Source of the DNA: an uncultured Ignavibacterium sp.
Lineage (GTDB): Bacteria; Bacteroidota; Ignavibacteria; Ch128b
Assembly: GCA_964454895.1 (NCBI GenBank)
Contig: CAYVTW010000011.1
Span: forward strand, 8,264 to 72,263
Direction of reading: 5' to 3'
DNA length: 64,000 bases
Shown: positions 1-64,000 of the stretch, piece after piece
How the letters are laid out: each line of letters starts with the position of its first letter
Position numbering within the stretch: the stretch's first letter is position 1
Made by a program: the position numbers and the translations under genes
Notes under the pieces: generated by a model
Told to the model about the DNA's origin: nothing
Databases searched by the model: none
Seen by the model: only the letters and a program-made list of their open reading frames with translations

Positions 1-599
1 AATTATTTTTTCAGGCATCGTTTGAACCATTTCAGTTTCGATGAATCCTGGAGCTACCGCATTAACACAAATTCCTTTTCTTCCAAGTTCACGAGCCCAA
101 ACTTTTGTTAATCCAATCATTCCACTTTTTGTAGCCACATAGTTTGATTGTCCAAAATTTCCATAAAGTGCAACTACCGAAGAGGTGTTAATTATCTTTC
201 CTTTTCCTTTCTCAACCATAAATGGTGCAACAGCTTTAGTACAATTAAAAACTCCAGTAAGATTAACATTCAAAACACTTTGCCATTGTTCTTCAGTCAT
301 TTTAAGTAGAGTTGCGTCACGAGTTATTCCAGCATTATTAATTAAAATATCTATTTGTCCATACTCATCAATTATCTTACGAGTTACCTCCTCAACATTT
401 TGATAATTAGTTACATCAACATGAAAGTATTTACATGTATATCCATTTTCAACGAGGTCTTTTTCAAGAATTTCTCCATCACTATTGAGGATATCCCAAA
501 TCATAACTTTTGCGCCCTCTGCACAAAATTTTGTTACCGCTGCTTTTCCGATACCCCTTGCTCCACCAGTTATAACGGCAACTTTATTTTTAAGCCTCA
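1..599 (-). CDS. Short-chain dehydrogenase/reductase (3-oxoacyl-ACP reductase FabG-like), 3' end truncated by window edge
   Basis: Reverse-complement of 541-599 translates MRLKNKVAVITGGARGIGKA (classic SDR TGGxxGIG Rossmann motif); reading frame stays open to position 1; start ATG at 597-599(rc). Not in ORF track because it runs off the edge. Confidence 0.8.
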
Positions 600-621
600 T
601 TATTTCCCCCAAATTTTTTTA

Positions 622-1113
622 TTAACGATATTTATTTTTTATCTTATTCCAATCGTCAAGAAACTTCTGATAGTTTTGAACCATTAGCGTATAGAATTCT
701 TCCATTTCATTTAATCGATTTAAGATTTCACCGAGCTCTTTGTGGTTCGATTTTTTTGCTTTCAATTTTAGATCAGTTGCTAATCTTTTATTTCTTTTAA
801 TTAGCTCGAAATTATTTCTGAAAGCATTTTCAAAAATATCTGGATGTGCTTCATAATAATCTTTTCTGCTACCTGGAACCCAAACTTTTTTCAGGAGATT
901 TCTATCTCTCAGTCTTCTAATAATTTGGCTAACAGGACCCTTACTTCTTTTTAGCTGCTTGCAAATATCATCAAGCGAAAGAGGTTGGTTGGTAAAAATC
1001 ATTAATGCAACGATGTGCCCCATTAATTTACTCAATCCAAAAGCTTTATAAGCATCTCCAAAGCCTTGGATGATTTCTCTTATTATTTTTTCTTCTAGAT
1101 TTAGCGTTTTCAT
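622..1113 (-). CDS. GbsR/MarR-family winged-helix transcriptional regulator
   Basis: Track ORF 622..1167 starts on TTG; first in-frame ATG gives MKTLNLEEK... at 1113. Residues LSKLMGHIVALMIF...PLSLDDICKQL..SKGPVSQIIRRL...VWVPGSRKDYYEA match the GbsR-type HTH/wing layout; divergent from an aldehyde dehydrogenase, as gbsR is from gbsA in Bacillus. Confidence 0.6.
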   Translation of the reverse strand: MKTLNLEEKIIREIIQGFGDAYKAFGLSKLMGHIVALMIFTNQPLSLDDICKQLKRSKGPVSQIIRRLRDRNLLKKVWVPGSRKDYYEAHPDIFENAFRNNFELIKRNKRLATDLKLKAKKSNHKELGEILNRLNEMEEFYTLMVQNYQKFLDDWNKIKNKYR

Positions 1114-1165
1114 TTTTTCAAACGTTTGATTTGTTTGAAACTTAATTTTTTTTCTAGATTTTGTC

Positions 1166-1199
1166 AAGCTTCTATTTCAAATAAAAAATTTGAAAGCTT
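1166..1199. promoter_or_regulatory. Perfect 8-5-8 inverted repeat TTTCAAAT-aaaaa-ATTTGAAA flanked by AAGCTT half-sites; candidate operator in divergent promoter region
   Basis: Read directly: 1175-1182 TTTCAAAT, 1188-1195 ATTTGAAA; AAGCTT at 1166-1171 and 1194-1199. Lies between regulator start and ALDH start (RBS GGAGG at 1279-1283). Confidence 0.35.
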
Positions 1200-1288
1200 C
1201 GTAAATGTTAATTATAGCATTCAGTTTTAGTTGAAAAGTAAAAATATTTTATCTAATTATGGATTAGAAACTCATAAATTGGAGGCTT

Positions 1289-2713
1289 ATGATGCATCAC
1301 ATAGGATTTATAATTAATGGGAATATTATTCTCACATCAAGAAAATATAATGTAAAGAATAAATCTAATCATCAAATATTTGCGACTTGCTCACTTGCTT
1401 TTGAAAATGATATAGATAATGCGATTGATGCTGCATATAAAGCTTTCAAAATAACTAGTAAACTCCCAGCTTATAAACGAAAAGAAATTCTGCAAAAAAT
1501 TGCGGTAGAGTTAATAAATCAAAAAGAAGAACTAGCAAAATTGATTTCAATTGAAACAGGAAAACCAATAAAACTATCCAGGATTGAAATTGATCGCGCC
1601 GTAAATACATTCCAATTTGCAGCTGAAGAAGTAGATAAAATAAAAGGTGAGGTATTAACTCTTGATGTTACCGCTCAATCTGAAAATCGATATGGAATAA
1701 CCAAACGATTTCCAATAGGACCTGTTCTCGCCATTACTCCATTTAATTTTCCAATAAATCTTGCAGCACATAAAATTGCTCCAGCCATTGCGGTTGGAAA
1801 TACAATCATTTTCAAACCAGCTACTGCTGCAATGGCGACTGGTAATAGATTAGCTTCTATCATAAATAACGTTTCAGGTATTCCAGGTTTAATTAATTCA
1901 ATTAATTGTTCAGGTTCAATGATCGAAAAATTTTTAGGTGATGATAGGATCAAAAAAATCAGTTTCACAGGTAGCTGCGAGATAGGCTGGCGAATTAAAC
2001 AACTTGCAGTAAAACAGAAAGTTACTTTAGAACTAGGAGGAAACGCTGGAGTAATGGTTGATAAAGATGCAAATTTAGATTTTGCTATCCCGAGACTTGT
2101 AACAGGATCGTTTGCTCATGCTGGACAGATTTGTATTTCAGTTCAAAGAATTTTTGTTCATGAAGAAGTCTTCGAATCTTTCTTGAATAGATTTGTTGAA
2201 GAGACTTCAAAAATTAAGTGTGGTGATCCATTGGATGAGGAAGTAATTGTGGGTCCAATGATTAGCGAAAATGATGCGAAGAGAATAGAAGAATGGGTAA
2301 ACGAAGCTCAAGCTCAAGGTGCAAAAGTGTTAATTGGTGGAAAACGAAAAGGAGAATTCTACAAACCAACTGTCTTAACAAACACAAAGCCGGATATGAA
2401 AGTAAATTCACTCGAAGCTTTTGCACCAATAGTTACTATTGAACCAGTCAATTCTTTTGAAGAAGGTATACAACAAATAAACAATTCAAAGTATGGATTA
2501 CAAGCAGGAATTTTCACGAATAATCTCAGAAATGCTCTATACGCTTTTGATAATGTAGAAGTGGGTGGACTAATAATTAACGACTATCCTACATTTAGGG
2601 TCGATAACATGCCTTATGGTGGATTGAAAGAGAGTGGCGTAGGTCGAGAAGGAATAAGATACGCGATCGAAGAGATGACCGAGTTAAAACTTGCTGTTTT
2701 TAATAAACTCTAA
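1289..2713 (+). CDS. NAD(P)-dependent aldehyde dehydrogenase family protein
   Basis: ALDH hallmarks: ELGGNAG (glutamate active site region), FAHAGQICISVQRIFVHE (catalytic Cys), GxxxxG NAD fold; 474 aa typical length. Preceded by GGAGG RBS. Confidence 0.85.
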   Translation: MMHHIGFIINGNIILTSRKYNVKNKSNHQIFATCSLAFENDIDNAIDAAYKAFKITSKLPAYKRKEILQKIAVELINQKEELAKLISIETGKPIKLSRIEIDRAVNTFQFAAEEVDKIKGEVLTLDVTAQSENRYGITKRFPIGPVLAITPFNFPINLAAHKIAPAIAVGNTIIFKPATAAMATGNRLASIINNVSGIPGLINSINCSGSMIEKFLGDDRIKKISFTGSCEIGWRIKQLAVKQKVTLELGGNAGVMVDKDANLDFAIPRLVTGSFAHAGQICISVQRIFVHEEVFESFLNRFVEETSKIKCGDPLDEEVIVGPMISENDAKRIEEWVNEAQAQGAKVLIGGKRKGEFYKPTVLTNTKPDMKVNSLEAFAPIVTIEPVNSFEEGIQQINNSKYGLQAGIFTNNLRNALYAFDNVEVGGLIINDYPTFRVDNMPYGGLKESGVGREGIRYAIEEMTELKLAVFNKL

Positions 2714-2723
2714 AATATTACAT

Positions 2724-4679
2724 TTAATTTTTTTGATCTTGACTAAAAACTGTAATTAATGCATTTAACAGATCAGCTCGACGAACTGGTTTCGGTATAA
2801 ATATGATTCCCATTTCTTCTATTTGTTCTTTGAGTCCACTTAAAATATCAGCCGAAGTTGTTACAATCTTTAAAGTCTGAAGTTTTTCTCGCTTTCTAAT
2901 TTCTTTAATAACATCCATTCCTGGAATATCAGGTAACCTTAAATCCAGAACAATTCCATCATATTCTTCTGTGATAAGTTTATTTAAAGCAAGTTTACCT
3001 GAAAATACAGTTTCAACCTCACACTCTGGGAGCATCAATTTGAACAATTTATGATTGTATTCTTGATCATCAACAACAAGAATTCTCTTACCTTTAATAA
3101 TTGATAGATCTTTTGGAATTTGAACAACTTCTGCTTCTTCGATTTGCTCAGTTCTAGAAGCGGGATAAGTAAATGAGACAGTTGTTCCAACATTTTTCTT
3201 GCTTTCAATTATTATATCACCTTTCCATAGGTTAATAATTTCTTTTGAGATTGCAAGACCTAAACCCGATCCACCATATTTTTGTGATATTTCAGGTGCT
3301 TGTTCAAATGGAATAAAAAGTCGATTCAATTCTTCCTGAGTCATTCCAATTCCTGTATCGCTTATCTTAAATGTCAAAACTCCGTTATTGTAGCGAACAT
3401 CAACGGAGATTAATCCCTCATCAGTAAATTTGACTGCATTGTCGAGTATATTCAGTAGAACCCGTTGTAAGTTGTGTGCGTCAAGTAAGAAATAAGCATC
3501 TGGTTCAATGTTAGAGTTATAATCAAGGGCAACTTTTTTCCCAATAAGTTTTACTTCAATCATTGAAAGAACTGATTTCATCAAAGCAATTAAATTGTAA
3601 GGTTTCTCAATTATCTTGATTTTACTTGCTTCAGCTTTGGATAAATCCAAAATATCGTTCAAAACTTTTAGAAGATGTTCCGCACTTTTTTGAATGTAGG
3701 TTAAAAATTCTCTTACATCACCATCAATATCCATGCTTGAAAGAATATCCACATAGCCAAGAATAATATTTATAGGTGAACGAAGCTCGTGGGACATATT
3801 TGCCATAAATCTTGATTTAGTAGCGGCGAGTAAATCTTTTTGTTTAACGGTTTCTTCAAGTGCTCTGATGTATTCTCTTTCTTTTGTGAAATCATGAAAA
3901 GCAATTAAATAACATGGTCTTCTGTGATAGGTGATCTCAGATGGATAACAGTTTGTCCAGATTTTCATCTTATCATGATAACGCTGCATTTTTATTTGCT
4001 TTGGAAATGTATCGCTGCTTAAACCTTCAGAAAAAATTCTTTCAAGGACACTCACACTCTCAGCATCTATTAAATCCCAAATTTTTCTACCAAGATTTTC
4101 GCTGCTCGAAATTTGCAGCATTTCCATTCCTTTCCTATTAGTGAAAATAATATCATGTGTTTCCTTATCGACAATTAGGAGACCAATATTAATCTTATCC
4201 AATATTTCAGAGTGAACAAGTTGAAGTTGTTGAAATCTATCTTTGAAATTTTTCTCTTCGCTGATATCCCTAACTACTAACAAAAAATATAAACTTTTTT
4301 TTCCCTTGAGTTTGAAAGGATACAATGAAATATTTGTGAAAATTTCAGTTCCGTTCTTTGTCAATAAGTATGTTTCGTATTCGCTCAGAGACTTTTCAGA
4401 GAGTATCGAACGGATAATGGTGTTTCTTTCTTTTTCGAAATCGGAAATCAAAGATCCTATATGCTTCTTGGTTATACTCTTTTCACTGAAACCAAAAATT
4501 TTACTCGCAGCACCACCCCAGAATTCAATCAAACCTTTGGAGTTAATTATTATAAATGCTTCATTGGAGTTTTCTAAAATTGACTTATAGAAAGAGATAT
4601 CAAACTGTAATTGTCTGTTGGTAGATTTATTTTCTTGTTTAGTGACTTTTTTCATTGCTAAATACCATTTGATTTTCAA
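2724..4679 (-). CDS. Hybrid sensor histidine kinase (PAS-PAS-HisKA-HATPase_c-REC)
   Basis: H-box MSHELRSPINIILGY, G-boxes DTGIGM / GGSGLGLAISK, C-terminal receiver KRILVVDDQEYN...DGIVLDLRLPDIPG; two N-terminal PAS-like segments. Confidence 0.8.
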   Translation of the reverse strand: MKIKWYLAMKKVTKQENKSTNRQLQFDISFYKSILENSNEAFIIINSKGLIEFWGGAASKIFGFSEKSITKKHIGSLISDFEKERNTIIRSILSEKSLSEYETYLLTKNGTEIFTNISLYPFKLKGKKSLYFLLVVRDISEEKNFKDRFQQLQLVHSEILDKINIGLLIVDKETHDIIFTNRKGMEMLQISSSENLGRKIWDLIDAESVSVLERIFSEGLSSDTFPKQIKMQRYHDKMKIWTNCYPSEITYHRRPCYLIAFHDFTKEREYIRALEETVKQKDLLAATKSRFMANMSHELRSPINIILGYVDILSSMDIDGDVREFLTYIQKSAEHLLKVLNDILDLSKAEASKIKIIEKPYNLIALMKSVLSMIEVKLIGKKVALDYNSNIEPDAYFLLDAHNLQRVLLNILDNAVKFTDEGLISVDVRYNNGVLTFKISDTGIGMTQEELNRLFIPFEQAPEISQKYGGSGLGLAISKEIINLWKGDIIIESKKNVGTTVSFTYPASRTEQIEEAEVVQIPKDLSIIKGKRILVVDDQEYNHKLFKLMLPECEVETVFSGKLALNKLITEEYDGIVLDLRLPDIPGMDVIKEIRKREKLQTLKIVTTSADILSGLKEQIEEMGIIFIPKPVRRADLLNALITVFSQDQKN

Positions 4680-4760
4680 ACTAAAATAAGAAATTTTGCA
4701 TCGAGTATATAATAAAAACTTTAAGGATTACTCATTTTTCAGTATTTTTGGAGTAAGATT

Positions 4761-5843
4761 ATGGAAACAAAAATTAAAAGTCTCTCTATTATCCAAACAA
4801 ATTCCCCTAAACGTATCCCATCCTCATTTGAATTAGGTTTTGGGAAATATTTTACGGATCATATCTTTACAATGGATTATGATCCAGACCATGGTTGGTA
4901 TAACCCAACTATTCAACCTTACGACTCACTACCTATAGAACCTGGTAATATTACTTTTCATTATGGACAAACTGTTTTTGATGGGCTCAAATGCTACTAT
5001 GGTGTTGATGGTAAGATAAGATTTTTCCGCGTTAAAGATTACCTAAAGCGTTTCAATAATTCTGCTCGTGGGATGTGCATTCCAGAATTTAATGAAGACG
5101 AGTTGCTTGAATATTTGAAAGAATTAATTTTACTAGATAAGGATTGGGTTCCAAAAGAAGAAGGTACATCACTGTACATCCGACCTCTAATTATTGCGAT
5201 GGATAACGCACTAGGCGTGCGAAGCTCTTATACTTATAAATTATTTATTATTCTAAGTCCAGTTGGATCCTATTACGCTGAGGGATTTAACCCAGTCAAA
5301 ATTCTGGTTGAAGAAACTTATTCTAGGACAGCACCAGGTGGTTTAGGTTCATGCAAAACTGCTGCTAATTATGCAGCAAGTTTATTTGGAGCTGAACTGG
5401 CTAAGAAAAAAGGTTACACTCAAGTTCTTTGGTTAGATGCATGTATGAAAAGATATGTAGAAGAAGTTGGAACAATGAATATTTTCTTTAGAATAGATGA
5501 CGATTTAATTACACCTCCACTCGAAGGTACAATTCTACCTGGAGTGACACGTGATAGTATCATTAAAATTGCAAAAAAAGAAAATATAAGAGTATGTGAA
5601 AGAAAAATATCCATCGATGAAGTTATTCAAGCTCATAATGATGGAAGATTGCTAGAAGTTTTCGGTTCTGGAACTGCAGCGGTTATTTCTCCTGTTGGGT
5701 TACTAAGCTACAAAGGGAAAGAATATATTATTAATGATTTTAAAGTTGGCGAGTGGAGTAAGTACTTTTACGATTTAATAACATCTTGGTACTATGGTAA
5801 AGCCACTGATCCATTTGGTTGGATAACTATCTTACAAGATTAA
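4761..5843 (+). CDS. ilvE: Branched-chain amino acid aminotransferase (class IV PLP, eukaryote-type BCAT)
   Basis: N-terminus FGKYFTDHIFTMDYD..GWYNPTIQPY and core LYIRPLIIAMDNALGVR / GSCKTAANYAASL / EVGTMNIFF / GVTRDSII are characteristic of IlvE-II type BCAT; 360 aa. Confidence 0.85.
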   Translation: METKIKSLSIIQTNSPKRIPSSFELGFGKYFTDHIFTMDYDPDHGWYNPTIQPYDSLPIEPGNITFHYGQTVFDGLKCYYGVDGKIRFFRVKDYLKRFNNSARGMCIPEFNEDELLEYLKELILLDKDWVPKEEGTSLYIRPLIIAMDNALGVRSSYTYKLFIILSPVGSYYAEGFNPVKILVEETYSRTAPGGLGSCKTAANYAASLFGAELAKKKGYTQVLWLDACMKRYVEEVGTMNIFFRIDDDLITPPLEGTILPGVTRDSIIKIAKKENIRVCERKISIDEVIQAHNDGRLLEVFGSGTAAVISPVGLLSYKGKEYIINDFKVGEWSKYFYDLITSWYYGKATDPFGWITILQD

Positions 5844-5846
5844 GAA

Positions 5847-6542
5847 TTGAACGGTACCTTTTATATTGTTTCGACACATCTCGGAAATATTGATGATTTA
5901 GGTTTCCGTGCAAAGAGAGTTCTATCTGAATGTGATTATATAATTTGTGAAGAATTAAAGCCAGCCAGAAAGTTATTAAAACACCTTGGGCTATTCAAAG
6001 AATTAATTCAAATTAACGAGCACACAGAAAAAGAAAATTCAGCGATAGTAATACAACTCCTTAAAGAAGGTAAAAATTGTTGTTTGATTTCAGACACGGG
6101 CACACCAATTTTTTCTGATCCTGGAAATTACTTATTGAACTTAATTTATGCTTCAGATATCCCTGTATCCCTAATACCAGGCCCAGACTCTCTAATCCCC
6201 TCACTTATAATTTCCGGTTTTGATGTTAGTAAATTTTATTTTGCTGGTTGGTTATCTCCAAAATCAGATCAACGAAAAAAGCAACTGCAAGCACTCAAGT
6301 TCATTCAGAAGACAATAGCGTTGATGGACACTCCATATAGATTGAAGCAAGTATTACACGATATAAATGAAATTTTCGGTCCAGACACAATTATTTCTCT
6401 CGCCTGTGATTTAACAACGGAAAAAGAAAAAATTATCCGAGGTAAAGTTGTAGAAATTAATCGAATTGTAAATGAAGAAAATTTAAAGTGTGAGTTTGTC
6501 CTTGTAATTGGTAATCAAAAGAAGAAAAGGGAGTTAATTTAA
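5847..6542 (+). CDS. rsmI: 16S rRNA (cytidine1402-2'-O)-methyltransferase RsmI (tetrapyrrole-methylase fold)
   Basis: GTFYIVSTHLGNIDDLGFRAKRVLSECDYIICEELKPARKLLKHLGL matches the RsmI N-terminal signature (LYvVaTPIGNleDit.RA...L.evd.Ia.EDtR.t.kLL). Confidence 0.75.
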   Translation: MNGTFYIVSTHLGNIDDLGFRAKRVLSECDYIICEELKPARKLLKHLGLFKELIQINEHTEKENSAIVIQLLKEGKNCCLISDTGTPIFSDPGNYLLNLIYASDIPVSLIPGPDSLIPSLIISGFDVSKFYFAGWLSPKSDQRKKQLQALKFIQKTIALMDTPYRLKQVLHDINEIFGPDTIISLACDLTTEKEKIIRGKVVEINRIVNEENLKCEFVLVIGNQKKKRELI

Positions 6543-6550
6543 ACTCCCTT
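6527..6550. terminator. 9-bp-stem hairpin (AAGGGAGTT-aattta-AACTCCCTT) enclosing the convergent stop codons of rsmI (+) and the response regulator (-)
   Basis: Read directly from sequence; both stops (6540-6542 + ; 6539-6541 -) sit in the loop/stem; possible bidirectional terminator, though the flanking U-tracts are weak. Confidence 0.3.
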
Positions 6551-6919
6551 CAAACCTAAAGCATCCTTCACTTTTTCCATTAACGATTGGTAAGACACAG
6601 GTGATGTAACAAAATAATTTGCACCGAGTTGGAAGCAAAGCTCAACCACCTCTTTATCATTTAGTGCAGAAGCAACTATTACTTTTGTAATATTATTTTT
6701 TGAATTCGAGCGAATAGTTTTTAGTACTTCAAACCCGCTTACTTCTGGCATCATTAAATCTAAAATCACTAAATCGTATGTTTTTTCTGCAACCTTAGCT
6801 TTAGCTTCTTTCCCATTTGCTGCCGTATCTGCATCTAATCCCGCTCTTTTGAGATAATGCAAATGCATTTTTACTACTAAAGGATTGTCGTCTACAATAA
6901 GTATTTTATAATTATTCAT
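6539..6919 (-). CDS. Single-domain CheY-like response regulator receiver
   Basis: KILIVDDNPLVVKMH...DLVILDLMMPEVSGFEVLKTIR...KVIVASA: conserved DD / D(phospho) / T(S) / K receiver positions; no output domain (126 aa). Overlaps upstream gene by 4 nt (operonic). Confidence 0.8.
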   Translation of the reverse strand: MNNYKILIVDDNPLVVKMHLHYLKRAGLDADTAANGKEAKAKVAEKTYDLVILDLMMPEVSGFEVLKTIRSNSKNNITKVIVASALNDKEVVELCFQLGANYFVTSPVSYQSLMEKVKDALGLKGV

Positions 6920-8430
6920 TGTTCCTCTATTGGTAATTTTTGTTGCTGTGCTGTTGATTTATAAACTCTCCATTTTGGAGTTTGATATACTAAAGTAGTA
7001 AATTCAAATCCATTTTCAAAAGCATCTGGATACATAGCAGTTAGCTGATCAAAACCTGTTACAGTTAAATCAGGTCTTGGAACAACGATATAAGTTGCAG
7101 CAAATTGTGGTTGTTGTAATACTCTGATGTAATCGTATTGATATGGTAAATAAAATTGTTTTGGGCTTGAGTAGAAACAAACTATTGGATATCCAACTGC
7201 ATCATCAATCAGAATCATATCCTTCTCTGTAGTATTATCTTTCAAAAATTTTGCTACCTGTAGTTCTTCGTCAAAAATATCTTCAACAGGTTCACCTCTA
7301 AGCACAGTAGCGAAATTTTTTTCTGTAAGCTCAACTGAATTCTCTAAAGACTTGTAACCAAAAAATACAGATATGGCCATGATTATTATAACAACATAAG
7401 CATAAGCTGGTTTATATAAAGGTGAGTTAATAAAGTAATACATGATTATAATACTCAGAGGGATTAATACACCAAACCAGCTATAAGAAAGTGCAGAGAT
7501 ACCAAGAAATATAACAATAATTTGAAGAATGATTGGGGCGAATGCAGCAACAAAAATTGTAATTGTTCTAATAGTTGGTAGTGTGAAATAGTAGGCTGGA
7601 TATGTTATAAAGGACATCTTGAGCACTATCCATATTGACCAAATTAAATCACCTTTTCCTTGCGCAAGCTCAGGGCGTAAAGCCATTTCCTTTGAAACTT
7701 GTTTGAAATAGGAGTAGGGACTAAAATAAAAGTAAAAAGGTTCTCCGGCGAAAATCCAGTTCAAATAAACCCAAGAACCAAGAACAATAAAAGTTGGAAG
7801 AACTAGCATTAATGTAAGTGCAAATATTCTAACAACATTGAATTCAATTGTTTCGGATATTAGGAAAGGTGCAAATGGTATCAAAGCAAGGGTAAGGAAG
7901 AAAGTGTCGTATCTAATCCCTGACATAGCACCCAACGCTACACCAGATAATACTATGTAATAAGGTATTCTCGTTTCGTGAAATCTGAAAAATGAATAGA
8001 CAAATACCACAAAGAATAATACATAAAGTGTCTGACTTGGTTGAGCAAAGATTATATAAAGAAATACTGGATTAATTATCAACAATGCAGTAATTAATAA
8101 TTTCACTAAAGTATTTCCTGGTATCCACCGCAAATATCTTATACATAGAGTAATAACTAATGCACCCCAAAGAGTTGAAATTATCAAAGATGCCACAGGC
8201 GAGGACGATACAGCAAGAGGCAAATAAAAGAGATATGGCAGTGGAGGATAAATTAAACCGAGATTTTCCAACCTTGGTGGGTTACCTCTCATAGCTAGTT
8301 GGGCTTTCTCCATCAAAAAGATGCCTTCTTGAGCATAAAAATTAAAATTAAAGTAGAGATAAGCTCCCATTAAGAAAAGCCCAATCCATATAAAAAGAAA
8401 AATTATAATATCCCTTAGTTTTATTCCCAT
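6916..8430 (-). CDS. Polytopic inner-membrane protein, putative GT-C-fold glycosyltransferase (ArnT/PMT-like) with C-terminal periplasmic domain
   Basis: About 11-13 predicted hydrophobic helices over residues 1-350, then a soluble about 150-aa C-terminal domain; start ATG abuts the stop of the GT2 gene (8430/8431). Family assignment is inference from topology only. Confidence 0.4.
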   Translation of the reverse strand: MGIKLRDIIIFLFIWIGLFLMGAYLYFNFNFYAQEGIFLMEKAQLAMRGNPPRLENLGLIYPPLPYLFYLPLAVSSSPVASLIISTLWGALVITLCIRYLRWIPGNTLVKLLITALLIINPVFLYIIFAQPSQTLYVLFFVVFVYSFFRFHETRIPYYIVLSGVALGAMSGIRYDTFFLTLALIPFAPFLISETIEFNVVRIFALTLMLVLPTFIVLGSWVYLNWIFAGEPFYFYFSPYSYFKQVSKEMALRPELAQGKGDLIWSIWIVLKMSFITYPAYYFTLPTIRTITIFVAAFAPIILQIIVIFLGISALSYSWFGVLIPLSIIIMYYFINSPLYKPAYAYVVIIIMAISVFFGYKSLENSVELTEKNFATVLRGEPVEDIFDEELQVAKFLKDNTTEKDMILIDDAVGYPIVCFYSSPKQFYLPYQYDYIRVLQQPQFAATYIVVPRPDLTVTGFDQLTAMYPDAFENGFEFTTLVYQTPKWRVYKSTAQQQKLPIEEQ

Positions 8431-10362
8431 TTAGATTGTTCTCAAGATTTCTGGTTTTTTGACAGTTGTAACTCCATGAGTGGTCTTTTCCCAATAGAAA
8501 GGTTTGAAGATTAGTTGCCACAGAGCTTTATAGGCACCAAGTGAATGTAATATCCAATAAAATGGATTCAACAGAGCGTAAACCACAAGGCCATATAGTC
8601 TTCTTCTAAATACAGCAAGCATGTTCATGTAAACAACCATAGCATTTCCGATCAAGAGATTAAACAAAGAAATGTAAAGTACCCATGCTGGGAAAATTTC
8701 TGAAATCCATTGAGGTCTAAATATTAACCAAGTAATGAATAGAATCCATAGTGGTAGGTTAATTAGGAATGTTGCTGGGGTTCCACCAATGAATAGGAAG
8801 AATGCAAACATTCCTCTGAATCCAATTTTCTTATATAACTCAATTGGATTTCTCATGTGAACAAGGAAGGTCTGCATATAACCCTTAACCCATCTGGAAC
8901 GTTGGCGGATCCAGCTTCTAACTTTCTTGTTCGCCTCTTCATAAGTTGTTGAATTTATTGTTCCAACTTTATAACCTTTAGCATAAGCACGTACACCCAA
9001 ATCAGCATCTTCAGTAACATTAAATGGATCCCAAGCATTTAATTCAACTAACTTTTCCTTTATAAAATGATTACTTGTTCCTCCTAATGGAATTGGTACA
9101 TTTAACCTATCCATACCTGGTAACATATAGTCGAACCAGTATGAATATTCAAGAGTGAACATTTTGGTAAGAAAGTTTTCATTTGCATTGAAATAATTTA
9201 ATTGAGCTTGAATACAAATAACATCTTCAGGGAATTTTTTGAATCCAACAATTGCTTTTTTTAGTTGATCGGGTTCGGGGATGTCCTCAGCATCATAAAT
9301 CGTAACCACTTCTCCTCGACAAAATACTAAGCCATAGTTACACGCTTTCGGTTTTGTCTTTGGCTGCATATTAGGGACAACGATACATTCAAATATAGAG
9401 GGAATATCAAGATTTCGAATTTTATTAATTGTCGCAAAATCATCTTCCTCAAGTAAAATTTTTATATCAAGCTTATCTTTCGGATAATCAAGTTGACTTA
9501 ATGCATAAATTAATGTTTCAATCACTTCAGGTTCTTTATAAACAGGGAGAAGAATACTATAGACCGGCAAATCTTCGTCATGAAGTTCTCGGATTTCTGC
9601 TTGAGTTACAGCTTCGTATAATTCGAATCTAGCACCGGCAAGAGTTAGTACAAATTTAAAGCCGATCGAGAATAAGTAGAGCAGATTTACTATTGCCATC
9701 AATATTGTGAAAGTAACAGCAGCATTAATTGAAACACCAATGATAAATGCTGTTCCGAGTAAAGCAATTAAAATTACCTGAGGTAGAGTGAATGTTTCTA
9801 TAGCTGAACTTCTTTCATCTTCAATGAAGAGGCTATAGACAGCACTTTCTGCTAATTCTTGACCAAATGCTTTATGGAGAACCCATTGAATATCAACATC
9901 TGTGGCATAAAAGATTTTCAGTGTTGATTGACTTTTTTCAAATATATAATCAATCGATTCTTCATCCAAAGGATTTATCATCGCGACATAAATATAGTCA
10001 CCATTTCTCTTAAATGGGCAAATAAGTTTATCCTGTAAGTATGTTTGATCAAAAGACATTAAAAGTTCATAATCGATCTCTTGAGTTAATAAATCAACTT
10101 TACCAACTGGAACAGCTTTTCTAATTACAGTTTCATAATCTTTTCTAGAAATAAAACCATAAAAAAGAAGTGCTTTAGGAAAATAAAGCTTTTCTCTTTC
10201 AGCAAATGCTTCTATTTCCTCAATTTTTTCTTGAGAGAAAACTCTTTCATTTATTAAAACTTTTTGCAACGCCTTTTTTTCAAGACTGGAACCAGAGCCC
10301 GAGCTTGAAAGCTCGTCCGGCACCAACATCTCGTCCAAAGGCGTCCACGCTGTATCCGACAT
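8431..10362 (-). CDS. Processive family-2 glycosyltransferase, cellulose-synthase (BcsA)-like, with N-terminal GspE_N/MshEN-type domain and no PilZ domain
   Basis: GT2 catalytic motifs in order: YDAEDIPEPDQL (DxD), NVTEDADLGVRA (TED), QRSRWVKG (QxxRW); 2 TM helices before and about 4 after the catalytic domain; C-terminus ends after the last TM helix (no PilZ RxxxR/DxSxxG). The N-terminal 190 aa align to the T2SS-E N-terminal domain pattern (ELLMSFDQTYLQDKLICPFKRNGDYIYVAMINPLDEESIDYIFEKSQSTLKIFYATDVDIQWVLHKAFG). Confidence 0.7.
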   Translation of the reverse strand: MSDTAWTPLDEMLVPDELSSSGSGSSLEKKALQKVLINERVFSQEKIEEIEAFAEREKLYFPKALLFYGFISRKDYETVIRKAVPVGKVDLLTQEIDYELLMSFDQTYLQDKLICPFKRNGDYIYVAMINPLDEESIDYIFEKSQSTLKIFYATDVDIQWVLHKAFGQELAESAVYSLFIEDERSSAIETFTLPQVILIALLGTAFIIGVSINAAVTFTILMAIVNLLYLFSIGFKFVLTLAGARFELYEAVTQAEIRELHDEDLPVYSILLPVYKEPEVIETLIYALSQLDYPKDKLDIKILLEEDDFATINKIRNLDIPSIFECIVVPNMQPKTKPKACNYGLVFCRGEVVTIYDAEDIPEPDQLKKAIVGFKKFPEDVICIQAQLNYFNANENFLTKMFTLEYSYWFDYMLPGMDRLNVPIPLGGTSNHFIKEKLVELNAWDPFNVTEDADLGVRAYAKGYKVGTINSTTYEEANKKVRSWIRQRSRWVKGYMQTFLVHMRNPIELYKKIGFRGMFAFFLFIGGTPATFLINLPLWILFITWLIFRPQWISEIFPAWVLYISLFNLLIGNAMVVYMNMLAVFRRRLYGLVVYALLNPFYWILHSLGAYKALWQLIFKPFYWEKTTHGVTTVKKPEILRTI

Positions 10363-11113
10363 ATCCTGACATGTGTTTGTTGAACTTATAAACTATTGCT
10401 GGTTCAATTTTCAATAATGAAAAATCAAGATTCCTTAAAAATATTTGACTAAAAGTCAAATTTTGATCTACTTTATCATGATTTCCTAAACCTAAAATCA
10501 AACTTGTTGAAAAAAGTATAGTAACTCTTCTCGTAATATTTAAGCCAATAGTTCCACCCGCTCTTAATTGGTCTGATGGTGCTTCGAATCTTTTTCTAAT
10601 ACCAAAATAAATTTCCCAGAATCCTTGAGACATAGTCCTCCCAAACGGAGAACCGACAAGTGCTGTAACTTGCAAATCTACTTGTCCATTACCGAGTGGT
10701 GGATCACCAGGATTAGTGTAAAATGGAAAGGCAACTAAAAATTGCAAAGCAAGACTTGGAATATCTCTGCTCAACTGAAATTGTAGCCCTACTTCTTGAT
10801 CTCCAAAACCTCCATTGGTAATCAATCCGATACTATCACGATAGCTTAACCCATAATAAAACATATTAGCTAAAAACATTATATCATCATCAAGGCCGTA
10901 CTCATAATAAAGATTTGTTTCATACTTTGTAAAAATTCCTCCAAGTGGTAGAAAAAATCTTTCTCCATTTCTGTTAAAAATTGTTTCAGAAGAGTAAAAC
11001 GATTGAACGCCTGATAGAAAATACCTGTTCGTTTTCTGTTGCCATACACTGGCTTGCAGATTAACTATTAAGAATACAACTAATAACAATGGGTTAAAAA
11101 AGAATTTAACCAC
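10280..11113 (-). CDS. Small outer-membrane beta-barrel protein (porin-like); start uncertain, probably non-ATG near 11113
   Basis: Track ORF 10280..11167 overlaps the upstream gene by about 60 nt; a signal-peptide-like segment KFFFNPLLLVVFLIVNLQA starts about residue 19; alternating amphipathic beta-strand pattern and C-terminal ...LGLWFQS; 3' end overlaps the GT2 start by about 80 nt. Confidence 0.4.
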   Translation of the reverse strand: MVKFFFNPLLLVVFLIVNLQASVWQQKTNRYFLSGVQSFYSSETIFNRNGERFFLPLGGIFTKYETNLYYEYGLDDDIMFLANMFYYGLSYRDSIGLITNGGFGDQEVGLQFQLSRDIPSLALQFLVAFPFYTNPGDPPLGNGQVDLQVTALVGSPFGRTMSQGFWEIYFGIRKRFEAPSDQLRAGGTIGLNITRRVTILFSTSLILGLGNHDKVDQNLTFSQIFLRNLDFSLLKIEPAIVYKFNKHMSGYVGYSVDAFGRDVGAGRAFKLGLWFQS

Positions 11114-13205
11114 GGGCAATTCTAACTCCTCTTCTACTTCTTGTGTAAAGCAAAATAGATAAACCAATGATTATAATCCAAGCAATAATAATCCAAATGT
11201 ATTTGAATTTATCCCATTGGATACGGACTGGGACTTTTTCAACAGGTTGCGTATATAAAATTTTGTCAAGCGCTTCCGCTGTTTTGAAGACGAGTGGATA
11301 ATCAGCCCCACTCATAATAGCGACATTTCCATCTATATTGCCAATCCTTTGGCTAAATTGATCTGCAAGTTTGACAAGATATCCTTTCCCTTCCTGACCA
11401 TAGCTCGACACAAGAAGTACATTATTGCTTGTTAATGTCTTAGTTAATTGCATAACCGCAATAGGCATGTTGTCAGAGTACTCGAACATAACTTGCCTAG
11501 TAGAACTACTTATTATTTTAAAACTCTGACTTAAATCCAGCGGAAGATACTCGAATGAGTCTTTATTGTATTTAACGTCAGAAGATACAACAATATAATT
11601 GTTATTTGAATTTTCCATAGTTGCAAACATCTCTGCAAATGACATTATCGGAGGAAAGTATTGTTCCTGTTTAGATATTTTTTGAATTGCGTTAATTATC
11701 GAGGCTGCAGCTTGAATATGTTCAGGAAGTGGATTCGATTGAAATACTACATACGTATTAGTTAAAAATGAATTCGGGAAGTTATTGAAGTTTGATGCCT
11801 TATCCACATTTTCGGCAGTTACATCAAAGTATGAGTAAGAATAAACCTCGCCGACAAATTGAGTTAAATCATCTCGACATTCGCCTTCATCTGGAAAGTA
11901 ATTAAATTCAATTTCAAAAGCGTTAATTTTTTTAAATAGATATTTTGGAAGTTGAACCACTAAACCGTTAATTGTTCCTGTGTGGTCAAGTCTTTTACTT
12001 TCTATCAGAACATCGTTCAGATAAATGTTAATAAACCCATTTTGAAAATTTTGCCTGACTGGAGTGTATTTAGAGTACATGTAAAAATCTACAGAACCGA
12101 TAAATTTAGCCAATTCAAGTTCAGATATAAACATTGTAATTCTTAAACTACCTATTCCTTTAGTCTGAATTCTTTCAAATCCTAATTCATCTAAAGTTAA
12201 TCTATATTTATTACCAACGAAAGATTTAATTTTGAAAGGCTCTATGTATCTTACCAACGAAAAATTTGAAAGTAATTTATGATACTGTTTCGGATTAACA
12301 ATTGCAGCAGCAGATTTTTGAACCGTTTTATCATTATCACCTGTGACATATAAAATCTTTGTCCCGTTGATAATCCTGACAAATAACAACCCATCTTCAG
12401 TGGTGAATTGTTGTTTAGCCTGGTTAATTATTTCTGCTCTCTCGATCGAATACGGAACTGGAAGACTTAATAATTCATCTGTTTTACCAACTGCAATAAC
12501 ATGAGTGAAATCATTTATTTTATTTGGATCAATTTCTTCGAAGCTTCCATAAAAAATATTTTCCGATTTTACTAAATCGAGTATCCTTGCATTTAACCAC
12601 ATCACATTTCCAGCTAGAACTGGATTCATTCTCTTTGGAGTTAGTATAAGGATACGATCAAATTTATCACTAAGAAAATCTGCAATAGTATTCTTCAATT
12701 TCTCTGAATAACTTAGAACCAACTTAGATTTTTGTCTAATGACAATCCAAAGGCCTTGTGTAGCTAAGTCTCTACATCTATCATCTGTTATATTCAAGTA
12801 GCCACCAACTTCAATTTTCAAAAGTGGTTTTTCACTTATCAACAAATCTTCAAGTTTCACATCATTCAGAGGAATACGAATTATTGGATTTGCAGAAATA
12901 TTTTTGAAAAATGTTGTATACACAGGAACATCATTGATAGAAATCTTTAGATTTGAATAATCACTTAAAATTGTCGAAAAACTTGCGTGTAATTCAAAAT
13001 AACTATTTTGAAAATCTATACCTCCTCTTGGAACTGGGAAAAATAATACTTGGGCAGGTGTAATCCCATAAAGAACTATATCCTTCTGATACCCAATATC
13101 TTTTAATGAAATCTCCTTAAAATTTTGTGCATGAGAAAAACTCAGAAATACTTGCAATAAGATAGAAATAAAAAGAAAAGAAATACGCCTACTATTTTTA
13201 TTCAT
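11106..13205 (-). CDS. bcsB: Cellulose synthase regulatory subunit BcsB homologue (periplasmic, C-terminal TM anchor)
   Basis: Signal peptide, about 640-aa periplasmic region and a single C-terminal TM helix (YIWIIIAWIIIIGLSILLY-TRSRRG), as in BcsB. The segment DDRCRDLATQGLWIVIRQKSKLVLSY matches the conserved BcsB block (E. coli QDVCENPASTTLWLDVGRSSGLDLTY) position by position. Confidence 0.6.
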   Translation of the reverse strand: MNKNSRRISFLFISILLQVFLSFSHAQNFKEISLKDIGYQKDIVLYGITPAQVLFFPVPRGGIDFQNSYFELHASFSTILSDYSNLKISINDVPVYTTFFKNISANPIIRIPLNDVKLEDLLISEKPLLKIEVGGYLNITDDRCRDLATQGLWIVIRQKSKLVLSYSEKLKNTIADFLSDKFDRILILTPKRMNPVLAGNVMWLNARILDLVKSENIFYGSFEEIDPNKINDFTHVIAVGKTDELLSLPVPYSIERAEIINQAKQQFTTEDGLLFVRIINGTKILYVTGDNDKTVQKSAAAIVNPKQYHKLLSNFSLVRYIEPFKIKSFVGNKYRLTLDELGFERIQTKGIGSLRITMFISELELAKFIGSVDFYMYSKYTPVRQNFQNGFINIYLNDVLIESKRLDHTGTINGLVVQLPKYLFKKINAFEIEFNYFPDEGECRDDLTQFVGEVYSYSYFDVTAENVDKASNFNNFPNSFLTNTYVVFQSNPLPEHIQAAASIINAIQKISKQEQYFPPIMSFAEMFATMENSNNNYIVVSSDVKYNKDSFEYLPLDLSQSFKIISSSTRQVMFEYSDNMPIAVMQLTKTLTSNNVLLVSSYGQEGKGYLVKLADQFSQRIGNIDGNVAIMSGADYPLVFKTAEALDKILYTQPVEKVPVRIQWDKFKYIWIIIAWIIIIGLSILLYTRSRRGVRIARG

Positions 13206-13268
13206 TACTTTAACTCCTTAATCTAACTACTGCATATATAATAAGATACAAGATAAAAGTCAAGTATT

Positions 13269-14678
13269 TCAAGAAAAAATTTTTAGTATGGCAATATTTT
13301 CAATGTGGTAGGTTTGAGGGAATAAATCGATAGGTTGCAAAAACTCAATTTTGTAGGTTCTCTTAAATTTTGCCAAATCCCTTGCTTGGGTAACAGGATT
13401 ACAACTTACATAAATAAAAATAGATGGTCTTATTCTAAGGATGGATTCAATTGTTTTCTCACTCATCCCAGATCTGGGGGGATCTGCAATGACAATTATA
13501 TTTTTATCGATTAAATTCTCATCAATTTTAAAACCTTCATTTAGATTTCTTTGATAGAAAAAAATATTTTCAAGATTATTCAATTTGGCATTTCTCTTTG
13601 CAGCTATAACTGATTCTTTTATATCTTCAAATGCAATTACTTTGTCAAAAAATTTAGACAATAGTATTCCAAAAACCCCGACTCCACTGTATAGATCTAT
13701 CAAAACACGCTCCTTTGATTCGATATTATTATTAAATTCATTTTTCAATAAATTGATTATGAATTGAAACAATCTTTCAGCCTGTTTTGTATTGGTTTGG
13801 AAGAATGTATTCGGATAGATCTCAAAATCATAATCCAATAATTTTTCATAAATATAACCTCGACCAAAAATGGTAATAAAATTTTCGGGTAATGTCGAAC
13901 TAATATCAGGACTACTTATTACATTAACGAAAGTAGTTATATCAGGAAAATTTTTTTTAAGTACTGATGCTAATCCGGACATAATTTTTTCATCATATTT
14001 TGTAGAGACAATACCAATCATCTTCTCTGGAGTATTTTTAGACTCTCTTATTAATAATGCTTTTAACAAACCTGAACGATTTTTAAGGGAATGAATAGAG
14101 ACATCCGCGTCAAAAAGAATTTTGCCTATAAAATTCCTAATTTTATTGGAGAATTCTGATTGGAGATAACACTCGTCAAGATGAATTACTTTTTCGTATT
14201 GCTTGGGAATATGTAACCCAAGTGCAAATTCTTTTTCCTTTTCGGAATATGAGATATTTTCGAATAACCATCGTTTAGCAAACGAGAATTCCATTTTGTT
14301 TCGATAAAAATATTCATTATCAGATGGAATTACATCATTAATCTTAACACCAAATATTTTGGAAATTCTTTCAAAAGCTTCTTCAACGAAGTCTCTTTTA
14401 ATCTTTAACTGTTCCTCGTATTTAAGATCTTGAAGTTTGCATCCACCGCATAAACTAAAATATTTGCAAATCGGATGAATTCGTGAAGGTGAACTCTCAA
14501 TAATTTCAATAGCTTGGGCTTCAATATAATCCTTTTTGATTTTTCTTATTCGTGCTTTCACAAGTTCATTCGGAAGACACTTATCAATTAGAACTATTTT
14601 CCCTCCAATTCTACTTAGACATATACCTTGATTGACCATTTTTTCTGTTCTGATAATTATTTCATCATTTTTTTTCAT
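13269..14678 (-). CDS. rlmD: 23S rRNA (uracil-C5)-methyltransferase RlmD/RumA (TRAM + 4Fe-4S + class I SAM MTase)
   Basis: N-terminal TRAM domain, Cys cluster CKYFSLCGGCKLQDL...C, SAM motifs DLYSGVGVFG and ADPPRSG, catalytic region FDVDLFPQTYHIE-like C-terminus. Confidence 0.8.
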   Translation of the reverse strand: MKKNDEIIIRTEKMVNQGICLSRIGGKIVLIDKCLPNELVKARIRKIKKDYIEAQAIEIIESSPSRIHPICKYFSLCGGCKLQDLKYEEQLKIKRDFVEEAFERISKIFGVKINDVIPSDNEYFYRNKMEFSFAKRWLFENISYSEKEKEFALGLHIPKQYEKVIHLDECYLQSEFSNKIRNFIGKILFDADVSIHSLKNRSGLLKALLIRESKNTPEKMIGIVSTKYDEKIMSGLASVLKKNFPDITTFVNVISSPDISSTLPENFITIFGRGYIYEKLLDYDFEIYPNTFFQTNTKQAERLFQFIINLLKNEFNNNIESKERVLIDLYSGVGVFGILLSKFFDKVIAFEDIKESVIAAKRNAKLNNLENIFFYQRNLNEGFKIDENLIDKNIIVIADPPRSGMSEKTIESILRIRPSIFIYVSCNPVTQARDLAKFKRTYKIEFLQPIDLFPQTYHIENIAILKIFS

Positions 14679-14827
14679 TTCTTACCTGTAATATTTTCTT
14701 ATTACTGTAATTTCCACAAATGAAATTTCTTTCATCTACAAATTTCAACAATTTTTTACAACTTTTTAGCAGGTATTATTATTGATTATAATCATGGTTT
14801 CCCAAAACTCTTCTGAACCTCCTTTTA

Positions 14828-14858
14828 GCCCGGTACTTCGATACCGGGCTCTTTTTTA
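14828..14858 (+). terminator. Strong Rho-independent terminator (GCCCGGTA-cttcga-TACCGGGC + TCTTTTTT) with no protein-coding gene upstream on this strand
   Basis: Perfect 8-bp GC-rich stem, 6-nt loop and U-tract read directly; the reverse orientation lacks a U-tract. All neighbouring genes to the left are on the minus strand. Confidence 0.55.
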
Positions 14859-15186
14859 AATATAATTTCTTTATGAATATCATAGCGGTTTGCTTCACAA
14901 CTAGTCCATTTGCTCCAAAAATCAACAAATAAGATTGAAGTTATAATTTCAAACAATAAATCTACTTTGAAATTAAAGTAAAGCTAAACTTCATATAATA
15001 AAATTTAAAGGTTCATTCATTTCAAAATAAAACACCTCTCAAATTGAAACACTCTAAAGAAATAAAACCATCAAAAACTGACAAAAATTTCAGCTTAATA
15101 AGGGGCATAACAATTGGCATTTAATAACTAATGAAAAAGTTTTCAAAAAAATCATTAGCAATAATTAAAAATTCATGGAGGTTAAC

Positions 15187-18100
15187 ATGAAACCTTTGAT
15201 ACAAAATCAATTCTGGCCAATAATCAAGTTAGTGGTGAGTTTTTTAATGATTATTGGCCTCATTTTCCCCACGAACTCAAATGCACAGAGTTCAAACTGT
15301 GACTTAAGTAAATTTGTCACATATACGCAAGGTGGTTGGGGAAACAAAGGAGGGAAAACTTGTAGTGGGGTTACGTTCATTACTGTTAAACAACTTGAAA
15401 CTGGAGCCGAGGTTTCAAAAGGTAATGGGACGGATAAACTTGGCTCAAATACAACTTTCACTTTCCCTAATGGTAAATCCGTAGTAATTCACACTTCTTG
15501 CTCACAACCTATCTATATAGGAATGACAGTTACAGCCGATGGATTTACTTACAAAATAACTCAACTCACAACAATTCCCTCCTCGACTACTTCTAATCCA
15601 GGAACAATCAGGGATTTATATTTTTCGGATGTATTCCCAACTGGTTTAGAAGTTGGAGGAATTTACAAACTAAAATTAACTTCTGCTTACGCAGTGGAGA
15701 AATTTTTACCCCAAGGTGGAAGTCCAAAAGCATTGGATAAAAACTACACTGACCCAACTAGCACGAAAGCAGGAGTTTTTGCGGGCCAAGTTGTGGCTCT
15801 TAAAATGAATGTTGCTTTTAATGATGCGGGTAAGATTGGTAGTGGTCCAGTTAAACTTGGTGATTTAATCGTTACAGCAGGACCTCTAGCAGGTAAGACA
15901 GTTTATCAAGTATTAGACTTAGCAAACATCGCACTTGGTGGTGGAACTACTCCATATACAATTTCGCAATTAAATGAAGCAGTAACCGATATTAACGAAA
16001 ATTTCAAAGATGGTAAGTACAATAAAGGTTTCTTAAGGTGCCCAGATTTACCGCAACTTGGTTCAATCTCCGGAACAGTTTTCTTCGATGTTAATGGTGA
16101 TGGAACCATGAATAACGATGAATTTGGGCTTCCAAATGTAAAAGTATACCTCTATTCAAATTCAATTTTAATCGATTCTACCTTTACAAACGAATCAGGA
16201 TTTTACAAATTTTCAAATCTGAATGCTGGAAATTACAGCGTAAAGGTTGTTGATCCATACATGTTGATATTAACAAATCCACCAAACCCAAAATCAGTAA
16301 TTCTTGCAAGTGGTGAAGCTAAGAACAACATTAATTTTGGTTACAAATGTGGTCAGCAACTTGCAAAAATTTCGGGTTATGTTTATGTGGATGCAAATCT
16401 TAATGGAATAAAAGATCCTGGCGAAGCACCACTAGCTAATGTAACAATCAAACTGTATGATCAAGATGGTGTAATAATAGGAACTACAACTACAAACTCG
16501 AGTGGATACTATGAATTCAGTGGATTAATTCCTGGAATTTATACTATTGAAGAAATAGACCCTGATCTATACAGAAGCACAACACCAAACTATATAAATC
16601 TTACACTATTAGCTGGACAACATTCACAGAATAATAATTTTGGTGATATACTTTCAGCTGATATTTGTGGGATGGTTTTCAACGATGAGAATGGTGATGG
16701 AGTTAGACAACCTTCTGAGTTAGGTATATCTGATGTTTTAATTGAATTATTTGAAATGCCATCGGGTAGTTTTGTCGCTTCAACAATAACTGGTGTCAAT
16801 GGTGAATATTGCTTTGGCTATTTAATTCCTGGAACTTACAAAATTAAACAGACCGATTTACCAGGATATATAAGCACAACTCCGAATGAAATAGTTAGAA
16901 CAGTAAATCAAGGCGATAAGAGTTATAACAACAATTTCGGTGATAAAATCGTAACGATTATGAAAGGTTCGATTGGTGATTTTGTGTGGAATGATTTGAA
17001 TAAAAATGGAATACAAGATCCAGGTGAACTCGGAATGCCAAATGTGATTGTTAAGCTTTACGATTGCAGCAACAACTGGATTAAAGAAATTACAACTAAC
17101 TCTAATGGATACTACAAATTTGATAGTTTAAATCCGGGTTCATATCAGATACTTATTCAACTACCATCTGGATATGCATTTTCACCAGCAAATCAGGGCT
17201 CTGATGATACAAAAGACTCAGACATAGATCCTTTAACCTGGAAATCACATTGCATTAGTTTACTAAGCGGACAAAATATTACTAATGTAGACGCTGGAAT
17301 ATATGAATTACCAACTTGCTCGATTGGTGACAGAGTATGGAATGATTTGAATAAAAACGGTATACAAGATGCTGGTGAGCCAGGTGTACCCAATATAAAA
17401 GTTAAACTTATCAGTTGTTCAACTTCTAATGTAGTTGCTATAACCACAACTAATTCTAGTGGAAATTATGTTTTCAATAATATTCCTTCGGGAAATTATC
17501 AAATTAAATTCTATGATTTACCGAATAATTGGGTATTTACTACAAAGGATGCTGGTTCAAATGACTTAATCGATTCCGATGCAGATCCATCAACAGGAAT
17601 GACCATTTGCTTCAATGTTGATCAATTCAATTGTGACAGCAATTCAACAAGGTGGGACGCTGGTATTTATTTCAATCCACCACAGCAATTTTGCTCAATT
17701 GGTGATAAAGTTTGGGAAGACTTAAATATAAATGGTATTCAGGATCCTAATGAGCCTGGAGTTGCGAATATAAAAGTGACTTTATTCGCTTGCTCTACAT
17801 CTACACCTATTGATGTAAAATATACAAATGCACAAGGTAATTATCTCTTTTCAAATGTTCCTGCTGGAAATTATTATATCAAATTTGAAAATATACCAAC
17901 CGGTTATGCTTTCACATTCAAAGATGTTGGATCTAATGATTTACTTGATTCAGATGTAGATCCATTAACGGGTAAGACAGCATGTTTCCCAGTTGATCCC
18001 AATGATTGCGAAAATAATTCTGTAAAATGGGATGCTGGAATTTATATCTGCCCACCAACATTTGAAGTCAGTGGTATGGTATTTAATGATTTGAATGGTA

Positions 18101-20607
18101 ATGGAATAAAAGACTTTGGCGAAGTGGGTATTCCAAATGTCTTAATAAAGTTGTGGGGAACATCAGCAAACTTGATTGCGACTACTCTAACCAATACTCA
18201 AGGTCAATTCGTATTCACTGGTGTTTTGCCTGGTCAATATCATGTTCAAGAAATAGATCCTCCAGGATATATTAGCACAACACCAAATTCCTTCTTCATC
18301 ACTGTTTCTTCTTCAAATGTAACGAATATTCTATTTGGAGATAAGGTAAAACCAACACCTGAACCTTGTGATTTAACAAAGTATGTAACTTACACACAAG
18401 ATCAATGGTGTCTTGATCCTGCAAAATCATTACTACTAAATAAATTCAATCAGATTTTCCCAAGTGGTTTCAAAATTGGTGATGCTGGTTCTCCTTACAC
18501 CATTACATTTACAAACGGAACAGCATTAAAGAATTTCTTACCACAAATTGGTGCTCCGGGTCAGTTAAATATGAATTATGTTAATCCAGCTACAACACCA
18601 GCAGGTCAATTTGCTGGAAATGTTGCTGCGTTGGCGCTAAATATTGCATTCAACGATTCAGGATTACTTGGTTCAACATCAACCACAAAACTTGGTAACC
18701 TTGTTGTTGCATCAGGGCCAATGAAAGATTACAAAGTTTATGAAGTTCTCTTACTTGCAAACAAAGCTCTTGGTGGTGGCACAACCCCATTCTCCATCCA
18801 GACTCTTAACGATGTTGTGTCAAAAATTAACTACAACTTCGCTTGCAATTGCAATTATGGTTATTTGATATGCCCACCTCTACCAGACTCTTGCGGTGGT
18901 GGATTTGATGCTGGTGTTGAATCAAATGCAAATCTTGCAGACTTATTATTGCAAAGATTAACAAAGATTGAATATGGAATGACAACAAAGATACTCCGTA
19001 ATCCAAAAGCTCCATTTTCAGCAAGTCTTGGATTGCGAGATATTTTCCCACCAGTTGGTCCAATGGGTTCAAGACCAGTTGAATCAACTCCATTTGATAT
19101 TCTTGGAATTTCCAATGCAACATCAGCCTATGCTATTGATTACAATCTCTCACTAGCAAAAGGTGATGTAAGAATTGCGAGCGTCTTCGCAACTACTACA
19201 AATCCACCTTACATTTATGAACACACAAAGGCTATCTGCGATAGATTGATAAATGCAGAACTTGATTACATCTCTCAAGTGAAAATAGATAATCATTACT
19301 TCTTCGCATCAGTTCTTGATAAAGCTGAAGAGGGAGTGAAAGACTATACAATTCACTTCAGCATTTACGAAGTTGGAAACAAATTCCTTGTAGATTCTAG
19401 ATGGTTGATCGAAGAGTATGAAGTTCCAGCCAATGCATCTAATGTTTATAATTTCCAAGTATGGGGAAGCAACTTCCAGAATGCGATTTATCTATCTGAA
19501 TTGATACTTGAACAATTCAAGTCAAAAGGTAAAGTCGAGTATCTCAATAAGAGCGCCGTCCCAACTTCACTTGTTTATGTGAAGAAAGGAAAATACAACC
19601 ACAACGGAACCATAGAATTGATCGTTAACAACGAACAGATAATATCTGATAATATCACGATCAAATTCAAAGCACGAGAAGTCCAAGGTGGTGCAAAGAA
19701 TGAATTCGTAAGAACATTCCAGATTAATCCAGGACTGAATACCCTGCTTATCAATACTGGAGTTCTTTCTGATGCCAATGTTTATATCAGCACAACAAAT
19801 GGCTTCAAAGATGAAATCTTTGTTAGCGGTGGTGCATATACATATTTGAGTGGCAGTGCTTCAAAAGTCAATGAATTCATAACAAATACTTTCTCTACAC
19901 CTTCATTGAATTCATTGCCAAAAGAATCTATGGTTTTGAGTGGTGGCGCAAGAATCAAAGGACAACTCGGTGATTGGATGACATTGTTTAGATCATTGAC
20001 AGCTAACACTGCACCATATGATTTAAGCGATTATGATGCAATTAGATTCACAATTCGTGGTTATGGAAATGTTCAAGTAAGATTTGAACAAGATGGTATA
20101 AAGAATTTTGATTATCATTCCAAGAAGGTCACTCTCGACGGTTCCGAGCAAGAATTGACTATACCATTCAGTGAATTCAAACAAATGAATGGAAACAAAC
20201 CTCTCGATCCAAGACTTATCAGAAAGCTATCAGTGATGATAAGTAAGAATGAGAATCCAACTCTAAACAATGTGGATGTTGAGATTAAGAACATAGTATT
20301 CTTGAAGAAACACAATGATGGTTCTACAAATACCGAGATACCAAAAGAATTCAAACTTGCTCAGAACTATCCTAACCCATTCAATCCAAGCACCTTAATT
20401 GAATACTCGGTTGCAAAACCAGAACGAATTACGATCAAAGTTTACAATGTTTTAGGAAAAGAAATTGCAACATTAGTTGATGAAGTAAAAGAGCCGGGCG
20501 TCTACTCAGTTAGATTTGATGCAAGTCAATTAAGCTCTGGAATTTACTTCTACAAGTTGCAAAGTGACTCATACAATGCAGTACGCAAGATGATTTTGCA
20601 GAAGTAA
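15187..20607 (+). CDS. Giant T9SS-sorted cell-surface adhesin-like protein (duplicated N-terminal module, 7 SdrD-B/Cna-B repeats, CBM-like domain, C-terminal Por sorting domain)
   Basis: GGAGG RBS at 15177-15181 favours ATG 15187 (MKPLIQNQ... signal peptide) over track start 15175. Seven approximately 120-aa repeats carry the SdrD B-type signature (GDxVWxDLNxNGIQDxGExGxPNxxVKL...TTNSxGxYxFxxxPxGxYxI). The module CDLSKFVTYTQGGW...GGTTPYTISQLNEAV recurs as CDLTKYVTYTQDQW...GGTTPFSIQTLNDVV. The C-terminus LAQNYPNPFNPSTLIEYSV...GIYFYKLQ is a T9SS C-terminal domain. Confidence 0.8.
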   Translation: MKPLIQNQFWPIIKLVVSFLMIIGLIFPTNSNAQSSNCDLSKFVTYTQGGWGNKGGKTCSGVTFITVKQLETGAEVSKGNGTDKLGSNTTFTFPNGKSVVIHTSCSQPIYIGMTVTADGFTYKITQLTTIPSSTTSNPGTIRDLYFSDVFPTGLEVGGIYKLKLTSAYAVEKFLPQGGSPKALDKNYTDPTSTKAGVFAGQVVALKMNVAFNDAGKIGSGPVKLGDLIVTAGPLAGKTVYQVLDLANIALGGGTTPYTISQLNEAVTDINENFKDGKYNKGFLRCPDLPQLGSISGTVFFDVNGDGTMNNDEFGLPNVKVYLYSNSILIDSTFTNESGFYKFSNLNAGNYSVKVVDPYMLILTNPPNPKSVILASGEAKNNINFGYKCGQQLAKISGYVYVDANLNGIKDPGEAPLANVTIKLYDQDGVIIGTTTTNSSGYYEFSGLIPGIYTIEEIDPDLYRSTTPNYINLTLLAGQHSQNNNFGDILSADICGMVFNDENGDGVRQPSELGISDVLIELFEMPSGSFVASTITGVNGEYCFGYLIPGTYKIKQTDLPGYISTTPNEIVRTVNQGDKSYNNNFGDKIVTIMKGSIGDFVWNDLNKNGIQDPGELGMPNVIVKLYDCSNNWIKEITTNSNGYYKFDSLNPGSYQILIQLPSGYAFSPANQGSDDTKDSDIDPLTWKSHCISLLSGQNITNVDAGIYELPTCSIGDRVWNDLNKNGIQDAGEPGVPNIKVKLISCSTSNVVAITTTNSSGNYVFNNIPSGNYQIKFYDLPNNWVFTTKDAGSNDLIDSDADPSTGMTICFNVDQFNCDSNSTRWDAGIYFNPPQQFCSIGDKVWEDLNINGIQDPNEPGVANIKVTLFACSTSTPIDVKYTNAQGNYLFSNVPAGNYYIKFENIPTGYAFTFKDVGSNDLLDSDVDPLTGKTACFPVDPNDCENNSVKWDAGIYICPPTFEVSGMVFNDLNGNGIKDFGEVGIPNVLIKLWGTSANLIATTLTNTQGQFVFTGVLPGQYHVQEIDPPGYISTTPNSFFITVSSSNVTNILFGDKVKPTPEPCDLTKYVTYTQDQWCLDPAKSLLLNKFNQIFPSGFKIGDAGSPYTITFTNGTALKNFLPQIGAPGQLNMNYVNPATTPAGQFAGNVAALALNIAFNDSGLLGSTSTTKLGNLVVASGPMKDYKVYEVLLLANKALGGGTTPFSIQTLNDVVSKINYNFACNCNYGYLICPPLPDSCGGGFDAGVESNANLADLLLQRLTKIEYGMTTKILRNPKAPFSASLGLRDIFPPVGPMGSRPVESTPFDILGISNATSAYAIDYNLSLAKGDVRIASVFATTTNPPYIYEHTKAICDRLINAELDYISQVKIDNHYFFASVLDKAEEGVKDYTIHFSIYEVGNKFLVDSRWLIEEYEVPANASNVYNFQVWGSNFQNAIYLSELILEQFKSKGKVEYLNKSAVPTSLVYVKKGKYNHNGTIELIVNNEQIISDNITIKFKAREVQGGAKNEFVRTFQINPGLNTLLINTGVLSDANVYISTTNGFKDEIFVSGGAYTYLSGSASKVNEFITNTFSTPSLNSLPKESMVLSGGARIKGQLGDWMTLFRSLTANTAPYDLSDYDAIRFTIRGYGNVQVRFEQDGIKNFDYHSKKVTLDGSEQELTIPFSEFKQMNGNKPLDPRLIRKLSVMISKNENPTLNNVDVEIKNIVFLKKHNDGSTNTEIPKEFKLAQNYPNPFNPSTLIEYSVAKPERITIKVYNVLGKEIATLVDEVKEPGVYSVRFDASQLSSGIYFYKLQSDSYNAVRKMILQK
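16060..18330 (+). repeat. Seven tandem approximately 360-nt intragenic repeats (SdrD-B-like domains) within the giant adhesin gene
   Basis: Nucleotide-level similarity visible e.g. 16968-17075 vs 17319-17425 vs 17693-17800 (...ggtgaYaRagtWtggRaWgaYttRaatAWaaaYggWatacaRgat...). Confidence 0.7.
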
Positions 20608-20634
20608 TTCTGCATTAACGCTCCCTTCCTGCTG

Positions 20635-20668
20635 AAAACCCGGACAGTTGGTCCGGGTTTTCTTTTTT
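20635..20668. terminator. Bidirectional intrinsic terminator between convergent genes (AAAACCCGGAC-agttg-GTCCGGGTTTT + CTTTTTT)
   Basis: 11-bp stem with A/U-rich arms giving U-tracts on both strands; 28 nt after the adhesin stop (20605-20607) and 46 nt after the minus-strand lipoprotein stop (20714-20716). Confidence 0.6.
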
Positions 20669-20713
20669 AAACTAATATAAGATCGTCTTATTGAACCGTT
20701 TTCAAATAATTAC

Positions 20714-21145
20714 CTAGTCTAGACTAAATTCTTGTTTCGATTCAGAAATTTGATTCCCAAATAAATCTTTTCCACGCAAAACAATTTCATATTTCCCATG
20801 TGGATAAGTTTCATCAAGAATAAAACTAACTTCTAGATTTATGTATTTTCCAAATTTTTCTGCCTGAACTCCTAGAGTATCAAGCCTTGCAATAGAATTA
20901 ATTATCTTTCTATCTGGTGTAATTAAATCAGCTTCAAGCAAAATGTGGAATTTATAATTACCATCTTCTTTAATTGATTTAAATCCTTCAACCTTAGATG
21001 ATACATAAACTTCTTGTTGAGTTGCTTCCTCATCTAAAGGTATCGAATAAATGTCTAAGTCATATACTCTGAAATTCAAAGGTTCTTCTCTAGCACAACT
21101 AATAACTAACAAAGAAATAACGAGAGGAATAATCATTAACCTCAT
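20714..21145 (-). CDS. Small lipoprotein of unknown function
   Basis: Track lists this ORF as '+', but the + frame has an immediate stop (cta gtc tag); the reverse complement translates to the listed protein. Lipobox LLVISC after a signal peptide; the probable start is the internal ATG (MRLMIIPLV...) at 21143-21145 rather than the GTG at 21157. Confidence 0.5.
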   Translation of the reverse strand: MRLMIIPLVISLLVISCAREEPLNFRVYDLDIYSIPLDEEATQQEVYVSSKVEGFKSIKEDGNYKFHILLEADLITPDRKIINSIARLDTLGVQAEKFGKYINLEVSFILDETYPHGKYEIVLRGKDLFGNQISESKQEFSLD

Positions 21146-21219
21146 ATTTAACCTCACTTATTAGTCATTAAATTCGTGCTTAAATAGAGCTAATACTAAT
21201 TTCAATCAAAACTTAGCCA

Positions 21220-24036
21220 CTATTTTATAACAACCATTTTCTTTTCTTGAGTGAAGTATTCAGTCAATAATCTATAAAAATAAACTCCACTTGTTAGATT
21301 TGATGCATCAAAAGATTTTAAATAAGAGCCAGCTTTCTGAAAATCATCAACAAGCGTAATGACTTCCTGACCGAGTGCATTGTATACTTTTAATTGTACT
21401 TTTGTATCAATAGGTAAATCATAACTTATATAAGTTATGGGATTAAACGGATTAGGATAATTTTGATATAATTCAAACTTTGACGGTAAGATTTCATTTG
21501 AATATTCAACTGATGTTAATAAACCAGGTTCAGGTAGTGGTAATTTTTTAGTGGTAAAAATTCTAAACTCACCTGGTTGAAGATTTATAGTCATCTGTGT
21601 GTTTGTTACATTTAAGCTATCACCATAAAAATAATTATACCACCAACCTGTATTTTGAAAGCTTGGAGTAACTGTCCTTTGAATCACATCGAAGTTTCCA
21701 ACAATTGCAACATTCATAGAGTCATGATTTAACCATAATCGTTTGACAGCACCACTAAAATCTGTTGTGAAGTTAGTTGTCCTATTAAAAACAGCATAAC
21801 TTTTTCTTAAATCGATCAATGTTGCAAATGTTTTATATAATTTATTTCTGTTCACATCTAAAAAATATCCCCATCTAATTGGCTTAGGTCCAGTTCTTCC
21901 ATTGTAATCGATCGAATAATCATACCCAAGTTCGCCAAATTGCCAGATCATTTTTGGACCAGGGACAGTGAAGAAAAATGCAGCAGCAAGTTTAATTCTT
22001 TCTAGAGCAGTTGCAAGATTTTTAATGTTATAATTACCACTCGAATTACCATACATTAAATTCTTATACATCAATCTTTCTTCATCATGGCTTTCCATAT
22101 ACCCAATCAAATGCGGTTTTGAAAATCCACGAGCTTTGTAAGAAATACGTGTGAAATCTGATTTTCCTCCATCGTGCCAGCCCATTGTTGCCTCATTGTA
22201 GTTGTAATTTAAATTACCCCAGCTAAGCATTCCATAATTGGTTAAAACTTGTTCTTCAGAGTCAACAGCAAAATGTTCTAAAATTACATAAGCAGTTGAG
22301 TCATATTTCCAAATCGAATCAGCATAAGCTTTGAGAATGTTAATCCTCGATTGGTCATATTGTCCCCATAGACCTACATCGTTACCAGAGTTTGTTTGAG
22401 TAAATCCTTTAGATAAGTCAAATCTGAATCCATCAACTTTATACTCTTGCAGATAAAACTTCAAAGCACGAGCGACCAATTCTTTTGTTGCTTGACTTTC
22501 GTGATTAAAATCGTAACCAACATTATAAGGATGACGAGCAACAGGATTAAAATATGGACTATTTGCAGCAGGTCTCTGATTTGTTTCATCCCACCACATC
22601 CGAACAAGTGAAGACTGACCAAAATTGTGATTGAATACAACATCAAAAATCACAGCAAAACCCATTTGGTGAGCTTTATCAATGAATGCTTTTAGATCAT
22701 TCTTTGTGCCGTAATATTTATCCATTGCAAAATAAAAAGTTGTGTTATATCCCCAGCTTTCATTTCCTTCAAATTCATTTACTGGCATTAATTCAATGGC
22801 ATTAACACCAAGTTTCTTTAAGTAATTTAATGTATCAGCTAATGTCTTATAATTAGGAGTAGTTAAAAAGTCTCTTACGAGCAACTCATAAACTACAAGT
22901 TGAGTTTTATCAGGCCTTTGAAAGTTTGTAACCTGCCAATTGTACTTTGACTCATTAATTTGAAATACTGAAACTAAGTGAGTTGTTTTTCCAAATGGAT
23001 AAGGTTTAAGATTTGGATAGACTGTCGAAGGAATATATTGATCATTCCATGGATCAAGAACTTTTTCTGTAAAAGGATCTGCAACTTTTAGCCTACCATC
23101 GATATAGTACTGATAGCCATACTCTATATTCGGATTAAGGTTATTTATTTGAATCCAATAACGATTTCCATCAGGAGTACGCTTCATGTAATAACTAGGA
23201 TCAACCTCCCAATTTGTAAAATCTCCAATCACATAAACATAATTTTTATGAGGTGCATATAAACATAAAATCACGCTCGTACTATCAACAACATTTACTC
23301 CTTCCTGAATACCTAGTGGCAATGGTGCTGTTTGAACTGGTGCTCTAACAATAAAATAATTCGAGTCGACTTTTATATTGCCCTGTGCATCTGTGGCAAC
23401 AGCGCGCAAATTGTATCGTCCATAATTAAAAAACATCATTGTTCGCGAAAGATAAAATGTATCCGTTTGAGCAATTAATGAATCGTTTAGATATAGCTTT
23501 AAATTGACTGAACCAGCAGATGCTGCCGTAATTGTAAAATTCTGAGCTGTATTTATAATCGTCCCCTTTTCGATTGGATTTAAGAAACGAACATTCAATC
23601 CTGGTTTATATAGTGGAAGGAAAATATCACTACCATCTACATCTCTCCCAACTTTACTTCCATCTGCGTTTCTGAAAACAAATGCTAATCTCAAGATATC
23701 TTCCGAATCAGGTACACCATAATATTGTGGGATGTTTATCGTAATTCTCCAAATGTTATTTCCGATGTATTGAATTGGTGGTTGATTGACCGGAGAACCC
23801 CAAGTAGTTTTAACGTATCGCCAATCATTTGGATGCCGACTTAGATTTGTAATCACACCAGTGTGAACATAAATTGGAAAAACTCCAATTAGTGCTCCGT
23901 TCCCTTTTGTTACATCATAATCAATTGTGATTACATCATTTCGAGTTGCAAAGTAAGGTGTCCATTGAAGAACCTGAGAATTCAAAATTCCAGATGTAAT
24001 GAGAATGAGTAAAGCTAAAATTTTTAATGACTTCAT
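21220..24036 (-). CDS. GH13-family alpha-amylase/pullulanase-type glycoside hydrolase with E-set/CBM48-like N-terminal domains and T9SS C-terminal sorting domain
   Basis: GH13 conserved regions I-IV present: FDVVFNHN, VDGFRFDLSKGF, YVILEHFA, YMESHDEER; N-terminal beta-sandwich domain (VYVIGDFTNWEVDP...); C-terminus LYQNYPNPFNPITYISYDL...GVYFYRL is a T9SS CTD; N-terminal signal peptide. Confidence 0.8.
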   Translation of the reverse strand: MKSLKILALLILITSGILNSQVLQWTPYFATRNDVITIDYDVTKGNGALIGVFPIYVHTGVITNLSRHPNDWRYVKTTWGSPVNQPPIQYIGNNIWRITINIPQYYGVPDSEDILRLAFVFRNADGSKVGRDVDGSDIFLPLYKPGLNVRFLNPIEKGTIINTAQNFTITAASAGSVNLKLYLNDSLIAQTDTFYLSRTMMFFNYGRYNLRAVATDAQGNIKVDSNYFIVRAPVQTAPLPLGIQEGVNVVDSTSVILCLYAPHKNYVYVIGDFTNWEVDPSYYMKRTPDGNRYWIQINNLNPNIEYGYQYYIDGRLKVADPFTEKVLDPWNDQYIPSTVYPNLKPYPFGKTTHLVSVFQINESKYNWQVTNFQRPDKTQLVVYELLVRDFLTTPNYKTLADTLNYLKKLGVNAIELMPVNEFEGNESWGYNTTFYFAMDKYYGTKNDLKAFIDKAHQMGFAVIFDVVFNHNFGQSSLVRMWWDETNQRPAANSPYFNPVARHPYNVGYDFNHESQATKELVARALKFYLQEYKVDGFRFDLSKGFTQTNSGNDVGLWGQYDQSRINILKAYADSIWKYDSTAYVILEHFAVDSEEQVLTNYGMLSWGNLNYNYNEATMGWHDGGKSDFTRISYKARGFSKPHLIGYMESHDEERLMYKNLMYGNSSGNYNIKNLATALERIKLAAAFFFTVPGPKMIWQFGELGYDYSIDYNGRTGPKPIRWGYFLDVNRNKLYKTFATLIDLRKSYAVFNRTTNFTTDFSGAVKRLWLNHDSMNVAIVGNFDVIQRTVTPSFQNTGWWYNYFYGDSLNVTNTQMTINLQPGEFRIFTTKKLPLPEPGLLTSVEYSNEILPSKFELYQNYPNPFNPITYISYDLPIDTKVQLKVYNALGQEVITLVDDFQKAGSYLKSFDASNLTSGVYFYRLLTEYFTQEKKMVVIK

Positions 24037-25169
24037 TTTAAGTACTCCATCTTTTTTGACTCATTATAATCACCAATTTGAATTGAGTATATGTATGTCC
24101 CACTACTCAAACGATAATAATATCCGTCTAACTCAATTTGATGATAACCATCAGAGTTTATTTGTTGAGTTAGCTTTGTAATTTCTCTACCAAGAGTATC
24201 AGTAACTCTGAATGTTAATGTTTTACCAACAAAATCTTTAGGAATAAAATATCTTATTTGAGTTGAGTAATTAAATGGATTAGGATAATTCTGATATAAT
24301 ATAAACTTTGTTGGTATTAAACTTAATTCTTCAACCAAGGTTTGTGGAAGAGCTGGACTTCCTGCATTAATCCAGGCAGTGTAAATCAAAGAACCAAGTC
24401 GATTACTCGCTTTTTGAAAAAGATATTTTGTGAATGTTGACGAGTTGTTCCACAAGTGTAAATAGTAAGTTTCGCTGCTTGTATTCCCAGCAATTGATTT
24501 CGCAATACTGTCTGCTCTTAAAACATCATCAAGATATGAATAAGATTCAAATAAATAATTGAAAATAAACTCAAGAGGATTTTGAATATAAGTGACAGGT
24601 TCTGTTGAGAAAGTGAATGAGCTTTGATAACGATTAATCATTTGCGTTTCGTATCTCGAATGAATTCCTTTTTGACCTGTGAATTGACCATCGTAATTTC
24701 TAGTGATATGCAATGGTTGATGCCCATCAGCTACATAGTGACCTAAATCAGCTGCAATTAATTTTGCTCTATCCCAATCTCTTCTTTGTAATGCTGAAGT
24801 TAAAGAATCAAGCGTATTCTTAGTTGCCCAAGGAAGTATTCCTTGCTGCCAGACATAATCCCAACCATATCTCGCAATTAAAGTATCAATTGAATAAGGG
24901 AAATTACCCGTAAAAAATTCTTGATAATTATCTATATCGATATAATGCTTATTTCCTTCAGTTGGATCAGAACCTTTTCTATAATCAGCATCTGATGCGT
25001 GTTGCGCTAAAAATTCTGCCCAAAGATGATAACCAACCATCTCAGGTGGAAAATGTTTGGTAGAATTTCGATTAATTAAACTGTGCCCAACGCTTCCCCA
25101 ACCAAATATTTCTCTTGCAACTACAAATAAAAATATTATTGAAAAAGAAATAGAAATCAATCTCTTCAT
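24033..25169 (-). CDS. Secreted S1/P1-family zinc nuclease with T9SS C-terminal domain
   Basis: Signal peptide then WGSVGHSLI (N-terminal Trp/His zinc ligands of S1/P1 nucleases), ...DADYRKGSDPTEGNKHYIDID, HQPLH; C-terminus LYQNYPNPFNYSTQIRYF...GTYIYSIQ (T9SS CTD). Overlaps GH13 gene by 4 nt. Confidence 0.7.
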   Translation of the reverse strand: MKRLISISFSIIFLFVVAREIFGWGSVGHSLINRNSTKHFPPEMVGYHLWAEFLAQHASDADYRKGSDPTEGNKHYIDIDNYQEFFTGNFPYSIDTLIARYGWDYVWQQGILPWATKNTLDSLTSALQRRDWDRAKLIAADLGHYVADGHQPLHITRNYDGQFTGQKGIHSRYETQMINRYQSSFTFSTEPVTYIQNPLEFIFNYLFESYSYLDDVLRADSIAKSIAGNTSSETYYLHLWNNSSTFTKYLFQKASNRLGSLIYTAWINAGSPALPQTLVEELSLIPTKFILYQNYPNPFNYSTQIRYFIPKDFVGKTLTFRVTDTLGREITKLTQQINSDGYHQIELDGYYYRLSSGTYIYSIQIGDYNESKKMEYLK

Positions 25170-25171
25170 TT

Positions 25172-25591
25172 TTATTCTCCAATTAATTGAACGATTATTT
25201 TTCTTTGTCTTGCTCGATTATCAAAATCTATAAATACAATTTGCTGCCATGTACCAAGTAGCAAATGCCCTTTTGAAAAAGGAACTTGAAATGACGAACC
25301 AAGCATGGATGATCTCAAATGCGAGTAACCATTTCCATCGCCCCATGTTCTATCATGATGATAGGGCCGATTTGATGGGATTAGTTTTTCGAAAAGTTCT
25401 GGTAAATCTTTTAATAGTCCTGGTTCATACTCTATTGTTGTAATTCCTGCAGTCGAACCAACTGCAAATACTAAAGCATTGCCTTCTTTTAATCCACTTT
25501 GTGTTATGATTTCTTGAACTTTTGTTGTTATATCAATTATATCTGTATTTCCTCTTGTGTTAATCTCTATTTTTTCCGTTAAAATCTTCAT
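25172..25591 (-). CDS. YjbQ/UPF0047-family protein (secondary thiamine-phosphate synthase-like)
   Basis: 139 aa; ...DITTKVQEII..SGLKEGNALVFAVGSTAGITTIEYEPGL..D...HDRTWGDGNGYSHLRSSMLGSS..VPF..G.LLLGTWQQI.F.DFD are the conserved blocks of the YjbQ family. Confidence 0.75.
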   Translation of the reverse strand: MKILTEKIEINTRGNTDIIDITTKVQEIITQSGLKEGNALVFAVGSTAGITTIEYEPGLLKDLPELFEKLIPSNRPYHHDRTWGDGNGYSHLRSSMLGSSFQVPFSKGHLLLGTWQQIVFIDFDNRARQRKIIVQLIGE

Positions 25592-26003
25592 AGATATTAA
25601 AACCTATTTGTTAAACATTTCTTTTGATAATATAAGATAAACAGAAGTAAATTTTTTTGGAAAAATGATTACATGTTTGATATTCAAAATTTTGACAACG
25701 GATTCTATAAATTCTGTATAATACAAACTCATGAAGACTTGCCTATAATTAGTGAGTGTTCCTCTTATTTTCACAATAGATGTACTCACTGATTTCATTC
25801 ATAAAAAATGAAACCTAGCTAAAAATTCTATCTTTAACTAAGTGAGCTATAGACTAAATATTTAGTTTTTATTTTTTCACTGTGATTTATTTAGTTGATT
25901 ACACTAATCGCAAATAACCTCAGGTGTATCTAATAGGAAGAAATTTATATAAAAGTTAGAAATTATTCAGGGAGAGACATACTAATTCAAAAATTGACAA
26001 GTT

Positions 26004-27611
26004 TTATTGAATGTATTGCTGCAAAAAATATTTCGTATTGATTGCTTCCTTGGTTGATATTTTAATTACATCTGACCAATGTAGTGAAGAACCGAACTTA
26101 AATAAATTATCAGTTAAATATTTTCCAATCTCTTTATTATTTATAAGAACATTTTGCCAAACATCATCAGAATTTAAAATATTCTTATGAAGAAATATGT
26201 TCAGTTGTGATGAAAAAATTTCTCCGAGTAAATAATTATGGTAATAACATGGCGAAGTGGCAATATGAATTTTAGTTGTCCAATCAGGTTTATTACGATT
26301 ATCAGGCTTATTCAAATGAAGATATTTTTTGTGTAAATCCCACCAGAATGAATTCAAATCTTGCTCTGGATTTTCATATAAATTTTTTTCGAAGCGATAC
26401 ATTACAAAAACCCACCGTGCAAAGATTATCTGATTCATTTTTGTGAATTCTATCGCTTTGTTTCTAATGTTTTCGATTTCATTATCATTTAAGTTTAAAA
26501 TTTCTCTTATCCAAACTGGATGGTGTGCAAATTTTCCAAATAACATCGCAATTGCTTCGGTTACGAAAATATGAGCAGCATCTCTAAGGATGAAAGGAAG
26601 TGATTGATCAATAAACTTATCATAAACTGCATGACCATACTCATGCAATAATGTACCCATCCAATCAACATTAGATTTTACATTACAGAGGACACGAATA
26701 TCACTTGCTCTGTCTATACTAATACAAAATGCATGTTGATTTTTACCGGACCTTTCAAATAAATCACTTTTCTCGATCAAATCATCAATATCAAGTCCAA
26801 TGCTTTCAAAATAAACTCTCGTAATCTCTACTAAATTTTTGTCATGATAGTATTTATCAAAATCAAGAGAATACTGTGGTGGAGCCTCTTGAAAGAATCT
26901 TTGTTGATAATGCCATGGCATTAAATCTTTTTTATCTACTTTATATCTCTCAGATAAATCTTCATCAATTTTATTTTTAACCACAGAAAATTGTTGATCT
27001 GTTTGAATCTCTAATTCTGCAAAGATTCTATCTATTTCATCAGGTTCAAGTTCAGATAGAAGCAAACTCATCTCGTGATAATTTTTATAACCGAGATATT
27101 TAGCTTGCTCGTTTCTAAGTTTTGCTAGATGAGTCAGATCATTAACAATTAAATCTCCAATTTCTTTGCTTGCTTCCCAAACTTGCTGAAGAACGATTGA
27201 GTTAGTTTCGGTCTTTAAGATGTCATCTACTTCGTTATCGGTTAAGATTCTTCCATTGAATTTTGCTCGAAAAGAAGTAAAAACATTCTCAATTTTATTT
27301 TGAAGGTTCGTAATTTCTTCAAGCTTCTTATAATCATATTGATTTGGAAGGAATTCATTATATAATATTTTGATTTGTCTTTGAGTTAATTGATCAAATT
27401 CCGAAATGTTTGAATAAAGTTTTTGAATTTCTTCAAAATTCTTTCTATTACGAAAAAGTTTAATTAATTCTAATTGATATTTCGTGACCTCATTCCAATT
27501 TTCTTCAGTGCTATTTACCGAAGCATTCCAATATGCTTGGGAGCTTCTTATAAAAATTTCTCTGAACTCTTCTTCAAATGAATCTAAAAATTTTGGCTTT
27601 GTGTTTTTCAT
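26004..27611 (-). CDS. M2-family (angiotensin-converting-enzyme-like) zinc metallopeptidase, cytoplasmic/peri-form
   Basis: Zinc motif LLHEYGHAVY plus downstream third-ligand block FVTEAIAM (ACE: HHEMGH ... HEAIGD); N-terminal AYWNASVNSTEENWNEV resembles ACE/ACE2 'ASWNYNTNITEEN'. 535 aa. Confidence 0.55.
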   Translation of the reverse strand: MKNTKPKFLDSFEEEFREIFIRSSQAYWNASVNSTEENWNEVTKYQLELIKLFRNRKNFEEIQKLYSNISEFDQLTQRQIKILYNEFLPNQYDYKKLEEITNLQNKIENVFTSFRAKFNGRILTDNEVDDILKTETNSIVLQQVWEASKEIGDLIVNDLTHLAKLRNEQAKYLGYKNYHEMSLLLSELEPDEIDRIFAELEIQTDQQFSVVKNKIDEDLSERYKVDKKDLMPWHYQQRFFQEAPPQYSLDFDKYYHDKNLVEITRVYFESIGLDIDDLIEKSDLFERSGKNQHAFCISIDRASDIRVLCNVKSNVDWMGTLLHEYGHAVYDKFIDQSLPFILRDAAHIFVTEAIAMLFGKFAHHPVWIREILNLNDNEIENIRNKAIEFTKMNQIIFARWVFVMYRFEKNLYENPEQDLNSFWWDLHKKYLHLNKPDNRNKPDWTTKIHIATSPCYYHNYLLGEIFSSQLNIFLHKNILNSDDVWQNVLINNKEIGKYLTDNLFKFGSSLHWSDVIKISTKEAINTKYFLQQYIQ

Positions 27612-27811
27612 AGATTTTATAATTCCTATTGGAAAGTAAAATAATTTAGAGCCAAATTTTCTTCAATCACCATCTTTAGTGCTCGTGAAATAAAAATTTT
27701 AATCATCATCTTTCAAACAAACTCATTTTTCTACAAAATGATGGCTCATTAAAAGGATTAGCTAAATATAGAATGAATTAAATTAATTTTTATTTGTACA
27801 CAGTTATAAAG

Positions 27812-28609
27812 TTATTTATTGAGTTTTTTATATAACTCAGCTTGCATTTCGGCAGCAATGCTTAATGCAATCTCTTGGGGAGTCTCACCACCAATATCCA
27901 GTCCAATTGGTGAGTGTAAGTTTGATAGATCGACATCACCGAAAACTTCTCGAATCTGATTTTTTAATTTTTGTGCTTTTGATTTTGAAGCAATTACACC
28001 GATATATCTTACTCTCAAATTACGAGCATAGATTTGTTCAATCACATCAAAATCATGACTGTGTCCATGCGTCATTACTACAATAAAAGCATCTTCAGGC
28101 GGATTGAATGAATAAGCATATTCTGAATAATCAGACAAAATGATTTCATCTGCGAAAGGATTCGTTTCTTTGTTCGCAAATTCCGCTCGATTGTCAATTA
28201 AAATCTTATGAAAATTCAAAAGACTTAATTGTTTTAGTAACGCTTGACCAACATGACCTCCACCAAATACATAAACAACTGGTTTATTACCAAATACCTC
28301 GTAATATATCCAACATCGTCCACTGCAACTCATACTTAAAACTTTTGCTTGATCTTGAATTGGAGCATCACCGGAGAGAAGATATTCGACGATACCACTT
28401 CCCCTTGTTTTCATCCTTCGGATTGCTTCGAATATTACTTCTCTTTCTATTTCACCTCCACCAATTGTTCCATAGGTAGTATTCTCGTTTTCAACTATCA
28501 TCTTAAATCCAACTTTTCCTGGAGTAGAACCTTCAGTTTTTACGACTGTTGTCAATACAAAAGGTTTGTTATGTCGTACTAATTCAGCAGCTTTTTCAAA
28601 GATGTTCAT
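27812..28609 (-). CDS. XdhC/CoxI-family molybdenum-hydroxylase accessory (cofactor-insertion) protein
   Basis: N-terminal XdhC_CoxI block FVLTTVVKTEGSTPGKVGFKM...IGGGEIE and C-terminal Rossmann-like block VYVFGGGHVGQAL...HGHSHDFDV...SPIGLDIGGETPQEIALSIAAEM. Confidence 0.7.
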   Translation of the reverse strand: MNIFEKAAELVRHNKPFVLTTVVKTEGSTPGKVGFKMIVENENTTYGTIGGGEIEREVIFEAIRRMKTRGSGIVEYLLSGDAPIQDQAKVLSMSCSGRCWIYYEVFGNKPVVYVFGGGHVGQALLKQLSLLNFHKILIDNRAEFANKETNPFADEIILSDYSEYAYSFNPPEDAFIVVMTHGHSHDFDVIEQIYARNLRVRYIGVIASKSKAQKLKNQIREVFGDVDLSNLHSPIGLDIGGETPQEIALSIAAEMQAELYKKLNK

Positions 28610-28611
28610 TT

Positions 28612-29400
28612 TTACAATTCCTTTAATAGTTTATCGTAATCTTCTTTTGTGTCTATATCTTGATGAATTTCGGGATATTGGCATTCCCAGATTTTTTGTC
28701 TAATTGAAATTTTCCTTCGAAATTCTCTAAGGTTCGAATCAATTTCTTCAAAAAGAATTTTATCAACTAACCTATTACTGATTAAAATCGGATGCCCAAG
28801 TTTGTTTAAGTAAGATGGTTGTAACCAATCTATGTCTTTTTCTATTTGACTTATGAATTCCAGATAAAAACTTTTTGGCAATGATGGTTGATCAACTTGA
28901 TGAATTAAAATAAAATCAAATTCATTTCCTTTAGAATGATCAATACTGTGCGATCTATTACTTTCGTCGACTTGTTTTTTTGAATTGCTTCCAATCAAGG
29001 GATCAAATATAATTTCATCATCAAATTTATTAGAAGTTTCATTTCTCGAACCAAAAGAAAAGAGGGCTTGAGAAGTAAAAGTTTCTAACGATTTGATTTT
29101 TGCAAGTCCACATTGAAGAGAGCTAAACATTCCACTTTCATAATTTCGATTTATTTCGATCAACAAATTTTCATGAAGATGTTTCAATTTCTCATCACTC
29201 GATAATTTTAATTTCATATATTCCCCATCAAAACCAAAGACAACGACAATCTTCTCACACACTTCACATAGTTTTATTACCAATTCAGAAATAAATGTAT
29301 GTTCGTTAATTTTCAGAAAAGCTTTTGGTTCACCAATTCTTCCGGATTTCCCAGCTGCTAAAATCAATCCAACAATCTTAATTTTTTTCAACGAGTTCAT
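28612..29400 (-). CDS. MobA-like NTP transferase, MocA/YgfJ-type (molybdenum cofactor cytidylyltransferase-like) with about 50-aa internal insertion
   Basis: GLILAAGKSGRIGEPKAFL (nucleotide-binding loop), ILIHQVDQPSLP and GHPILISNRL (MocA/YgfJ motifs); low-complexity insertion FSFGSRNETSNKFDDEIIFDPLIGSNSKKQVDESNRSHSIDHSKGNEFDF precedes the DQP motif. Confidence 0.6.
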   Translation of the reverse strand: MNSLKKIKIVGLILAAGKSGRIGEPKAFLKINEHTFISELVIKLCEVCEKIVVVFGFDGEYMKLKLSSDEKLKHLHENLLIEINRNYESGMFSSLQCGLAKIKSLETFTSQALFSFGSRNETSNKFDDEIIFDPLIGSNSKKQVDESNRSHSIDHSKGNEFDFILIHQVDQPSLPKSFYLEFISQIEKDIDWLQPSYLNKLGHPILISNRLVDKILFEEIDSNLREFRRKISIRQKIWECQYPEIHQDIDTKEDYDKLLKEL

Positions 29401-30655
29401 TCATCCAATCTTCATATTTTTTTAAGACAGGGGATTTGTTCCAATACATTAATGATTGTGTATCTTTTAAACCATTTCCTGTAAACATTAATAGGTTAGT
29501 TTCTTCGTTCTCAATCATTCCATTATTAAGTGCTTTCTTAAGTCCTGCAAATGCAGATGCCGAAGAGGGCTCAATAAAAATTCCATAATTCTGAATTACT
29601 TCTCTTTGAGCAAAAAGAATATCCTCATCACTTACTTCAATTGCAAATCCTTTACTTGTTGTAATCGCCTCATCAGCCATGTAAAGATTTCTTGGTGCAG
29701 CTGCGCAAATGCTATCGGCAACTGTTTCTGCCGGTTGGAATTCAAAGACTTTCTTTTTGAAAAATCTTACAACTGCATTACTACCACTTGATTGAACTGC
29801 GATTAATCTTGGCAATTTTTCAATTAACTCGAGCTCTAACAATTCTGAAAATCCCTTATACAAACCACCAATAATTACTCCATCTCCAACGGGCACAAAA
29901 ATATTTTCTGGAATTTTTCCATTAAATGAAATGAAGATATCATAAGCACCAGATTTCTTTCCTTCGATTGTTAACGGATTATATGCAGTGTTTCGGTTGA
30001 ACCATTTCTTTTTAGCAGAGACTTCGAGACACAAATCGAAAGCATCATCATAACTTCCATCAACAATGAAAAGATTTGCACCATAAGCTTGTATTTGAAT
30101 TCGTTTCGATTCAGGAATATTCTTCGGAACAAAAATATTTGATGATAATCCAAACCGTGCACAAATCCCAGCGATAGACGAACCAGCGTTACCAGTTGAT
30201 GCCGCAGAAATATTTTTAATACCGAGTTGAATTGCTTTTAAGGCTACAAGAATGCTTGCTCTATCTTTGTAGGAGAAAGTTGGATTTCTTGTTTCATCGA
30301 AAGCATAAAGTTTGATATGATTATAATCTAATTTAACTAAAGGATTTGAGTTTAGTGATAAACTTTCGAGGTTATCCTCGGGGATCAATGGATATTTGTT
30401 ATTGTCGTAATTGTAAGCAAGTGGTAGTAATTCAGGAAGCTGCCAAATTTTACCGCATTGAGAACCAAGAATTTTTTCTCTTATATTATTTCTTTTAATC
30501 AGATTATAGTCATACTTAATTCTTAAAACACCTTTGAGTGGTTGATTTCTCTCAGCCTTACCACAAGCTGGACAAAGATAAATTAATTCACTTTCGATCT
30601 TATATGCTGGAAATTCCTTTTTACATTCCGAACAGAAATAATAATAATGGCTCAT
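29378..30655 (-). CDS. PLP-dependent fold-type-II enzyme, threonine-synthase-like, with N-terminal Cys4 zinc ribbon
   Basis: N-terminal CSEC...(16)...CPAC zinc ribbon; PLP-lysine region FSYKDRASILVAL; glycine-rich loops STGNAGSSIA and PVGDGVIIGG typical of TrpB/ThrC/CysK superfamily; 425 aa. Confidence 0.55.
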   Translation of the reverse strand: MSHYYYFCSECKKEFPAYKIESELIYLCPACGKAERNQPLKGVLRIKYDYNLIKRNNIREKILGSQCGKIWQLPELLPLAYNYDNNKYPLIPEDNLESLSLNSNPLVKLDYNHIKLYAFDETRNPTFSYKDRASILVALKAIQLGIKNISAASTGNAGSSIAGICARFGLSSNIFVPKNIPESKRIQIQAYGANLFIVDGSYDDAFDLCLEVSAKKKWFNRNTAYNPLTIEGKKSGAYDIFISFNGKIPENIFVPVGDGVIIGGLYKGFSELLELELIEKLPRLIAVQSSGSNAVVRFFKKKVFEFQPAETVADSICAAAPRNLYMADEAITTSKGFAIEVSDEDILFAQREVIQNYGIFIEPSSASAFAGLKKALNNGMIENEETNLLMFTGNGLKDTQSLMYWNKSPVLKKYEDWMNELVEKN

Positions 30656-30672
30656 ATAAAGATTAGTATTTG

Positions 30673-32172
30673 TTATTGATAGAATTTCTCAGAAAAAATA
30701 TTTCCACGATTTATTATCAAGTTAGGATCAAAAACTTTTTTAATTTCAAACATTTTCTTCAGCACATTTTCGGGATACATCAATTCAAAATATTGTCTTT
30801 TCAATTTTCCAATTCCATGCTCGGCTGAAATTGTTCCACCAAACTCAATGGCTTTCATACAAAAATCACGATATAATTCAATTGCAATCTCATTTTGTTC
30901 TTTATCTAAGGGAAGCATATTGAAATGTAGATGATTATTCCCAATATGTCCGTATCCAACATAATCAATCGAATTTTTTACACATTCATCACAACAATAA
31001 TGATAAAAATTTCTGAAATGCTTCGAAGGAACCGCGATGTCTGTCCCAACTTTTCGTAAATCATTTCTTGAAATGTATTCATTCACTAAAGCTGAGATTG
31101 AATGGCGGAACTCTTTTATATCATTTATTTCCTTCTCATTAAATGCAAACCAGATTTCATTAAGATTACCTTTGCAAATTGATATTAACTCAAAAATTTG
31201 GTCAAGTAATCTTTCTTTATAGGAAAAATCTTCTGAAGTACTTGAGGTATGATTGTAAATCTCTTGCTCGAACCAGATTGCAAATTTTTTGTCTTTTACT
31301 TTTGGAAATTTTGAGGAAAGAAAAATTAAAGCTCTATCATCAAAAAATTCTAGTGCTCTAGGTGAAATTATATCAAATTTTTTATCTTTTTCTCTTAATC
31401 TCGAGATAGAAACAAATTCAAAAGCATCTTCAAAAGAATCGAAGAAAACGACCATTGAAATTATTTCATCAGGTTCATCTAAAAGCTTTAATTCAGCTTC
31501 TAAAATTATTCCAAGAGTTCCTTCTGATCCTATAAATAAATCAATCAAATCCATATTTGGTTGAATATAATATCCAGCAGCATTTTTAACTTCTGGTATT
31601 TTAATATTAGGTAACTGTATAGAATAAGTCTTGCCCGATTTAGTTTTAATCCTAAATTTCAGTCCATCAGCAAAAATCTCACCTCGTTTCAAGTCTAAAA
31701 TATCGCCATCGGGTAAAAGGACTTTTATCGCATGTATCCAATTTCGTGTAGGGCCATACTTTAATGTTCTCGCACCAGATGCATTAGTAGCAACAGTTCC
31801 ACCAATTGAACAATTTTTTTCCGTTGGATCAGGTGGATAAAATAGTCTGAATTCTCGTAAATAATTTTGCAATACATTTAATGAAACAAAGGCTTGAACT
31901 CTAATATTTTTCGAGTTTATATCAAAAGATAAAATTTTATCAAACTTTTCCAGTGAAATAACAACTCCACCATCTGGAACTCTCCCACCTACAAGTCCAG
32001 TCCCCGCACCCGAAATTGTTACTGGTATTTTACTTTCATTTACGTATTTAATTAGTTCGACTAACTCTTCATAATTTTCTGGAATGTAAAGAGCTTCACA
32101 ACCACTACTCTTAAAGTTCGATGCATCCGTAAGATAATTTTGTATTAAATCTTTTTCTGTTTTAATAATCAT
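30673..32172 (-). CDS. FAD-linked oxidase (GlcD / D-lactate dehydrogenase family; FAD_binding_4 + FAD-oxidase C-terminal domain)
   Basis: PCMH-type FAD domain PVTISGAGTGLVGGRVP, ...CSIGGTVATNASGAR...; C-terminal oxidase domain; 499 aa. Confidence 0.75.
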   Translation of the reverse strand: MIIKTEKDLIQNYLTDASNFKSSGCEALYIPENYEELVELIKYVNESKIPVTISGAGTGLVGGRVPDGGVVISLEKFDKILSFDINSKNIRVQAFVSLNVLQNYLREFRLFYPPDPTEKNCSIGGTVATNASGARTLKYGPTRNWIHAIKVLLPDGDILDLKRGEIFADGLKFRIKTKSGKTYSIQLPNIKIPEVKNAAGYYIQPNMDLIDLFIGSEGTLGIILEAELKLLDEPDEIISMVVFFDSFEDAFEFVSISRLREKDKKFDIISPRALEFFDDRALIFLSSKFPKVKDKKFAIWFEQEIYNHTSSTSEDFSYKERLLDQIFELISICKGNLNEIWFAFNEKEINDIKEFRHSISALVNEYISRNDLRKVGTDIAVPSKHFRNFYHYCCDECVKNSIDYVGYGHIGNNHLHFNMLPLDKEQNEIAIELYRDFCMKAIEFGGTISAEHGIGKLKRQYFELMYPENVLKKMFEIKKVFDPNLIINRGNIFSEKFYQ

Positions 32173-32225
32173 CAGTAATAGATAAATTAAAATTGCTATT
32201 TCAAATTAAAAAATAATTTTTAAGA

Positions 32226-34454
32226 ATGACAGAAAGAATTCTATTTATCCTATTTTTTACTTTTCATCAGTTAATATTTTCTCAACAATTATTCATATAC
32301 ACGGATTCTTTAATGAAAAGGAATTGGCATGCTAACCATTCGTGGCAAACGGAATTTAATTTCAAAAATCAATCACAAAAATATTTAGGCACAAACTCAA
32401 TTTCAGTTAGATATAAAACCGGTTACGCAGGGTTTGTTCTCTTTATGGCGAATTTAAACATATCTGGTTATGATACATTGGTTTTCTGGGTTAATGGTGG
32501 TAGTGGAGGAGGACAATCGTTTTGGATTAAAGTTTCTTTTGATGGAAAAACTTTCTCTCAAGGAAAAAACTCTTCTGATTATGTTAACATCGAAGCAAAT
32601 AAATGGAAACAAGTAAAAATTCCACTTCAAGATTTAATGGAGGGAAATTTTTATATCGTCTCACTTTTATTTCAAGAAAACAAAGGATATGGTCAATACG
32701 AATTTTTCATTGACGAAATTTATCTAAACTCAATTCAAGGCAATCCCAAAATTCTCGATACTAAAATCTCAAGCTACAATTTCTATCCAGGGGATAAGAT
32801 TAAAATTAATTCTATAATTTCAGATCCAGAACATATGACCAATATCAAACAAGTTATTTTAGATTGTAGTCAAATATTTCCAGGACTTATAACTTCCCTC
32901 TCATATAAAAATGATTCAACTCCATTTCTATCGGTAATTGGAAAATTTGAAGGAGAAGTTCTTATTCCAGAAAATTCATCATACGGAGAAAAAAGAATTA
33001 CTCTAATCGCCGAAGATTTTTCTGGTAAAAAAGCATATCAGGAAATTTGGATTGGTGTAATGAAAAAAGATACCATACCAATTCCTTCGGGATTACCTAA
33101 ATATCTTGCAATTGGTACAGCAACCACTACTTCGAATCTTTCTTGGCAAACAAACAATGGAAACGAATGTTGGGATATGGGCTACCAATATATCACTTGG
33201 GGATGGTGGAACTGGCACTACGAATTTGTAAAACGATTTTGTGATGATGCTTATCGTAGAGGATATATACCCGTAATCCCTTTATATTTATTTCAAACTG
33301 CGCCTGAAGAATTTGGTTGTAGAGGAAGTGAATATGAAAAAATTTACTGTGCAATTAACAATCAGAATTTGATGAATGAGTTCTGGAAAAGATTTATTCA
33401 GATGTGTCAAGAAGCGAAAAGGAGTTTTGCTCAAAAAGTGATTTTTCACATCGAACCTGATATGCTCGGTTACTTGCAACAACGATGCATAAACGAAAAT
33501 AAAACTCCAGAACAAATTCCAGCGATTGTTAACGATCCAAAATATCCAAACAACTTAACTGGAATGCACCAACGGATGATTGATCTTGTCAGAGAACATT
33601 GCCCCAACAAAGGATTGATTGCATTTCACGCATCATTATGGGGAAATATTATTAGTCTAAAAGATAATGAAGAAAAAATTTTAGACATTGAAAATCTAGC
33701 ACAAAATACAGCAAATTTCTTGCTTCAATTAAGTCCAAACTTTGACTTAATTTTTATGGATTGGTCTGATAGAGATGCTGGTTATGATGAAATTTGGTGG
33801 GATAAAAATAATACTTCTGTTCCAAACTTTTCTCGTGTATTAATGTTTACAAACTATTTATCACATTTTACTCAAAAGAAAGTAATTTTATGGCAAATTC
33901 CGATTGGTAACGAAAACCTTCCTAATGTTTCAAATCAATATGCGGATAACCGATTAGATTATATTTTTGATTATCCCGTAGATATAGCAAAATCTGGAAT
34001 TATAGCTTTGTTATTTGGTGCAGGTATACCCAACATGACAACTCAGTTCACCGATGGTGGACATCTTAAAGCTCGAGCCATAGAATATTGTCAGAAAGGA
34101 AAAATAAATTTATATGATTTAGATAAGAGAGATACTATTTCACAAAGACCTCCAAAAGAAATTATTTTTTTCCAGAATTATCCTAATCCATTTTCAAGTT
34201 ATACCTATTTAAAGTTTGAATTACCGGAATTAGAAGATGAGATCAATCAGCTATCAAACTCTACAAATTTTTCCATCAAAATCTATAACATACTTGGAGA
34301 GTTTGTTGCAGAAATAACGAATGACCACTTTTCAGCAGGAAGACATGAAATTAAATTCCATCCAAATAGATTTAATCTATCGAGTGGAGTTTACTTTTTC
34401 GAATTGAATTATGGAAAGATGAAGAAAACGATTAAAGGAGTGGTTGTAAAGTAG
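32226..34454 (+). CDS. T9SS-sorted secreted protein, putative glycoside hydrolase (CBM-like N-terminal beta-sandwich + TIM-barrel-like core)
   Basis: Signal peptide; N-terminal beta-sandwich; central region rich in aromatic/acidic motifs (WDMGYQYITWGWWNWHYEF, VIFHIEPD, WQIPIGNENLPN) suggestive of a retaining GH; C-terminus FFQNYPNPFSSYTYLKFEL...GVYFFEL is a T9SS CTD. Enzyme family not assignable by eye. Confidence 0.45.
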   Translation: MTERILFILFFTFHQLIFSQQLFIYTDSLMKRNWHANHSWQTEFNFKNQSQKYLGTNSISVRYKTGYAGFVLFMANLNISGYDTLVFWVNGGSGGGQSFWIKVSFDGKTFSQGKNSSDYVNIEANKWKQVKIPLQDLMEGNFYIVSLLFQENKGYGQYEFFIDEIYLNSIQGNPKILDTKISSYNFYPGDKIKINSIISDPEHMTNIKQVILDCSQIFPGLITSLSYKNDSTPFLSVIGKFEGEVLIPENSSYGEKRITLIAEDFSGKKAYQEIWIGVMKKDTIPIPSGLPKYLAIGTATTTSNLSWQTNNGNECWDMGYQYITWGWWNWHYEFVKRFCDDAYRRGYIPVIPLYLFQTAPEEFGCRGSEYEKIYCAINNQNLMNEFWKRFIQMCQEAKRSFAQKVIFHIEPDMLGYLQQRCINENKTPEQIPAIVNDPKYPNNLTGMHQRMIDLVREHCPNKGLIAFHASLWGNIISLKDNEEKILDIENLAQNTANFLLQLSPNFDLIFMDWSDRDAGYDEIWWDKNNTSVPNFSRVLMFTNYLSHFTQKKVILWQIPIGNENLPNVSNQYADNRLDYIFDYPVDIAKSGIIALLFGAGIPNMTTQFTDGGHLKARAIEYCQKGKINLYDLDKRDTISQRPPKEIIFFQNYPNPFSSYTYLKFELPELEDEINQLSNSTNFSIKIYNILGEFVAEITNDHFSAGRHEIKFHPNRFNLSSGVYFFELNYGKMKKTIKGVVVK

Positions 34455-34584
34455 ACTTAACACAGGATAGCAACTTTAATTTTTATTGTAAGATATGATA
34501 CTAAAGGTTAATATTAATTCAATTATAATACTTTCTTTGTAAATCAAGTCTTATTGATGAAATAAAAACAAAATAAATTTTGAT

Positions 34585-37500
34585 TCAAGAAAGAGCTTTC
34601 TCAATTATTTCTTTTTGAGTTTTTTCATGGACTTTTATTTTACCAGGTGCAGGACTTGAACTCTCTTCTCTTCCCACAAATTCGAGTTTAATATCAATAT
34701 CTAATTGATTCCAGACTCTTGAAATTAGATAAGGCCATGCACCCATATTTTTAGGCTCTTCCTGTATCCATTTAATTCTCGTTATATTATTATAACCACT
34801 TAGAATTTTTCTAAACGAAGAGAAATTGAAAGGATAATATTGTTCGATTCTAACAATTGCAAAATCTTTTTTCTTCTTTTTTTCTCTTTCTTCTAAAAGT
34901 TCATAATAAATCTTGCCAGAAGTCAGGATTAAAGTCTTCACACTTTGCTTATCATCTAACAATTCATCATCAATAATTTCTTTAAAATTACATTCTGCTA
35001 ATTCATTAAGCGAGGATTTTACCAATCGATGTCGCAATAGACTTTTTGGAGTAAATACGATTAAAGGTTTAGCATCAATTTCTAAAGCTTGATTGATTAA
35101 TAGTGAGAAGAATTGTGCTGGTGTAGTTGGGATTGTAACTCTTATATTTTCTCCAGAGCAAAGAGTTAGAAACCTTTCAATTCTAGCACTGCTATGTTCT
35201 GGGCCTTGACCTTCGTATCCATGTGGTAAAAATAGAGTAAGTCCAGAAGAAATCCCCCATTTTTCAAAAGAACTTACAATAAAATTATCAATCAAAACTT
35301 GAGCGACATTGGCAAAGTCTCCAAATTGTGCTTCCCAAATAGTTAATGTAAGAGGATCGGTTAAGCTGTAACCAAACTCAAATCCAAGAACACCAGCCTC
35401 GGAAAGCAAAGAATCAATTACCTCTGCCTTCGTAAATTCATTTTCGAATTGAGAAAGTACTGAAAACTCTTTCTGAGTATTGAAATCATACCATTTCATA
35501 TGTCGTTGATTAAAAGTGCCCCTTGCACTATCCTGTCCACTTAAACGGATAGAAATGCCTCTATTCAACAACAATGCAAAAGCTAGAGCTTCTGCAGTAG
35601 CCCAATCAACTGCTTTCAAATCAGATTTTCCAATTAATGCTCTTCTATTTTCGAGGAACTTTAATAATTTCGGATGAGCTGTAAAATCGTTCGGGATTCG
35701 GGTTAATTTCTCGAGTAGATCGTATAATTCTTTAATTTCAATTTTGCGTTTAGCTTTGGTCTGTTTAATAAACTCTTCAGAGTATGGAGAGACCTTATCT
35801 TGAATAAATTTTGATTTTAATTCCTTTTGTTTTGAAAAGGAAAGATTATGACATGTAATAATTTCTGAATCAATCATTTGCTTCTCAACTTCGTCAATAA
35901 TTTTATCGTTTATCAATCGTTGTGCATAGATCTCTTTCACAGATAACTTTGACTTAATTATCTTATACATTACAGGTTGAGTTAGTGAAGGTTCGTCCCC
36001 TTCATTATGTCCATGTTTTCTATATCCAATAATGTCAATCACAACATCTTTCTTAAAAAGATTTCTATATTCAAAGGCAAGCTGAATTGCATTAAGAACA
36101 GCTTCAGGTTCTTCAGCATTGACATGAAATATCGGAACTTGAATGGCCTTTGCAACATCTGTCGCATATGGTGAACTTCTTGCATCTTCAGGATTTGTAG
36201 TAAATCCAATTTGATTGTTTAGAATGATATGAATTGTCCCACCAACTGTATAACCATCAAGTTGAGATAAATTTAAAGTCTCCATTACTATACCTTGACC
36301 AGCAAATGCGGCATCTCCATGAATTAGAACCGGGATTATTTTTTCTCTGTTGTAGTCTTTATAAATTTTTTGTTTTGCTCTGACAATTCCCGTTAAAACA
36401 GGATCAACAAATTCAAGATGACTTGGATTATAAGCCACCGAAACATGAACCTTTTTCCCCGATATTGTTTGAAAATCACCAGAAGCACCTAAATGATATT
36501 TAACATCACCCGTACCTTGAGTTGAGTTTGGATCAAAATTCTCTTCAAATTCAGCAAAAATTTCGTCAAATGGCTTACCTATTATATTAGCCAAAACATT
36601 AAGTCTACCTCTATGAGCCATACCAATACAAATTTCATCAACATCTTTTTCTCCGGAAATATTTATTAAATAATCTAAAGCTGGTATTAAGCTTTCTAAG
36701 CCTTCAAGTGAAAATCTCTTATGCCCGACATAATTAGAATGAAGAAATCTTTCAAACAACTCAGCCGTAGATAATTTCCATAAGATTCTTTTTTTCAAAT
36801 TATCATCAAGTTTTATTTTATTTCGGGTAGATTCCATTTTATTCTGTAACCAACTCCGTTCATTAAAGTTTTGAATGTGCATATATTCAACACCAATCTT
36901 CTCACAGTAGGTCTCGGACAAAACCTCTAATATCTCTCTTAGCGTAGCTTTTTCTATTCCGCCAAGGTTAACAGCGTAAAATGTTCTATCATAATCCCAA
37001 ATATCTAATCCATAATTTTCTGGATCTAATTCTTGGTAATAAAAATTATTTTTGAACAATGGATTTATATCAGCAATCAAATGACCACGAACTCTATACA
37101 TATTAATAAGCTGAATTAAGCGAGATTGCTTAATCATTAAAGAAGAATTATCTGAGTTAGTTTGTAGAAAACTTAAATCGCTGATTTTCCAGTGCAATGG
37201 TTTATGTGAAATACCAAGATCTTCAAAAAGTCTTTCATAGAAATTTTCTTCACCAAGAATTAGTTTTTCAACTTCTCTTAGGAACTCCCCACTCTCAGCC
37301 CCTTGAATAATTCTATGATCGTATGTGTTTGTTATGGTAAATATTTTACTTATCCCCATCATGGACAAACTCTTCTCCTCAATACCTTTGAATTCAGCTG
37401 GATACTCAATATTCCCAACTGCAATTATGCAACCTTGATTGATCATCAATCTTGGTACTGAAGCAACTGTCCCTAACATACCTGGATTTGTAATAGTTAT

Positions 37501-38235
37501 AGTTGTGTTGAAAAAGTCATCTGGAATAATTTCACCTTTTCTGGTTCTGTTAATTAATTTATCGTATGCATCAACAAACTCGGCAAAATTCAAGTCATCG
37601 GCATTTTTAATATTAGGAACCATTAAAAAACGAGTCCCATCCTTTTTAATTAAATCAATAGCAATCCCGAGATTGATTTTATCTTTCTTCACAATGTATG
37701 GTTGACTCTGAATGTAAGCGAAGGAATAGTTTAAAGTTGGATATTTTTTTAGTGCTGTTAAAATCGCATAAGATATGATATGAGTAAATGATACTTTTTT
37801 ACCTCGCATCAACTCTAATTTTGAATTAATTAACCTTCGATTCTCCTCCAATAATTTTGCCGTTACATTTCGAAATGTTGTTGCAGTTGGGATGGTTAAA
37901 CTACTCTCCATATTGTGAAGCAATTTTTCCGAGTTACCTTTAATGGGAATTGCCTCACCCAAAATATTGTATATATCCGATTGAAGTACATTTTTTTCAG
38001 AGGTTCGTGCTGTATCAAAATTTTGTCCTGATATTTTTTGATTCGTAAGAATATCCGTTGATGCATTGGTATTATTTTCTTGATTTCCATTATTCTGCAA
38101 ACTCTTAAAAAAATCTGACCAGTTCCTATTGATACTTTTCGGATCCTTCAGATACTCTTCATAAAGTTCTAAAACGAAATGAGAATTTGCACCAAAATAC
38201 TTTATCAATTTTTGTTTGATTTTATTTTCGTTCAT
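34585..38235 (-). CDS. sucA: Multifunctional 2-oxoglutarate dehydrogenase E1 component fused to an E2-like succinyltransferase domain (OdhA/Kgd-type)
   Basis: N-terminus MNENKIKQKLIKYFGANSHFVLELYEEYLKDPKSINRNWSDFF (SucA N-terminal signature); E2 catalytic-domain block DHRIIQGAESGEFLREVEKLI; ThDP-binding GDAAFAGQG...N; 1216 aa, the size of actinobacterial OdhA/Kgd. Confidence 0.85.
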   Translation of the reverse strand: MNENKIKQKLIKYFGANSHFVLELYEEYLKDPKSINRNWSDFFKSLQNNGNQENNTNASTDILTNQKISGQNFDTARTSEKNVLQSDIYNILGEAIPIKGNSEKLLHNMESSLTIPTATTFRNVTAKLLEENRRLINSKLELMRGKKVSFTHIISYAILTALKKYPTLNYSFAYIQSQPYIVKKDKINLGIAIDLIKKDGTRFLMVPNIKNADDLNFAEFVDAYDKLINRTRKGEIIPDDFFNTTITITNPGMLGTVASVPRLMINQGCIIAVGNIEYPAEFKGIEEKSLSMMGISKIFTITNTYDHRIIQGAESGEFLREVEKLILGEENFYERLFEDLGISHKPLHWKISDLSFLQTNSDNSSLMIKQSRLIQLINMYRVRGHLIADINPLFKNNFYYQELDPENYGLDIWDYDRTFYAVNLGGIEKATLREILEVLSETYCEKIGVEYMHIQNFNERSWLQNKMESTRNKIKLDDNLKKRILWKLSTAELFERFLHSNYVGHKRFSLEGLESLIPALDYLINISGEKDVDEICIGMAHRGRLNVLANIIGKPFDEIFAEFEENFDPNSTQGTGDVKYHLGASGDFQTISGKKVHVSVAYNPSHLEFVDPVLTGIVRAKQKIYKDYNREKIIPVLIHGDAAFAGQGIVMETLNLSQLDGYTVGGTIHIILNNQIGFTTNPEDARSSPYATDVAKAIQVPIFHVNAEEPEAVLNAIQLAFEYRNLFKKDVVIDIIGYRKHGHNEGDEPSLTQPVMYKIIKSKLSVKEIYAQRLINDKIIDEVEKQMIDSEIITCHNLSFSKQKELKSKFIQDKVSPYSEEFIKQTKAKRKIEIKELYDLLEKLTRIPNDFTAHPKLLKFLENRRALIGKSDLKAVDWATAEALAFALLLNRGISIRLSGQDSARGTFNQRHMKWYDFNTQKEFSVLSQFENEFTKAEVIDSLLSEAGVLGFEFGYSLTDPLTLTIWEAQFGDFANVAQVLIDNFIVSSFEKWGISSGLTLFLPHGYEGQGPEHSSARIERFLTLCSGENIRVTIPTTPAQFFSLLINQALEIDAKPLIVFTPKSLLRHRLVKSSLNELAECNFKEIIDDELLDDKQSVKTLILTSGKIYYELLEEREKKKKKDFAIVRIEQYYPFNFSSFRKILSGYNNITRIKWIQEEPKNMGAWPYLISRVWNQLDIDIKLEFVGREESSSPAPGKIKVHEKTQKEIIEKALS

Positions 38236-38580
38236 CTTTTCGACTTATATTTTTTATTGATCTACACATTATATAACACAGTTTTTTACTTATAAGTTTT
38301 ATAAGTCATACAATTTAGAGGATAATATTTGAAGTCGAAAAGGAGAGAAACTAGATTTTATTCTATAATAAAAGATAGGTGTAATTTTTGAGAGGAAAAT
38401 GTACGCGAGAGCCTTGGTAATTAATTTAATTACAAAAATTTCTAGATGCTCTGATCAACAATTAGATTTATTAAGAATTTGGTATTTAAAACAAATTTAT
38501 ATATAAAACTTGGCGAAGCTGTTTATTATAAATCTTAAGTGATTACAGCTTAAATTCTCTCAAAGCGACAAAATAAATTA

Positions 38581-40164
38581 TCAATATTCTGTAGTAATAT
38601 CTCTCTCAGTAACTGGATCGAAAAAGCGAAATTCATCTACACGAAGAGAAACATCCATCTCTACATTTAATCTAATTCTGTATTTCAACCTCCAACGAAT
38701 GTACCTCGGAATAAAACCTTTTAAAATATCATTTTCGAGAAATGGATTAATTTTTAATGTAACTTTTGGAAGTAATTTTCCAACTTTGAATCTTCTTAAC
38801 CAATGTTCAATTTCTTTTAGTAGAGCATCCTTAGAAATCAAAATTCCAGTTCCTCCACAAGTTGGACAAACATCTCTAGACCTCTGAAAAATACTTTTTC
38901 TAACTCTCTGCCTTGTAATTTGGACAAGTCCGAACTCGGTCATCGGAAGTATCGATACTTTAGCTCGATCTTTACGAAATTCTTTTTTCAATTCATCGAA
39001 AATTTTTTTCTTGTTTTTCTCCTCCTCCAAATCAATAAAATCAATGATGATGATTCCACCTATATCTCTCAATCTGACTTGACGACAAATTTCTCTTGCT
39101 GCTTCTAAATCGATTTTGAGTGAATTCACTTCTTGATTCATTGATGCAGCATATTTACCAGTATTTACATCAATAACTGTCATTGCTTCAGTTTGATCAA
39201 TAACGATGTGCCCACCACTCGGCAGAGGGACTTTCCTAGAATTGGCTATTCTTAGTTGCGGCTCAATGCCAAAAACATCAAATATTGGTTCTTTACCTTT
39301 GTATAATTCAATTCGGTCTTTAAGCTCCGGATGAACTTGATGCAGATAATCTTTTAATTGTTTGTAAATCTTTTTTGAGTCTACAACAATTTTTGAAACT
39401 TCATAATTAAACAAATCTCTAATTACGCTTGAAGTTGTGCTAGCATCTTTATAGACAAGTGCTGGTGCTTTTTCGGTTTTGATAGCTTGTTCAATTTCTT
39501 TCCAAGTATTTAATAGTCTATTCAGTTCTTCTTTTATAGTCTCTTCATCTTCATTCGCGGCAATTGTTCTAATGATTGCACCAAATCCTTCAGGTATTAT
39601 TGAACGAACAATTCTTCTTAGTTTTCTCCTTTTCCTTTGATCAACAATTTTTTTAGAGACACCAACTTTGGAGTCAAAAGGGAGTAATACAAGAAATCTT
39701 CCTGGAATAGTTAATCTTGTTGTAACTCTGAACCCTTTATTCCCAACTGGTTCCTTTGTTACTTGAACAAGAATTTCTTTACCCCTTTCAATCTTAGGAA
39801 GAGTTGGAGCTTGGATAGTTCGTTGGTATGGTTGTTTTGCTCGTTGGACGTTTTTAGTTGTAATCTCCTCATCTTCTTCTTCCTCAAGATCTATATCGGA
39901 ATCATCATCGCCTAATAGTTCATCAAGGTCTTCCATTTTGGGATCGATATCAGAAAAATGAAGAAATGCGTCTTGTTTGTGACCAACATCAATAAAGGCT
40001 GCTTTAATTCCGGGAATTACTTTAGCTACACGCCCAAGGTAAATATCCCCAACTGACCGTTGAGCATCGGAATGTTCTACAAAATATTCTGTCAACAATC
40101 CATCTTCTGTAATCGCAATTCGAGTTTCGTCGCCGATAGAATTGATGATTATTTCTTTGTTCAT
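38581..40164 (-). CDS. rng: Ribonuclease G/E-family endoribonuclease (S1 domain + catalytic domain) with short acidic insertion
   Basis: MNKEIIINSIGDETRIAITEDGLLTEYFVEHSDAQRSVGDIYLGRVAKVIPGIKAAFIDVG is the canonical Rne/Rng N-terminus; DNase-I-like catalytic block ...GGIIIIDFIDLEEE...; Zn-link CPTCGGTG; acidic stretch DLDELLGDDDSDIDLEEEEDEE. Confidence 0.8.
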   Translation of the reverse strand: MNKEIIINSIGDETRIAITEDGLLTEYFVEHSDAQRSVGDIYLGRVAKVIPGIKAAFIDVGHKQDAFLHFSDIDPKMEDLDELLGDDDSDIDLEEEEDEEITTKNVQRAKQPYQRTIQAPTLPKIERGKEILVQVTKEPVGNKGFRVTTRLTIPGRFLVLLPFDSKVGVSKKIVDQRKRRKLRRIVRSIIPEGFGAIIRTIAANEDEETIKEELNRLLNTWKEIEQAIKTEKAPALVYKDASTTSSVIRDLFNYEVSKIVVDSKKIYKQLKDYLHQVHPELKDRIELYKGKEPIFDVFGIEPQLRIANSRKVPLPSGGHIVIDQTEAMTVIDVNTGKYAASMNQEVNSLKIDLEAAREICRQVRLRDIGGIIIIDFIDLEEEKNKKKIFDELKKEFRKDRAKVSILPMTEFGLVQITRQRVRKSIFQRSRDVCPTCGGTGILISKDALLKEIEHWLRRFKVGKLLPKVTLKINPFLENDILKGFIPRYIRWRLKYRIRLNVEMDVSLRVDEFRFFDPVTERDITTEY

Positions 40165-40678
40165 AAATAAATAAAAACCTCTTTTTTATTCGCAATAAAA
40201 AAAACTTCTCTAAAAAACTTTGAATGTTCCTTTGTCTTTTCCAGACTCGGTTTAATAAAGAAAAACTTTTTCGTTTTAATAGACCAGATGAAAAGCTTTT
40301 AATATGATATTTATTACCCTCATCAAAAAAAGTAGAAAAACTCTTATTAATTTTTGCTCTAATTTCTAAGTGCAATCTAATATAAGATTGAGTTGAATTG
40401 GTAAATGGGTTAATGCTCTTAGATAATGTAGAAAAAATCGAAAGAAATTTAGAAATACTCTTTCTATTGTGACTCCAGATTAATGATTTAAGGGATAAAA
40501 ATTTTTTGAAAAGAAACTTAGGAGAATTGATAAAATTTAAGAGGAGAGTATTTTCTATACTCTTCCTCTTATCTGAATTAATAAAAAACTTAACTATACA
40601 AATCTTACGATATAAATCTTTGATCCAACTATAACTCACAAAATGCTTGAAATTCATAAAATAAATTTCTACATGGCT

Positions 40679-42811
40679 TTACTTCTTTGGTGTATGTGTC
40701 TTTTTATCCTCGGTTGGTGCAGGAATTAAGACCTTTCGACTGAAAACCAATTTACCATTATCTTCTATCTTAATTAACTTAACATCAATTTTTTCACCAA
40801 CCTTAAAGTAATCTTCCACTTTATTTACTTTTTTATGATCAATTTGAGAGATATGAACCAATCCTTCAACTCCGGGAACAACTTCAACAAATGCACCAAA
40901 ATCAACAATCTTTTTTACAGTGGCTTTGTAAACTTTTCCAATCTGTGGTGGTTCAGTCAATAACTTAATTCTTGAAATTGCTTCCTCGATATCGTCTTCA
41001 TTTGATGAGGCAATATTGACTGTTCCATCTTGATCAATCATTATCTCGGTTCTAGTATCTCTTTGGATAGATTGAATGATCTTACCACTTGGTCCAATTA
41101 CAGCTCCAATTTTTTCCACAGGAATTTTAATCTGAACAAGATGAGGAGCATATTTTGAGATTTGCGACCTTGGTGCAGAAAGAGTTTCATTCATTTTTGA
41201 AAGGATGAACAATCGTCCTTCTTTCGCTTGAGCAAGTGCTTCGGCCATTATTTCGAAAGATATACCTTTTACTTTGATATCCATTTGAAATCCAGTAATA
41301 CCATCTTCGGTTCCAGCAACTTTGAAATCCATATCACCGAGATGATCTTCATCACCAAGAATATCGCTAAGAATTTTATATTGATTGTTTTCAAGGATTA
41401 ATCCCATTGCAATACCAGCAACGGGTTTTTTAAGTTGAACGCCACCATCCATCAAAGCAAGTGAGCCAGCACAAACAGTAGCCATGGAAGAAGAACCATT
41501 CGATTCAAGAATATCTGAAACAAGGCGAATTGTATAAGGGAAGTCATTATCTTTAGGTAAAAGATTCTTCAATGATCTTTCAGCTAAATTACCATGACCG
41601 ATCTCTCTTCTTCCTGGTTCTCTATATCTTCCTACTTCACCAACGCTAAAAGCAGGGAAATTGTAATGAAGCATGAATCTTTTAGTGGTTTCCTCCGGCA
41701 ACAATCCTTCAACAAGTTGTTCATCTAACTTTGTTCCAAGAGTTAATGTTGTTAAGCTTTGTGTTTCTCCTCTTGTAAACAGAGAAGAGCCATGTGCCCT
41801 CGGGAGTAGTCCAACTTCACAATAAATTGGACGGATATCTTTTGGGCCACGACCATCGAGACGAACATTCTCTTCAAGTATCATTTTACGCATCAATTCT
41901 CTCTCAAGGTCGTGTATTGCTGCTCTAATTAAGAATTCTCTTTCGGGGAATTTTTCCTTCAGAGCCTCTACTGTTTCTAAACTAATTTGTTTTAGATTAT
42001 TTCTTCTTATTTCTTTAGTAGATGGAGTATGAATTACTTGATTAATTTTATCGTAACAAATTTCACGAACAAGCTTTGCAATTTCTTCTTCTTCGGGATA
42101 GGTTACGAATGTTTTTTTAGCTTTACCAATTTCCCCAACCAATTCTTTTTGAAGCACAACAAGTTGTTTGATATATTCATGCCCGAATTTAATTGCTTCG
42201 AGCATTGTCTCTTCAGATACTTCTTTCGCCTCACCTTCGACCATAAGAATCGAATCTTCCGTACCAGCTACAACAATTTCAAGCCGGGATTCTTCAATTT
42301 CTTTATATGTTGGATTGACAATAAATCGATCGTCTATTAAACACACACGAACTTCACCAATTGGGCCTTCAAACGGTATATCAGAAATAGCTAAAGCAGC
42401 TGAAGCACCTACAGCACCAATTACATCAGGATCGTGTTCTTGATCTGAAGAGTAAACTTGTACAACAACTTGTGTCTCATTCATGTATCCTTTCGGGAAT
42501 AAAGGTCGAATTGGTCGGTCAATCAATCTAGCGGAAAGAATTTCTTTTTCAGTTGGTTTTCCTTCCCTTTTAATAAATCCACCAGGAATTTTTCCTACAG
42601 CTGAATATTTTTCTCTATATTCAACTGATAACGGGAAAAAATCTTGCCCAACAACTGCCTCATCGGCAGCAACTGCAACGGCTAAAACTTTTGTATCACC
42701 GAAACTAACCATCACTGCTCCGTTAGCTTGCCGGGCAAATCTACCTGCCTCTAGTGAAAAAGTCTTTCCGTTTAATTCCATTTCTTTTAAGACTATCATA
42801 TTCGTAACCAT
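40679..42811 (-). CDS. pnp: Polyribonucleotide nucleotidyltransferase (PNPase)
   Basis: Two RNase PH domains, KH (GKIIQSIQRDT) and S1 (GKVYKATVKKIVDFGAFVEV) domains; N-terminal ...FSLEAGRFARQANGAV...; true start may be the ATG at MIVLKEM/MELNGK a few codons in. Confidence 0.9.
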   Translation of the reverse strand: MVTNMIVLKEMELNGKTFSLEAGRFARQANGAVMVSFGDTKVLAVAVAADEAVVGQDFFPLSVEYREKYSAVGKIPGGFIKREGKPTEKEILSARLIDRPIRPLFPKGYMNETQVVVQVYSSDQEHDPDVIGAVGASAALAISDIPFEGPIGEVRVCLIDDRFIVNPTYKEIEESRLEIVVAGTEDSILMVEGEAKEVSEETMLEAIKFGHEYIKQLVVLQKELVGEIGKAKKTFVTYPEEEEIAKLVREICYDKINQVIHTPSTKEIRRNNLKQISLETVEALKEKFPEREFLIRAAIHDLERELMRKMILEENVRLDGRGPKDIRPIYCEVGLLPRAHGSSLFTRGETQSLTTLTLGTKLDEQLVEGLLPEETTKRFMLHYNFPAFSVGEVGRYREPGRREIGHGNLAERSLKNLLPKDNDFPYTIRLVSDILESNGSSSMATVCAGSLALMDGGVQLKKPVAGIAMGLILENNQYKILSDILGDEDHLGDMDFKVAGTEDGITGFQMDIKVKGISFEIMAEALAQAKEGRLFILSKMNETLSAPRSQISKYAPHLVQIKIPVEKIGAVIGPSGKIIQSIQRDTRTEIMIDQDGTVNIASSNEDDIEEAISRIKLLTEPPQIGKVYKATVKKIVDFGAFVEVVPGVEGLVHISQIDHKKVNKVEDYFKVGEKIDVKLIKIEDNGKLVFSRKVLIPAPTEDKKTHTPKK

Positions 42812-42812
42812 T

Positions 42813-43079
42813 TTACTTTCTTAAGTTTAATTCCTCGACTATCTTTCGATATCTCTCAATGTCTTTGTTCTGTAAATATCTTAGTAGTCTTCTTCTTTTA
42901 CCAACCATTTTTATTAATCCCGTACGGGAATGGTTGTCTTTCTTGTGTTCTTCGAAGTGCTTAGTTAATTCATTAATTCTTGCAGTAAGAATAGCAATCT
43001 GCACTTCTGGTATGCCAGTATTTTTTTCACTGCCACCATATTTCAAAATGATTTCTCTTTTTTGTTCTTTGGATAACAT
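42813..43079 (-). CDS. rpsO: 30S ribosomal protein S15
   Basis: 88 aa; ...[47 protein letters not shown] is the S15 signature. Confidence 0.9.
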
Positions 43080-43146
43080 AGCTTTTACTCCTTTCTTTTA
43101 ATATAATACCAGAGTTAACCAGTATTAATTGTTAAACATTACTTTA

Positions 43147-44091
43147 TTATTTAAAAACATTGAGTGTATCTATGCGCTTAAAACATTCCTGTTTATCTTT
43201 TTGTAATTGAGCTTTTAATTCTTCTATAGACTCAAATTTCTTCTCGTCTCTTATTCTATCTAAAAAACGAACAATTATCGGATTACCATAAATATTTTCA
43301 TTTAAGTAGAAAATGTGAACTTCCATGATCAATTCAGTTGTATTATTGAATGTTGGCCTAAAACCGATATTCATCATTCCATAATAATTTTTATCGGCTA
43401 CATCAACTTCGACAAAATAAACACCACGAGCTGGTATTAATTTATCCTTATTTTCTACCTCAATATTAGCTGTGGGAAAACCAATTGATCCACCTCTTTG
43501 GTTACCCTTTACAACTTTACCATGGATTTCGTATTTATTACCCATCATCTTATTTGCAATTTCAACATTTCCATCTAAAAGAGCTTTTCTTATTCTAGTG
43601 CTGCTTATCTTATGACCATCAAAAATAAGTGGATCAACTTTTATTACATTGAAGTCGAAAAATTTCCCAAGTTCAGTTAAGACCTCGGGATTGCCTTCTC
43701 TGTTCTTTCCGAAGTGATGATCTGAACCAACAACTACAGTATGTACTCCAATTCGATTTACAAAATATTCCTCAACAAATGTCCTGAAATCAATCTGCGA
43801 AAATTCTTTTGTGAAATTGATTACAAGTACATTTTGGACTGATAGAAATTTCAGATATTCAAGTTTTTGTTTTAGTGTAGTGAGAAGTTTAATTGAGTCA
43901 CTTTTTGAAAGTACTATTTGAGGATGTGGATCGAATGTAATAACCAAATTTCGACATTCATTTTCTACTGATTGATAAATCATTTCGTTTATTATCTTTC
44001 GATGTCCTAGATGAACTCCATCGAAAGTGCCTACAGTCAAAACAGTATTTTTATCTTTTTTTATCTCATCTATACTATAAAAAACATTCAT
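43147..44091 (-). CDS. ribF: Bifunctional riboflavin kinase / FMN adenylyltransferase
   Basis: N-terminal nucleotidyltransferase VLTVGTFDGVHLGHRKII, C-terminal riboflavin-kinase domain (GxVVKGNQRG...GFPTAN...PARGVY...E.HIF). Confidence 0.85.
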   Translation of the reverse strand: MNVFYSIDEIKKDKNTVLTVGTFDGVHLGHRKIINEMIYQSVENECRNLVITFDPHPQIVLSKSDSIKLLTTLKQKLEYLKFLSVQNVLVINFTKEFSQIDFRTFVEEYFVNRIGVHTVVVGSDHHFGKNREGNPEVLTELGKFFDFNVIKVDPLIFDGHKISSTRIRKALLDGNVEIANKMMGNKYEIHGKVVKGNQRGGSIGFPTANIEVENKDKLIPARGVYFVEVDVADKNYYGMMNIGFRPTFNNTTELIMEVHIFYLNENIYGNPIIVRFLDRIRDEKKFESIEELKAQLQKDKQECFKRIDTLNVFK

Positions 44092-44807
44092 CAGTTTATT
44101 CTACTCTTAACTAATTTTCTTAATTCCTCAATATCAATAGCATCTTCTAAAGAGAATTTACCAATTTTTGTTCTTTCGAGTTGATAAAGAAAAGCACCTG
44201 TGCCTAGTTTCTGACCTAAATCATGAACCAAAGATCGCACATAAGTCCCCTTCGAACAAACGATGTTAAAATCAGCAAATGGTGGATTATAATTAAGAAT
44301 TTCAAATTCTTGGATGAATACTTTTTTCGGTTTTAGATTTACATTTTTTCCTTTACGGGCTAGTTCATAAGCTCTTTTACCATTAATCCATGTCGCAGAA
44401 TAAATTGGAGGAACTTGTTCAATCTCTCCAATAAAACTTTTTGTTGCTTCTCTGATCAAATCGATGGTTAAACTTGAAATATCTTTTAGTTCACTTGCTT
44501 GATCAATTGTTTCCATATCCATAGAAGGAGTCGTTTTACCAAAATAAATTTTCCCTCTATATTCTTTTATTTGATTCTGAAATTCACCTATAGCTTTAGT
44601 GAGTTTGCCCGTACATAGAATTAATAATCCTGTAGCTTTTGGATCGAGTGTTCCTGCGTGACCTACTTTTTTCGCTCTTATAATTCTTCTTACTTTATCA
44701 ACTACTTTGAATGAAGACCAATCCAGAGGTTTATTAATTAAAATCACTGCTCCTTCGTTAAAGTCAATATCAAATATATCAGTAGTTTTATTCGTTATCA
44801 TTTTCAT
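44091..44807 (-). CDS. truB: tRNA pseudouridine(55) synthase
   Basis: GVILINKPLDWSSFKVVDKVRR...KVGHAGTLDPKATGLLILCTGKLTK contains the catalytic Asp motif of TruB; ATGA overlap with ribF. Confidence 0.85.
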   Translation of the reverse strand: MKMITNKTTDIFDIDFNEGAVILINKPLDWSSFKVVDKVRRIIRAKKVGHAGTLDPKATGLLILCTGKLTKAIGEFQNQIKEYRGKIYFGKTTPSMDMETIDQASELKDISSLTIDLIREATKSFIGEIEQVPPIYSATWINGKRAYELARKGKNVNLKPKKVFIQEFEILNYNPPFADFNIVCSKGTYVRSLVHDLGQKLGTGAFLYQLERTKIGKFSLEDAIDIEELRKLVKSRIN

Positions 44808-45135
44808 GAATTTTCTTAATCAGTCTATTAATATTATCAACATAATCTAAAGTATCGTCATAGTAAAAAGAGAGTTCTGGAACTCTTCTAATTTTTAATC
44901 GACCGGCAAGTTTTGAACGGAAATGACCTTTAGCATTATTAAGACGCTCGAGAGTAATTTTTCTTTTTTCCTGATCAAAAATTGAGATGTAAATTTTAGC
45001 GTTTTGAAGATCACCAGAAACTTTGACTGATGTAATCGTTACAAATCCAAGGGCGGGATCGTTCGTCTCCCGCAATAAAATCATACTCAACTCTTTTTTA
45101 ATTAATTCTGCAACTTTTTCAGTTCTTACCGACAT
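44788..45135 (-). CDS. rbfA: Ribosome-binding factor A
   Basis: Conserved RbfA core RTEKVAELIKKELSMILLRETNDPALGFVTITSVKVSGDLQNAKIYIS; start placed at internal ATG (MSVRTEK, 45133-45135) to avoid a 41-nt overlap with infB implied by the track start at 45159. Confidence 0.75.
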   Translation of the reverse strand: MSVRTEKVAELIKKELSMILLRETNDPALGFVTITSVKVSGDLQNAKIYISIFDQEKRKITLERLNNAKGHFRSKLAGRLKIRRVPELSFYYDDTLDYVDNINRLIKKIHENDNE

Positions 45136-47911
45136 TTTCAAGTACTCTCTGCTTCTCAACCACTTTGAATGCTTCTATAATATCACCGACTTTAATATCG
45201 TTGAAGTTTGCGATCTTAATTCCACATTCCTTGTTTGCTTCAACTTCTCTTACATCGTCCTTAAATCTCTTCAAGCTCTCAATATCTCCTGTGAAAATTG
45301 TTATACCATCTCGAATAACTCTAATTTTATTATTTCTTTGAATTTTTCCATCCTTAACATAACATCCAGCAATAGTTCCAACTTTCGAAATTTTGTAAAC
45401 TTCTCTTACTTCTACGGTTGCCGTTATTTCTTCTGAAATTTCAGGTTCAAGCATTCCTTGGATTGCTTTCTTAATATCATTGATTGTGTCATAAATTATA
45501 TCGTACAATCGAATTTCAATTTTTTCCTTTTCAGCTAATTTTCTTGCTTCGAGGTTTGGTCGCACATGGAAACCTATGATAATGGCTTCAGATGCTAAAG
45601 CTAAATTAACATCTGTTTCTGTTATTGCACCAACACCTTTGTGAATTACCTGAACCTTTACTTCCTCATTTGATAATCTTAACAATGCATCAGAGAGTGC
45701 TTCAACGGAACCATCAACATCACCTTTAACAATAAGTTTCAACTCTTTTACTTCACCTAATTTTGCACCTTTCGAAATATCTTCAAGTGTGACTCGTCTG
45801 ATTGCTCTAAGTTCTTGCTCGCGTTTTATTTGTTGCCTCTTTATTGCAATTTCTTTGGCTACTTTTTCCGATTCAGTACAAACAAACTCATCACCTGCTT
45901 GGGGCATCTCATCAAAACCAAGAATTTGAACGGGAGTAGAAGGTGGTGCTTCATTAACTCGGTTCATTCTTTCATCGAACATTGCCCTTACTCTACCATA
46001 AGCTACACCAGCTACAAATGGATCATTAACTCTCAAAGTTCCCTTAAGTACCAAAACATTGGCAACAATTCCTCTACCTTTTTCAAGTTTTACTTCTAGA
46101 ACAAAACCACGTGCTCTTCTTTTCGAATTTGCTCTTAGATTAAGTAGTTCAGCCTCAATTAGAATTTTTTCGAGGAGTATATCAACTCCCTGACCTGTTT
46201 TAGCTGATAATTCGACTGATTGATAACGTCCACCATATTCTTCTACGAGTACATTCTTTTCAGAAAGCTGTTGTCGAATTCTTTCTGGGTTGGCAGTTGG
46301 TTTATCAATTTTATTGATTGCAACAATAATAGGAACACCGGCAGCTTGAGCGTGATTGATTGCTTCAATTGTTTGAGGCATTACAGAATCATCCGCAGCA
46401 ACGACTAGAACAACAATATCAGTAACCTTAGCTCCACGAGCTCGCATTGCAGTAAATGCTTCGTGACCAGGTGTATCTATAAATGTAATTTGTTTTCCAT
46501 TTGGCAATTCAACTTTATAAGCACCGATGTGCTGTGTAATACCGCCAGCTTCACCAGCAACAACTTGCGTCTTTCTTATAAAGTCGAGTAAGGATGTTTT
46601 TCCATGGTCAACATGACCCATTACAGTAACAATTGGAGGCCTTGGTGTTAAGGATTCTTCCGGATCAATCTCATCTTCAATTATGGTTGTAATTAGCTCA
46701 TCTTGAAACTCTACTGAAAAACCAAAGTCATCAGCGATTAATTGAATGACATCCTTTTCAAGTCTTTGATTAATTGTCGCGACAATTCCGTAACCAAAAA
46801 GTTTTTTGATAACTTCGGAAGATGGTACATTTATCAAATTAGCCAGTTCACCAACAGTAATTAGCTCTGAAACACGGAGAATACTCTTTTCTTTCTCTAA
46901 AATCTCCTCCTGCTTTTTCATCTCCTCGAGTCTTTCTTTCTTCTTTTTCTTCCGAAGCGCAGCTCTTACAGATAAACCTGAATCATCCATTGACTCGAGT
47001 GTTTTTCGAATACTCGTTTCGATTTCTTTCTCATCAATATTTTTAACTTTGCTCTTCTTTACTTTTTTAACAGCAGTTGGTTCTTCTTCAACAACCTGTT
47101 TCTTTTTAAGTACTTCTCTTAGCTGTTTCTTCTTCGGTTTTTTCTTTTTCTTCTTCTTTGCTTTTGCTTCTTCGTCCTCTGAAGCTGTTACACTTTCAGT
47201 AGTGGTTTCGACAACTTCATCAGTTGGTTTACCACCAATATCGATCTTACCGACTACCTTTGGTCCTTTAAATTGATTCTTCAGTTCATCGAGTGATGTT
47301 CGAGCTTTTTCAGTTTTTTGACTAGGTTTTATCTGTTCTTCAGTTTGCTGAACAATTTCAACTGCCTCTTGTTGAAGAACTTTTTGTTCAACTAATTCTT
47401 CACTAATGGTTTCCGTTCCCTTTATAGGCTTAGTTAAATCCTCGGAAGATTTTTCATCTTTTTCCTTTTCTTCTTCAACTTTTTCTTTTACAAAAATTTG
47501 TTCTGGAACTACTTGAGATTCTTTTTGTTCTACCTCAACTTTTTCAACTTCTGGTTTAGATTTTTCTACTTCTTCTAAAATTTCTGTTTCAACTTCAACT
47601 GGTTTTTCGACTTTTTTATCGGTTCGTATTGAGAAAGTATCTGTTTTCTTCTCTTTTGCTTTTGTAGTCTTTTCTTCTTTTGCTCCACGAAATTCCTTAA
47701 GCTTTTTCTCTTTAGTCTGGGCCGATTGCCACTCTTTTTTGAATCTTTCTAAAACTTTTTGATAAGTTTCTTCGTCAATTTTAGAAGCGTGTGATTTTAT
47801 TTCAAGACCGAGCTCTTTCTTTAAATATTCTATTACCTTTTCAGCAGCAACATTAACTTCTTTAGCGACCTTGAAAATCTGAAATGTTTTTTTGGTTTCT
47901 TTATCCGACAT
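45119..47911 (-). CDS. infB: Translation initiation factor IF-2 with long K/E-rich N-terminal extension
   Basis: G-domain VTVMGHVDHGKTSLLD, DTPGHEAF, NKIDK; C-terminal beta-barrels; 930 aa. Confidence 0.9.
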   Translation of the reverse strand: MSDKETKKTFQIFKVAKEVNVAAEKVIEYLKKELGLEIKSHASKIDEETYQKVLERFKKEWQSAQTKEKKLKEFRGAKEEKTTKAKEKKTDTFSIRTDKKVEKPVEVETEILEEVEKSKPEVEKVEVEQKESQVVPEQIFVKEKVEEEKEKDEKSSEDLTKPIKGTETISEELVEQKVLQQEAVEIVQQTEEQIKPSQKTEKARTSLDELKNQFKGPKVVGKIDIGGKPTDEVVETTTESVTASEDEEAKAKKKKKKKPKKKQLREVLKKKQVVEEEPTAVKKVKKSKVKNIDEKEIETSIRKTLESMDDSGLSVRAALRKKKKKERLEEMKKQEEILEKEKSILRVSELITVGELANLINVPSSEVIKKLFGYGIVATINQRLEKDVIQLIADDFGFSVEFQDELITTIIEDEIDPEESLTPRPPIVTVMGHVDHGKTSLLDFIRKTQVVAGEAGGITQHIGAYKVELPNGKQITFIDTPGHEAFTAMRARGAKVTDIVVLVVAADDSVMPQTIEAINHAQAAGVPIIVAINKIDKPTANPERIRQQLSEKNVLVEEYGGRYQSVELSAKTGQGVDILLEKILIEAELLNLRANSKRRARGFVLEVKLEKGRGIVANVLVLKGTLRVNDPFVAGVAYGRVRAMFDERMNRVNEAPPSTPVQILGFDEMPQAGDEFVCTESEKVAKEIAIKRQQIKREQELRAIRRVTLEDISKGAKLGEVKELKLIVKGDVDGSVEALSDALLRLSNEEVKVQVIHKGVGAITETDVNLALASEAIIIGFHVRPNLEARKLAEKEKIEIRLYDIIYDTINDIKKAIQGMLEPEISEEITATVEVREVYKISKVGTIAGCYVKDGKIQRNNKIRVIRDGITIFTGDIESLKRFKDDVREVEANKECGIKIANFNDIKVGDIIEAFKVVEKQRVLENVGKN

Positions 47912-47928
47912 ATAATTCCTGACTACTT

Positions 47929-49179
47929 TTATTCTTCAAATCCTTCTTTCAAGATAGTGAAAATTTCAGCAACTTTTTCTTCATCGAATCCTTCTATCTC
48001 TTTGATTTTTTCCTTACCTGCCTTCAAAACATCAATAGCAGTGTCATACCCAGCTTCAATTAATTTTCGATAGACTTCCTCGCCAAGTTCTTGTTTGAAG
48101 TCAATCAATTCAATATCGATTTCATATTCTTCAATTGGTTTTTCTTCGCGGATTACATCGATATCAAAACCAATTAACTTACCGATTAAACGAATATTCT
48201 GTCCACCTCGACCAACAATAAGAGAAACCTGATCAGCATCAGCCCAAAGGATAGCTTTTTTATTTGCTTCATCAATCTCAACTTTCTTAATCTTTGCAGG
48301 ATAAAATGCTCTCTTCAAGAATTGTTCTTTATCATCATACCAAGGAATGACATCAATATTTTCATTATTTAATTCTTTCACAATTGAATGAATACGAACA
48401 CCCTTCATTCCAACACAGGCTCCAACAGGGTCGATTCTTTCATCGTTTGAAATCACAGCCACTTTTGCTCTCTCACCTGGCTCACGAGCAATAGCTTTTA
48501 TTTCAACAACACCATCATAAATTTCAGGAATCTCCATCTCAAAAAGACGAGCGAGAAACATATTGTCTGCACGAGAAATAATTATCTTCGGACCCTTCTT
48601 CTCTTTAATAACATCTTTAATAACAGCCCGGATTACCTCACCTTTTCTGTATCTTTCTTTAGGTATCTGTTCTTCTCGTGGAAGAATTAGTTCATTCTTA
48701 TTATGATTAACCAATATTTCATCTTTTCTAATTTGATAAATATCACCTACAACGATTTCTCCTACTTTCTGAGAATATTCTTTGTAAATAATTTCTTTTT
48801 CTATTTCTCTTAATCTTTGATTGAATAATTGCTTTGCTTGGTTGATCAACCTTCGATCGAAGAACTCACCAAATTCTCTAACATCAATTTCTTCGGGATA
48901 GATATCTCCAATTTCGAATTCTTCGTCTGTCTTTTTTCGAACTTCTTCAAGTGAGATTTGAGTTCTAGGATCTTTGACTTTTTCTACAATTTCTTTTTCT
49001 AGGAAGATTTGAATTTCTCCTCTCTCAAGGTTAACAATTATCTCAAATTGTGCTTTCTCACCGAATTTTTTCCTCATCAAGGCTGCAAAGACTTCCTCGA
49101 AAATTCCAACGAGTATGTCTTTATCGACACCTTTTCCTTTTACCAGTTGACTAAATGCTTCAACAATTTCTTGACTCAT
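47929..49179 (-). CDS. nusA: Transcription termination/antitermination factor NusA
   Basis: N-terminal NusA domain (MSQEIVEAFSQLVKGKGVDKDILVGIFEEV), S1 and two KH domains; start placed at MSQEIV (49177-49179), 11 nt after rimP stop. Confidence 0.85.
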   Translation of the reverse strand: MSQEIVEAFSQLVKGKGVDKDILVGIFEEVFAALMRKKFGEKAQFEIIVNLERGEIQIFLEKEIVEKVKDPRTQISLEEVRKKTDEEFEIGDIYPEEIDVREFGEFFDRRLINQAKQLFNQRLREIEKEIIYKEYSQKVGEIVVGDIYQIRKDEILVNHNKNELILPREEQIPKERYRKGEVIRAVIKDVIKEKKGPKIIISRADNMFLARLFEMEIPEIYDGVVEIKAIAREPGERAKVAVISNDERIDPVGACVGMKGVRIHSIVKELNNENIDVIPWYDDKEQFLKRAFYPAKIKKVEIDEANKKAILWADADQVSLIVGRGGQNIRLIGKLIGFDIDVIREEKPIEEYEIDIELIDFKQELGEEVYRKLIEAGYDTAIDVLKAGKEKIKEIEGFDEEKVAEIFTILKEGFEE

Positions 49180-49190
49180 ATTATTTCCTC

Positions 49191-49646
49191 TCACTTAAAT
49201 TTAATTAGCGTTTTTGCTTTAATGATATCCGAAAATTGTATTTCGAAAAGTTTCCCGTTTTCATCAAAAATTAACTTTTCGTCAACTACATCTCTTAAGA
49301 TTAACTCTTTAGTCAAAATTTTATCATTAATTCTGAAAGTGACCGAGAAATACTTTTCTTTGTGTTTTGGATACTGTCTTAAAAATTTCAATGGTCTATC
49401 AACCCCAGGCGATGATACTTCGATTTGATCACTCGGATTAATAAAATTCTCTTCAACAAGAATTCGTTCGAGTTCTCGGCTAATCAAGGAACAATCATCA
49501 ACTGTTACATAAGTATCTTTATCAATAAAGAAAGTATATCTCACTATATTCTTGATTTTGGAATATGTAACATCAATTAAATAAGCATCCAAACGCTCAA
49601 GAACAGGCTCAATCCGATTTTTTATTCTGTCTAATAATTCATTCAT
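49191..49646 (-). CDS. rimP: Ribosome maturation factor RimP
   Basis: MNELLDRIKNRIEPVLERLDAYLIDVTY...IEVSSPGVDRPL matches the RimP (DUF150) family; the 23-codon N-terminal extension in the track ORF (to 49715) reads through a hairpin plus A8/U8 tract and is probably 5' leader. Confidence 0.7.
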   Translation of the reverse strand: MNELLDRIKNRIEPVLERLDAYLIDVTYSKIKNIVRYTFFIDKDTYVTVDDCSLISRELERILVEENFINPSDQIEVSSPGVDRPLKFLRQYPKHKEKYFSVTFRINDKILTKELILRDVVDEKLIFDENGKLFEIQFSDIIKAKTLIKFK

Positions 49647-49650
49647 AGAT

Positions 49651-49673
49651 AAAAAAAATTGCCCTTTAAGGGC
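49651..49673 (-). promoter_or_regulatory. Short GC hairpin (GCCC-uuaaa-GGGC) followed by U8 tract 4 nt upstream of the rimP start codon; attenuator/terminator-like leader element
   Basis: Read directly on the minus strand: gcccttaaagggcaattttttttatctATG. Confidence 0.35.
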
Positions 49674-50091
49674 AAACTTTGATACAATAATACGGAAATT
49701 CTGGAGGTTATTCAAGCTGGGAATCAGTGAATTATACTCGATCGATTCTCGAATTCAAAAAGAGATAAAACATTCTAAATCTAGTTATTTCAAATCATGA
49801 CAGGGCTAAAAGTCTCAAGTGCTTTCTTCAATTTTTTTAATTACTTGTTACTCTATTAACTTTTTAAATGAAAAACATTCTTTATGAATTTAATTTTCTA
49901 ACTGTCTCTTCATTAATACTTAATTGCTATAATGAAAGATACTTACTATCACAAAAATCATTAAATCAATTTATTGGTCTATTTAAATTTTCTGTTTCAG
50001 ATTTTTGCTTGACTCAAACTAATTTTTTTAGTTGGTAAACCTTCAAACTGTAAGATAAATCAAATTATTTGATGATTATTTCAGTAGGCAA

Positions 50092-50760
50092 TTATGATTT
50101 TATAACAATGTATGATTTTGTTAGACCAAAAAATTTTTCACGAAAGATTTTAGCATCGGGAAATAAAGATTTCAGTTCAGAATATTTCATCAATCTAATT
50201 TCGTCAACTAACTGAGTTGCTTCTTCCTTGTCCTTTTCTTTATTAAACCAGCCTAAAGAAAAATTTCTAATAAGCCAGATGCGCAACTTCCTTGGCAACC
50301 AATGAAAGAATGGAAATAAAAAGTGTGGTTCCAAAGGGAAAAAGAAACTTGGCGTTTGTATAAAATAACGTGGAGCAACTCTTTTAATTTCATCTGCAAC
50401 TTTTTTTTGATCCGTATAGCTCCCGACATGCTCAATCACCGAATTTGAAATAACGATATCAAAATATTTATCAGGGAATTGCTTCATACTGCGAGCATCA
50501 CAAGCTACGCTATTAATGTTAGGATTTTTAGTTTTTGAAGATGTTAAATTAAGTAGAGTAATATGATGTTGTGAAGTTGAGTAATTCATCATTTCCCAAA
50601 AGGATTCAGTTCCACCTACATCAAGAATTCGTAGAGGCCGATTAAGAGATTTTTCTGTTTTTTCAATCAGCTCAAGAAATTTTCTGAATCTTCTTCGGCG
50701 AAATTTAATCGCTAAAGAAGTTGTTTTGGTATTATCCGCAAATCGTCTTAGAAAGCGCAT
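50092..50760 (-). CDS. Class I SAM-dependent methyltransferase (Methyltransf_11/12-like)
   Basis: SAM motif I ILDVGGTESFW and post-I / motif III region FDIVISNSVIEHVG. Confidence 0.7.
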   Translation of the reverse strand: MRFLRRFADNTKTTSLAIKFRRRRFRKFLELIEKTEKSLNRPLRILDVGGTESFWEMMNYSTSQHHITLLNLTSSKTKNPNINSVACDARSMKQFPDKYFDIVISNSVIEHVGSYTDQKKVADEIKRVAPRYFIQTPSFFFPLEPHFLFPFFHWLPRKLRIWLIRNFSLGWFNKEKDKEEATQLVDEIRLMKYSELKSLFPDAKIFREKFFGLTKSYIVIKS

Positions 50761-51088
50761 TATTAATTTATTTTTAATAATAGAACCGACTGAAGTCTTT
50801 ATATCTCATCTGAACGATATTAGAAATTAGAAAGATTAAAATCAATTAATTAGTAAAGGAATTTATCTTGTATAGAGAAAAATTAGCTAAAATAAATTTT
50901 TAAATCTGATTATAACTAATTTGGTTTCACAATCATCCAAATTATAATTATTCTTTTATAGACAGAATTTACCATTATGATTTATCTTAATAGGGAAAGA
51001 TCAAATTAGGCTTTTTATGTCTATAGTATAAAGTTTTTAACTTGATGTGAAGTAATTAAAATATTTAGTCGAATTTTTAGGTTGAAAA

Positions 51089-54000
51089 TTAGATCGTTAG
51101 ATTAATATTCAATCCTGCTTCGTTAGTTGTAGTTGGTGGAATCTTTGAAGCCCCTTCTGGCTCAACTTTTACTCTTCGATAGTAAATTGCAATAGTTAAC
51201 CTTGAACTGATAACATATCTAATTCTAGGCTCAAGTGTTGTTCTAATTGTTCCATCTTGTGGAGTACCACCTTCCTTGAAGTTTAGCATATCATAAACAA
51301 CAGTAGAATTTCTCATTTGAGTATATGAAATTGAAATATTTAAATCATTCTTCAAAGAAATTCCAAGGAAGGGTACATCAAAACCACTCTTGGTATAATT
51401 AATTGAAAATGAAATATCTCTCGAGAAAGTTTCGCTGATATTTCTCGATTGCACTCCCATATCGTAACTCACAACTGAACCAATCTTGAATTGACCACCT
51501 AAATTGCCACCACCCCAAGGTTTGAAAGTGATATTCATTCCAATTAAAGGTTGGAAACCATAAGAAATTTTTTGTGATTGTGTTTCCTCAATTCCATCTG
51601 GATTTAAACGCCAAGCTCTCGCAAAAGATGAATTATAAGAGTGTTGAAGTGAAACTCGTGTTGCGAATGAATTGAATATCGAAAATTTCTCTAATCCATC
51701 CCAAGTGATATTCCAGTTTGGTCTAGGAATATATTTACTGAATTTTTTAAGCAATGGCAGTTTTCCAAAAATTGGAAGTGTTTCAAAACCTTCAACAAAG
51801 GCATCAGCGAGATTTTCTTTTGGATTTGGTGCATTTGGATTGTAAAGTTCATTCACTCGCTTAATATCATTTTTGAAGAAACTAAAGATTAAAAACGGTG
51901 GAAGAGTTATAAACGAACGGTCAATCGTTCCTGATGAAGCAATGTTAGTAACCTTAATATTTCCAAGTGAGTCGGTTTGAATTGTAGTTGTTCTATTAAA
52001 GCTCCAATTCAACTTCCATGATAAATCCATTCTTGCTCCTTCCCACAACATTCTTGATGTTCTTAAATCTATTGAATTAGATTGAGTTATTTGATCACTC
52101 AAATTACCATTTCTTGCTCTTCGACCGGGATTAGTACTCAAACCAAGTTGATATAATCTTGGCGGTCCATTTTCATCTTTATTTTTAGTAAAGAAATTCC
52201 AAAAGTTAGTAATACCACTATTCATTCCGGCAAGACCATTATTCATAGAAGAGTTTCTTTGTGAGAAATTTATGGTAAAGTTCTCGTAATCCAATAAAAG
52301 CCATCTAAAGCCTTTTTTAATTGCAGTGAAAAGGAGTAAGATCGAGGATGGTTTCTTTACCTCCGCAGTATCAGAAGTAGTTTGAGTTTGTTGATTTTGT
52401 AACATTCCTGGATATTCAGTTGGTTTTGCATCGTCGGGAATATCTCTTATTTGCCTTCGATTTCTCGGATCAACTTGAGGCGCACGCTGTTTTTCTTGCA
52501 CAGGTTGATCTTCGAAAAGAGGCGCCCAAATTTGTTTCCATCGAATTGTTAAACCTGTGGTGATGTTATTTGCAAAACTTGCAGAACGACCGAGCTCAAC
52601 TTGTTGGAAATTATTTTGCCATCTATAATCAACCGAATAACCGAGCTGCAATGAAATGTAATTGTTAAGATTAAATAACGAAGGAAATCTTGGTTGTGTC
52701 CTTATTTCAAATCTTTGTCCAAAAGAAAAATCTCTACCAAAAAGATTTGATTTAAATATGTCTCTGAAAATATCTCTATCAGGTCTCTGAATTTCAAACA
52801 CACTATCTCGGCCTGTAGAAGTTTTAACAGAGTCTAGATAAGTTTCGAGATGAGCATAACTACTTCCGAAATCAATTGCGTAAGAAATGGCAGGATTTAA
52901 AAAACCACCATCTGTTAATTTCCATCCAAACTGTAATCCACGATTAGCTCTAAAATCTCTCTGAATATTAGGTTTACTTGGATCTGTTCGATAAACACTC
53001 GTTGCTCTATTTCGGCTGACATTGAAGTTCATTCCAATATTTGAGGGACTATAATAAAATCGCCAATTGGAAATATCTTTAATCAACTCAAAGAAATCTC
53101 CAATTACTGGAATATCTTTTCCTTGGATATAATTATTAGGAGAAAACATATACGAATATTGTGCAACAAAATTCCATTGCCAGTCTTTTTGTGATTCTAG
53201 TTGCGGTGACCTTGCAAATCTTCTACTGAAATTAAATCCAAAACCAAGGTTATTCCAGATATCTTTTATCAAGAAAAAATTAGAAGGGATGAAAAGTTTA
53301 ATTGAAGAAAGAGACCAACTTTCGTTCTGTGAATATGATTGAGATGCCGTTTTTAATCCATCAGCAGCTCTACGTGCAGATTGTTCGTCGAAGCCCTTTT
53401 CGATTAATCTTTGATAATTTTGCTCAACTGCTTCATCAACGACAATATCTGTATTTGGTAGGAAGAGAGGTTTATCGATCTGCTCTGTTCTTGAATAATT
53501 TAATGTTAAAGCACTCCCTTTCATTTCTGATGGAAATAATTTTGTGAAATCGATACTACCTGAAAAGCCCCAATTTGATCTTAGAACTCTACTTCCAAAT
53601 CTTTCTTCGAGTCTGTGGAAAAATGGATTGGTCCTAGAGTAATTGAAATTCACTCTTATAAAATCACCGAAATTCAGAGCAAAACTTGTAGTGTATGCCC
53701 AGCCTTCACGATCATCAGCACCAATTAACCTCAATTCATTGATCCACAATTCACCATTTAATAATTCAAGAGTATCTAAGGGATTTTGAGCTCTTTCGTG
53801 AGTTACACCAATTAAAAACATTCCAATTTGAGTTAAACTCGGATTTCCTCTAATTGAATAGAATGAGCCGTCTGGTCCACCATCAACTGGAACTTTCACA
53901 ATTTGTGTAATTGAATCTCTTTTTTGTTTGATTGCAGTAATTTCAGAGAATTTTATTCCAATATTTTGCCAGCCTTCTCGAATTGGTTCACGATATTCAT

Positions 54001-57000
54001 AATAGTTGTTCGAGTCAATTCCAAAACGAACTAAGATGTCTCCGTTTCTCAAAGTTTTATCACCATGATAATAAAGTTTCATTTCACGATAATTGAATAC
54101 ATCCATAGGACGATAGAGTACCTTAACAGCAAAAACAGACTCTTTATATTTCAGATTATGAATACCCATTGCGAGAGATTGTTCGTTCTTATAAATTCTT
54201 TCTGTTCCAGTTGTTTGCTGAGTTCGATCTAATTCTCGTCCAACATCAGGTGGGCTGTAATAGTAAGGAGAGTTATCTTCAATGTTCACAACAGAAAGAC
54301 TAATTCTTGGATCATCTTTAATTGCTTTTCTCCATTGATTACCGACAAGATTAAATTCAGCTATTCTAATATGCATGGAGTCAGATATTCCATTGAACCA
54401 CAATCGTATCATATCAATGTTCGTAAAACTTGGTTCTCCAATTTTCTTTTTGAATTCATTCAATGGAATTCTGAATTGATACCATCGTGTCTCAACACCA
54501 CCACCAACAATGTATGGATTTGTAGCAGTATTTGTATCAAGTGGAATCTCGTATTGGAAGTAAGAATTAATTACATCCAAAACACCATTTCTATTCAAAT
54601 CTTCAGTATCAGGAAATCTACCTGCTTCAGTTAACGAAGCATTTCCTTCTGTACCATTTATACCAGTATAATTTTGTGTTCCAAGATTGAAAAAGAAGTT
54701 ATCACCACTTGGATCAGCACCTAATTGGGGATAAAGTTGTCTTTCGACATCATCTGGAATTCCGTCAAGTCCGACATCTTCTCCTTGATCTATCAACTCA
54801 TTAAAGTTCTTATCTTCAGTATCAAGCTTTTTGTTTGGAATTACATCTTCAGAGATTTTTCCAACATCAATATAAAGCTTAGCATTTTGCGGAACCTTTT
54901 GAGGTAGTACCCAAAATTCAATAAACTCTATGTTTTGATCTAAGAAATTACTTGCCGTCGAAGAAAGTAATTTCATTAATCCACCCCAATTCAAATCGGG
55001 AAAAGCTAAATCGGGATAGTAGTTATATTCTCCTCTCAAAAAAGGAGAGTAAACAACATCCAAAACAGTTACTTGTTCATTTCCTCTTGCAACGGTTTTC
55101 TTAGGCCAAATTTGTTGCACCAGAACATCACTCGGTAACCTATTAAACCAAAATGTTTTAGCTTTTCTTTTCATTATTACAGTATCTATATCTGAGAATG
55201 GATAACCTTTTGGAGGAGATGCAGGTTTCCAACTTGTGTAATTGACACCAATTGACATTATCTGTTTTGCGCCTTCAAAGTCATCAATGTATGCAACACT
55301 TTGCCCTCTATCACTTGCAATTGTGCTTTTCTTTGTATTAGGATCAGGATTGATATATGCAGCTTCGCCTCGAGCTGAGAAGACCGACATTTCTCTAGTA
55401 GATATAAAATTATTCAAAAAGTTCGTGATGAATGGAAGATCAAATGAAGTTTGAGCATCAATTCCATAAATGGAGTTTAAAATTGGTTCCTCGCCAACTC
55501 TAACTTTATCTGAAAGAGTTTGTTGATTCAAAGTCAACATCGAAAAACCAAGTTTCGTTCTTTGACTCAAATCCATTTCACCACGAATGCCAAATAACGA
55601 TTTAGCGGCTAGTTGGAATAAAGTATTCTCTTCATAAGATATTCTTAAATCGGCATTTGGAAGGAGTGCTTGTTCATTTCGAATTATTAGTTGACCTGTA
55701 TTATAATCAACTATGTAATCAACATTTGGAACGAGTTCTCTTCCGGCTAATCGAACTCTTACACTACCTTCAACTATATTAAATCCGAGATTAAAGGTTG
55801 ACGCAGTAGTTCCTGATGACTGGCCCATAATAACGAATTTATCTCTTGCACTATTTAGCCTTGCTATGCTTTGAAGAGTATCATAAACATCTTGGTATGA
55901 TAAAGAATCAGGGATACCAAAAGGTAAATTTTTTCCAAATGGTTGAAGAACCGGGAAAATAACTTCCCCTGTTTCTGTGTTTATAGTAATTCCCGGTCTA
56001 AAATCGAATTCACCATCAGGATTTGGATTGTCTGCTTTATCTACTTTATCGAGGCCGAAAGCATTCAAAAATCTGATACCGTTCCAATTGTTAGTCGGTT
56101 CTTGGCCAGGTATTTCGTAGAAAATATCAAGTCTGAAATTTTCTTTTTTGACATTCCTCACTCCAAGTGGATAAATATTTCTCAGTTGTAATTTCCATGC
56201 AGTTTTATATTGTGGTTGTAGATTTGCTGGTTTGATTAATTTTAAAATTAATGTAACAGTATCTGGTACATCTGCAACAAATTCACCATAAAAGAAATCA
56301 TTTTCATTTCCAGGATCTGCTTCCATTCTGTAAGAAACCGCAATTGCATCTGTTTCGTTAATTTGTGTCTTAAATGTTATGTAACCAGTTTCATAATGAA
56401 CAATGTATTCAGATGGATCGAGCTTTATAAATCTTCCCACTTCAATTTGACCAGGAACTGCATCAATATTGTCTCTAAGACTTTCCGGATAATTCTGATT
56501 TCTTTGTCTTGGATCTAAGTGAATGTATGCATTAGCTCTTCTTTCTTTCGGATTCGGGAGACCAGTGATCGTTTTCCATACTTCAATATCTTTGATACGA
56601 TAGTAATCGACTGGAATTGGAGTAGGATTTCCATAATATTTATTAAAGATGTTTAATTGAGGAGATGTATCAGCATAAATAGTATCAACGAAATAGTGAT
56701 TTGTAGAATACTCATATACCCGTTTTTTAAATTGTTGCGCTTCTGCACCACCAGAAAGAACTTTTTCTTTGACTTCACCTTTTTTCTGTGATGCAATCGC
56801 GGTTAGCCATAATGGACCAAGTTGAAATCTTGCTTTTACACCAAAAAGTGCTTCCCCTCCACCAACTAAAGGGGAAGTTTGTAAAGAAACATTACCAGCT
56901 TCAACACTTTGAACAATTTCGTCGGCATAACCAGTATATTTAATCTTGAGTTGATTCTCATACTCAAATGTATTTTGAGTATTCCAATCTGCCATTATTG

Positions 57001-57967
57001 TTAACTTATCGCCAATTGTTCCGCTAATATTGATCTGAACATCTTGTTTAAAGTTTGGTTCATTTCTAACATTTCCTAGTAGTGATGCTGTTACACCTTC
57101 GGTTTTTTCATTTCGCCAACTTCCATCGATTGTAACTGCACCATTAATTCTAAGATTGATTTTTGGTGGACCGAAAATGCTTAAGACAGGATTAGTAGGA
57201 ATTGGAATATCTATGTTCGTTATTTGTGCAAATATATCGCCTAGTTCTTTTTTACCTAACTTTACATCATACTTATAAGCTAATTCTTCCCAATTCCTTC
57301 TATTTATGTAAGCAAGCCTTAACTGAATGTATTGCTCGATTGGAATTGTCGCACGGACTTTCCAATCTTTTCCATCTATTGTTTCTTTAACGATTACAAA
57401 TTTCCCGGTTGAGTCTAAAGCAACAGATCTACTTACAAGCGCATCAGGAACTTTAAGGAAAAATGGATTATTTCTTTTTTCAAATAGACTAACATAAGGA
57501 TAATCTTTCCGCTTATATTGAAAATGTTTAAGTCTCGCTGTTGAATCTATTGCTAAAGTGTCTATTGTTAAAAGAGAGTCTATTATTTGAATTGAGTCCT
57601 TTGCACCTGAAAGTAGTAAATCTTGTTCAGTTATCTTTTTTATTTCTTCTTCAAGTTTTAGCTTTTCATCAACATCATCAGTATCTGAAGGAACAACAGA
57701 ACTCAGTTGGGATTTCAAATTTTCAATTGAGATCAAATTTGAAATATTTAATTCAGAATTATTGGTCTGTTGTTCGTATAAGGATTTTTCAAAGTTAAAA
57801 TCGCCAGTTACTTGAGTTGTGAAATTAGAAAAATTAAAAATTGATGGATAGAGTTTATCGCCAAATGTATTGTAGGTTTGCTTGTTTCCTGAATTAATTA
57901 TGATATGTCCAAGAAACACAAACGATAAAATTGGTAGAATGTATTTGATCGAGTGAACAGCTTTCAT
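51089..57967 (-). CDS. sprA: Giant (2292 aa) secreted beta-rich cell-surface protein, candidate T9SS translocon SprA/Sov homologue
   Basis: Signal peptide, very large size (F. johnsoniae SprA about 2400 aa), long tracts of alternating beta-strand-like sequence ending ...EAGLNINLTI; co-occurrence with several T9SS-CTD cargo genes in the window. Assignment rests on size, composition and context only. Confidence 0.45.
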   Translation of the reverse strand: MKAVHSIKYILPILSFVFLGHIIINSGNKQTYNTFGDKLYPSIFNFSNFTTQVTGDFNFEKSLYEQQTNNSELNISNLISIENLKSQLSSVVPSDTDDVDEKLKLEEEIKKITEQDLLLSGAKDSIQIIDSLLTIDTLAIDSTARLKHFQYKRKDYPYVSLFEKRNNPFFLKVPDALVSRSVALDSTGKFVIVKETIDGKDWKVRATIPIEQYIQLRLAYINRRNWEELAYKYDVKLGKKELGDIFAQITNIDIPIPTNPVLSIFGPPKINLRINGAVTIDGSWRNEKTEGVTASLLGNVRNEPNFKQDVQINISGTIGDKLTIMADWNTQNTFEYENQLKIKYTGYADEIVQSVEAGNVSLQTSPLVGGGEALFGVKARFQLGPLWLTAIASQKKGEVKEKVLSGGAEAQQFKKRVYEYSTNHYFVDTIYADTSPQLNIFNKYYGNPTPIPVDYYRIKDIEVWKTITGLPNPKERRANAYIHLDPRQRNQNYPESLRDNIDAVPGQIEVGRFIKLDPSEYIVHYETGYITFKTQINETDAIAVSYRMEADPGNENDFFYGEFVADVPDTVTLILKLIKPANLQPQYKTAWKLQLRNIYPLGVRNVKKENFRLDIFYEIPGQEPTNNWNGIRFLNAFGLDKVDKADNPNPDGEFDFRPGITINTETGEVIFPVLQPFGKNLPFGIPDSLSYQDVYDTLQSIARLNSARDKFVIMGQSSGTTASTFNLGFNIVEGSVRVRLAGRELVPNVDYIVDYNTGQLIIRNEQALLPNADLRISYEENTLFQLAAKSLFGIRGEMDLSQRTKLGFSMLTLNQQTLSDKVRVGEEPILNSIYGIDAQTSFDLPFITNFLNNFISTREMSVFSARGEAAYINPDPNTKKSTIASDRGQSVAYIDDFEGAKQIMSIGVNYTSWKPASPPKGYPFSDIDTVIMKRKAKTFWFNRLPSDVLVQQIWPKKTVARGNEQVTVLDVVYSPFLRGEYNYYPDLAFPDLNWGGLMKLLSSTASNFLDQNIEFIEFWVLPQKVPQNAKLYIDVGKISEDVIPNKKLDTEDKNFNELIDQGEDVGLDGIPDDVERQLYPQLGADPSGDNFFFNLGTQNYTGINGTEGNASLTEAGRFPDTEDLNRNGVLDVINSYFQYEIPLDTNTATNPYIVGGGVETRWYQFRIPLNEFKKKIGEPSFTNIDMIRLWFNGISDSMHIRIAEFNLVGNQWRKAIKDDPRISLSVVNIEDNSPYYYSPPDVGRELDRTQQTTGTERIYKNEQSLAMGIHNLKYKESVFAVKVLYRPMDVFNYREMKLYYHGDKTLRNGDILVRFGIDSNNYYEYREPIREGWQNIGIKFSEITAIKQKRDSITQIVKVPVDGGPDGSFYSIRGNPSLTQIGMFLIGVTHERAQNPLDTLELLNGELWINELRLIGADDREGWAYTTSFALNFGDFIRVNFNYSRTNPFFHRLEERFGSRVLRSNWGFSGSIDFTKLFPSEMKGSALTLNYSRTEQIDKPLFLPNTDIVVDEAVEQNYQRLIEKGFDEQSARRAADGLKTASQSYSQNESWSLSSIKLFIPSNFFLIKDIWNNLGFGFNFSRRFARSPQLESQKDWQWNFVAQYSYMFSPNNYIQGKDIPVIGDFFELIKDISNWRFYYSPSNIGMNFNVSRNRATSVYRTDPSKPNIQRDFRANRGLQFGWKLTDGGFLNPAISYAIDFGSSYAHLETYLDSVKTSTGRDSVFEIQRPDRDIFRDIFKSNLFGRDFSFGQRFEIRTQPRFPSLFNLNNYISLQLGYSVDYRWQNNFQQVELGRSASFANNITTGLTIRWKQIWAPLFEDQPVQEKQRAPQVDPRNRRQIRDIPDDAKPTEYPGMLQNQQTQTTSDTAEVKKPSSILLLFTAIKKGFRWLLLDYENFTINFSQRNSSMNNGLAGMNSGITNFWNFFTKNKDENGPPRLYQLGLSTNPGRRARNGNLSDQITQSNSIDLRTSRMLWEGARMDLSWKLNWSFNRTTTIQTDSLGNIKVTNIASSGTIDRSFITLPPFLIFSFFKNDIKRVNELYNPNAPNPKENLADAFVEGFETLPIFGKLPLLKKFSKYIPRPNWNITWDGLEKFSIFNSFATRVSLQHSYNSSFARAWRLNPDGIEETQSQKISYGFQPLIGMNITFKPWGGGNLGGQFKIGSVVSYDMGVQSRNISETFSRDISFSINYTKSGFDVPFLGISLKNDLNISISYTQMRNSTVVYDMLNFKEGGTPQDGTIRTTLEPRIRYVISSRLTIAIYYRRVKVEPEGASKIPPTTTNEAGLNINLTI

Positions 57968-58100
57968 TTAGAGTATCTTATCAAAAATTGTTTCAAATAT
58001 AATGATTCAAATCAGTAGAATTTAAACGATAAGATACTCCTCCACTTTATGGAAGGATTTAACCATTGGAGATAAAAGTTGGAATTTTATCTTTTGCATT

Positions 58101-58802
58101 TCAAAATTGAGTAATATCTTCATCGAAAACTTGAATTTGAATTTTATCAACGATTTCATTTTCGTTTACAATTACAGAAGTTAGTTTGTTTCCGTAAGCA
58201 CAACCAGTATCAATATAAACAACATTGGCATTTTTATCATGCATTATTTCGAATTTTCTTGTATGTCCTATTATCTGAATTTTTCCAATATTGATTAACC
58301 CATCTCTAACCCAGATAACTGAGTCATCGCTTTCTAAGTCTTGAGACAAAACTTTTTCTATTAAATTATCGTGACTACCATCAAGCTTATATTCTTTGAA
58401 ATATCTTTTATAAACTTTAGAAATTCCTGCATGACAAACGAATGCATCTTTTGTATTGTAAAAAAGTTTTAATTGTTCAACATATTCAAGATGTGGTTCG
58501 AGGCTCTTGGGATTATTTTTATAAGAATTCAATGTCGCTATATGTCCGTTGTAAACCCAAGCTCGCGCCATTAGAGAGAAAGGTTCTCGAAAGTATTGAA
58601 GAAACATGTAATCATGATTACCGAGACATACTTTTATATTATTTGAAGAACAGAAGTGAATTACTTCACAGGAAAAATTACCCCTATCAACTAAATCACC
58701 AACAGAGTACACCTCAATATCAGGATATTTTATCTTAATCAGTGAATAAAGTTCTTTCAAAGTATTATAACAACCGTGGATATCTCCAATTACTGCTATC
58801 AT
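58101..58802 (-). CDS. Calcineurin-like metallophosphoesterase (PPP-family Ser/Thr phosphatase / ApaH-like)
   Basis: Metallophosphatase motifs GDIHG, GDLVDRG, GNHD, and later H residues; 233 aa. Confidence 0.75.
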   Translation of the reverse strand: MIAVIGDIHGCYNTLKELYSLIKIKYPDIEVYSVGDLVDRGNFSCEVIHFCSSNNIKVCLGNHDYMFLQYFREPFSLMARAWVYNGHIATLNSYKNNPKSLEPHLEYVEQLKLFYNTKDAFVCHAGISKVYKRYFKEYKLDGSHDNLIEKVLSQDLESDDSVIWVRDGLINIGKIQIIGHTRKFEIMHDKNANVVYIDTGCAYGNKLTSVIVNENEIVDKIQIQVFDEDITQF

Positions 58803-60145
58803 ATATAATTATTTTTCTTTGCATAAAATTTTAATTCATCCCTAAAGTCTGGATGAGCAATATTAATCATTTGAAGTGCTCTTTCCCTAATACTTTTACC
58901 GTGCAAATAAGCAACACCATACTCTGTAACTACATAATGAACATCAGCACGATTAGTAACAACACCAGCACCTGGTTTTAAAGTAGAAACAATCCTCGAA
59001 ATTTTAAAGTCTTTCGTAGTCGATGGAAGCGCAATTATTGGTTTACCACCTTCCGACCGTGCAGCACCACGAATGAAATCAACCTGTCCACCAAATCCAG
59101 AATACAACCTTGAACCAATTGAGTCAGAACAAACTTGACCTGTAATATCAACTTCAAGAGCTGAGTTTATCGCAACCATTTTGTAATTCTGAGCAATTAC
59201 GAAGGGATCATTTACATATTCTTGTGGATGGAATTCAATTGATGGATTATTATCAATGTAGTCGTAAAGTTTTCTACTGCCCAATACAAATCCTGCAATA
59301 GTTTTTCCCACATGAAGTTTTTTTCTTCGATTGGTGATTATTCCTTTATTAACAAGATCTATAATTCCATCTGAGAACATTTCCGAATGAATACCTAAAT
59401 CTTTTTTATTATCAAGAAATTTTGCCACTGAATCTGGTATTACTCCAATTCCCATCTGAATGGTAGAACCATCATCAATTAAATCAGCGATGTTTTGACC
59501 AATTTTAATGTAAATCTCCATCATCTCAGGAGTGATATCTTCTTTCACTTGTGGTAATTCGGCAATTGGCTCATCGACTTCAACTATATATGACAACTTA
59601 TTTATGTGAATAAAACTATCGCCAAGTGCTCGAGGCATTTGTGGATTAATTTGAGCAATTATAGTATCGGCGTTTTCAGCAGCGGTTTTGATTATTCCCA
59701 CTTCAACACCTAAACTACAGAAACCATGTTCATCTGGAGGTGAAAGATGAACAAATGCAATATTCGGTTTTATCAATCCCTTAGCAAAAAGCAAGGGATA
59801 TTCATATAGGTAAATTGGTACAAAATCAGCTCTTCCTTCATTAACAGCTTTCCTTGCAGCAGCACCCATAAAAAAAGAGATGTGCCTAAACGCTTTTTCC
59901 ATACCTGGTTGAAGATAAGGTAAATCACCAACAGTTAAAGCGTGAAGAATTTCAACATTCTCTAATTCATCTTTCCGAGCAACAAGAGCATTAATGAGTG
60001 TCATAGGAAAAGCACAATTACCATGCATCACAATCTTATCACCTGATTTTACAATTCTTACAGCTTCTTCCGGAGTTCTTAATTTCGATTTGTAATTCTG
60101 TAACCAGAAAGTTGATTTAATATTTTTATTTAAGATTTCCTGCAT
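58799..60145 (-). CDS. Acetyl-CoA hydrolase/transferase family protein (4-hydroxybutyrate / succinyl-CoA:acetate CoA-transferase-like)
   Basis: 448 aa with the two-domain AcetylCoA_hydro layout; conserved blocks ...GKSIRERA..., GGQVDF, and N-terminal ...PEEAVRIVKSGDKIV... Confidence 0.75.
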   Translation of the reverse strand: MQEILNKNIKSTFWLQNYKSKLRTPEEAVRIVKSGDKIVMHGNCAFPMTLINALVARKDELENVEILHALTVGDLPYLQPGMEKAFRHISFFMGAAARKAVNEGRADFVPIYLYEYPLLFAKGLIKPNIAFVHLSPPDEHGFCSLGVEVGIIKTAAENADTIIAQINPQMPRALGDSFIHINKLSYIVEVDEPIAELPQVKEDITPEMMEIYIKIGQNIADLIDDGSTIQMGIGVIPDSVAKFLDNKKDLGIHSEMFSDGIIDLVNKGIITNRRKKLHVGKTIAGFVLGSRKLYDYIDNNPSIEFHPQEYVNDPFVIAQNYKMVAINSALEVDITGQVCSDSIGSRLYSGFGGQVDFIRGAARSEGGKPIIALPSTTKDFKISRIVSTLKPGAGVVTNRADVHYVVTEYGVAYLHGKSIRERALQMINIAHPDFRDELKFYAKKNNYI

Positions 60146-60157
60146 CTCTTTTCCACC

Positions 60158-61279
60158 CTAATTGTTTGAGAAGAAAAATAATTTTTTAAATTCCAGATCA
60201 AATAGTTCTGCCAAAGTTTCGTTTGTACAACTTCCATTAAAAGTGCATACTCCTTTAGAAAGTCCAACATTAACCTTTAAAGCTTCTTCGAGCCCCATTT
60301 CTGCTATTTGCAACACATAATCAATTATCGCATTATTTAAACCGTAGCTCGCAGTTCTAGGAACAAGCGCTGGAATATTAGGAACACAATAATGAATAAC
60401 ATTATGTTGTATATAAACCGGATTAGAAATCGTAGTTGGTCTACTTGTTTCGACACATCCTCCTTGATCTATCGAGACATCAATTAATACTGAACCTGGT
60501 TTCATCGATTTAACCATATTCTCAGTAACCAAATGGGGTGTTTTCTCACCTTTTATTAAAACAGCACCAATCAATACATCTGCAAATTTTACAGCTCGCT
60601 CAATTGTGTATGGATTTAAAACAACTGTAGTAACTGATTTCCCGAGTAATTCTTCAATTTTCTTCAATTTGTTTAAATCTTTATCAAGAATGATAACTTG
60701 AGCACCGATACCAAGAGCAGCCCGAGCAGCAGTTGTTCCTACTGTACCAGCTCCTAAAATGACTACTGCAGCAGGAGCTACGCCAGGAATTCCACCGAGC
60801 AACATTCCTCTACTTATATCAAAATTCTTTTCAAGATATCTTGCAGCAATTTGAATTGAGACTTGACCAGCTATTTCACTCATTACGCTTAAAATTGGTA
60901 ACCTGCCTTCTGTATCTTCAACAAGTTCAAATCCAATAGAATTAATTTTCTTGTTAAGAAGAATTTCCAAAATCTTCCTTCTCATAAAAAGATGGAGGAA
61001 AGAGAAAACGGTCTGTTCTGGATTTAGCTTCTGTGCTTCATCTTCGGTAAAAGGAGCAACTTTTAATATTAACTCTGATCGATTGATCGCTTCATCAGAT
61101 GAATAGACAATTCCCGCACCTACTTTTTCATAATCTTCATTAGTGAATCTACTTTGAAGTCCTGCATCTTTTTCTATAAATACCTGATGCCCGTGATCAA
61201 CTAGTACCTTTACCCCTGCTGGAGTAAGAGCAACTCTTTTTTCTTCAAAATGTGTTTCTTTTAATATACCTATTCTCAT
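60158..61279 (-). CDS. ald: Alanine dehydrogenase
   Basis: MRIGILKETHFEEKRVALTP.GVK.LV..GH.V..E..AG (AlaDH/PNT N-domain) and NAD fold VVILGAGTVGTTAARAALGIGAQVIILD; 373 aa. Confidence 0.85.
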   Translation of the reverse strand: MRIGILKETHFEEKRVALTPAGVKVLVDHGHQVFIEKDAGLQSRFTNEDYEKVGAGIVYSSDEAINRSELILKVAPFTEDEAQKLNPEQTVFSFLHLFMRRKILEILLNKKINSIGFELVEDTEGRLPILSVMSEIAGQVSIQIAARYLEKNFDISRGMLLGGIPGVAPAAVVILGAGTVGTTAARAALGIGAQVIILDKDLNKLKKIEELLGKSVTTVVLNPYTIERAVKFADVLIGAVLIKGEKTPHLVTENMVKSMKPGSVLIDVSIDQGGCVETSRPTTISNPVYIQHNVIHYCVPNIPALVPRTASYGLNNAIIDYVLQIAEMGLEEALKVNVGLSKGVCTFNGSCTNETLAELFDLEFKKLFFFSNN

Positions 61280-61452
61280 TTCTTGCTCATTTTGGTTCTT
61301 AACAATTTCAATTTAAATAAAATTTGTTATTCCTTGAACTGAAAACTATTAAGGATAAGATTAATTGGAGTGATGAATTAAAACTAACAGAAAAAGCTAT
61401 CTCAAATCAGCCCTTTCCTATCTCGATCGTAAAACCTATAAACAAAAGCTAA

Positions 61453-63840
61453 CTAAAATTCATATTGAGCAAAGAAATTCAAAATAGATTCATTTTTAAT
61501 TGGTTTTGCATTAAACAGGTAACGAATATTCAAATTCATGGAGAAATTCGGTTGAAAATAATATTGATTAATGAAATCTATAAGTGTTCGTTTTAAATCT
61601 CCCATATAAGGATTTACAGAAAGTGTAGTTCTTAGTTTATTATTAAAAGAATTTATTCGCGAGCCAAAGTTTAGAGAATAGTACTCGTACTTTGAAAAAG
61701 CTAACTTAGATTCACTAATGGACGTACCCAGGATAGTTGAGAATGTTTTTGACCAAAAATTTTGTATAGAAAAATTCACCGACAAAAAACTAGCTGAAAG
61801 TTTTTTGTGTGTATAATCCTTTTTATTGCTCGTTATTATGTTTAGAAATATTCGATGTAGAATATTCAATCTTAAATCATAATTAGAAGAAATTGAAAAT
61901 TGGTTTGTCATATCGTTAAGATAATTTTGTAGTCGTATAGTGTCAGTTGAAAAAGGATCAATATCATTTTTGATCTTATAATTTGAATAGCCAAAAGTCA
62001 CATTTGGGAAATTTCTTCTGAGATAAAACGAAATACTACCCTCTATATTTCTAAAGTTTGTAGTCGCGATTTTAGTTTTCTGTAAATTATCTTTTAGATT
62101 TTCGTAACTAACTGAGAAGAAAACTCTATTCTCGAACAAAGCAATTCTATCCATCACTTGAAAACCTGCGATGTCATTTCTCAAAAAGTTTTGACCGAAT
62201 GTAGTAAAATCATTACCACGATATATGTAAGATGCTCTAAAAAGATTTCCAAAATAATTTATACTTAACATCGCATCTGCTGCAAGAGTGGGAAATTCTT
62301 GAGGGTTAAGAGGAACAATAAATTGATTAATAGTAATGAAATTTTTTCCAATATCTCGTAGTCTCTTGATCATAGCTGGGTCTCCACCAAAAGGTTTCCC
62401 TGCACCAAAAAGTGAGTCAATCATCTTGTCTGTAAAATTACCAGTTGAAATATCATTGTTGATTAAAGCAAACGCTCCTTGAGCTTTGAGCAGTATTCTT
62501 TGATTATCAATTCCGACAGTCAAATCAGAACCGATAACAACATTTTCTTTCGGTCTTGCACCAAAATTTATTGAGCCCAATTCATCTTTTGAATGCAAAT
62601 AAGTAAATCCTAGTTGAAAATTTTGTCCTCGTCCAAAATATGGTCTAATTGCAAATAATCTTCGTTGATAAGTTCCAAGATAAACTCTTGCAAAAGGTTG
62701 ACCATATTTTGCTGAATCTACAGGAATTACATTGGTTCCAATTACTGCACTATCTCTCGAATAAAGTTGTAGTAATTCACCTTCTACTTTTCTGGTTATT
62801 TCACCATAAGAAGTTTGGATATTAAAAAATCCTAACTCCAAATTGCCTGTAATTCCTCTTAATCTTTTACCGTTCATAATTAATGTTGGATAAGTTGGAT
62901 AATGATCGCCAACATAAAGCTTAAACACATCAAGATCCATAGCAAGTGAAAATCTGTTTTGCGGTTGTAAATATGATTTTTCTTCATTTGTGAGAGAAAT
63001 ATTCATAGTTGAATTCAAGATACCATACCCACCTTTGAATGAAGCATTTAATCGGTTAAAATTAAAATTACCAGCTCTCATGTTCTCATAATTTGATTCA
63101 AATCTTAATTGACCATCGTATTTAAATTTTGGTTTCGTGACCATTTGTTTAACTTCTTCGGAAACTATTCTAAATCCAAAATTAGAAATTGAAAGCGGTT
63201 TAACACTTGAATCATATAAAACAATCTTTAAATTATTTAGACCTTCTTTAAGATTTTGGTACTTACCTTGTGGAAGTAAAATCAGGTCTTGGTTAAAAAC
63301 TAAAAGTGCTGTTATCTCAACATCATTTAACCAGATTCTTGTGTATTCTTTTTTAACTTTCTGACTCGTTCTGAGTAATGAGATTGCAAGAAAGAAATCT
63401 CCTTTTGTTAAAGGCTCTTCAGGATCAGGACTTAGAATAATAATTTTTTCATCAATCTCTTCTCTCTTTTTCACGTTTACTCTGTAGTAATTACCCGTTT
63501 CAGCAGCTCTAAATGGAAAATTCAAGACCTGTCCCTTTGTTGTCATAACCTTAATGTAATATTCTACATAAGGAAATGTAACATAATCAGCAGGAATAAC
63601 AGCAGAAATAGTGTTCCCTTGAATTTTCATTTCGATTACTGAAAGTTCAAACTTGCCAAATGTTCTGTAGTAAAGAAATGCTTGTTGTATCTCAAATTCA
63701 GATGAAATATCTATTCGTACTAGTAAAGGTTGATTTTCGTCAATCTCCTGTGTTTCGGGGTCAGTTATAAATTCCTGTTGTGCAAGAACTTTTTCAAGAC
63801 AGAGCACAATCAATAGAACAACAAAAAATTTTTTTTCCAT
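61453..63840 (-). CDS. Large outer-membrane beta-barrel protein of unknown function
   Basis: Signal peptide MEKKFFVVLLIVLCLEKVLAQQ, 795 aa, beta-strand-rich C-terminal half ending in aromatic ...FAQYEF (OMP C-terminal signature). Confidence 0.45.
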   Translation of the reverse strand: MEKKFFVVLLIVLCLEKVLAQQEFITDPETQEIDENQPLLVRIDISSEFEIQQAFLYYRTFGKFELSVIEMKIQGNTISAVIPADYVTFPYVEYYIKVMTTKGQVLNFPFRAAETGNYYRVNVKKREEIDEKIIILSPDPEEPLTKGDFFLAISLLRTSQKVKKEYTRIWLNDVEITALLVFNQDLILLPQGKYQNLKEGLNNLKIVLYDSSVKPLSISNFGFRIVSEEVKQMVTKPKFKYDGQLRFESNYENMRAGNFNFNRLNASFKGGYGILNSTMNISLTNEEKSYLQPQNRFSLAMDLDVFKLYVGDHYPTYPTLIMNGKRLRGITGNLELGFFNIQTSYGEITRKVEGELLQLYSRDSAVIGTNVIPVDSAKYGQPFARVYLGTYQRRLFAIRPYFGRGQNFQLGFTYLHSKDELGSINFGARPKENVVIGSDLTVGIDNQRILLKAQGAFALINNDISTGNFTDKMIDSLFGAGKPFGGDPAMIKRLRDIGKNFITINQFIVPLNPQEFPTLAADAMLSINYFGNLFRASYIYRGNDFTTFGQNFLRNDIAGFQVMDRIALFENRVFFSVSYENLKDNLQKTKIATTNFRNIEGSISFYLRRNFPNVTFGYSNYKIKNDIDPFSTDTIRLQNYLNDMTNQFSISSNYDLRLNILHRIFLNIITSNKKDYTHKKLSASFLSVNFSIQNFWSKTFSTILGTSISESKLAFSKYEYYSLNFGSRINSFNNKLRTTLSVNPYMGDLKRTLIDFINQYYFQPNFSMNLNIRYLFNAKPIKNESILNFFAQYEF

Positions 63841-63889
63841 TCTTCTCTTCTACCTTTTATTAATTTTTTTAATTCAGTTTCGCAAGATT

Positions 63890-63921
63890 AAGATGAAAAT
63901 AAAATCCCGCATTTGCGGGAT
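63890..63921 (-). terminator. Intrinsic terminator on minus strand (ATCCCGC-aaau-GCGGGAU followed by UUUUAUUUUC), terminating an off-window gene to the right
   Basis: 7-bp GC stem read directly; U-tract only on the minus-strand side. Confidence 0.5.
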
Positions 63922-64000
63922 CGTAAAGTAACTAATCTAGAACCAGGCTATTTTTTTTATGAAATACATAAAAGGTAATCACTCAATTAATTCATTATTC

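Follow-up and report, generated by a model that had tools for sequence, protein, structure and literature searches.

Fusions of a GT2 glycosyltransferase with an MshEN domain are known from several described systems. The 2016 MshEN paper lists proteins with this domain at the N-terminus, among them XCC0678 of Xcc, whose motif spans residues 14–92. In E. coli, NfrB is a GT2 that carries MshEN at its C-terminus, and its activation by c-di-GMP has been proven (PMC8669469, PMC8669472). In Xanthomonas, the xagABCD genes have been described, with XagB being XC_3555 (Tao 2010 as cited in PMC3364877; PMC3609779); EPS and biofilm depend on xag genes, which are up-regulated in rpfG mutants, in a c-di-GMP-rich regulatory network (PMC3364877; PMC3609779). 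The stalk-forming iron oxidisers Mariprofundus and Ferriphaselus have the sfz1–sfz6 / sfb1–sfb4 "stalk formation" clusters (Koeksoy 2021, PMC8250860), and the naming bcsB-xagB-xagC-xagD has also been used, with no xagA homologue beside it (Kato 2015, PMC4643136).

The locus considered here, in a window of 64,000 nucleotides (the whole stretch of DNA that was analysed), is an Ignavibacteria copy of this known Xag/Sfz-type exopolysaccharide synthase cassette and, apart from one modest twist, an ordinary member. Orthologues of its GT2 occur in more than 600 species genomes across many phyla. The GT2 aligns with Sfz2 over 610 aa (BLASTP, 41% identity, E = 4e-146), and its close homologues are annotated by JGI as "glycosyltransferase XagB"; XCC0678 can be aligned with the orthologues from Proteobacteria. 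Bacteroidota, Kryptonia, Aquificota, Chloroflexota, Proteobacteria, and Synergistota all have loci with the gene order BcsB-like, (OMP), GT2, GT-C-like. What the sequence-only reading had called atypical, a BcsB-like gene ahead of the synthase and no BcsC, is what the cassette shows as a rule across phyla. The novelty of the arrangement is not supported either, since the described xag and sfz cassettes have this architecture and gene order and MshEN-GT2 fusions have been published.

Genes of the cassette

As the sequence-only reading had it, five tightly packed, co-directional open reading frames span 6539–13205, all on the minus strand (Table 1). The BcsB-like and OMP genes overlap by 14 nt and the OMP and GT2 genes by 50 nt (83 nt with the longer GT2 start), the GT2 and GT-C genes abut directly, and the GT-C and receiver genes overlap by 4 nt. 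These overlapping and abutting genes, together with a 3′ hairpin (10-bp stem, 6-nt loop), speak for an operon. The hairpin is the probable operon end; because the consensus scan yields sites no more frequently than in shuffled sequence, its position is the sole argument for a terminator.

Table 1. Positions in the window of the cassette genes and associated features
Feature	Position	Strand	Basis and remarks
BcsB-like periplasmic subunit, 699 aa	11106..13205	-	Pfam, BLASTP to Sfz1, hydrophobic segments; Sfz1 homologue
Small probable outer-membrane beta-barrel protein, about 279 aa	10280..11119	-	Signal peptide, orthologues; Sfz5 homologue
Processive membrane-integrated GT2 synthase	8431..10362	-	XagB/Sfz2 orthologue; 643 aa from first ATG
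GT2 N-terminal MshEN-fold domain	9820..10281	-	Residues 17-170, 632-aa numbering; c-di-GMP motif degenerate
GT-C-fold polytopic membrane protein, 504 aa	6916..8430	-	C-terminal periplasmic domain; Sfz3 ("XagC-like") homologue
Single-domain CheY-like receiver, 126 aa	6539..6919	-	Response_reg match
Terminator-like hairpin, T-rich tail, at receiver stop codon	6526..6551	-	Consensus scan
Hybrid histidine kinase (PAS-PAS-HisKA-HATPase-REC)	2724..4679	-	Pfam; ~1.9 kb downstream of operon

The 699-aa protein is indeed a BcsB homologue, matching Pfam BcsB (PF03170, E = 1.4e-24), and aligns with Sfz1 in two colinear segments (BLASTP, E = 3e-9 and 1e-8). Its hydrophobic segments, residues 8–26 and 670–688, are an N-terminal signal peptide and one C-terminal membrane anchor. 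Most of the 82 related loci encode a homologue of it upstream of the GT2.

The longest reading frame of the OMP starts at 11167, but translation most likely begins at a TTG at 11119, which has GAGGAG 6 nt upstream and gives a 279-aa protein. The signal peptide reads ..LIVNLQA|SVWQQ, and an aromatic residue is found near the C-terminus, with orthologues ending in F. Orthologues directly upstream of the GT2 occur in Pedobacter, Flavobacteriaceae, Deltaproteobacteria, Aquificota, Synergistota, and Kryptonia, most of them ending in an aromatic residue, and a profile of 12 orthologues matches Sfz5 (21.6 bits, per-sequence p of about 9e-9). Matches to outer-membrane barrels are weak (4rl8, E = 0.11; porin 8xua, E = 0.23), as is a DUF5777 match in one of ten orthologues. 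The protein has no match in Pfam or NCBIfam. The signal peptide, the aromatic residues at or near the C-terminus, and the weak barrel matches are indirect support for the small beta-barrel proposed earlier, which probably lies in the outer membrane.

For the 504-aa protein, which had been read as GT-C-like and polytopic, Pfam gives a weak PMT_2 match (E = 0.009) that recurs in 3 of 16 orthologues (best E = 7e-7). The Foldseek PDB top matches of its AlphaFold model (pLDDT 84.9, pTM 0.87) are exclusively GT-C enzymes, namely STT3, DPY19, AftA, ArnT (TM about 0.5; 5f15, TMq 0.53), ALG9, Pmt4, and PglB, and the GT-C fold is accordingly backed by the predicted structure. The protein also aligns with Sfz3 (BLASTP, 23% over 456 aa, E = 1e-15), and in most related loci a gene of this kind comes immediately after that of the GT2. 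It may be non-catalytic, because no acidic residue of the first periplasmic loop is universally conserved among the orthologues.

The N-terminal domain of the synthase

In close relatives, the GT2 starts at M12 (window position 10329), which would give 632 aa. In the 643-aa form, Pfam detects Glyco_trans_2_3 (E = 1.4e-20), Glyco_tranf_2_3 (E = 1.4e-17), and, at residues 85–171, the T2SSE_N/MshEN domain PF05157 (E = 8.7e-11), with no PilZ even at E = 0.1. A soluble N-domain is followed by two helices, the GT domain, and four helices, and the catalytic signature D, DxD, TED, Q(R)xRW is intact. With the NCBIfam NfrB model the GT2 reaches 19.5 bits, the cut-off being 1170. By fold, the N-domain is a true MshEN domain, in which an alpha/beta subdomain follows a four-helix bundle. 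All clade members retain it, with invariant residues of the clade's own (G58, R62, P105, P120, D122, D144, W149, and G156), so that it evidently does something. The synthase-dependent EPS module with MshEN in place of PilZ, as put forward in the sequence-only reading, is retained, but not the c-di-GMP binding by this protein.

With the register set by phmmer and by hhalign, the VcMshE residues R9/G11/G18/L29/Q32/R38/G40/Q61 correspond to A/Q/R/E/A/Y/P/A in this GT2, and the relaxed published MshEN motif is found in none of 121 sequences (the query and 120 close homologues). The hydrophobic pattern partly survives (L10, L14, V15, I19, V20, L44, G47, and L58 equivalents). MshEN holds its ligand mainly by hydrophobic interactions and by backbone amides. 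The key-position scores of this GT2 are 5/14 and 0/6, those of Aquificota, Chloroflexota, Thiobacillus, Gamma- and Deltaproteobacteria, Synergistota, Sfz2, and XCC0678 being 11–13/14 and mostly 4–6/6. The 82 sampled cluster representatives are bimodal, 64 motif-intact and 18 degenerate, and the sampled Ignavibacteria-Kryptonia-Bacteroidota clade has all the Arg/Gly/Gln determinants replaced and the helix-bundle core kept. The backbone region of G11 and G40 contacts the guanine Hoogsteen edge (PMC5013675), and these glycines are removed here by Gln and Pro, respectively. Substitutions comparable to these are found in XpsE, a published c-di-GMP non-binder (PMC5013675). As to other c-di-GMP inputs, the GT2 has no C-terminal extension, and neither a c-di-GMP riboswitch nor, among the window ORFs scanned, a GGDEF, EAL, or HD-GYP gene was found.

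Because all the Arg/Gly/Gln determinants are replaced, we conclude from the sequence that this GT2 would not be c-di-GMP-gated through the canonical MshEN site, while a weak or non-canonical mode may exist. For the protein family as a whole, such gating is a sound idea, since 64 of the 82 representatives, Sfz2, and XCC0678 keep the motif. Given the widespread cassette and GT2, the published MshEN-GT2 proteins, and the c-di-GMP-activated NfrB, the sensor looks ancestral and lost in this lineage. With these determinants replaced, a new c-di-GMP switch in this organism is unlikely.

Mechanism and alternative explanations

The CheY-like receiver noticed earlier is confirmed by Response_reg (E = 5.7e-26). 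Its D10/D11, D54, and S84 align with D12/D13, D57, and T87 of CheY; S106 occupies the position of K109, so that the conserved lysine, normally needed for phospho-activation, is absent. All four Ignavibacteria orthologues read ..F(V/I)TSP.., and their genes stand at the cassette end (loci L001–L004), each with the 4-nt overlap. Among the loci compared, the Kryptonia ones have no receiver gene at this position and those of other phyla mostly lack it. In Lustribacter (L065), a receiver-containing gene comes right after a motif-degenerate GT2; receivers or kinases also occur near motif-intact loci, e.g., L073. The hybrid kinase, a candidate phosphodonor of the receiver, has the same neighbourhood in an 87%-identical relative and is separated from the operon by two opposite-strand housekeeping genes. 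The receiver is a possible replacement input for the synthase.

The explanation that we consider probable is a member of the Xag/Sfz-type EPS cassettes whose synthase lacks canonical MshEN c-di-GMP gating. Homology and modelling identify the parts (GT2, anchored BcsB-like protein, GT-C-fold protein, and probable barrel), and BcsA-BcsB, hyaluronan synthases, and other synthase-dependent systems provide the analogies for the steps. The GT2 would polymerise a nucleotide-sugar at the cytoplasmic face and pass the chain through its own channel, and the BcsB-like subunit would take up the chain in the periplasm, where the GT-C-fold protein may modify or handle it; the small barrel would be its outer-membrane passage. 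In most of the family, a motif-bearing MshEN presumably gates the synthase, as in NfrB. The N-domain here would survive as a structural or protein-interaction module, and it is a speculative, rather doubtful step that in Ignavibacteria the translationally coupled receiver supplies the replacement input, possibly fed by the hybrid kinase. The receiver link is one of gene adjacency in one lineage, with Lustribacter as a second case.

That c-di-GMP, bound by the MshEN domain of this GT2 in place of PilZ, opens the synthase allosterically is unlikely: the fold is genuine, the motif is kept in most family members, the hydrophobic core positions and G47 are retained, and NfrB is a GT2 activated through MshEN (PMC8669469), but R9, G11, Q32, R38, G40, and Q61 are all replaced, G18 and L29 have become Arg and Glu, the relaxed motif is missing throughout the close homologues, the Hoogsteen-edge glycines are gone, and XpsE with similar changes does not bind (PMC5013675). 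We regard as very improbable a divergent but genuine bcs operon making beta-1,4-glucan with unusual accessory genes. It would account for the BcsB-domain partner, but the NCBIfam models give 62.6 bits for CelA against a cut-off of 699 and 35 bits for the BcsB equivalogs against cut-offs of at least 750, and PilZ, BcsC, and BcsZ are all absent. The GT-C-fold partner is always in the cassette and is not in bcs operons. The GT2 core is equally near hyaluronan synthases and PcManGT, the sugar specificity being unreadable from sequence, and the C-terminal motif is WEKTxHG instead of FxVTxK, the BcsA gating loop.

Rather doubtful, too, is a repurposing of the N-domain to bind a different small molecule or a protein, in Ignavibacteria perhaps the phosphorylated receiver, which would shift synthase control from a second messenger to a phosphorelay. 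The clade-specific invariant residues, the receiver overlap in four of four Ignavibacteria loci, the hybrid kinase conserved nearby, and the receiver-containing gene directly 3′ of the GT2 in Lustribacter, a second motif-degenerate lineage, are consistent with it, and in type II secretion ATPases the equivalent subdomain is a protein-binding module. Against it, the Kryptonia and Bacteroidota domains are equally degenerate in cassettes without a receiver, and the receiver lacks the conserved lysine.

Comparison with known systems

Taken as a member of the Xag/Sfz-type cassettes, the locus differs from BcsA-BcsB in having no PilZ, BcsC, or BcsZ, another transmembrane layout, a GT-C-fold partner, and the WEKTxHG motif, with scores below the NCBIfam equivalog cut-offs. 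It shares with NfrB-NfrA-YbcH a processive GT2-MshEN fusion in a synthase-dependent secretion operon, but the MshEN of NfrB is C-terminal and fully conserved, whereas here it is N-terminal and degenerate, and the partners of NfrB are the TPR-barrel NfrA and YbcH rather than BcsB-like and GT-C-like proteins. The XpsE/GspE N-domain of Xanthomonas (PDB 2D27/2D28) belongs to a secretion ATPase, which attaches to the inner-membrane platform; its equivalent here is fused to a polysaccharide synthase. The likeness to xagABCD is one of the GT2, the accessory genes being putative counterparts, and XCC0678 retains 11/14 of the motif compared with 5/14 here.

In the sfz clusters, as here, the gene of a BcsB-like protein (Sfz1) comes before that of a GT2 that begins with a type II secretion E-type N domain (Sfz2). 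After it comes the polytopic Sfz3 (roughly 500 aa), the counterpart of the GT-C-like protein, and Sfz5 (roughly 290 aa) is that of the OMP. Sfz2 carries near-perfect, repeated MshEN motifs, of which this GT2 has none, and Sfz4 (a glycosyl hydrolase) and Sfz6 have no counterpart here. Unlike those clusters, which are found in stalk-forming iron oxidisers, the present locus is from an Ignavibacteria heterotroph, places the OMP gene between the BcsB-like and GT2 genes, and has the receiver gene appended.

The operon and its surroundings

The five genes are packed as an operon on the minus strand, and the five-gene locus with the parts named in the sequence-only reading is confirmed with small corrections to its coordinates (see the table). 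The gene of the BcsB-like protein runs into the start of the next gene, that of a small putative outer-membrane protein (OMP), whose most likely start is a TTG codon with GAGGAG 6 nt before it. The OMP gene in turn overlaps the glycosyltransferase (GT2) gene in a different frame, by 50 nt when the GT2 is read from Met12, the start used in its closest relatives, and by 83 nt when it is read from the first ATG. This overlap covers the codons of the last presumed β-strand of the OMP and the first codons of the GT2, and it is retained in an 87%-identical relative. The GT2 gene abuts directly the gene of the 504-aa membrane protein. The latter shares 4 nt with the receiver gene, whose stop codon carries a hairpin with a T-rich tail.

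Coordinates of the features discussed in the text (window positions unless a locus is named)
Feature	Positions	Strand
Operon, five ORFs	6539-13205	-
OMP/GT2 gene overlap, from Met12	10280-10329	
GT2 start at Met12	10329	
TTG start of the OMP gene	11119	
Promoter-like site TTTACA-16-TATTAT	14755-14782	+
Divergent intergenic region with promoter-like site and hairpin	14755-14860	+
GC-rich hairpin and T-tract	14827-14850	
1,810-aa T9SS cargo	15175-20607	+
T9SS cargo, alpha-amylase	21220-24036	
378-aa ORF	24033-25169	-
T9SS cargo	32226-34454	
1,216-aa E2-E1 protein	34585-38235	-
2,292-aa ORF	51089-57967	-
795-aa ORF	61453-63840	-
Kryptonia locus L083, region discussed	10440-12921	
Kryptonia locus L084, region discussed	10443-15685	

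The operon is flanked by housekeeping genes, with a TrmA/RumA-like methyltransferase gene upstream and, on the opposite strand at the other flank, RsmI-like and class IV aminotransferase genes. Past these, about 1.9 kb downstream of the operon, a gene of a PAS-PAS hybrid histidine kinase is recognized by Pfam. The eleven genes of this neighbourhood recur in the 87%-identical relative. The nearest genomes by GT2 identity are those of the Ignavibacteria MAG SKW60 (95%) and of an Ignavibacterium album MAG (81%), and one database homologue of the 504-aa protein (P0121) is 100% identical to it. The window has a G+C content of ca. 33% and also encodes cargo proteins of type IX secretion (T9SS) and a nusA-infB-truB-ribF-pnp block.

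Some further features of the window can be mentioned here. A promoter-like site lies between the TrmA-like gene and the divergent gene of a 1,810-aa T9SS cargo, and it is followed ca. 45 nt downstream by a GC-rich 9-bp hairpin with a T-tract, a region that is 80-85% conserved in three Ignavibacteria loci (L001, L002, and L004). This element may act as a small RNA or as a leader/attenuator; upstream of the operon, Rfam returned chance-level matches only, on a hairpin. In the 1,810-aa protein, whose gene lies next to the operon and divergent to it, SdrD_B is repeated seven times and a T9SS C-terminal sorting domain is present. The 87%-identical relative has this gene in the same position, and the table lists two more T9SS cargo genes of the window. 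In the 1,216-aa protein, a complete 2-oxoglutarate dehydrogenase E1 is fused to the catalytic domain of an E2-type acyltransferase (residues 94-326), an architecture known chiefly from the actinobacterial OdhA/Kgd proteins. At E 1e-4, Pfam recognizes nothing in the 795-aa and 378-aa ORFs.

The five proteins and the Xag/Sfz cassette

In the Pfam search, the 643-aa protein matches Glyco_trans_2_3 (E 1.4e-20) and, over residues 85-171, the MshEN/T2SSE_N domain (PF05157, E 8.7e-11), and no PilZ domain is found in it even at E 0.1, just as had been read from the sequence. An AlphaFold model built from 18 homologues is confident (pLDDT 86.4, pTM 0.85) and shows, in this order, a soluble N-domain (residues 17-170, pLDDT ca. 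94), a pair of long membrane helices, the GT-A domain, and then interface helices together with four further membrane helices. The fold matches that of BcsA, and the processive core D, DxD, TED, QxxRW is present, its signature being invariant across the family (LEEDD 293-297, YDAED 345-349, VTED 438-441, and QRSRW 476-480). A C-terminal WEKTxHG at 613-619 is likewise invariant in the family and reads WEKTTHG in the window protein; the chain stops 13 residues further on, which leaves no room for PilZ or for a C-terminal binding domain of the BgsA type. The scores against the NCBIfam models CelA (62.6 vs a cut-off of 699.1 bits), PRK11498 (51.6 vs 992), and the PgaC equivalog (42 vs 422 bits) are far below the cut-offs, and the protein is therefore a BcsA-like processive synthase rather than a BcsA.

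The 699-aa protein matches BcsB (PF03170, E 1.4e-24). With its signal peptide and one anchor at the C-terminus it shares the topology of BcsB, and it is remote from true BcsB (35.2 vs 750 bits for the NCBIfam equivalog); a sequence search of solved structures with it gave no match. For the 504-aa protein, Pfam returns only a sub-threshold PMT_2 match (E 0.009), and a search of solved structures with its profile returned none, so that the fold is settled by structure prediction alone. The model (pLDDT 84.9, pTM 0.87) has the GT-C layout of a polytopic N-terminal module and a periplasmic C-terminal domain, and its significant Foldseek matches are solely GT-C enzymes (STT3, DPY19, AftA, ArnT, ALG9, Pmt4, and PglB), at probability 1.00 and TM of ca. 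0.5 (ArnT 0.53/0.50). Because of these matches and of the PMT_2 match in 3 of the 16 orthologues (up to E 7e-7), the protein is confirmed as GT-C-like at the level of the predicted fold. Its first periplasmic loop carries a conserved (E/S)K dyad, which is E41-K42 in most orthologues and has Ser in place of E41 in Thiobacillus and in one gammaproteobacterial orthologue. Full conservation among the orthologues is limited to P62, P121, N224, and D409, and since no acid of this loop is universally conserved in them, catalysis by the GT-C-like protein is not assured.

The small OMP, a 295-aa ORF of which 279 aa remain from the TTG start, has no Pfam match. It has a signal peptide and the C-terminus ..GLWFQS, which is ..WFSF or ..IIRF in the orthologues. 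The profile of the OMP weakly matches 4rl8 (E 0.11) and a porin (E 0.23), and DUF5777 is found in one orthologue. The protein is likely a β-barrel, judging from its sequence. The 126-aa protein is a CheY-like receiver (PF00072, E 5.7e-26) in which D10/D11 and D54 align with D12/D13 and D57 of CheY, Ser84 is kept, and Ser106 (..YFVTSP..) stands at the position of CheY Lys109, as it does in all four Ignavibacteria orthologues.

The cassette proves to be one already described in the literature, and the locus is an ordinary member of its family. Compared with the Sfz proteins of Mariprofundus PV-1, taken from the supplement of Koeksoy et al. 2021, the window GT2 aligns with Sfz2 over 610 aa at 41% identity (E 4e-146), and two colinear segments of the BcsB-like protein match Sfz1 (E 3e-9 and 1e-8). 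Over 456 residues, the GT-C-like protein aligns with Sfz3 (E 1e-15), and the small OMP profile matches Sfz5. The name "glycosyltransferase XagB" is given by JGI to several close homologues of the GT2. The BcsB-like gene keeps its place directly upstream of the GT2 in most related loci, and the position of a gene of a ca. 500-aa polytopic protein (Sfz3/XagC-like) directly downstream is also conserved. The published xagABCD is a Xanthomonas EPS/biofilm operon in which XagB is XC_3555 and whose mutants lose EPS and biofilm (PMC3364877; PMC3609779). A bcsB-xagB-xagC-xagD cluster was reported in stalk-forming iron oxidisers (Kato et al. 2015, PMC4643136) and renamed sfz1-6 by Koeksoy et al. 2021 (PMC8250860), who describe Sfz2 as an N-terminal type II secretion E-type domain joined to a GT2 domain. 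The MshEN-GT2 combination was known as well, being listed among the glycosyltransferase fusions of Wang et al. 2016 (PMC5013675), whose census includes Xanthomonas XCC0678 with the motif at residues 14-92. With both the xag/sfz cassettes and the MshEN-GT2 fusions published, the architecture is not novel.

The same holds for the gene order, which had been called atypical: the order BcsB-like, [OMP], GT2, GT-C-like recurs across phyla and is thus the norm of the family. A scan of one genome per species finds an orthologue in more than 600 genomes, belonging to Bacteroidota, Synergistota, Aquificota, Chloroflexota, Cyanobacteria, Eremiobacterota, and Proteobacteria, while Kryptonia homologues were found through protein search. 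An exhaustive profile search with a threshold of E 1e-30 yields at least 2,553 protein clusters. Few synthase-dependent polysaccharide systems are as widespread as the Xag/Sfz cassette and as little characterised; it is linked to biofilms in Xanthomonas and, by genomics alone, to iron-oxide stalks.

Two variants of the layout were also considered. Many members (P0162-P0201) are longer, at 1,220-1,335 aa, and in these the canonical MshEN-GT2 unit is preceded by 600-700 additional residues. A BcsB-GT2 fusion in the members of 1,250-1,330 aa, which would have spoken for a physical complex, was rejected, as BLASTP identifies the extra residues as more MshEN-like repeats and finds no BcsB. A 903-aa homologue (P0157), in which an OMP homologue follows the GT2 (E 2e-17), was set aside as fusion evidence, being a probable merged gene call. 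In the Kryptonia loci, the cassette is followed by genes of an HlyD/MFP-like adaptor, a VTC-domain protein, a DUF4956 protein, and a CotH-domain T9SS cargo.

Loss of the c-di-GMP motif from the MshEN domain

The homology of the GT2 N-domain to MshEN is not in doubt: the profile of the clade matches the N-domains of MshE and PilB with 98.6% probability (E 1.3e-15, 138 columns), and the fold is a four-helix bundle with an α/β subdomain. The ligand-binding motif of MshEN consists of two tandem 24-residue repeats, RLGxx(L/V/I)(L/V/I)xxG(L/V/I)(L/V/I)xxxxLxxxLxxQ, of which Wang et al. also give a relaxed form. In the register obtained independently by phmmer and hhalign, the residues of VcMshE are replaced in the window GT2 as follows: R9 by A, G11 by Q, G18 by R, L29 by E, Q32 by A, R38 by Y, G40 by P, and Q61 by A. 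XpsE, a published non-binder, has a comparable list of substitutions (PMC5013675). An alignment-free search with the relaxed motif, which did find it in the MshE and PilB controls, gave no match in the query or in any of 120 homologues of at least ca. 50% identity, from Ignavibacteria, Kryptonia, and Bacteroidota.

Orthologues from other phyla have a near-perfect motif, e.g., RLGEALVARGLLTQQDLNRALEYQ in Thermomicrobium; an Anaerolineales orthologue has both repeats and Sfz2 three or more. The proteins were scored at 14 key positions, and separately at six Arg/Gly/Gln determinants, as given below, XCC0678 being represented by a 79-aa fragment. For 82 cluster representatives that carry the domain and were sampled without bias, the key-position scores are bimodal, 64 being at 9 or higher and 18 at 7 or lower.

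Conservation of the c-di-GMP motif in MshEN domains
Proteins	Key positions (of 14)	Arg/Gly/Gln determinants (of 6)
MshE	14	6
Aquificota, Chloroflexota, Thiobacillus, Sfz2	13	5-6
Delta- and Gammaproteobacteria, Synergistota, Sporomusaceae, XCC0678	11-12	3-5
Cyanobacteria, Lustribacter	7-8	1-2
43 Bacteroidota	4-7	0-1
Window GT2 and Ignavibacteria relatives	5	0

From these sequences, we conclude that the c-di-GMP site was probably ancestral in the synthase family and lost in the lineage of the window. The family divides cleanly into members with the motif intact and members with the motif erased, the latter including all sampled Bacteroidota, Kryptonia, and Ignavibacteria. The suggestion that the N-terminal MshEN domain takes the place of PilZ as the c-di-GMP gate is accordingly supported in part: it describes the family well, but the very protein for which it was made contradicts it in its sequence. 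Across phyla, the catalytic core of the GT2 is 60-65% identical and the N-domain only 20-32%; conservation persists in the core of the helix bundle (L14, V15, I19, V20, L44, G47, and neighbouring positions) and at several residues specific to the clade, which indicates that the N-domain remains under selection for some role.

The split between intact and erased motifs is the point worth carrying forward, as it supplies matched positive and negative proteins for testing the gating of synthases by MshEN. It also calls for caution, in that the presence of PF05157 does not make a protein a c-di-GMP receptor.

Possible inputs to the synthase and comparison with known systems

If BcsA-BcsB and other synthase-dependent systems are taken as the model, the GT2 would polymerise the chain and translocate it, and the BcsB-like subunit would guide it through the periplasm. 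The GT-C-fold protein may act on the chain at the periplasmic face, and the small OMP would export it, as in synthase-dependent systems. Other c-di-GMP inputs were sought nearby. No c-di-GMP riboswitch is found in the whole window at the Rfam gathering threshold, and no GGDEF, EAL, HD-GYP, or PilZ domain in its scanned ORFs, a set that excludes the 2,292-aa ORF and a few short ones. A literature search on c-di-GMP signalling in Ignavibacteria yielded nothing usable.

It is conceivable, if rather improbable, that the Ignavibacteria receiver replaces the lost c-di-GMP input, perhaps being fed by the neighbouring hybrid kinase. Among the sampled loci, a receiver at the end of the cassette is found only in Ignavibacteria, and one other lineage would fit, Lustribacter (L065), where a receiver-containing gene follows a GT2 with a degenerate motif. 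However, the cassettes of Kryptonia (L083 and L084) and of Bacteroidota contain no receiver, and receivers or kinases occur near motif-intact loci as well. With only two lineages fitting and counter-examples at hand, we keep this idea as speculation. A broader version, to which we give even less credence, is that throughout the lineage of the Fibrobacteres-Chlorobi-Bacteroidetes (FCB) group (Ignavibacteria, Kryptonia, and Bacteroidota) the MshEN domain, its c-di-GMP determinants gone, now serves as a docking or gating module, the input in Ignavibacteria being the lysine-less co-translated receiver together with the hybrid kinase. If true, this would be a natural rewiring of the second-messenger switch of a synthase to a phosphorelay through the same domain.

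Among known systems, the c-di-GMP-activated glycosyltransferase NfrB of E. coli also combines a GT2 with MshEN (PMC8669469). The window GT2 scores 19.5 vs 1170 bits against the NfrB model NF008411, with the match confined to the MshEN part. NfrB has NfrA and YbcH as partners, whereas the window locus lacks a TPR-barrel gene, and the order of the domains is reversed: in NfrB the GT2 is followed by a C-terminal MshEN, while in the window protein the MshEN domain precedes the GT2.

Follow-up and report, generated by a model that had tools for sequence, protein, structure and literature searches.

Degenerate c-di-GMP motifs in the MshEN domain of an exopolysaccharide-synthase-type glycosyltransferase from an uncultured Ignavibacterium

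Does an MshEN domain on a membrane glycosyltransferase (GT) mean that the enzyme is controlled by c-di-GMP? The locus described here, in a 64-kb stretch of DNA (the window) from an uncultured Ignavibacterium sp., raises this question. The original prediction had assigned a GspE_N/MshEN-type domain to the interval 9795..10245, corresponding to residues 40–190 of a GT2 protein, and had proposed c-di-GMP sensing or partner docking as its role. Its remark that such domains normally belong to secretion ATPases is out of date: MshEN–glycosyltransferase fusions were listed by Wang et al. 2016 (PMC5013675), NfrB is another example (PMC8669469) and all 120 of the homologues listed for this protein already carry a precomputed PF05157 match. 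The fusion, already catalogued in thousands of bacteria, is not new and by itself adds nothing new. Many phyla encode orthologues of the present protein, at more than 600 genomic loci in total, and some of these orthologues are labelled XagB.

An MshEN domain on a processive glycosyltransferase

Residues ~28–181 of the GT2 protein form a complete two-subdomain MshEN/GSPII domain (Table 1). Pfam matched PF05157 (MshEN) at residues 85–171 (E = 8.7e-11, 42.1 bits against a cut-off of 23.1), and in NCBIfam residues 32–173 align to the N terminus of PilB and residues 29–175 to the MshEN part of NfrB. A single-sequence phmmer search of residues 1–200 against PDB sequences gave only marginal matches (PilB 0.024, MshE 0.19), so that the comparison with known structures relied on a family profile. 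With a profile of 26 family N termini, PilF (5e-20), PilB (7e-17), MshE (4e-9) and XpsE (1e-6) were recovered, in matches that span both MshEN subdomains. The AlphaFold model of residues 1–192, with block-mean pLDDT values of 92–96 across residues 31–160, contains the four helices of MshEN_N (H28–38, H44–56, H61–67 and H73–83) and the strands of MshEN_C (E114–120, E123–128 and E147–152) with their flanking helices. The best 19 Foldseek matches of this model are all MshEN-type domains (TM up to 0.81), including PilF-GSPIIA 9g1w (E = 2.9e-7, TM 0.81), MshE 5htl, XpsE-N 2d27 and the PilB-N:PilZ complex 7lkm.

This evidence is far beyond chance, and Pfam, the family profile and the AlphaFold/Foldseek comparison all bear out the predicted domain type. 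The domain begins at about residue 28, so that the first c-di-GMP motif (residues 31–54) fell partly outside the predicted interval. The two stretches that had been read as helical sub-repeats lie in different subdomains and are not internal repeats: LYFPKALLFYGFISRKDYETVIRKA forms helices α3–α4 of MshEN_N (motif II), and LICPF...YATDV forms the β1–β2–α–β3 core of MshEN_C. The latter subdomain also holds the quoted P116...VAM...P131xD signature, in which P116 and P131 are invariant.

Table 1. Positions of the glycosyltransferase, its parts and the neighbouring genes in the window.
Feature	Position	Strand	Basis or remark
MshEN-GT2 processive membrane glycosyltransferase	8431..10362	(-)	643-aa ORF; Pfam domains
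Residues 1–27, disordered Ser/Gly-rich N-terminal tail	10282..10362	(-)	pLDDT <50
Residues 28–84, MshEN_N four-helix bundle	10111..10281	(-)	Model, HMMER alignment to MshE 7–62, Foldseek
Residues 31–54, motif I position, degenerate	10201..10272	(-)	ALQKVLINERVFSQEKIEEIEAFA
Residues 60–83, motif II position, degenerate	10114..10185	(-)	YFPKALLFYGFISRKDYETVIRKA
Residues 85–154, MshEN_C α/β subdomain	9901..10110	(-)	PF05157 (85–171) and model
Residues 155–192, long connecting helix (H155–181) and short interfacial segment into TM1	9787..9900	(-)	
Residues 193–245, two N-terminal TM helices (H193–212, H214–244)	9628..9786	(-)	Model; hydropathy segment 188–243
Residues 266–480, GT-A catalytic domain	8923..9567	(-)	Pfam and invariant columns
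Residues 481–620, interface helices and C-terminal TM bundle, presumed polymer channel	8503..8922	(-)	Model, Foldseek, hydropathy
BcsB-like periplasmic subunit, 699 aa, first operon gene	11106..13205	(-)	Pfam BcsB, E = 1.4e-24
295-aa ORF, N-terminal hydrophobic signal-like segment	10280..11167	(-)	Overlaps both neighbouring genes
504-aa multipass membrane protein, C-terminal soluble domain	6916..8430	(-)	Directly downstream of the GT gene
Single-domain response-regulator receiver, 126 aa, last operon gene	6539..6919	(-)	Pfam Response_reg, E = 5.7e-26
Terminator-like hairpin, 10-bp stem then T-run	6526..6551	(-)	Across the receiver stop codon
Hybrid PAS-HisKA-HATPase-REC histidine kinase	2724..4679	(-)	Pfam

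The remainder of the protein is a processive membrane-embedded GT2 synthase, with the D/DxD/TED/QxxRW set and a GT-A domain inserted between transmembrane (TM) helices. GT2 families in Pfam cover residues 268–547, and the catalytic signatures D308, D357AED360, T450ED452 and Q487RSRW491, the last of which lies just past the GT-A domain in the first interface helix, do not vary among 120 sequences. The full-length model (pLDDT 86.9, pTM 0.85) has BcsA, hyaluronan synthase (HAS) and chitin synthase as its best Foldseek matches, with E values of about 1e-12 to BcsA and HAS. An alternative start at M12 (10329) is the one used by the closest homologues (P0001–P0003 begin MLVPEEL), and residues 1–28 are unconserved in the family alignment (76% gaps, 13% pairwise identity).

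Ligand-contacting residues of the two c-di-GMP motifs

Each c-di-GMP-binding motif of an MshEN domain follows the consensus RLGxxLLxxGLLxxxxLxxxLxxQ, with Arg1, Leu2, Gly3, Leu17, Leu21 and Gln24 conserved. A gap-free alignment to MshE 7–112 places the motifs at residues 31–54 and 60–83 with a five-residue spacer (55–59), which is the 24+5+24 spacing of c-di-GMP-binding MshEN receptors. At the six consensus positions motif I reads A, L, Q, I, E, A and motif II reads Y, F, P, Y, I, A. Motif I has thus changed at Arg1 (A31), Gly3 (Q33), Gly10 (R40), Leu21 (E51) and Gln24 (A54), and motif II, which keeps Gly10 and its hydrophobic skeleton, at Arg1 (Y60), Gly3 (P62) and Gln24 (A83). Across both motifs the surviving hydrophobic residues are L32, L36, I37, V41, F42, I47, F61, L65, L66, F70, I71, Y76 and I80.

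[quoted passage not shown] The 140 proteins, retrieved when the N-terminal 179 residues were searched exhaustively against representatives, are mostly of ATPase, DnaA-like or multi-MshEN architecture and include few family members, and they served as a control for the motif expression, not for family history. Arg1, Gly3 and Gln24 are replaced in both motifs in all 120 closest homologues and in nearly all of 59 family loci that lack Gly3. Wang et al. 2016 attributed the loss of binding in XpsE to eight positions, and the substitutions in the query hit five of these, namely G11, L29, R38, G40 and Q61 (PMC5013675). With all three ligand-contacting residues (Arg, Gly and Gln) gone from both motifs, canonical c-di-GMP binding has most likely been lost. 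The check for conserved Arg, Gly and Gln therefore speaks against the c-di-GMP sensing that had been proposed, and on our analysis partner docking would be the likelier of the two suggested roles.

Could the domain nevertheless be a c-di-GMP receptor that activates the synthase as in NfrB or BcsA, using the hydrophobic skeleton together with K63, R73 and K74? Binding by MshE is chiefly hydrophobic, and mutating Arg9, Asp12 or Gln32 singly weakens it by less than a factor of five (Wang et al. 2016, PMC5013675). The motif spacing and most hydrophobic positions are retained in the query, and because so much of the skeleton remains, along with Gly10 of motif II, weak or non-canonical binding is possible. 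Conservation within the subdomain is also highest on the motif II face, where K63, L66, G69, S72, R73, K74 and Y76 form a signature specific to the clade (SF-K--L--GYISRK-Y). Within it K63, S72, R73 and K74, three of them basic, are the most conserved residues of the N-subdomain; they lie on the motif II helices and could equally mark a retained anionic-ligand site. Bolder still than the docking platform discussed below is the idea that this altered pocket may now bind another nucleotide, such as c-di-AMP. Receptor function is also favoured by the canonical motifs of orthologues elsewhere. Against it, the backbone amides of Gly3 read guanine O6 and N7, and both Gly3 residues have given way to bulky or rigid ones (Q33 and P62); the equivalent G491L substitution in NfrB caused the strongest defect among the NfrB mutants (PMC8669469). 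Motif I, moreover, has Glu for Leu21 and Arg for Gly10, comparable or fewer changes go with loss of binding in XpsE and PilF GSPII-A, and the relaxed motif is unmatched. With the genomic evidence given below, we consider a surviving c-di-GMP receptor improbable.

The fold itself has been kept. The family alignment has no gaps in residues 85–245 and a gap fraction of 2% in residues 29–84, and none of the 120 homologues has a deletion in the domain. Between the query and members outside Ignavibacteria, identity is 20–29% in the MshEN domain and 70% in the catalytic core, such that the MshEN domain diverges faster. The best-conserved stretch of the N-terminal region is residues 155–192, in which D155, W160, G167, L178, S186 and A187 are invariant. 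Both the rapid divergence and the concentration of conservation in this connecting segment, rather than in the ligand-binding subdomain, would fit an evolutionary remnant with a purely structural role, for example in stabilizing the N-terminal TM helices or in synthase oligomerization, and with no signalling input. A mere spacer, however, would not be expected to keep a surface-turn motif in which three residues are charged or polar, and the absence of deletions and the conserved G69-S72-R73-K74 signature make this reading very unlikely.

The operon and its likeness to known systems

The GT gene belongs to a synthase-type exopolysaccharide operon that encodes, in order, a BcsB-like protein, a putatively exported protein of 295 aa, the GT, a 504-aa multipass protein and a receiver. 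The BcsB-like protein, whose gene adjoins that of the GT in 61 of 87 loci, carries a signal peptide and is anchored by a C-terminal TM segment (hydropathy segments 8–26 and 666–691); its similarity to the BcsB model is confined to the first ~150 model residues. Orthologues of the 295-aa protein, possibly an outer-membrane or periplasmic export component, are encoded in the corresponding place, flanked by the BcsB-like and GT genes, in Kryptonia, Pedobacter, Flavobacteriia and Aquificota loci. The 504-aa protein has at least nine hydrophobic segments and a below-cut-off match to the GT-C-like Pfam family PMT_2 (E = 0.009); its gene occurs in both motif classes, at 66 of 87 loci in all, and its homologues carry no source annotation. 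Neither the 295-aa nor the 504-aa protein matched a Pfam or NCBIfam family above cut-off, and PDB sequence searches with these two and the BcsB-like protein gave no match. The BcsB-like, GT and 504-aa genes recur together across phyla.

The receiver gene overlaps the 504-aa gene by 4 nt and occupies the same place in loci L001, L002 and L007. Its product keeps the phospho-acceptor Asp54 and has Ser at the conserved Lys of the K-P motif. The hairpin across its stop codon probably marks the end of the operon. A hybrid histidine kinase is encoded on the same strand 1.9 kb downstream, outside the operon and beyond two opposite-strand genes, an arrangement repeated in L001, L002 and L007. It is possibly the partner of the receiver, a link drawn only from this conserved proximity in Ignavibacteria.

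The gene order of the operon, in which the GT and further membrane proteins come after a BcsB-like gene, resembles that of xag clusters. Such bcsB-xagB-xagC-xagD clusters occur in stalk-forming iron oxidizers (Kato et al. 2015, PMC4643136), and in Xanthomonas the xag genes (xagABCD) are required for biofilm exopolysaccharide (PMC3609779). The query locus has the N-terminal MshEN domain on a GT2, the flanking BcsB-like gene and the downstream membrane protein of an xag-type cluster, and several homologues are labelled XagB by JGI (P0005, 76–77% identity; P0088, P0089 and P0102, 50–52%). The link to Xanthomonas XagB consists of these labels and the operon layout; none of the 80 loci returned is from Xanthomonas. 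Unlike the xag clusters, the query operon ends with a receiver gene, and its GT belongs to a clade with degenerate motifs. A GH5 cellulase adjoins the operon in Mucilaginibacter, and P0188 is a GT–phosphoglucomutase fusion; both hint weakly at a glucan product.

Two better-studied synthases share parts of this architecture. NfrB of E. coli is a c-di-GMP-activated GT–MshEN enzyme with a fully conserved motif and a Kd of about 1 uM (PMC8669469), and like the query it is a processive GT2 with DxD, TED and QxxRW in a synthase-dependent secretion operon. Its GT is N-terminal and its MshEN domain C-terminal, however, which is the reverse of the order in the query, and its partners are NfrA and YbcH in place of the BcsB-like and 504-aa proteins. 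The query scores 19.5 bits against a cut-off of 1170 for the NfrB model NF008411. BcsA is the best fold match of the catalytic and membrane part, and it too has a BcsB partner with a C-terminal TM anchor; the query has no Pfam match to the C-terminal PilZ domain of BcsA and scores 62.6 against 699.1 bits for TIGR03030 and 51.6 against 992 for PRK11498. Because the defining features are absent, we reject filing the protein as either BcsA or NfrB.

For the MshEN domain, the best structural matches are XpsE-N of X. campestris, the PilF GSPII-A domain of T. thermophilus and PilB-N of X. citri, which share the two-subdomain fold and, without the consensus residues, do not bind c-di-GMP; the best of all, PilF GSPII-A, is a documented non-binder. 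These domains sit on secretion or pilus ATPases, whereas that of the query sits on a membrane glycosyltransferase, and the query substitutions differ from theirs, forming a clade-specific signature of their own.

Motif state and gene neighbourhood across the family

Near-perfect motifs are found in orthologues from Chloroflexota, Thermotogota, Aquificota, Gemmatimonadota and some Proteobacteria and Actinomycetota, with scores of 6–7 of 7 on both motifs in those of Thermomicrobium, Aquificota, Thermotogae, Gemmatimonadota, Anaerolineae, Thiobacillus and Actinoplanes. Members from Bacteroidota and Ignavibacteria score 1–4 on motif I and 3–5 on motif II, with the lone exception of Pedobacter frigidisoli (L029), which keeps Gly3 of motif I and scores 5 and 4. 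The 59 loci without Gly3 are mostly from Bacteroidota and Ignavibacteria.

The two classes also differ in their neighbours. A Pfam-confirmed GGDEF gene lies within 8 kb at 3 of 22 canonical-motif loci and at none of the 59 degenerate loci. Matches of a GG[DE]EF expression in L037 and L065 were false, as Pfam found no GGDEF domain there. Bacteroidetes carry few or no GGDEF genes (PMC7288161), and the absence of GGDEF genes near the degenerate loci is a further point against a c-di-GMP receptor. Literature searches on Ignavibacterium yielded nothing usable on GGDEF or diguanylate cyclases. The window contains no GGDEF or EAL gene, and an Rfam scan of it found neither a c-di-GMP riboswitch nor any other family, absences that are uninformative for the organism.

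Histidine kinase and receiver genes have the opposite distribution: a kinase gene lies on the same strand within 4.5 kb at 49 of 59 degenerate loci and at 0 of 22 canonical loci, although these loci are not phylogenetically independent and a few related orders dominate. In about 45 Bacteroidota loci, and in no canonical-motif locus, the BcsB-like gene is directly preceded by a kinase gene. This pattern raises the possibility that the degenerate domain is a docking site for the operon receiver in Ignavibacteria and some Flavobacteriia, or for the operon kinase in Bacteroidota, with phosphorylation gating synthesis. Degenerate MshEN/N1 domains that dock partners have precedents in X. citri PilB, which binds PilZ (PMC8389850), and in the N1 domain of EpsE/GspE, which binds EpsL/GspL; the receiver here, whose translation is coupled to the operon, lacks an output domain and must therefore act through protein contacts. 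This support is purely correlative, however, and the receiver or kinase could instead target another subunit or, by way of an unlinked partner, influence transcription. Both genes are missing from Kryptonia loci, most Mucilaginibacter loci have the kinase and no receiver within 7 kb, and the Ignavibacteria receiver lacks the conserved Lys. We therefore regard specific docking of this kind as unlikely. Its most far-reaching form, in which a former c-di-GMP receptor domain was rewired across Bacteroidota and Ignavibacteria into a two-component docking platform and phosphorylation replaced the second messenger, is to us a speculative proposal with a low chance of being right.

The explanation that we favour with moderate confidence is broader: an exopolysaccharide synthase that has retained the MshEN fold without canonical c-di-GMP binding, and whose input has moved to two-component signalling. 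A processive GT2 similar to BcsA and hyaluronan synthase would polymerize and translocate an exopolysaccharide within an xag-type, BcsB-associated operon, with the cytoplasmic N-terminal MshEN domain joined to the first TM helix through the long conserved helix. In the wider family, where the motifs are near-perfect, the domain is presumably the c-di-GMP switch of the synthase, as shown in NfrB. In the Ignavibacteria, Bacteroidota and Kryptonia orthologues, in which the ligand-contacting residues are replaced and the fold is kept without deletions, it has probably been retained for a structural, autoregulatory or protein-docking role, and regulatory input has probably shifted to the operon receiver here and to the operon histidine kinase in Bacteroidota.

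The family of more than 600 loci splits cleanly into members with intact and with degenerate c-di-GMP motifs, and because of this split a Pfam MshEN match on a glycosyltransferase does not mean that the enzyme is regulated by c-di-GMP. The degenerate class goes with kinase and receiver genes, not with diguanylate cyclase genes, and it is found mostly in Bacteroidota and Ignavibacteria, phyla largely without c-di-GMP signalling. It would offer a natural experiment in how post-translational control of an exopolysaccharide synthase is rewired where a lineage lacks the second messenger, and it points to where the regulation of biofilm matrix could be sought in Bacteroidota and Ignavibacteria.

An MshEN domain on a polysaccharide synthase

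The glycosyltransferase (GT) was predicted to carry a GspE_N/MshEN domain at its N terminus, and Pfam, NCBIfam, a family profile and AlphaFold/Foldseek comparisons confirm this. Residues 85–171 match MshEN (PF05157; E=8.7e-11; 42.1 bits; gathering score 23.1), and NCBIfam aligns residues 32–173 with the PilB N terminus and residues 29–175 with the MshEN part of NfrB. A single-sequence search against solved structures gave marginal matches (PilB, 0.024; MshE, 0.19), and a profile built from 26 family N termini matched PilF (5e-20), PilB (7e-17), MshE (4e-9) and XpsE (1e-6) across both MshEN subdomains. In the AlphaFold model of residues 1–192 (block-mean pLDDT 92–96 over residues 31–160), four N-subdomain helices (28–38, 44–56, 61–67 and 73–83) precede an alpha/beta unit (strands 114–120, 123–128 and 147–152) and a long helix (155–181). 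All 19 top Foldseek matches of this model in the PDB are MshEN/GSPII domains, including PilF GSPII-A (9g1w; TM 0.81), MshE (5htl), XpsE-N (2d27/2d28), PilF GSPII-B and Xanthomonas citri PilB-N in complex with PilZ (7lkm). Given these profile matches, the fold and its structural neighbours, the domain assignment is right and robust. Its description needs revision: the supposed two helical sub-repeats correspond to helices alpha3–alpha4 in the N-subdomain and to the C-subdomain's beta-sheet core, and the domain starts near residue 28, before the proposed residue 40.

The protein is a processive, membrane-embedded polysaccharide synthase. Three overlapping GT2 families cover residues 268–547 (Pfam), and the catalytic half matches the NCBIfam cellulose and PGA synthase models with scores far under their equivalog cut-offs. 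The full-length AlphaFold model (pLDDT 86.9; pTM 0.85) matches BcsA, hyaluronan synthases and chitin synthases in Foldseek, and D308, D357-x-x-D360, T450-E-D452 and Q487-R-S-R-W491 are invariant among 120 homologues. The synthase is BcsB-associated, with the cytoplasmic MshEN domain joined to TM1 by a rigid helix. Same-strand genes around it are tightly packed or overlapping. Elsewhere in the window, T9SS sorting tails on two large proteins are consistent with an FCB-group organism.

Features in the window and at related loci
Feature	Location	Strand	Remarks
MshEN-GT2 ORF, 643 aa	window 8431..10362	-	contains the MshEN domain
BcsB-like protein	window 11106..13205	-	Pfam BcsB 1.4e-24; signal peptide; C-terminal TM anchor
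295-aa ORF	window 10280..11167	-	signal-like N terminus; no known family; putative TTG start
Overlap, 295-aa ORF and GT start	window 10280..10362		unusually long, 83 nt; 50 nt with a GT start at M12, the start used by its closest homologues
Overlap, 295-aa ORF and BcsB-like gene end	window 11106..11167		unusually long, 62 nt
504-aa multipass membrane protein	window 6916..8430	-	PMT_2 match only, sub-threshold
Single-domain receiver, 126 aa	window 6539..6919	-	Response_reg 5.7e-26
Terminator-like hairpin	window 6551..6526	-	spans the stop codon of the receiver gene
1810-aa protein	window 15175..20607	+	seven SdrD_B repeats; terminal T9SS Por_Secre_tail sorting domain
938-aa alpha-amylase-family protein	window 21220..24036	-	terminal T9SS Por_Secre_tail sorting domain
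Ignavibacteria receiver	L001:11413-11793		
Ignavibacteria receiver	L007:10432-10809		
HlyD-like membrane-fusion protein, VTC-domain protein, DUF4956	L003:11440-13921		Kryptonia; downstream of the operon, in the place of the Ignavibacteria receiver
GH5 'Cellulase' gene	L005:3236-4372		Mucilaginibacter paludis; divergent, just upstream of the kinase–BcsB–GT operon

Spread of the fusion

The MshEN–glycosyltransferase fusion is not novel, because such fusions are mentioned by Wang et al. 2016 (PMC5013675), the c-di-GMP-activated GT-MshEN enzyme NfrB has been characterized (PMC8669469), stalk-forming iron oxidisers are known to carry a bcsB-xagB-xagC-xagD cluster (PMC4643136) and xag genes contribute to Xanthomonas biofilm exopolysaccharide (PMC3609779). 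Precomputed PF05157 and GT2 matches exist for 120 of the 120 best homologues (50–91% identity), some of them under the names 'Type II secretion system protein GspE N-terminal domain-containing', 'cellulose synthase/PGA synthase-like glycosyltransferase' and 'glycosyltransferase XagB'. The fusion is very widespread: scanning one genome per species gave at least 600 loci with GT orthologues, in Bacteroidota, Ignavibacteria, Chloroflexota, Thermotogota, Aquificota, Cyanobacteria, Actinomycetota, Gemmatimonadota, Synergistota, Verrucomicrobiota and Pseudomonadota; the closest genomic match among those listed is an Ignavibacterium album MAG (80% identity). This match and the T9SS tails place the window in an Ignavibacteria-like organism.

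Other domain arrangements were also seen. One 1109-aa protein from the representative search (P0188) naturally joins MshEN and GT2 to an entire phosphoglucomutase/phosphomannomutase (PGM_PMM I–IV), a hint that members of the family draw on a donor derived from hexose 1-phosphate. Extra domains may be present in cyanobacterial orthologues (L061, L064 and L081), whose GT ORFs (767–776 aa, stop to stop) reach about 150–215 residues upstream of the MshEN domain, and in the 948-aa Klenkia ORF (L068), which has a C-terminal extension. Three further proteins from the representative search (P0236, P0237 and P0204) join an MshEN domain with a canonical motif I to a DnaA-type AAA+ ATPase (Bac_DnaA/IstB), a fusion absent from the architectures listed in the accessible text of Wang et al.

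Loss of the c-di-GMP motifs

Residues 29–134 align gap-free to MshE residues 7–112 (HMMER), which places the two 24-residue c-di-GMP motifs at residues 31–54 (motif I) and 60–83 (motif II), with the canonical five-residue spacer. At the conserved positions, this copy has (motif I/motif II) A31/Y60 for Arg1, L32/F61 for Leu2, Q33/P62 for Gly3, R40/G69 for Gly10, I47/Y76 for Leu17, E51/I80 for Leu21 and A54/A83 for Gln24. The relaxed pattern of Wang et al. found MshE, Geobacter PilB and 54 of 140 distant MshEN proteins, and had no match in this protein or its 120 homologues. That study ascribes loss of binding in XpsE to eight positions, five of which (G11, L29, R38, G40 and Q61) are substituted here; among NfrB mutants, the Gly3 substitution G491L did the most damage (PMC8669469). 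The domain's best structural neighbour, PilF GSPII-A, has itself been documented not to bind c-di-GMP. The c-di-GMP sensing originally proposed is thus contradicted by the motifs and, under the refuting condition that came with it, not supported for this copy. Two points temper this: MshE binds c-di-GMP mainly through hydrophobic contacts, with little effect of single polar mutations (Wang et al. 2016), and much of the motifs' hydrophobic skeleton is intact in this copy. We consider residual or non-canonical binding quite unlikely.

We then compared GT ORFs from 86 loci and the window by aligning their N termini to MshE. Near-perfect motifs (for example, RLGEALVARGLLTQQDLNRALEYQ-rrtgd-RIGRILIALGLIRRRQLYHVLAE) are kept in Thermomicrobium/HR28, Chloroflexia, Anaerolineae, Aquificota, Thermotogae, Gemmatimonadota, Thiobacillus, one gammaproteobacterium, Actinoplanes and Klenkia, most of these orthologues scoring 6–7 of 7 on each motif. 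Arg1 and Gly3 are gone from both motifs in nearly all Bacteroidota, Ignavibacteria and Kryptonia members, the sole exception being Pedobacter frigidisoli (L029), which keeps Gly3 of motif I. The canonical residues are lost in the clade of this copy; for orthologues from other phyla the c-di-GMP reading is probably correct. BcsB-like and 504-aa genes flank the GT in both motif classes, so these are orthologous systems.

The degenerate domain evolves faster than the catalytic core (20–29% identity to non-Ignavibacteria members, versus 70% in the GT core). Among 120 sequences it is almost gap-free (no gaps in residues 85–245; 2% in residues 29–84), and it has a clade-specific signature on the alpha3–turn–alpha4 face (S/Y60, F61, K63, L66, G69, S72, R73, K74 and Y76) and a highly conserved connecting helix (D155, W160, G167, L178, S186 and A187). 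This conservation speaks for a function that has been kept, not for decay; that the function is purely structural seems very improbable.

Two-component genes beside the degenerate-motif loci

Motif loss co-varies with a switch in neighbours from GGDEF to kinase or receiver genes. Where Gly3 is present in both motifs (22 loci), three loci have a Pfam-confirmed GGDEF gene within 8 kb and none has a same-strand histidine kinase within 4.5 kb; where it is present in neither (59 loci), the counts are 0 and 49. Fisher P values (GGDEF, 0.018; kinase, 1.7e-12) exaggerate the significance, since the loci do not count as phylogenetically independent samples. Bacteroidetes reportedly have few GGDEF genes, or none (PMC7288161).

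The Bacteroidota kinase, typically a HisKA-HATPase_c protein of about 450 aa encoded right next to the BcsB-like gene, resembles an orphan kinase that serves the polysaccharide operon alone. Its gene lies directly before the BcsB-like gene, often overlapping it, and most of these loci lack a receiver within 7 kb (L005, L008, L010-L017, L019-L032, L034-L036, L038-L045, L047, L048, L051-L053, L059, L060, L063, L071, L073 and L075). A single-domain receiver lies next to the kinase in some Flavobacteriia and in one further Bacteroidetes MAG; in Ignavibacteria the receiver is the last operon gene, with a hybrid kinase 1.9 kb beyond, and Kryptonia loci have neither gene. All three Ignavibacteria receivers (window, L001 and L007) keep the acidic pocket and phospho-acceptor Asp54 and carry Ser for Lys in the K-P motif ('TSP'); receivers adjoining the same operon in Bacteroidota keep 'KP'. 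The position of the GH5 gene in Mucilaginibacter paludis recalls BcsZ of cellulose operons, a weak hint, by analogy, that the polymer may be a beta-glucan.

A receiver or kinase might dock directly on the MshEN domain, as PilB-N does with PilZ (PMC8389850) and GspE-N1 with GspL; by analogy with these precedents we regard such contact as conceivable but unlikely. We favour a model in which the domain would be a c-di-GMP switch in canonical orthologues, as in NfrB, and in this copy would no longer bind c-di-GMP, staying as an autoregulatory or docking module while regulatory input would probably now arrive through two-component proteins. That the motifs are lost across the clade, and that this loss goes with two-component genes, is a modestly interesting side result.

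Follow-up and report, generated by a model that had tools for sequence, protein, structure and literature searches.

A duplicated, uncatalogued TQGGWG module brackets the SdrD_B stalk of a predicted T9SS-sorted surface protein from an Ignavibacteria lineage

The window analyzed here (a 64-kb stretch of DNA) carries a monocistronic gene whose product is, in our favored reading, a Sec-exported and T9SS-sorted fibrillar adhesin-like surface protein of an Ignavibacteria lineage, in which a module here called TQGGWG probably serves as a recognition or adhesion domain at the tip of a stalk. The module occurs twice in the protein, on either side of seven SdrD_B repeats, and belongs to a large family found in many bacterial phyla. 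Large modular surface proteins of the T9SS kind are familiar, and the protein as a whole, being one of them, implies no new system.

Results

The gene is present in the ORF list as an uninterrupted single ORF (15175..20607, +) of 1810 aa. It is a real, free-standing gene (15175/15187..20607, +) that has a Shine-Dalgarno site and a terminator of its own. The ORF has its first in-frame ATG at 15175; direct reading of the sequence and the ORF list (Shine-Dalgarno and start region, 15177..15189, +) showed a GGAGG at 15177-15181 followed after 5 nt by the ATG at 15187, which is therefore the likelier start codon and was also the choice of the original prediction. An intrinsic-terminator-like hairpin followed by a T run (20634..20672, +), with a 12-bp stem containing 7 G-C pairs, is located 27 nt past the stop codon. 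As read from the translation, residues 1-37 (15175..15285, +) resemble a signal peptide with a K-containing n-region, the hydrophobic stretch IIKLVVSFLMIIGLIF and the c-region PTNSNA; cleavage is predicted before QSSN (SNA/Q), which would leave Gln38 as the mature N-terminus. At the opposite end, residues 1732-1810 plus the stop codon (20368..20607, +) encode a T9SS type A C-terminal sorting domain, which matched Por_Secre_tail PF18962 at residues 1732-1807 with 44.1 bits (cut-off 27) and TIGR04183 with 46.7 bits (cut-off 23), in agreement with the original prediction of a T9SS cargo. A similar sorting domain ends three other ORFs of the window, and the same tail was found in relatives from Ignavibacteria MAGs. 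In P. gingivalis, such domains are removed by cleavage and the cargo becomes surface-linked (PMC4560394, PMC8545088). All five peptides quoted in the original prediction were present in the translation, i.e., CDLSKFVTYTQGGW at residues 42-55, GGTTPYTISQLNEAV at 256-270, CDLTKYVTYTQDQW at 1065-1078, GGTTPFSIQTLNDVV at 1201-1215 and DAIRFTIRGYGNVQVRFEQDG at 1621-1641, and the adhesin-like modular build that it proposed is borne out by the domain layout.

Copy 1 of the TQGGWG module (residues 42-293; 15298..16053, +; family HMM i-E 4e-70) comprises the N-terminal motif CDLSKFVTYTQGGW (15298-15339, +), a nested beta-rich insert of ~92 aa (residues 56-147; 15340-15615, +) and a helical core (residues 148-293; 15616-16053, +). 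Copy 2 (residues 1065-1237; 18367..18885, +; family HMM i-E 2e-58) is compact, lacks the insert and carries the degenerate motif TQDQWC without GNNPG; Q and W of the T-Q-G-G-W motif are kept in both copies, and the Gly residues are missing from copy 2. When the two segments were compared with each other by BLAST (a self-BLAST of the whole protein gave the identity match alone), 72 of 148 residues were identical (49%, E 1e-43) in addition to the 14-aa N-terminal motif, so that the internal duplication claimed earlier is far beyond chance. The module itself had been taken to be ~260 aa long, and this did not hold, as the unit common to both copies is ~175 aa. Copy 1 spans residues 42-293 only because the insert is nested after its TQGGWG motif, and the stretch following copy 2 up to about residue 1330 is part of another conserved region; the proposed limits of 40-300 and 1060-1330 had mixed three different units. 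The AF2 model of copy 1 gave a pLDDT above 90 for the helical core and of 56-82 for the insert, which is weakly similar to DUF7467 (23 bits against a cut-off of 27) and which, when used alone in a homologue search, returned one near-identical fragment and nothing else. A relative, P0165, shows the duplication to be old. Its copies match the copy in the same position at 66 and 62% but the other copy at 47-48%, and both have thus been kept since before P0165 split off. Flanking cysteines co-occur among module domains (both present in 104, neither in 29 and one in 25; Fisher p 8e-14), and the N- and C-terminal ends of the module are probably tied by a disulfide in the window protein, the candidate pairs being Cys42 with Cys289 in copy 1 and Cys1065 with Cys1233 in copy 2.

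The family profile, defined in this analysis, has 177 positions and was built from 50 diverse members; no public accession for the family was found. Approximately 3,750 cluster representatives at 50% identity are spread over many bacterial phyla, and the module is also present in at least one giant virus. Neither the module segments nor the 50 diverse members gave a match in Pfam-A, NCBIfam or PDB sequences, consistent with the original statement that the module could not be named, and no common characterized domain, the outcome proposed as refuting that statement, was found in Pfam-A, NCBIfam or the PDB. Searches of the PDB with the module by sequence and by profile returned no match, as did Foldseek of the module model against the PDB, and a literature search for the motif string found nothing. 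Invariant or near-invariant columns are mostly G, A, L, N, Q, T, V, F and P, with one W; among the conserved columns of the family there is no charged residue, no cysteine and no aromatic or charged residue that would hint at a ligand, a pattern that would suit a purely structural function no less than a binding function. The domains co-occurring with the module are of extracellular or adhesin type only (SprB, He_PIG, PKD, cadherin, F5/8-C and TSP3), and the module is, in our reading, a ~175-aa, mostly helical extracellular domain.

In Ignavibacteria, Bacteroidota, Acidobacteriota and others, the module was found again and again on both sides of a repeat stalk in secreted proteins, and the order signal peptide, module, repeats, module, sorting domain is seen with stalks of SprB, HYR or SdrD_B type. 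The two-copy arrangement, present in many other proteins too, is thus no accident. In many members, the module is the last domain before the C-terminus or lies within a small lipoprotein, and hence the tip of a stalk is not its sole setting. At least 61 of the 140 newly retrieved top representatives contain two or more copies and 79 contain a single copy, a multi-copy frequency that is biased because the top-match list ranks by summed score and so enriches multi-copy proteins. The genomic context of three small family members revealed no common neighbors and no functional hint.

Between the two copies lie seven SdrD_B (B-repeat) domains (16063..18342, +), namely R1 (16063-16365), R2 (16366-16659), R3 (16660-16965), R4 (16966-17316), R5 (17317-17691), R6 (17692-18063) and R7 (18064-18342), all on the + strand. 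Pfam PF17210 matched the seven stretches with 557 bits (cut-off 29.7, E 1.6e-170), confirming the number first reported. Every repeat opens with D-x-N-x-[DN]-G-x-x-[DNQ]-x-x-E, and R4-R6 additionally contain D-S-D-x-D-P-x-T. The earlier description of the repeats as similar at the nucleotide level was not upheld, since their codon-threaded DNA identity is 46-66% and the longest exact common word is 20 nt; protein identity between repeats is 31-61%, and the best DNA pair shows 77% over 90 nt. Tandem Repeats Finder detected no tandem array in the DNA of the gene. That result, together with a repeat search and the pairwise identities, ruled out recombination-prone repeats, a claim that is not supported because the repeat DNA is too diverged. 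Length variability, which the same description had mentioned, does hold for copy number, as relatives carry 6, 7 and 12 repeats. A 4.3-kb deletion allele with the junction 14801|19119 may also exist. The B repeats of SdrD bind Ca2+ and act as a spacer projecting the ligand-binding region (PMC5902956), and by analogy the stalk of the window protein is probably stiffened by Ca2+. Against the more distant orthologue L004, conservation was 89% in the tip insert and 84% in the tip core, no less than in the stalk repeats (63-86%). The cultured relatives Melioribacter roseus and Stygiobacter electus carry positional homologues.

Copy 2 is followed by a conserved C-terminal base cassette (residues 1238-1725, ~490 aa; 18886..20349, +), as delimited by homologues, AF2 and Foldseek. 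The second module copy therefore adjoins the base and not a tip, which is a counterpoint to the tip reading. The cassette consists of an alpha/beta domain with an invariant H1350-x-K-x-x-C1355-D-R (residues ~1248-1452; 18916-19530, +), a beta-sandwich (residues ~1453-1572; 19531-19890, +) and a CBM11/CIA30-like jelly roll (residues ~1587-1712; 19933-20310, +), and its AF2 model has a pLDDT of 84.6. Homologues are 24-41% identical over ~97% of the region; across them E, R, D, H, K, C, D, R, S and W are invariant in the alpha/beta domain, and their N-termini are TED (thioester), DUF4114, DUF11 or DUF6923. A CBM-like domain ahead of the sorting domain had been predicted, and Foldseek indeed superposed the jelly roll on the CBM11 of C. 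thermocellum Lic26A-Cel5E (1v0a/6r31; TM 0.64 by target, E 1.3e-6, probability 1.0, rmsd 4.0-4.8 A, 17-18% identity), with a further match to NDUFAF1/CIA30 (7zkq_A, TM 0.54). The domain differs from CBM11 and CIA30 in that its sequence scores at or below the family thresholds: CIA30 matched the isolated segment weakly (27.3 bits against a cut-off of 24), no CBM_11 PF03425 match above threshold was obtained (E 0.022, 15.3 bits against a cut-off of 27), and the jelly-roll profile found PDB 1v0a with E 0.09. Unlike CBM11, the domain is not attached to a glycoside hydrolase. Polysaccharide binding, one of two roles given as likely in the original prediction, may apply to the protein.

Comparison with known surface proteins

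The window protein resembles the staphylococcal MSCRAMM SdrD in its tandem SdrD_B array with EF-hand-like Asp/Asn loops, and in both proteins the B-repeat array would act as a spacer that separates the distal head at the N-terminus from the surface anchor at the C-terminus (PMC5902956). The N2-N3 IgG-like A region of SdrD (dock-lock-latch) is absent, neither a Ser-Asp repeat region nor LPXTG was found in the translation, and NCBIfam MSCRAMM_SdrD (NF012181) scored 291 bits against a cut-off of 2500, with the B-repeat part alone aligning. In their place, the window protein has a T9SS sorting-domain anchor, a TQGGWG head and a second module copy past the stalk. Like the SprB-type giant T9SS adhesins of Bacteroidota, it has a long repeat stalk and, at the C-terminus, a T9SS sorting domain, along with a putative Sec signal, and many TQGGWG-module proteins have stalks of SprB repeats; it differs in having a type A sorting domain and an SdrD_B stalk, and a link to motility is not indicated. 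SprB itself is not known to carry a TQGGWG module.

The base also links the window protein to Ignavibacteria surface proteins that carry a TED (PF08341), such as P0126. These come from the same lineage, are likewise predicted T9SS cargo and have the whole ~480-aa base cassette and the sorting domain in common with the window protein (34-41% identity over ~97% of the region). Their head, however, is a TED with YCVD and IQFAVW motifs, whereas in the window protein no match to PF08341 was obtained at E up to 1. Taking as the mark of a TED its conserved Cys (Y/F-C-V/I-D/E/N) and Gln (Q-x-A-V/I-W), the conserved Gln of the window protein belongs to another motif (TQGGW) within a helical fold, and has no conserved family cysteine as partner. 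A thioester reading of C-x10-T-Q-x-x-W as a TED-like Cys/Gln pair was accordingly rejected: the Cys is not conserved across the family, the flanking Cys covaries with the C-terminal Cys instead, and the module is helical in the AF2 model and does not match PF08341. A literature search on Ignavibacteria, thioester domains and T9SS found nothing relevant.

Discussion

Since T9SS cargo is held by its C-terminus, we read the domain order from the cell outward. The ~490-aa base cassette with its alpha/beta domain, beta-sandwich and CBM11/CIA30-like jelly roll would lie nearest the cell, followed by module copy 2 and then by the stalk of seven SdrD_B domains, probably Ca2+-stiffened; copy 1 with its nested beta-rich insert would form the distal tip. 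We take the module to serve in recognition or adhesion and not as an enzyme; its tip copy would display a lineage-specific insert to the environment at a reach set by the stalk. A point against this reading is that the chemistry of T9SS anchoring is known from Bacteroidota and not from Ignavibacteria.

A rather unlikely alternative is that binding resides in the CBM11/CIA30-like jelly roll, making this a polysaccharide-binding protein in which the TQGGWG modules are structural end-caps stabilizing the stalk. The fold matches to CBM11 and also CBM29 agree with it, as do the T9SS alpha-amylase and the BcsB/GT2 exopolysaccharide operon among the neighboring genes, but the jelly roll would be nearest the cell, a poor site for substrate capture, and CIA30 has the same fold yet binds no carbohydrate, while the CBM_11 sequence score is sub-threshold. 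End-caps would account for the predominance of small or hydrophobic residues among the conserved ones, whose Asn and Gln look buried, and for modules that bracket repeat arrays of three unrelated kinds. Against this, the module also stands alone in small lipoproteins or at C-termini without repeat arrays, where there is no stalk to cap, and the tip insert is the best-conserved segment between orthologues.

We regard as improbable that the modules bind each other, within or between molecules, to form loops, head-to-tail fibers or cell-cell and matrix cross-links, as in a homophilic aggregation or biofilm-matrix protein. The retention of both copies over long divergence would suit such docking, as would the frequency of two or more copies among the top representatives, although that frequency is biased by summed-score ranking and single-copy members are numerous. 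Also nearby is an operon for an exopolysaccharide synthase, with a c-di-GMP-type MshEN domain, but it is on the other strand with an rRNA/tRNA methyltransferase gene in between; moreover, when all loci were searched by tblastn with the BcsB and GT2 proteins of the window, these turned up in the two orthologous loci only, so that a link between module and exopolysaccharide genes is not supported. Very unlikely, in our estimate, is a surface-displayed hydrolase or transferase, with either the module or the cassette alpha/beta domain as the enzyme. The invariant residues of the latter, including its His-x-Lys-x-x-Cys-Asp-Arg, and the transglutaminases among the Foldseek matches would point that way, but the transglutaminase alignments, at TM values no higher than 0.2, probably stem from beta-sandwich domains, searches of Pfam, NCBIfam and PDB sequences yielded no enzyme family, and the module has no conserved catalytic-type residues.

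Returning to the adhesion reading, the two copies may amount to the bivalent binding unit that the original prediction saw in the duplication. A bolder and tentative possibility, which we hold to be less than even, is that TQGGWG represents a new extracellular fold and family, an unrecognized adhesion or recognition head, whose pairing at the ends of a stalk serves a specific mechanism undescribed for known adhesins, e.g., two-point attachment or module-module docking. Because the cassette bears known or putative adhesive heads in relatives, e.g., a Cys-Gln thioester domain, the N-terminal part would be the exchangeable 'business end'. A cassette with interchangeable heads suggests a plug-and-play design of T9SS surface fibers outside the well-studied Bacteroidota. 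The useful outcome is the ~175-aa helical domain itself, which is confidently modeled and has thousands of relatives, yet is covered neither by Pfam or NCBIfam models nor by a structural relative, whether solved or recognizable from sequence. Defining it would name thousands of 'hypothetical' surface proteins and provide a target for structure and ligand studies in cultured Melioribacter or Stygiobacter.

Results

The gene occupies a single ORF (15175-20607, + strand) with a product of 1810 aa, and residues are numbered here from the ATG at 15175. The second ATG (15187), which the original prediction had taken as the start, is the likelier one because a GGAGG Shine-Dalgarno site stands 5 nt upstream of it (ATGGAGGTTAACATG). 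A G+C-rich 12-bp hairpin with a T run lies 27 nt past the stop codon. The gene upstream is divergent, and the target gene, with its own Shine-Dalgarno site and terminator-like hairpin, therefore looks monocistronic. Another terminator-like hairpin (14827-14850, + strand; 9-bp stem followed by a T run) is found in the AT-rich intergenic region of ~500 nt upstream of the gene, where no + strand ORF ends, just beyond the deletion breakpoint of the contig L083 described below. Judged by eye, the N-terminus has the look of a Sec signal peptide, with SNA as its last residues before QSSN. The predicted signal-peptidase cleavage would leave Gln38 (15286-15288) as N-terminal residue, as in the ‘Q-rule’ described for Bacteroidetes and reported not to be general across the FCB group (PMC5837995).

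All peptide strings quoted in the original prediction were found at the expected residues, and the duplication of an N-terminal module that it described was borne out by segment-against-segment BLAST, in which 72 of 148 positions were identical between the copies (49%, E 1e-43); besides this match, both copies have the 14-residue motif CDL[ST]K[FY]VTYTQxxW. The predicted module length of ~260 aa at both places did not hold, as the unit common to both copies is ~175 aa. Copy 1 (residues 42-293) is long due to an insert of ~92 residues (56-147) directly after the TQGGWG motif, copy 2 spans residues 1065-1237, and the stretch past residue 1237 is part of a different conserved unit, the base cassette. 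The module had been called unnameable, and indeed neither copy nor any of 50 diverse relatives matched Pfam-A (2025) or NCBIfam (2026), with the sole exception of a sub-threshold DUF7467 match to the copy 1 insert. PDB sequences searched by phmmer and by profile gave no match to the module, nor did Foldseek against PDB structures (best E 0.23, TM ≤0.18).

The family is nevertheless large: a word-indexed search returned 335 module relatives, and a profile search run exhaustively over 1.84 billion cluster representatives returned 3,750 at E ≤ 1e-3, of which 1,494 pass E ≤ 1e-30. A species-representative genome scan placed members in Ignavibacteria (Melioribacter, Stygiobacter, Ignavibacterium), Bacteroidota, Acidobacteriota, Gemmatimonadota, Acidimicrobiia and others, where some MAG labels, archaeal included, may reflect binning errors. 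Conserved columns comprise the Q and W of T-x-T-Q-G-G-W-G, GNNPG, FLPQGG, AGxFAGQxxALxLN, ANxxLGG and LNxxxxxINxNF; the alignment columns contain no conserved charged residue and no conserved cysteine. The AlphaFold2 model from a 50-sequence alignment has a mean pLDDT of 86, with a core (pLDDT >90) of about five helices and short hairpins, and a beta-rich copy 1 insert (pLDDT 56-82). The sole significant Foldseek match in BFVD was A0A6N1NZ86 from Tupanvirus deep ocean, 606 aa long and labelled ‘Ig family protein’ (E 3e-13, TM 0.60 by query, 26% identity). It looks like a relative of the module, and the match suggests that one member of this bacterial extracellular domain family is encoded by a giant virus.

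Two cysteine positions flank the module, one immediately ahead of the motif and one directly behind the last helix; both are present in 104 domains, neither in 29 and one in 25 (Fisher p 8e-14, for sequences that are not phylogenetically independent), and the pair is complete in each copy of the window protein (C42/C289 and C1065/C1233). This co-occurrence across the family argues for a predicted disulfide joining the two ends of the module. A Cys-Gln thioester, first suggested by the motif, is opposed by the pairing of these cysteines with each other.

Many of the best-ranked representatives have two to five modules per protein, under a ranking by summed score that favours multi-copy proteins. 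A recurrent layout is signal peptide, module, repeat array (SprB, HYR-like or SdrD_B), module and Por_Secre_tail; in other family members the module stands at the very C-terminus of long proteins or makes up the second half of ~350-aa lipoproteins. In one relative, P0165, the whole layout of the window protein is present: module, twelve SdrD_B repeats, module, cassette and sorting domain. Position for position, the modules of the two proteins are 66% and 62% identical, against only 47-48% when each is compared with the other copy; the duplication is therefore older than the split of the two proteins, and both copies have been maintained.

Between the modules lie seven SdrD_B domains (residues ~297-1056; Pfam, E 1.6e-170), and the CarboxypepD_reg, SpaA, NOMO and other beta-sandwich families listed overlap these same repeats. 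D-x-N-x-[DN]-G-x-x-[DNQ]-x-x-E opens 7/7 repeats, and R4-R6 are longer (117-125 aa) with an additional D-S-D-x-D-P-x-T motif. The B repeats of Staphylococcus aureus SdrD bind Ca2+ via EF-type motifs and form a spacer projecting the ligand-binding region (PMC5902956); by analogy, we infer that the stalk may be stiffened by Ca2+. Unlike the Sdr family, the target protein has no A region, SD repeat region or LPXTG signal, and it scores 291 bits against the MSCRAMM_SdrD cut-off of 2500 (NCBIfam), so it is not a family member.

The repeats had been expected to be similar at the DNA level, recombination-prone and variable in number. For this allele the first two parts are not supported: identities across all pairs are 31-61% for protein and 46-66% for DNA, the longest shared exact word is 20 nt, the best DNA pair reaches 77% over 90 nt, and Tandem Repeats Finder reported no array. 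No two repeats are more alike than R5 and R6 (17317-18063; 61% aa, 66% nt). Repeat number does vary among relatives: the orthologue L003 (Ignavibacteria MAG SKW60; ~79% nt identity, 84-97% aa identity by region) has seven, the more distant P0165 twelve, and the orthologue L004 (Ignavibacteriales MAG) six, the counterpart of R5 being absent. L004 has a single repeat in place of R5 and R6, implying that one unit was gained or lost in a lineage-specific manner.

A type A T9SS sorting domain (residues 1732-1807) scores above the curated cut-offs in both Pfam and NCBIfam. The preceding base cassette (residues 1238-1725) has full-length relatives (24-41% identity) in T9SS proteins of ~850 aa, whose N-terminal parts are a thioester domain (PF08341; YCVD and IQFAVW motifs), DUF4114, DUF11 or DUF6923. 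On an Ignavibacteria-type contig (ENA GROS21 scaffolds L001/L002), two tandem genes (3253-5799 and 6001-8550) each encode a T9SS protein of ~850 aa in which the same cassette and sorting domain are coupled to a Cys-Gln thioester domain (PF08341). The T9SS cargo of Ignavibacteria-type genomes thus appears to include thioester adhesins, a class known chiefly from Gram-positive organisms. The AlphaFold2 model of the cassette (pLDDT 84.6) consists of an alpha/beta domain, a beta-sandwich and a terminal jelly roll; the last superposes on CBM11 (1v0a/6r31, TM 0.64 by target) and CIA30/NDUFAF1, in agreement with its weak Pfam matches, so that the CBM-like domain of the original prediction was right at fold level. 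The alpha/beta domain (18916-19530, residues ~1248-1452) had no Pfam, NCBIfam or PDB-sequence match; E, R, D, N, T, Y, H1350, K1352, C1355, D1356, R1357, S and W, including the motif H1350-x-K-x-x-C1355-D-R, are invariant across relatives only 24-41% identical, and could form an active site or a docking site.

The neighbourhood includes an exopolysaccharide-synthase-like cluster (8431-13205, - strand), with a family 2 glycosyltransferase bearing an N-terminal MshEN domain (c-di-GMP-binding type), an overlapping 295-aa ORF and a BcsB-like protein; an rRNA/tRNA U5-methyltransferase gene stands between this cluster and the adhesin gene. Three more ORFs (21220-24036 and 24033-25169, - strand; 32226-34454, + strand) have a T9SS-type C-terminal domain like that of the target, one of them a 938-aa alpha-amylase-family protein with a DUF4961-like N-terminus. 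Judged by these domains, the window is dense in putative T9SS cargo genes.

Discussion

T9SS cargo loses its sorting domain and becomes fixed to the surface through the C-terminus so formed (PMC4560394, PMC8545088, PMC5445135). From this established biology and the SdrD analogy together, the target protein is most simply read as a cell-anchored fibre, in which the base cassette and module copy 2 would lie near the cell, the SdrD_B stalk would set the reach, and module copy 1 with its insert would form the distal tip. The alternative heads on cassette relatives, covalent-adhesion thioester domains among them, fit this reading, and the N-terminal part would therefore be an exchangeable functional end. 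Against L004, the more distant of the two orthologues, the tip insert is 89% and the core 84% identical and the stalk repeats are 63-86%; a tip at least as conserved as the stalk also fits a fibre. Within such a fibre, the module would bind a ligand; being without conserved charged or aromatic residues, it may, with lower probability, instead be a structural cap or a self-association domain. Catalysis is the least probable function for the module; the alpha/beta domain of the cassette may, with low probability, be an enzyme.

The Logan contig L083 (run SRR8369165, 7541 nt) matches the window at 91-93% identity on either side of a junction that joins 14801 to 19119. Positions 14802-19118, with the promoter region and the first ~1315 codons, are missing, and the remainder is a 453-aa remnant lacking the signal peptide. 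The flanks have no word of ≥10 nt in common, which makes k-mer collapse unlikely. L083, a single contig, is a possible natural deletion allele, and it may instead be an assembly chimera; a true deletion would mean that a close relative has kept no more than a remnant without signal peptide, and that the gene is dispensable.

The prediction that this is an adhesin-like T9SS cargo, equipped with a CBM-like domain and with a duplicated module that has no name, is thus partly supported, the observation being largely real and its boundaries and DNA-similarity claim being corrected. The protein is of an ordinary kind, and some of its building blocks are uncatalogued: the module represents a large domain family, modelled with confidence and so far undescribed, and the base cassette is conserved and also occurs in thioester-domain proteins. 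The main value lies in domain annotation and in a lead toward structural and ligand studies.
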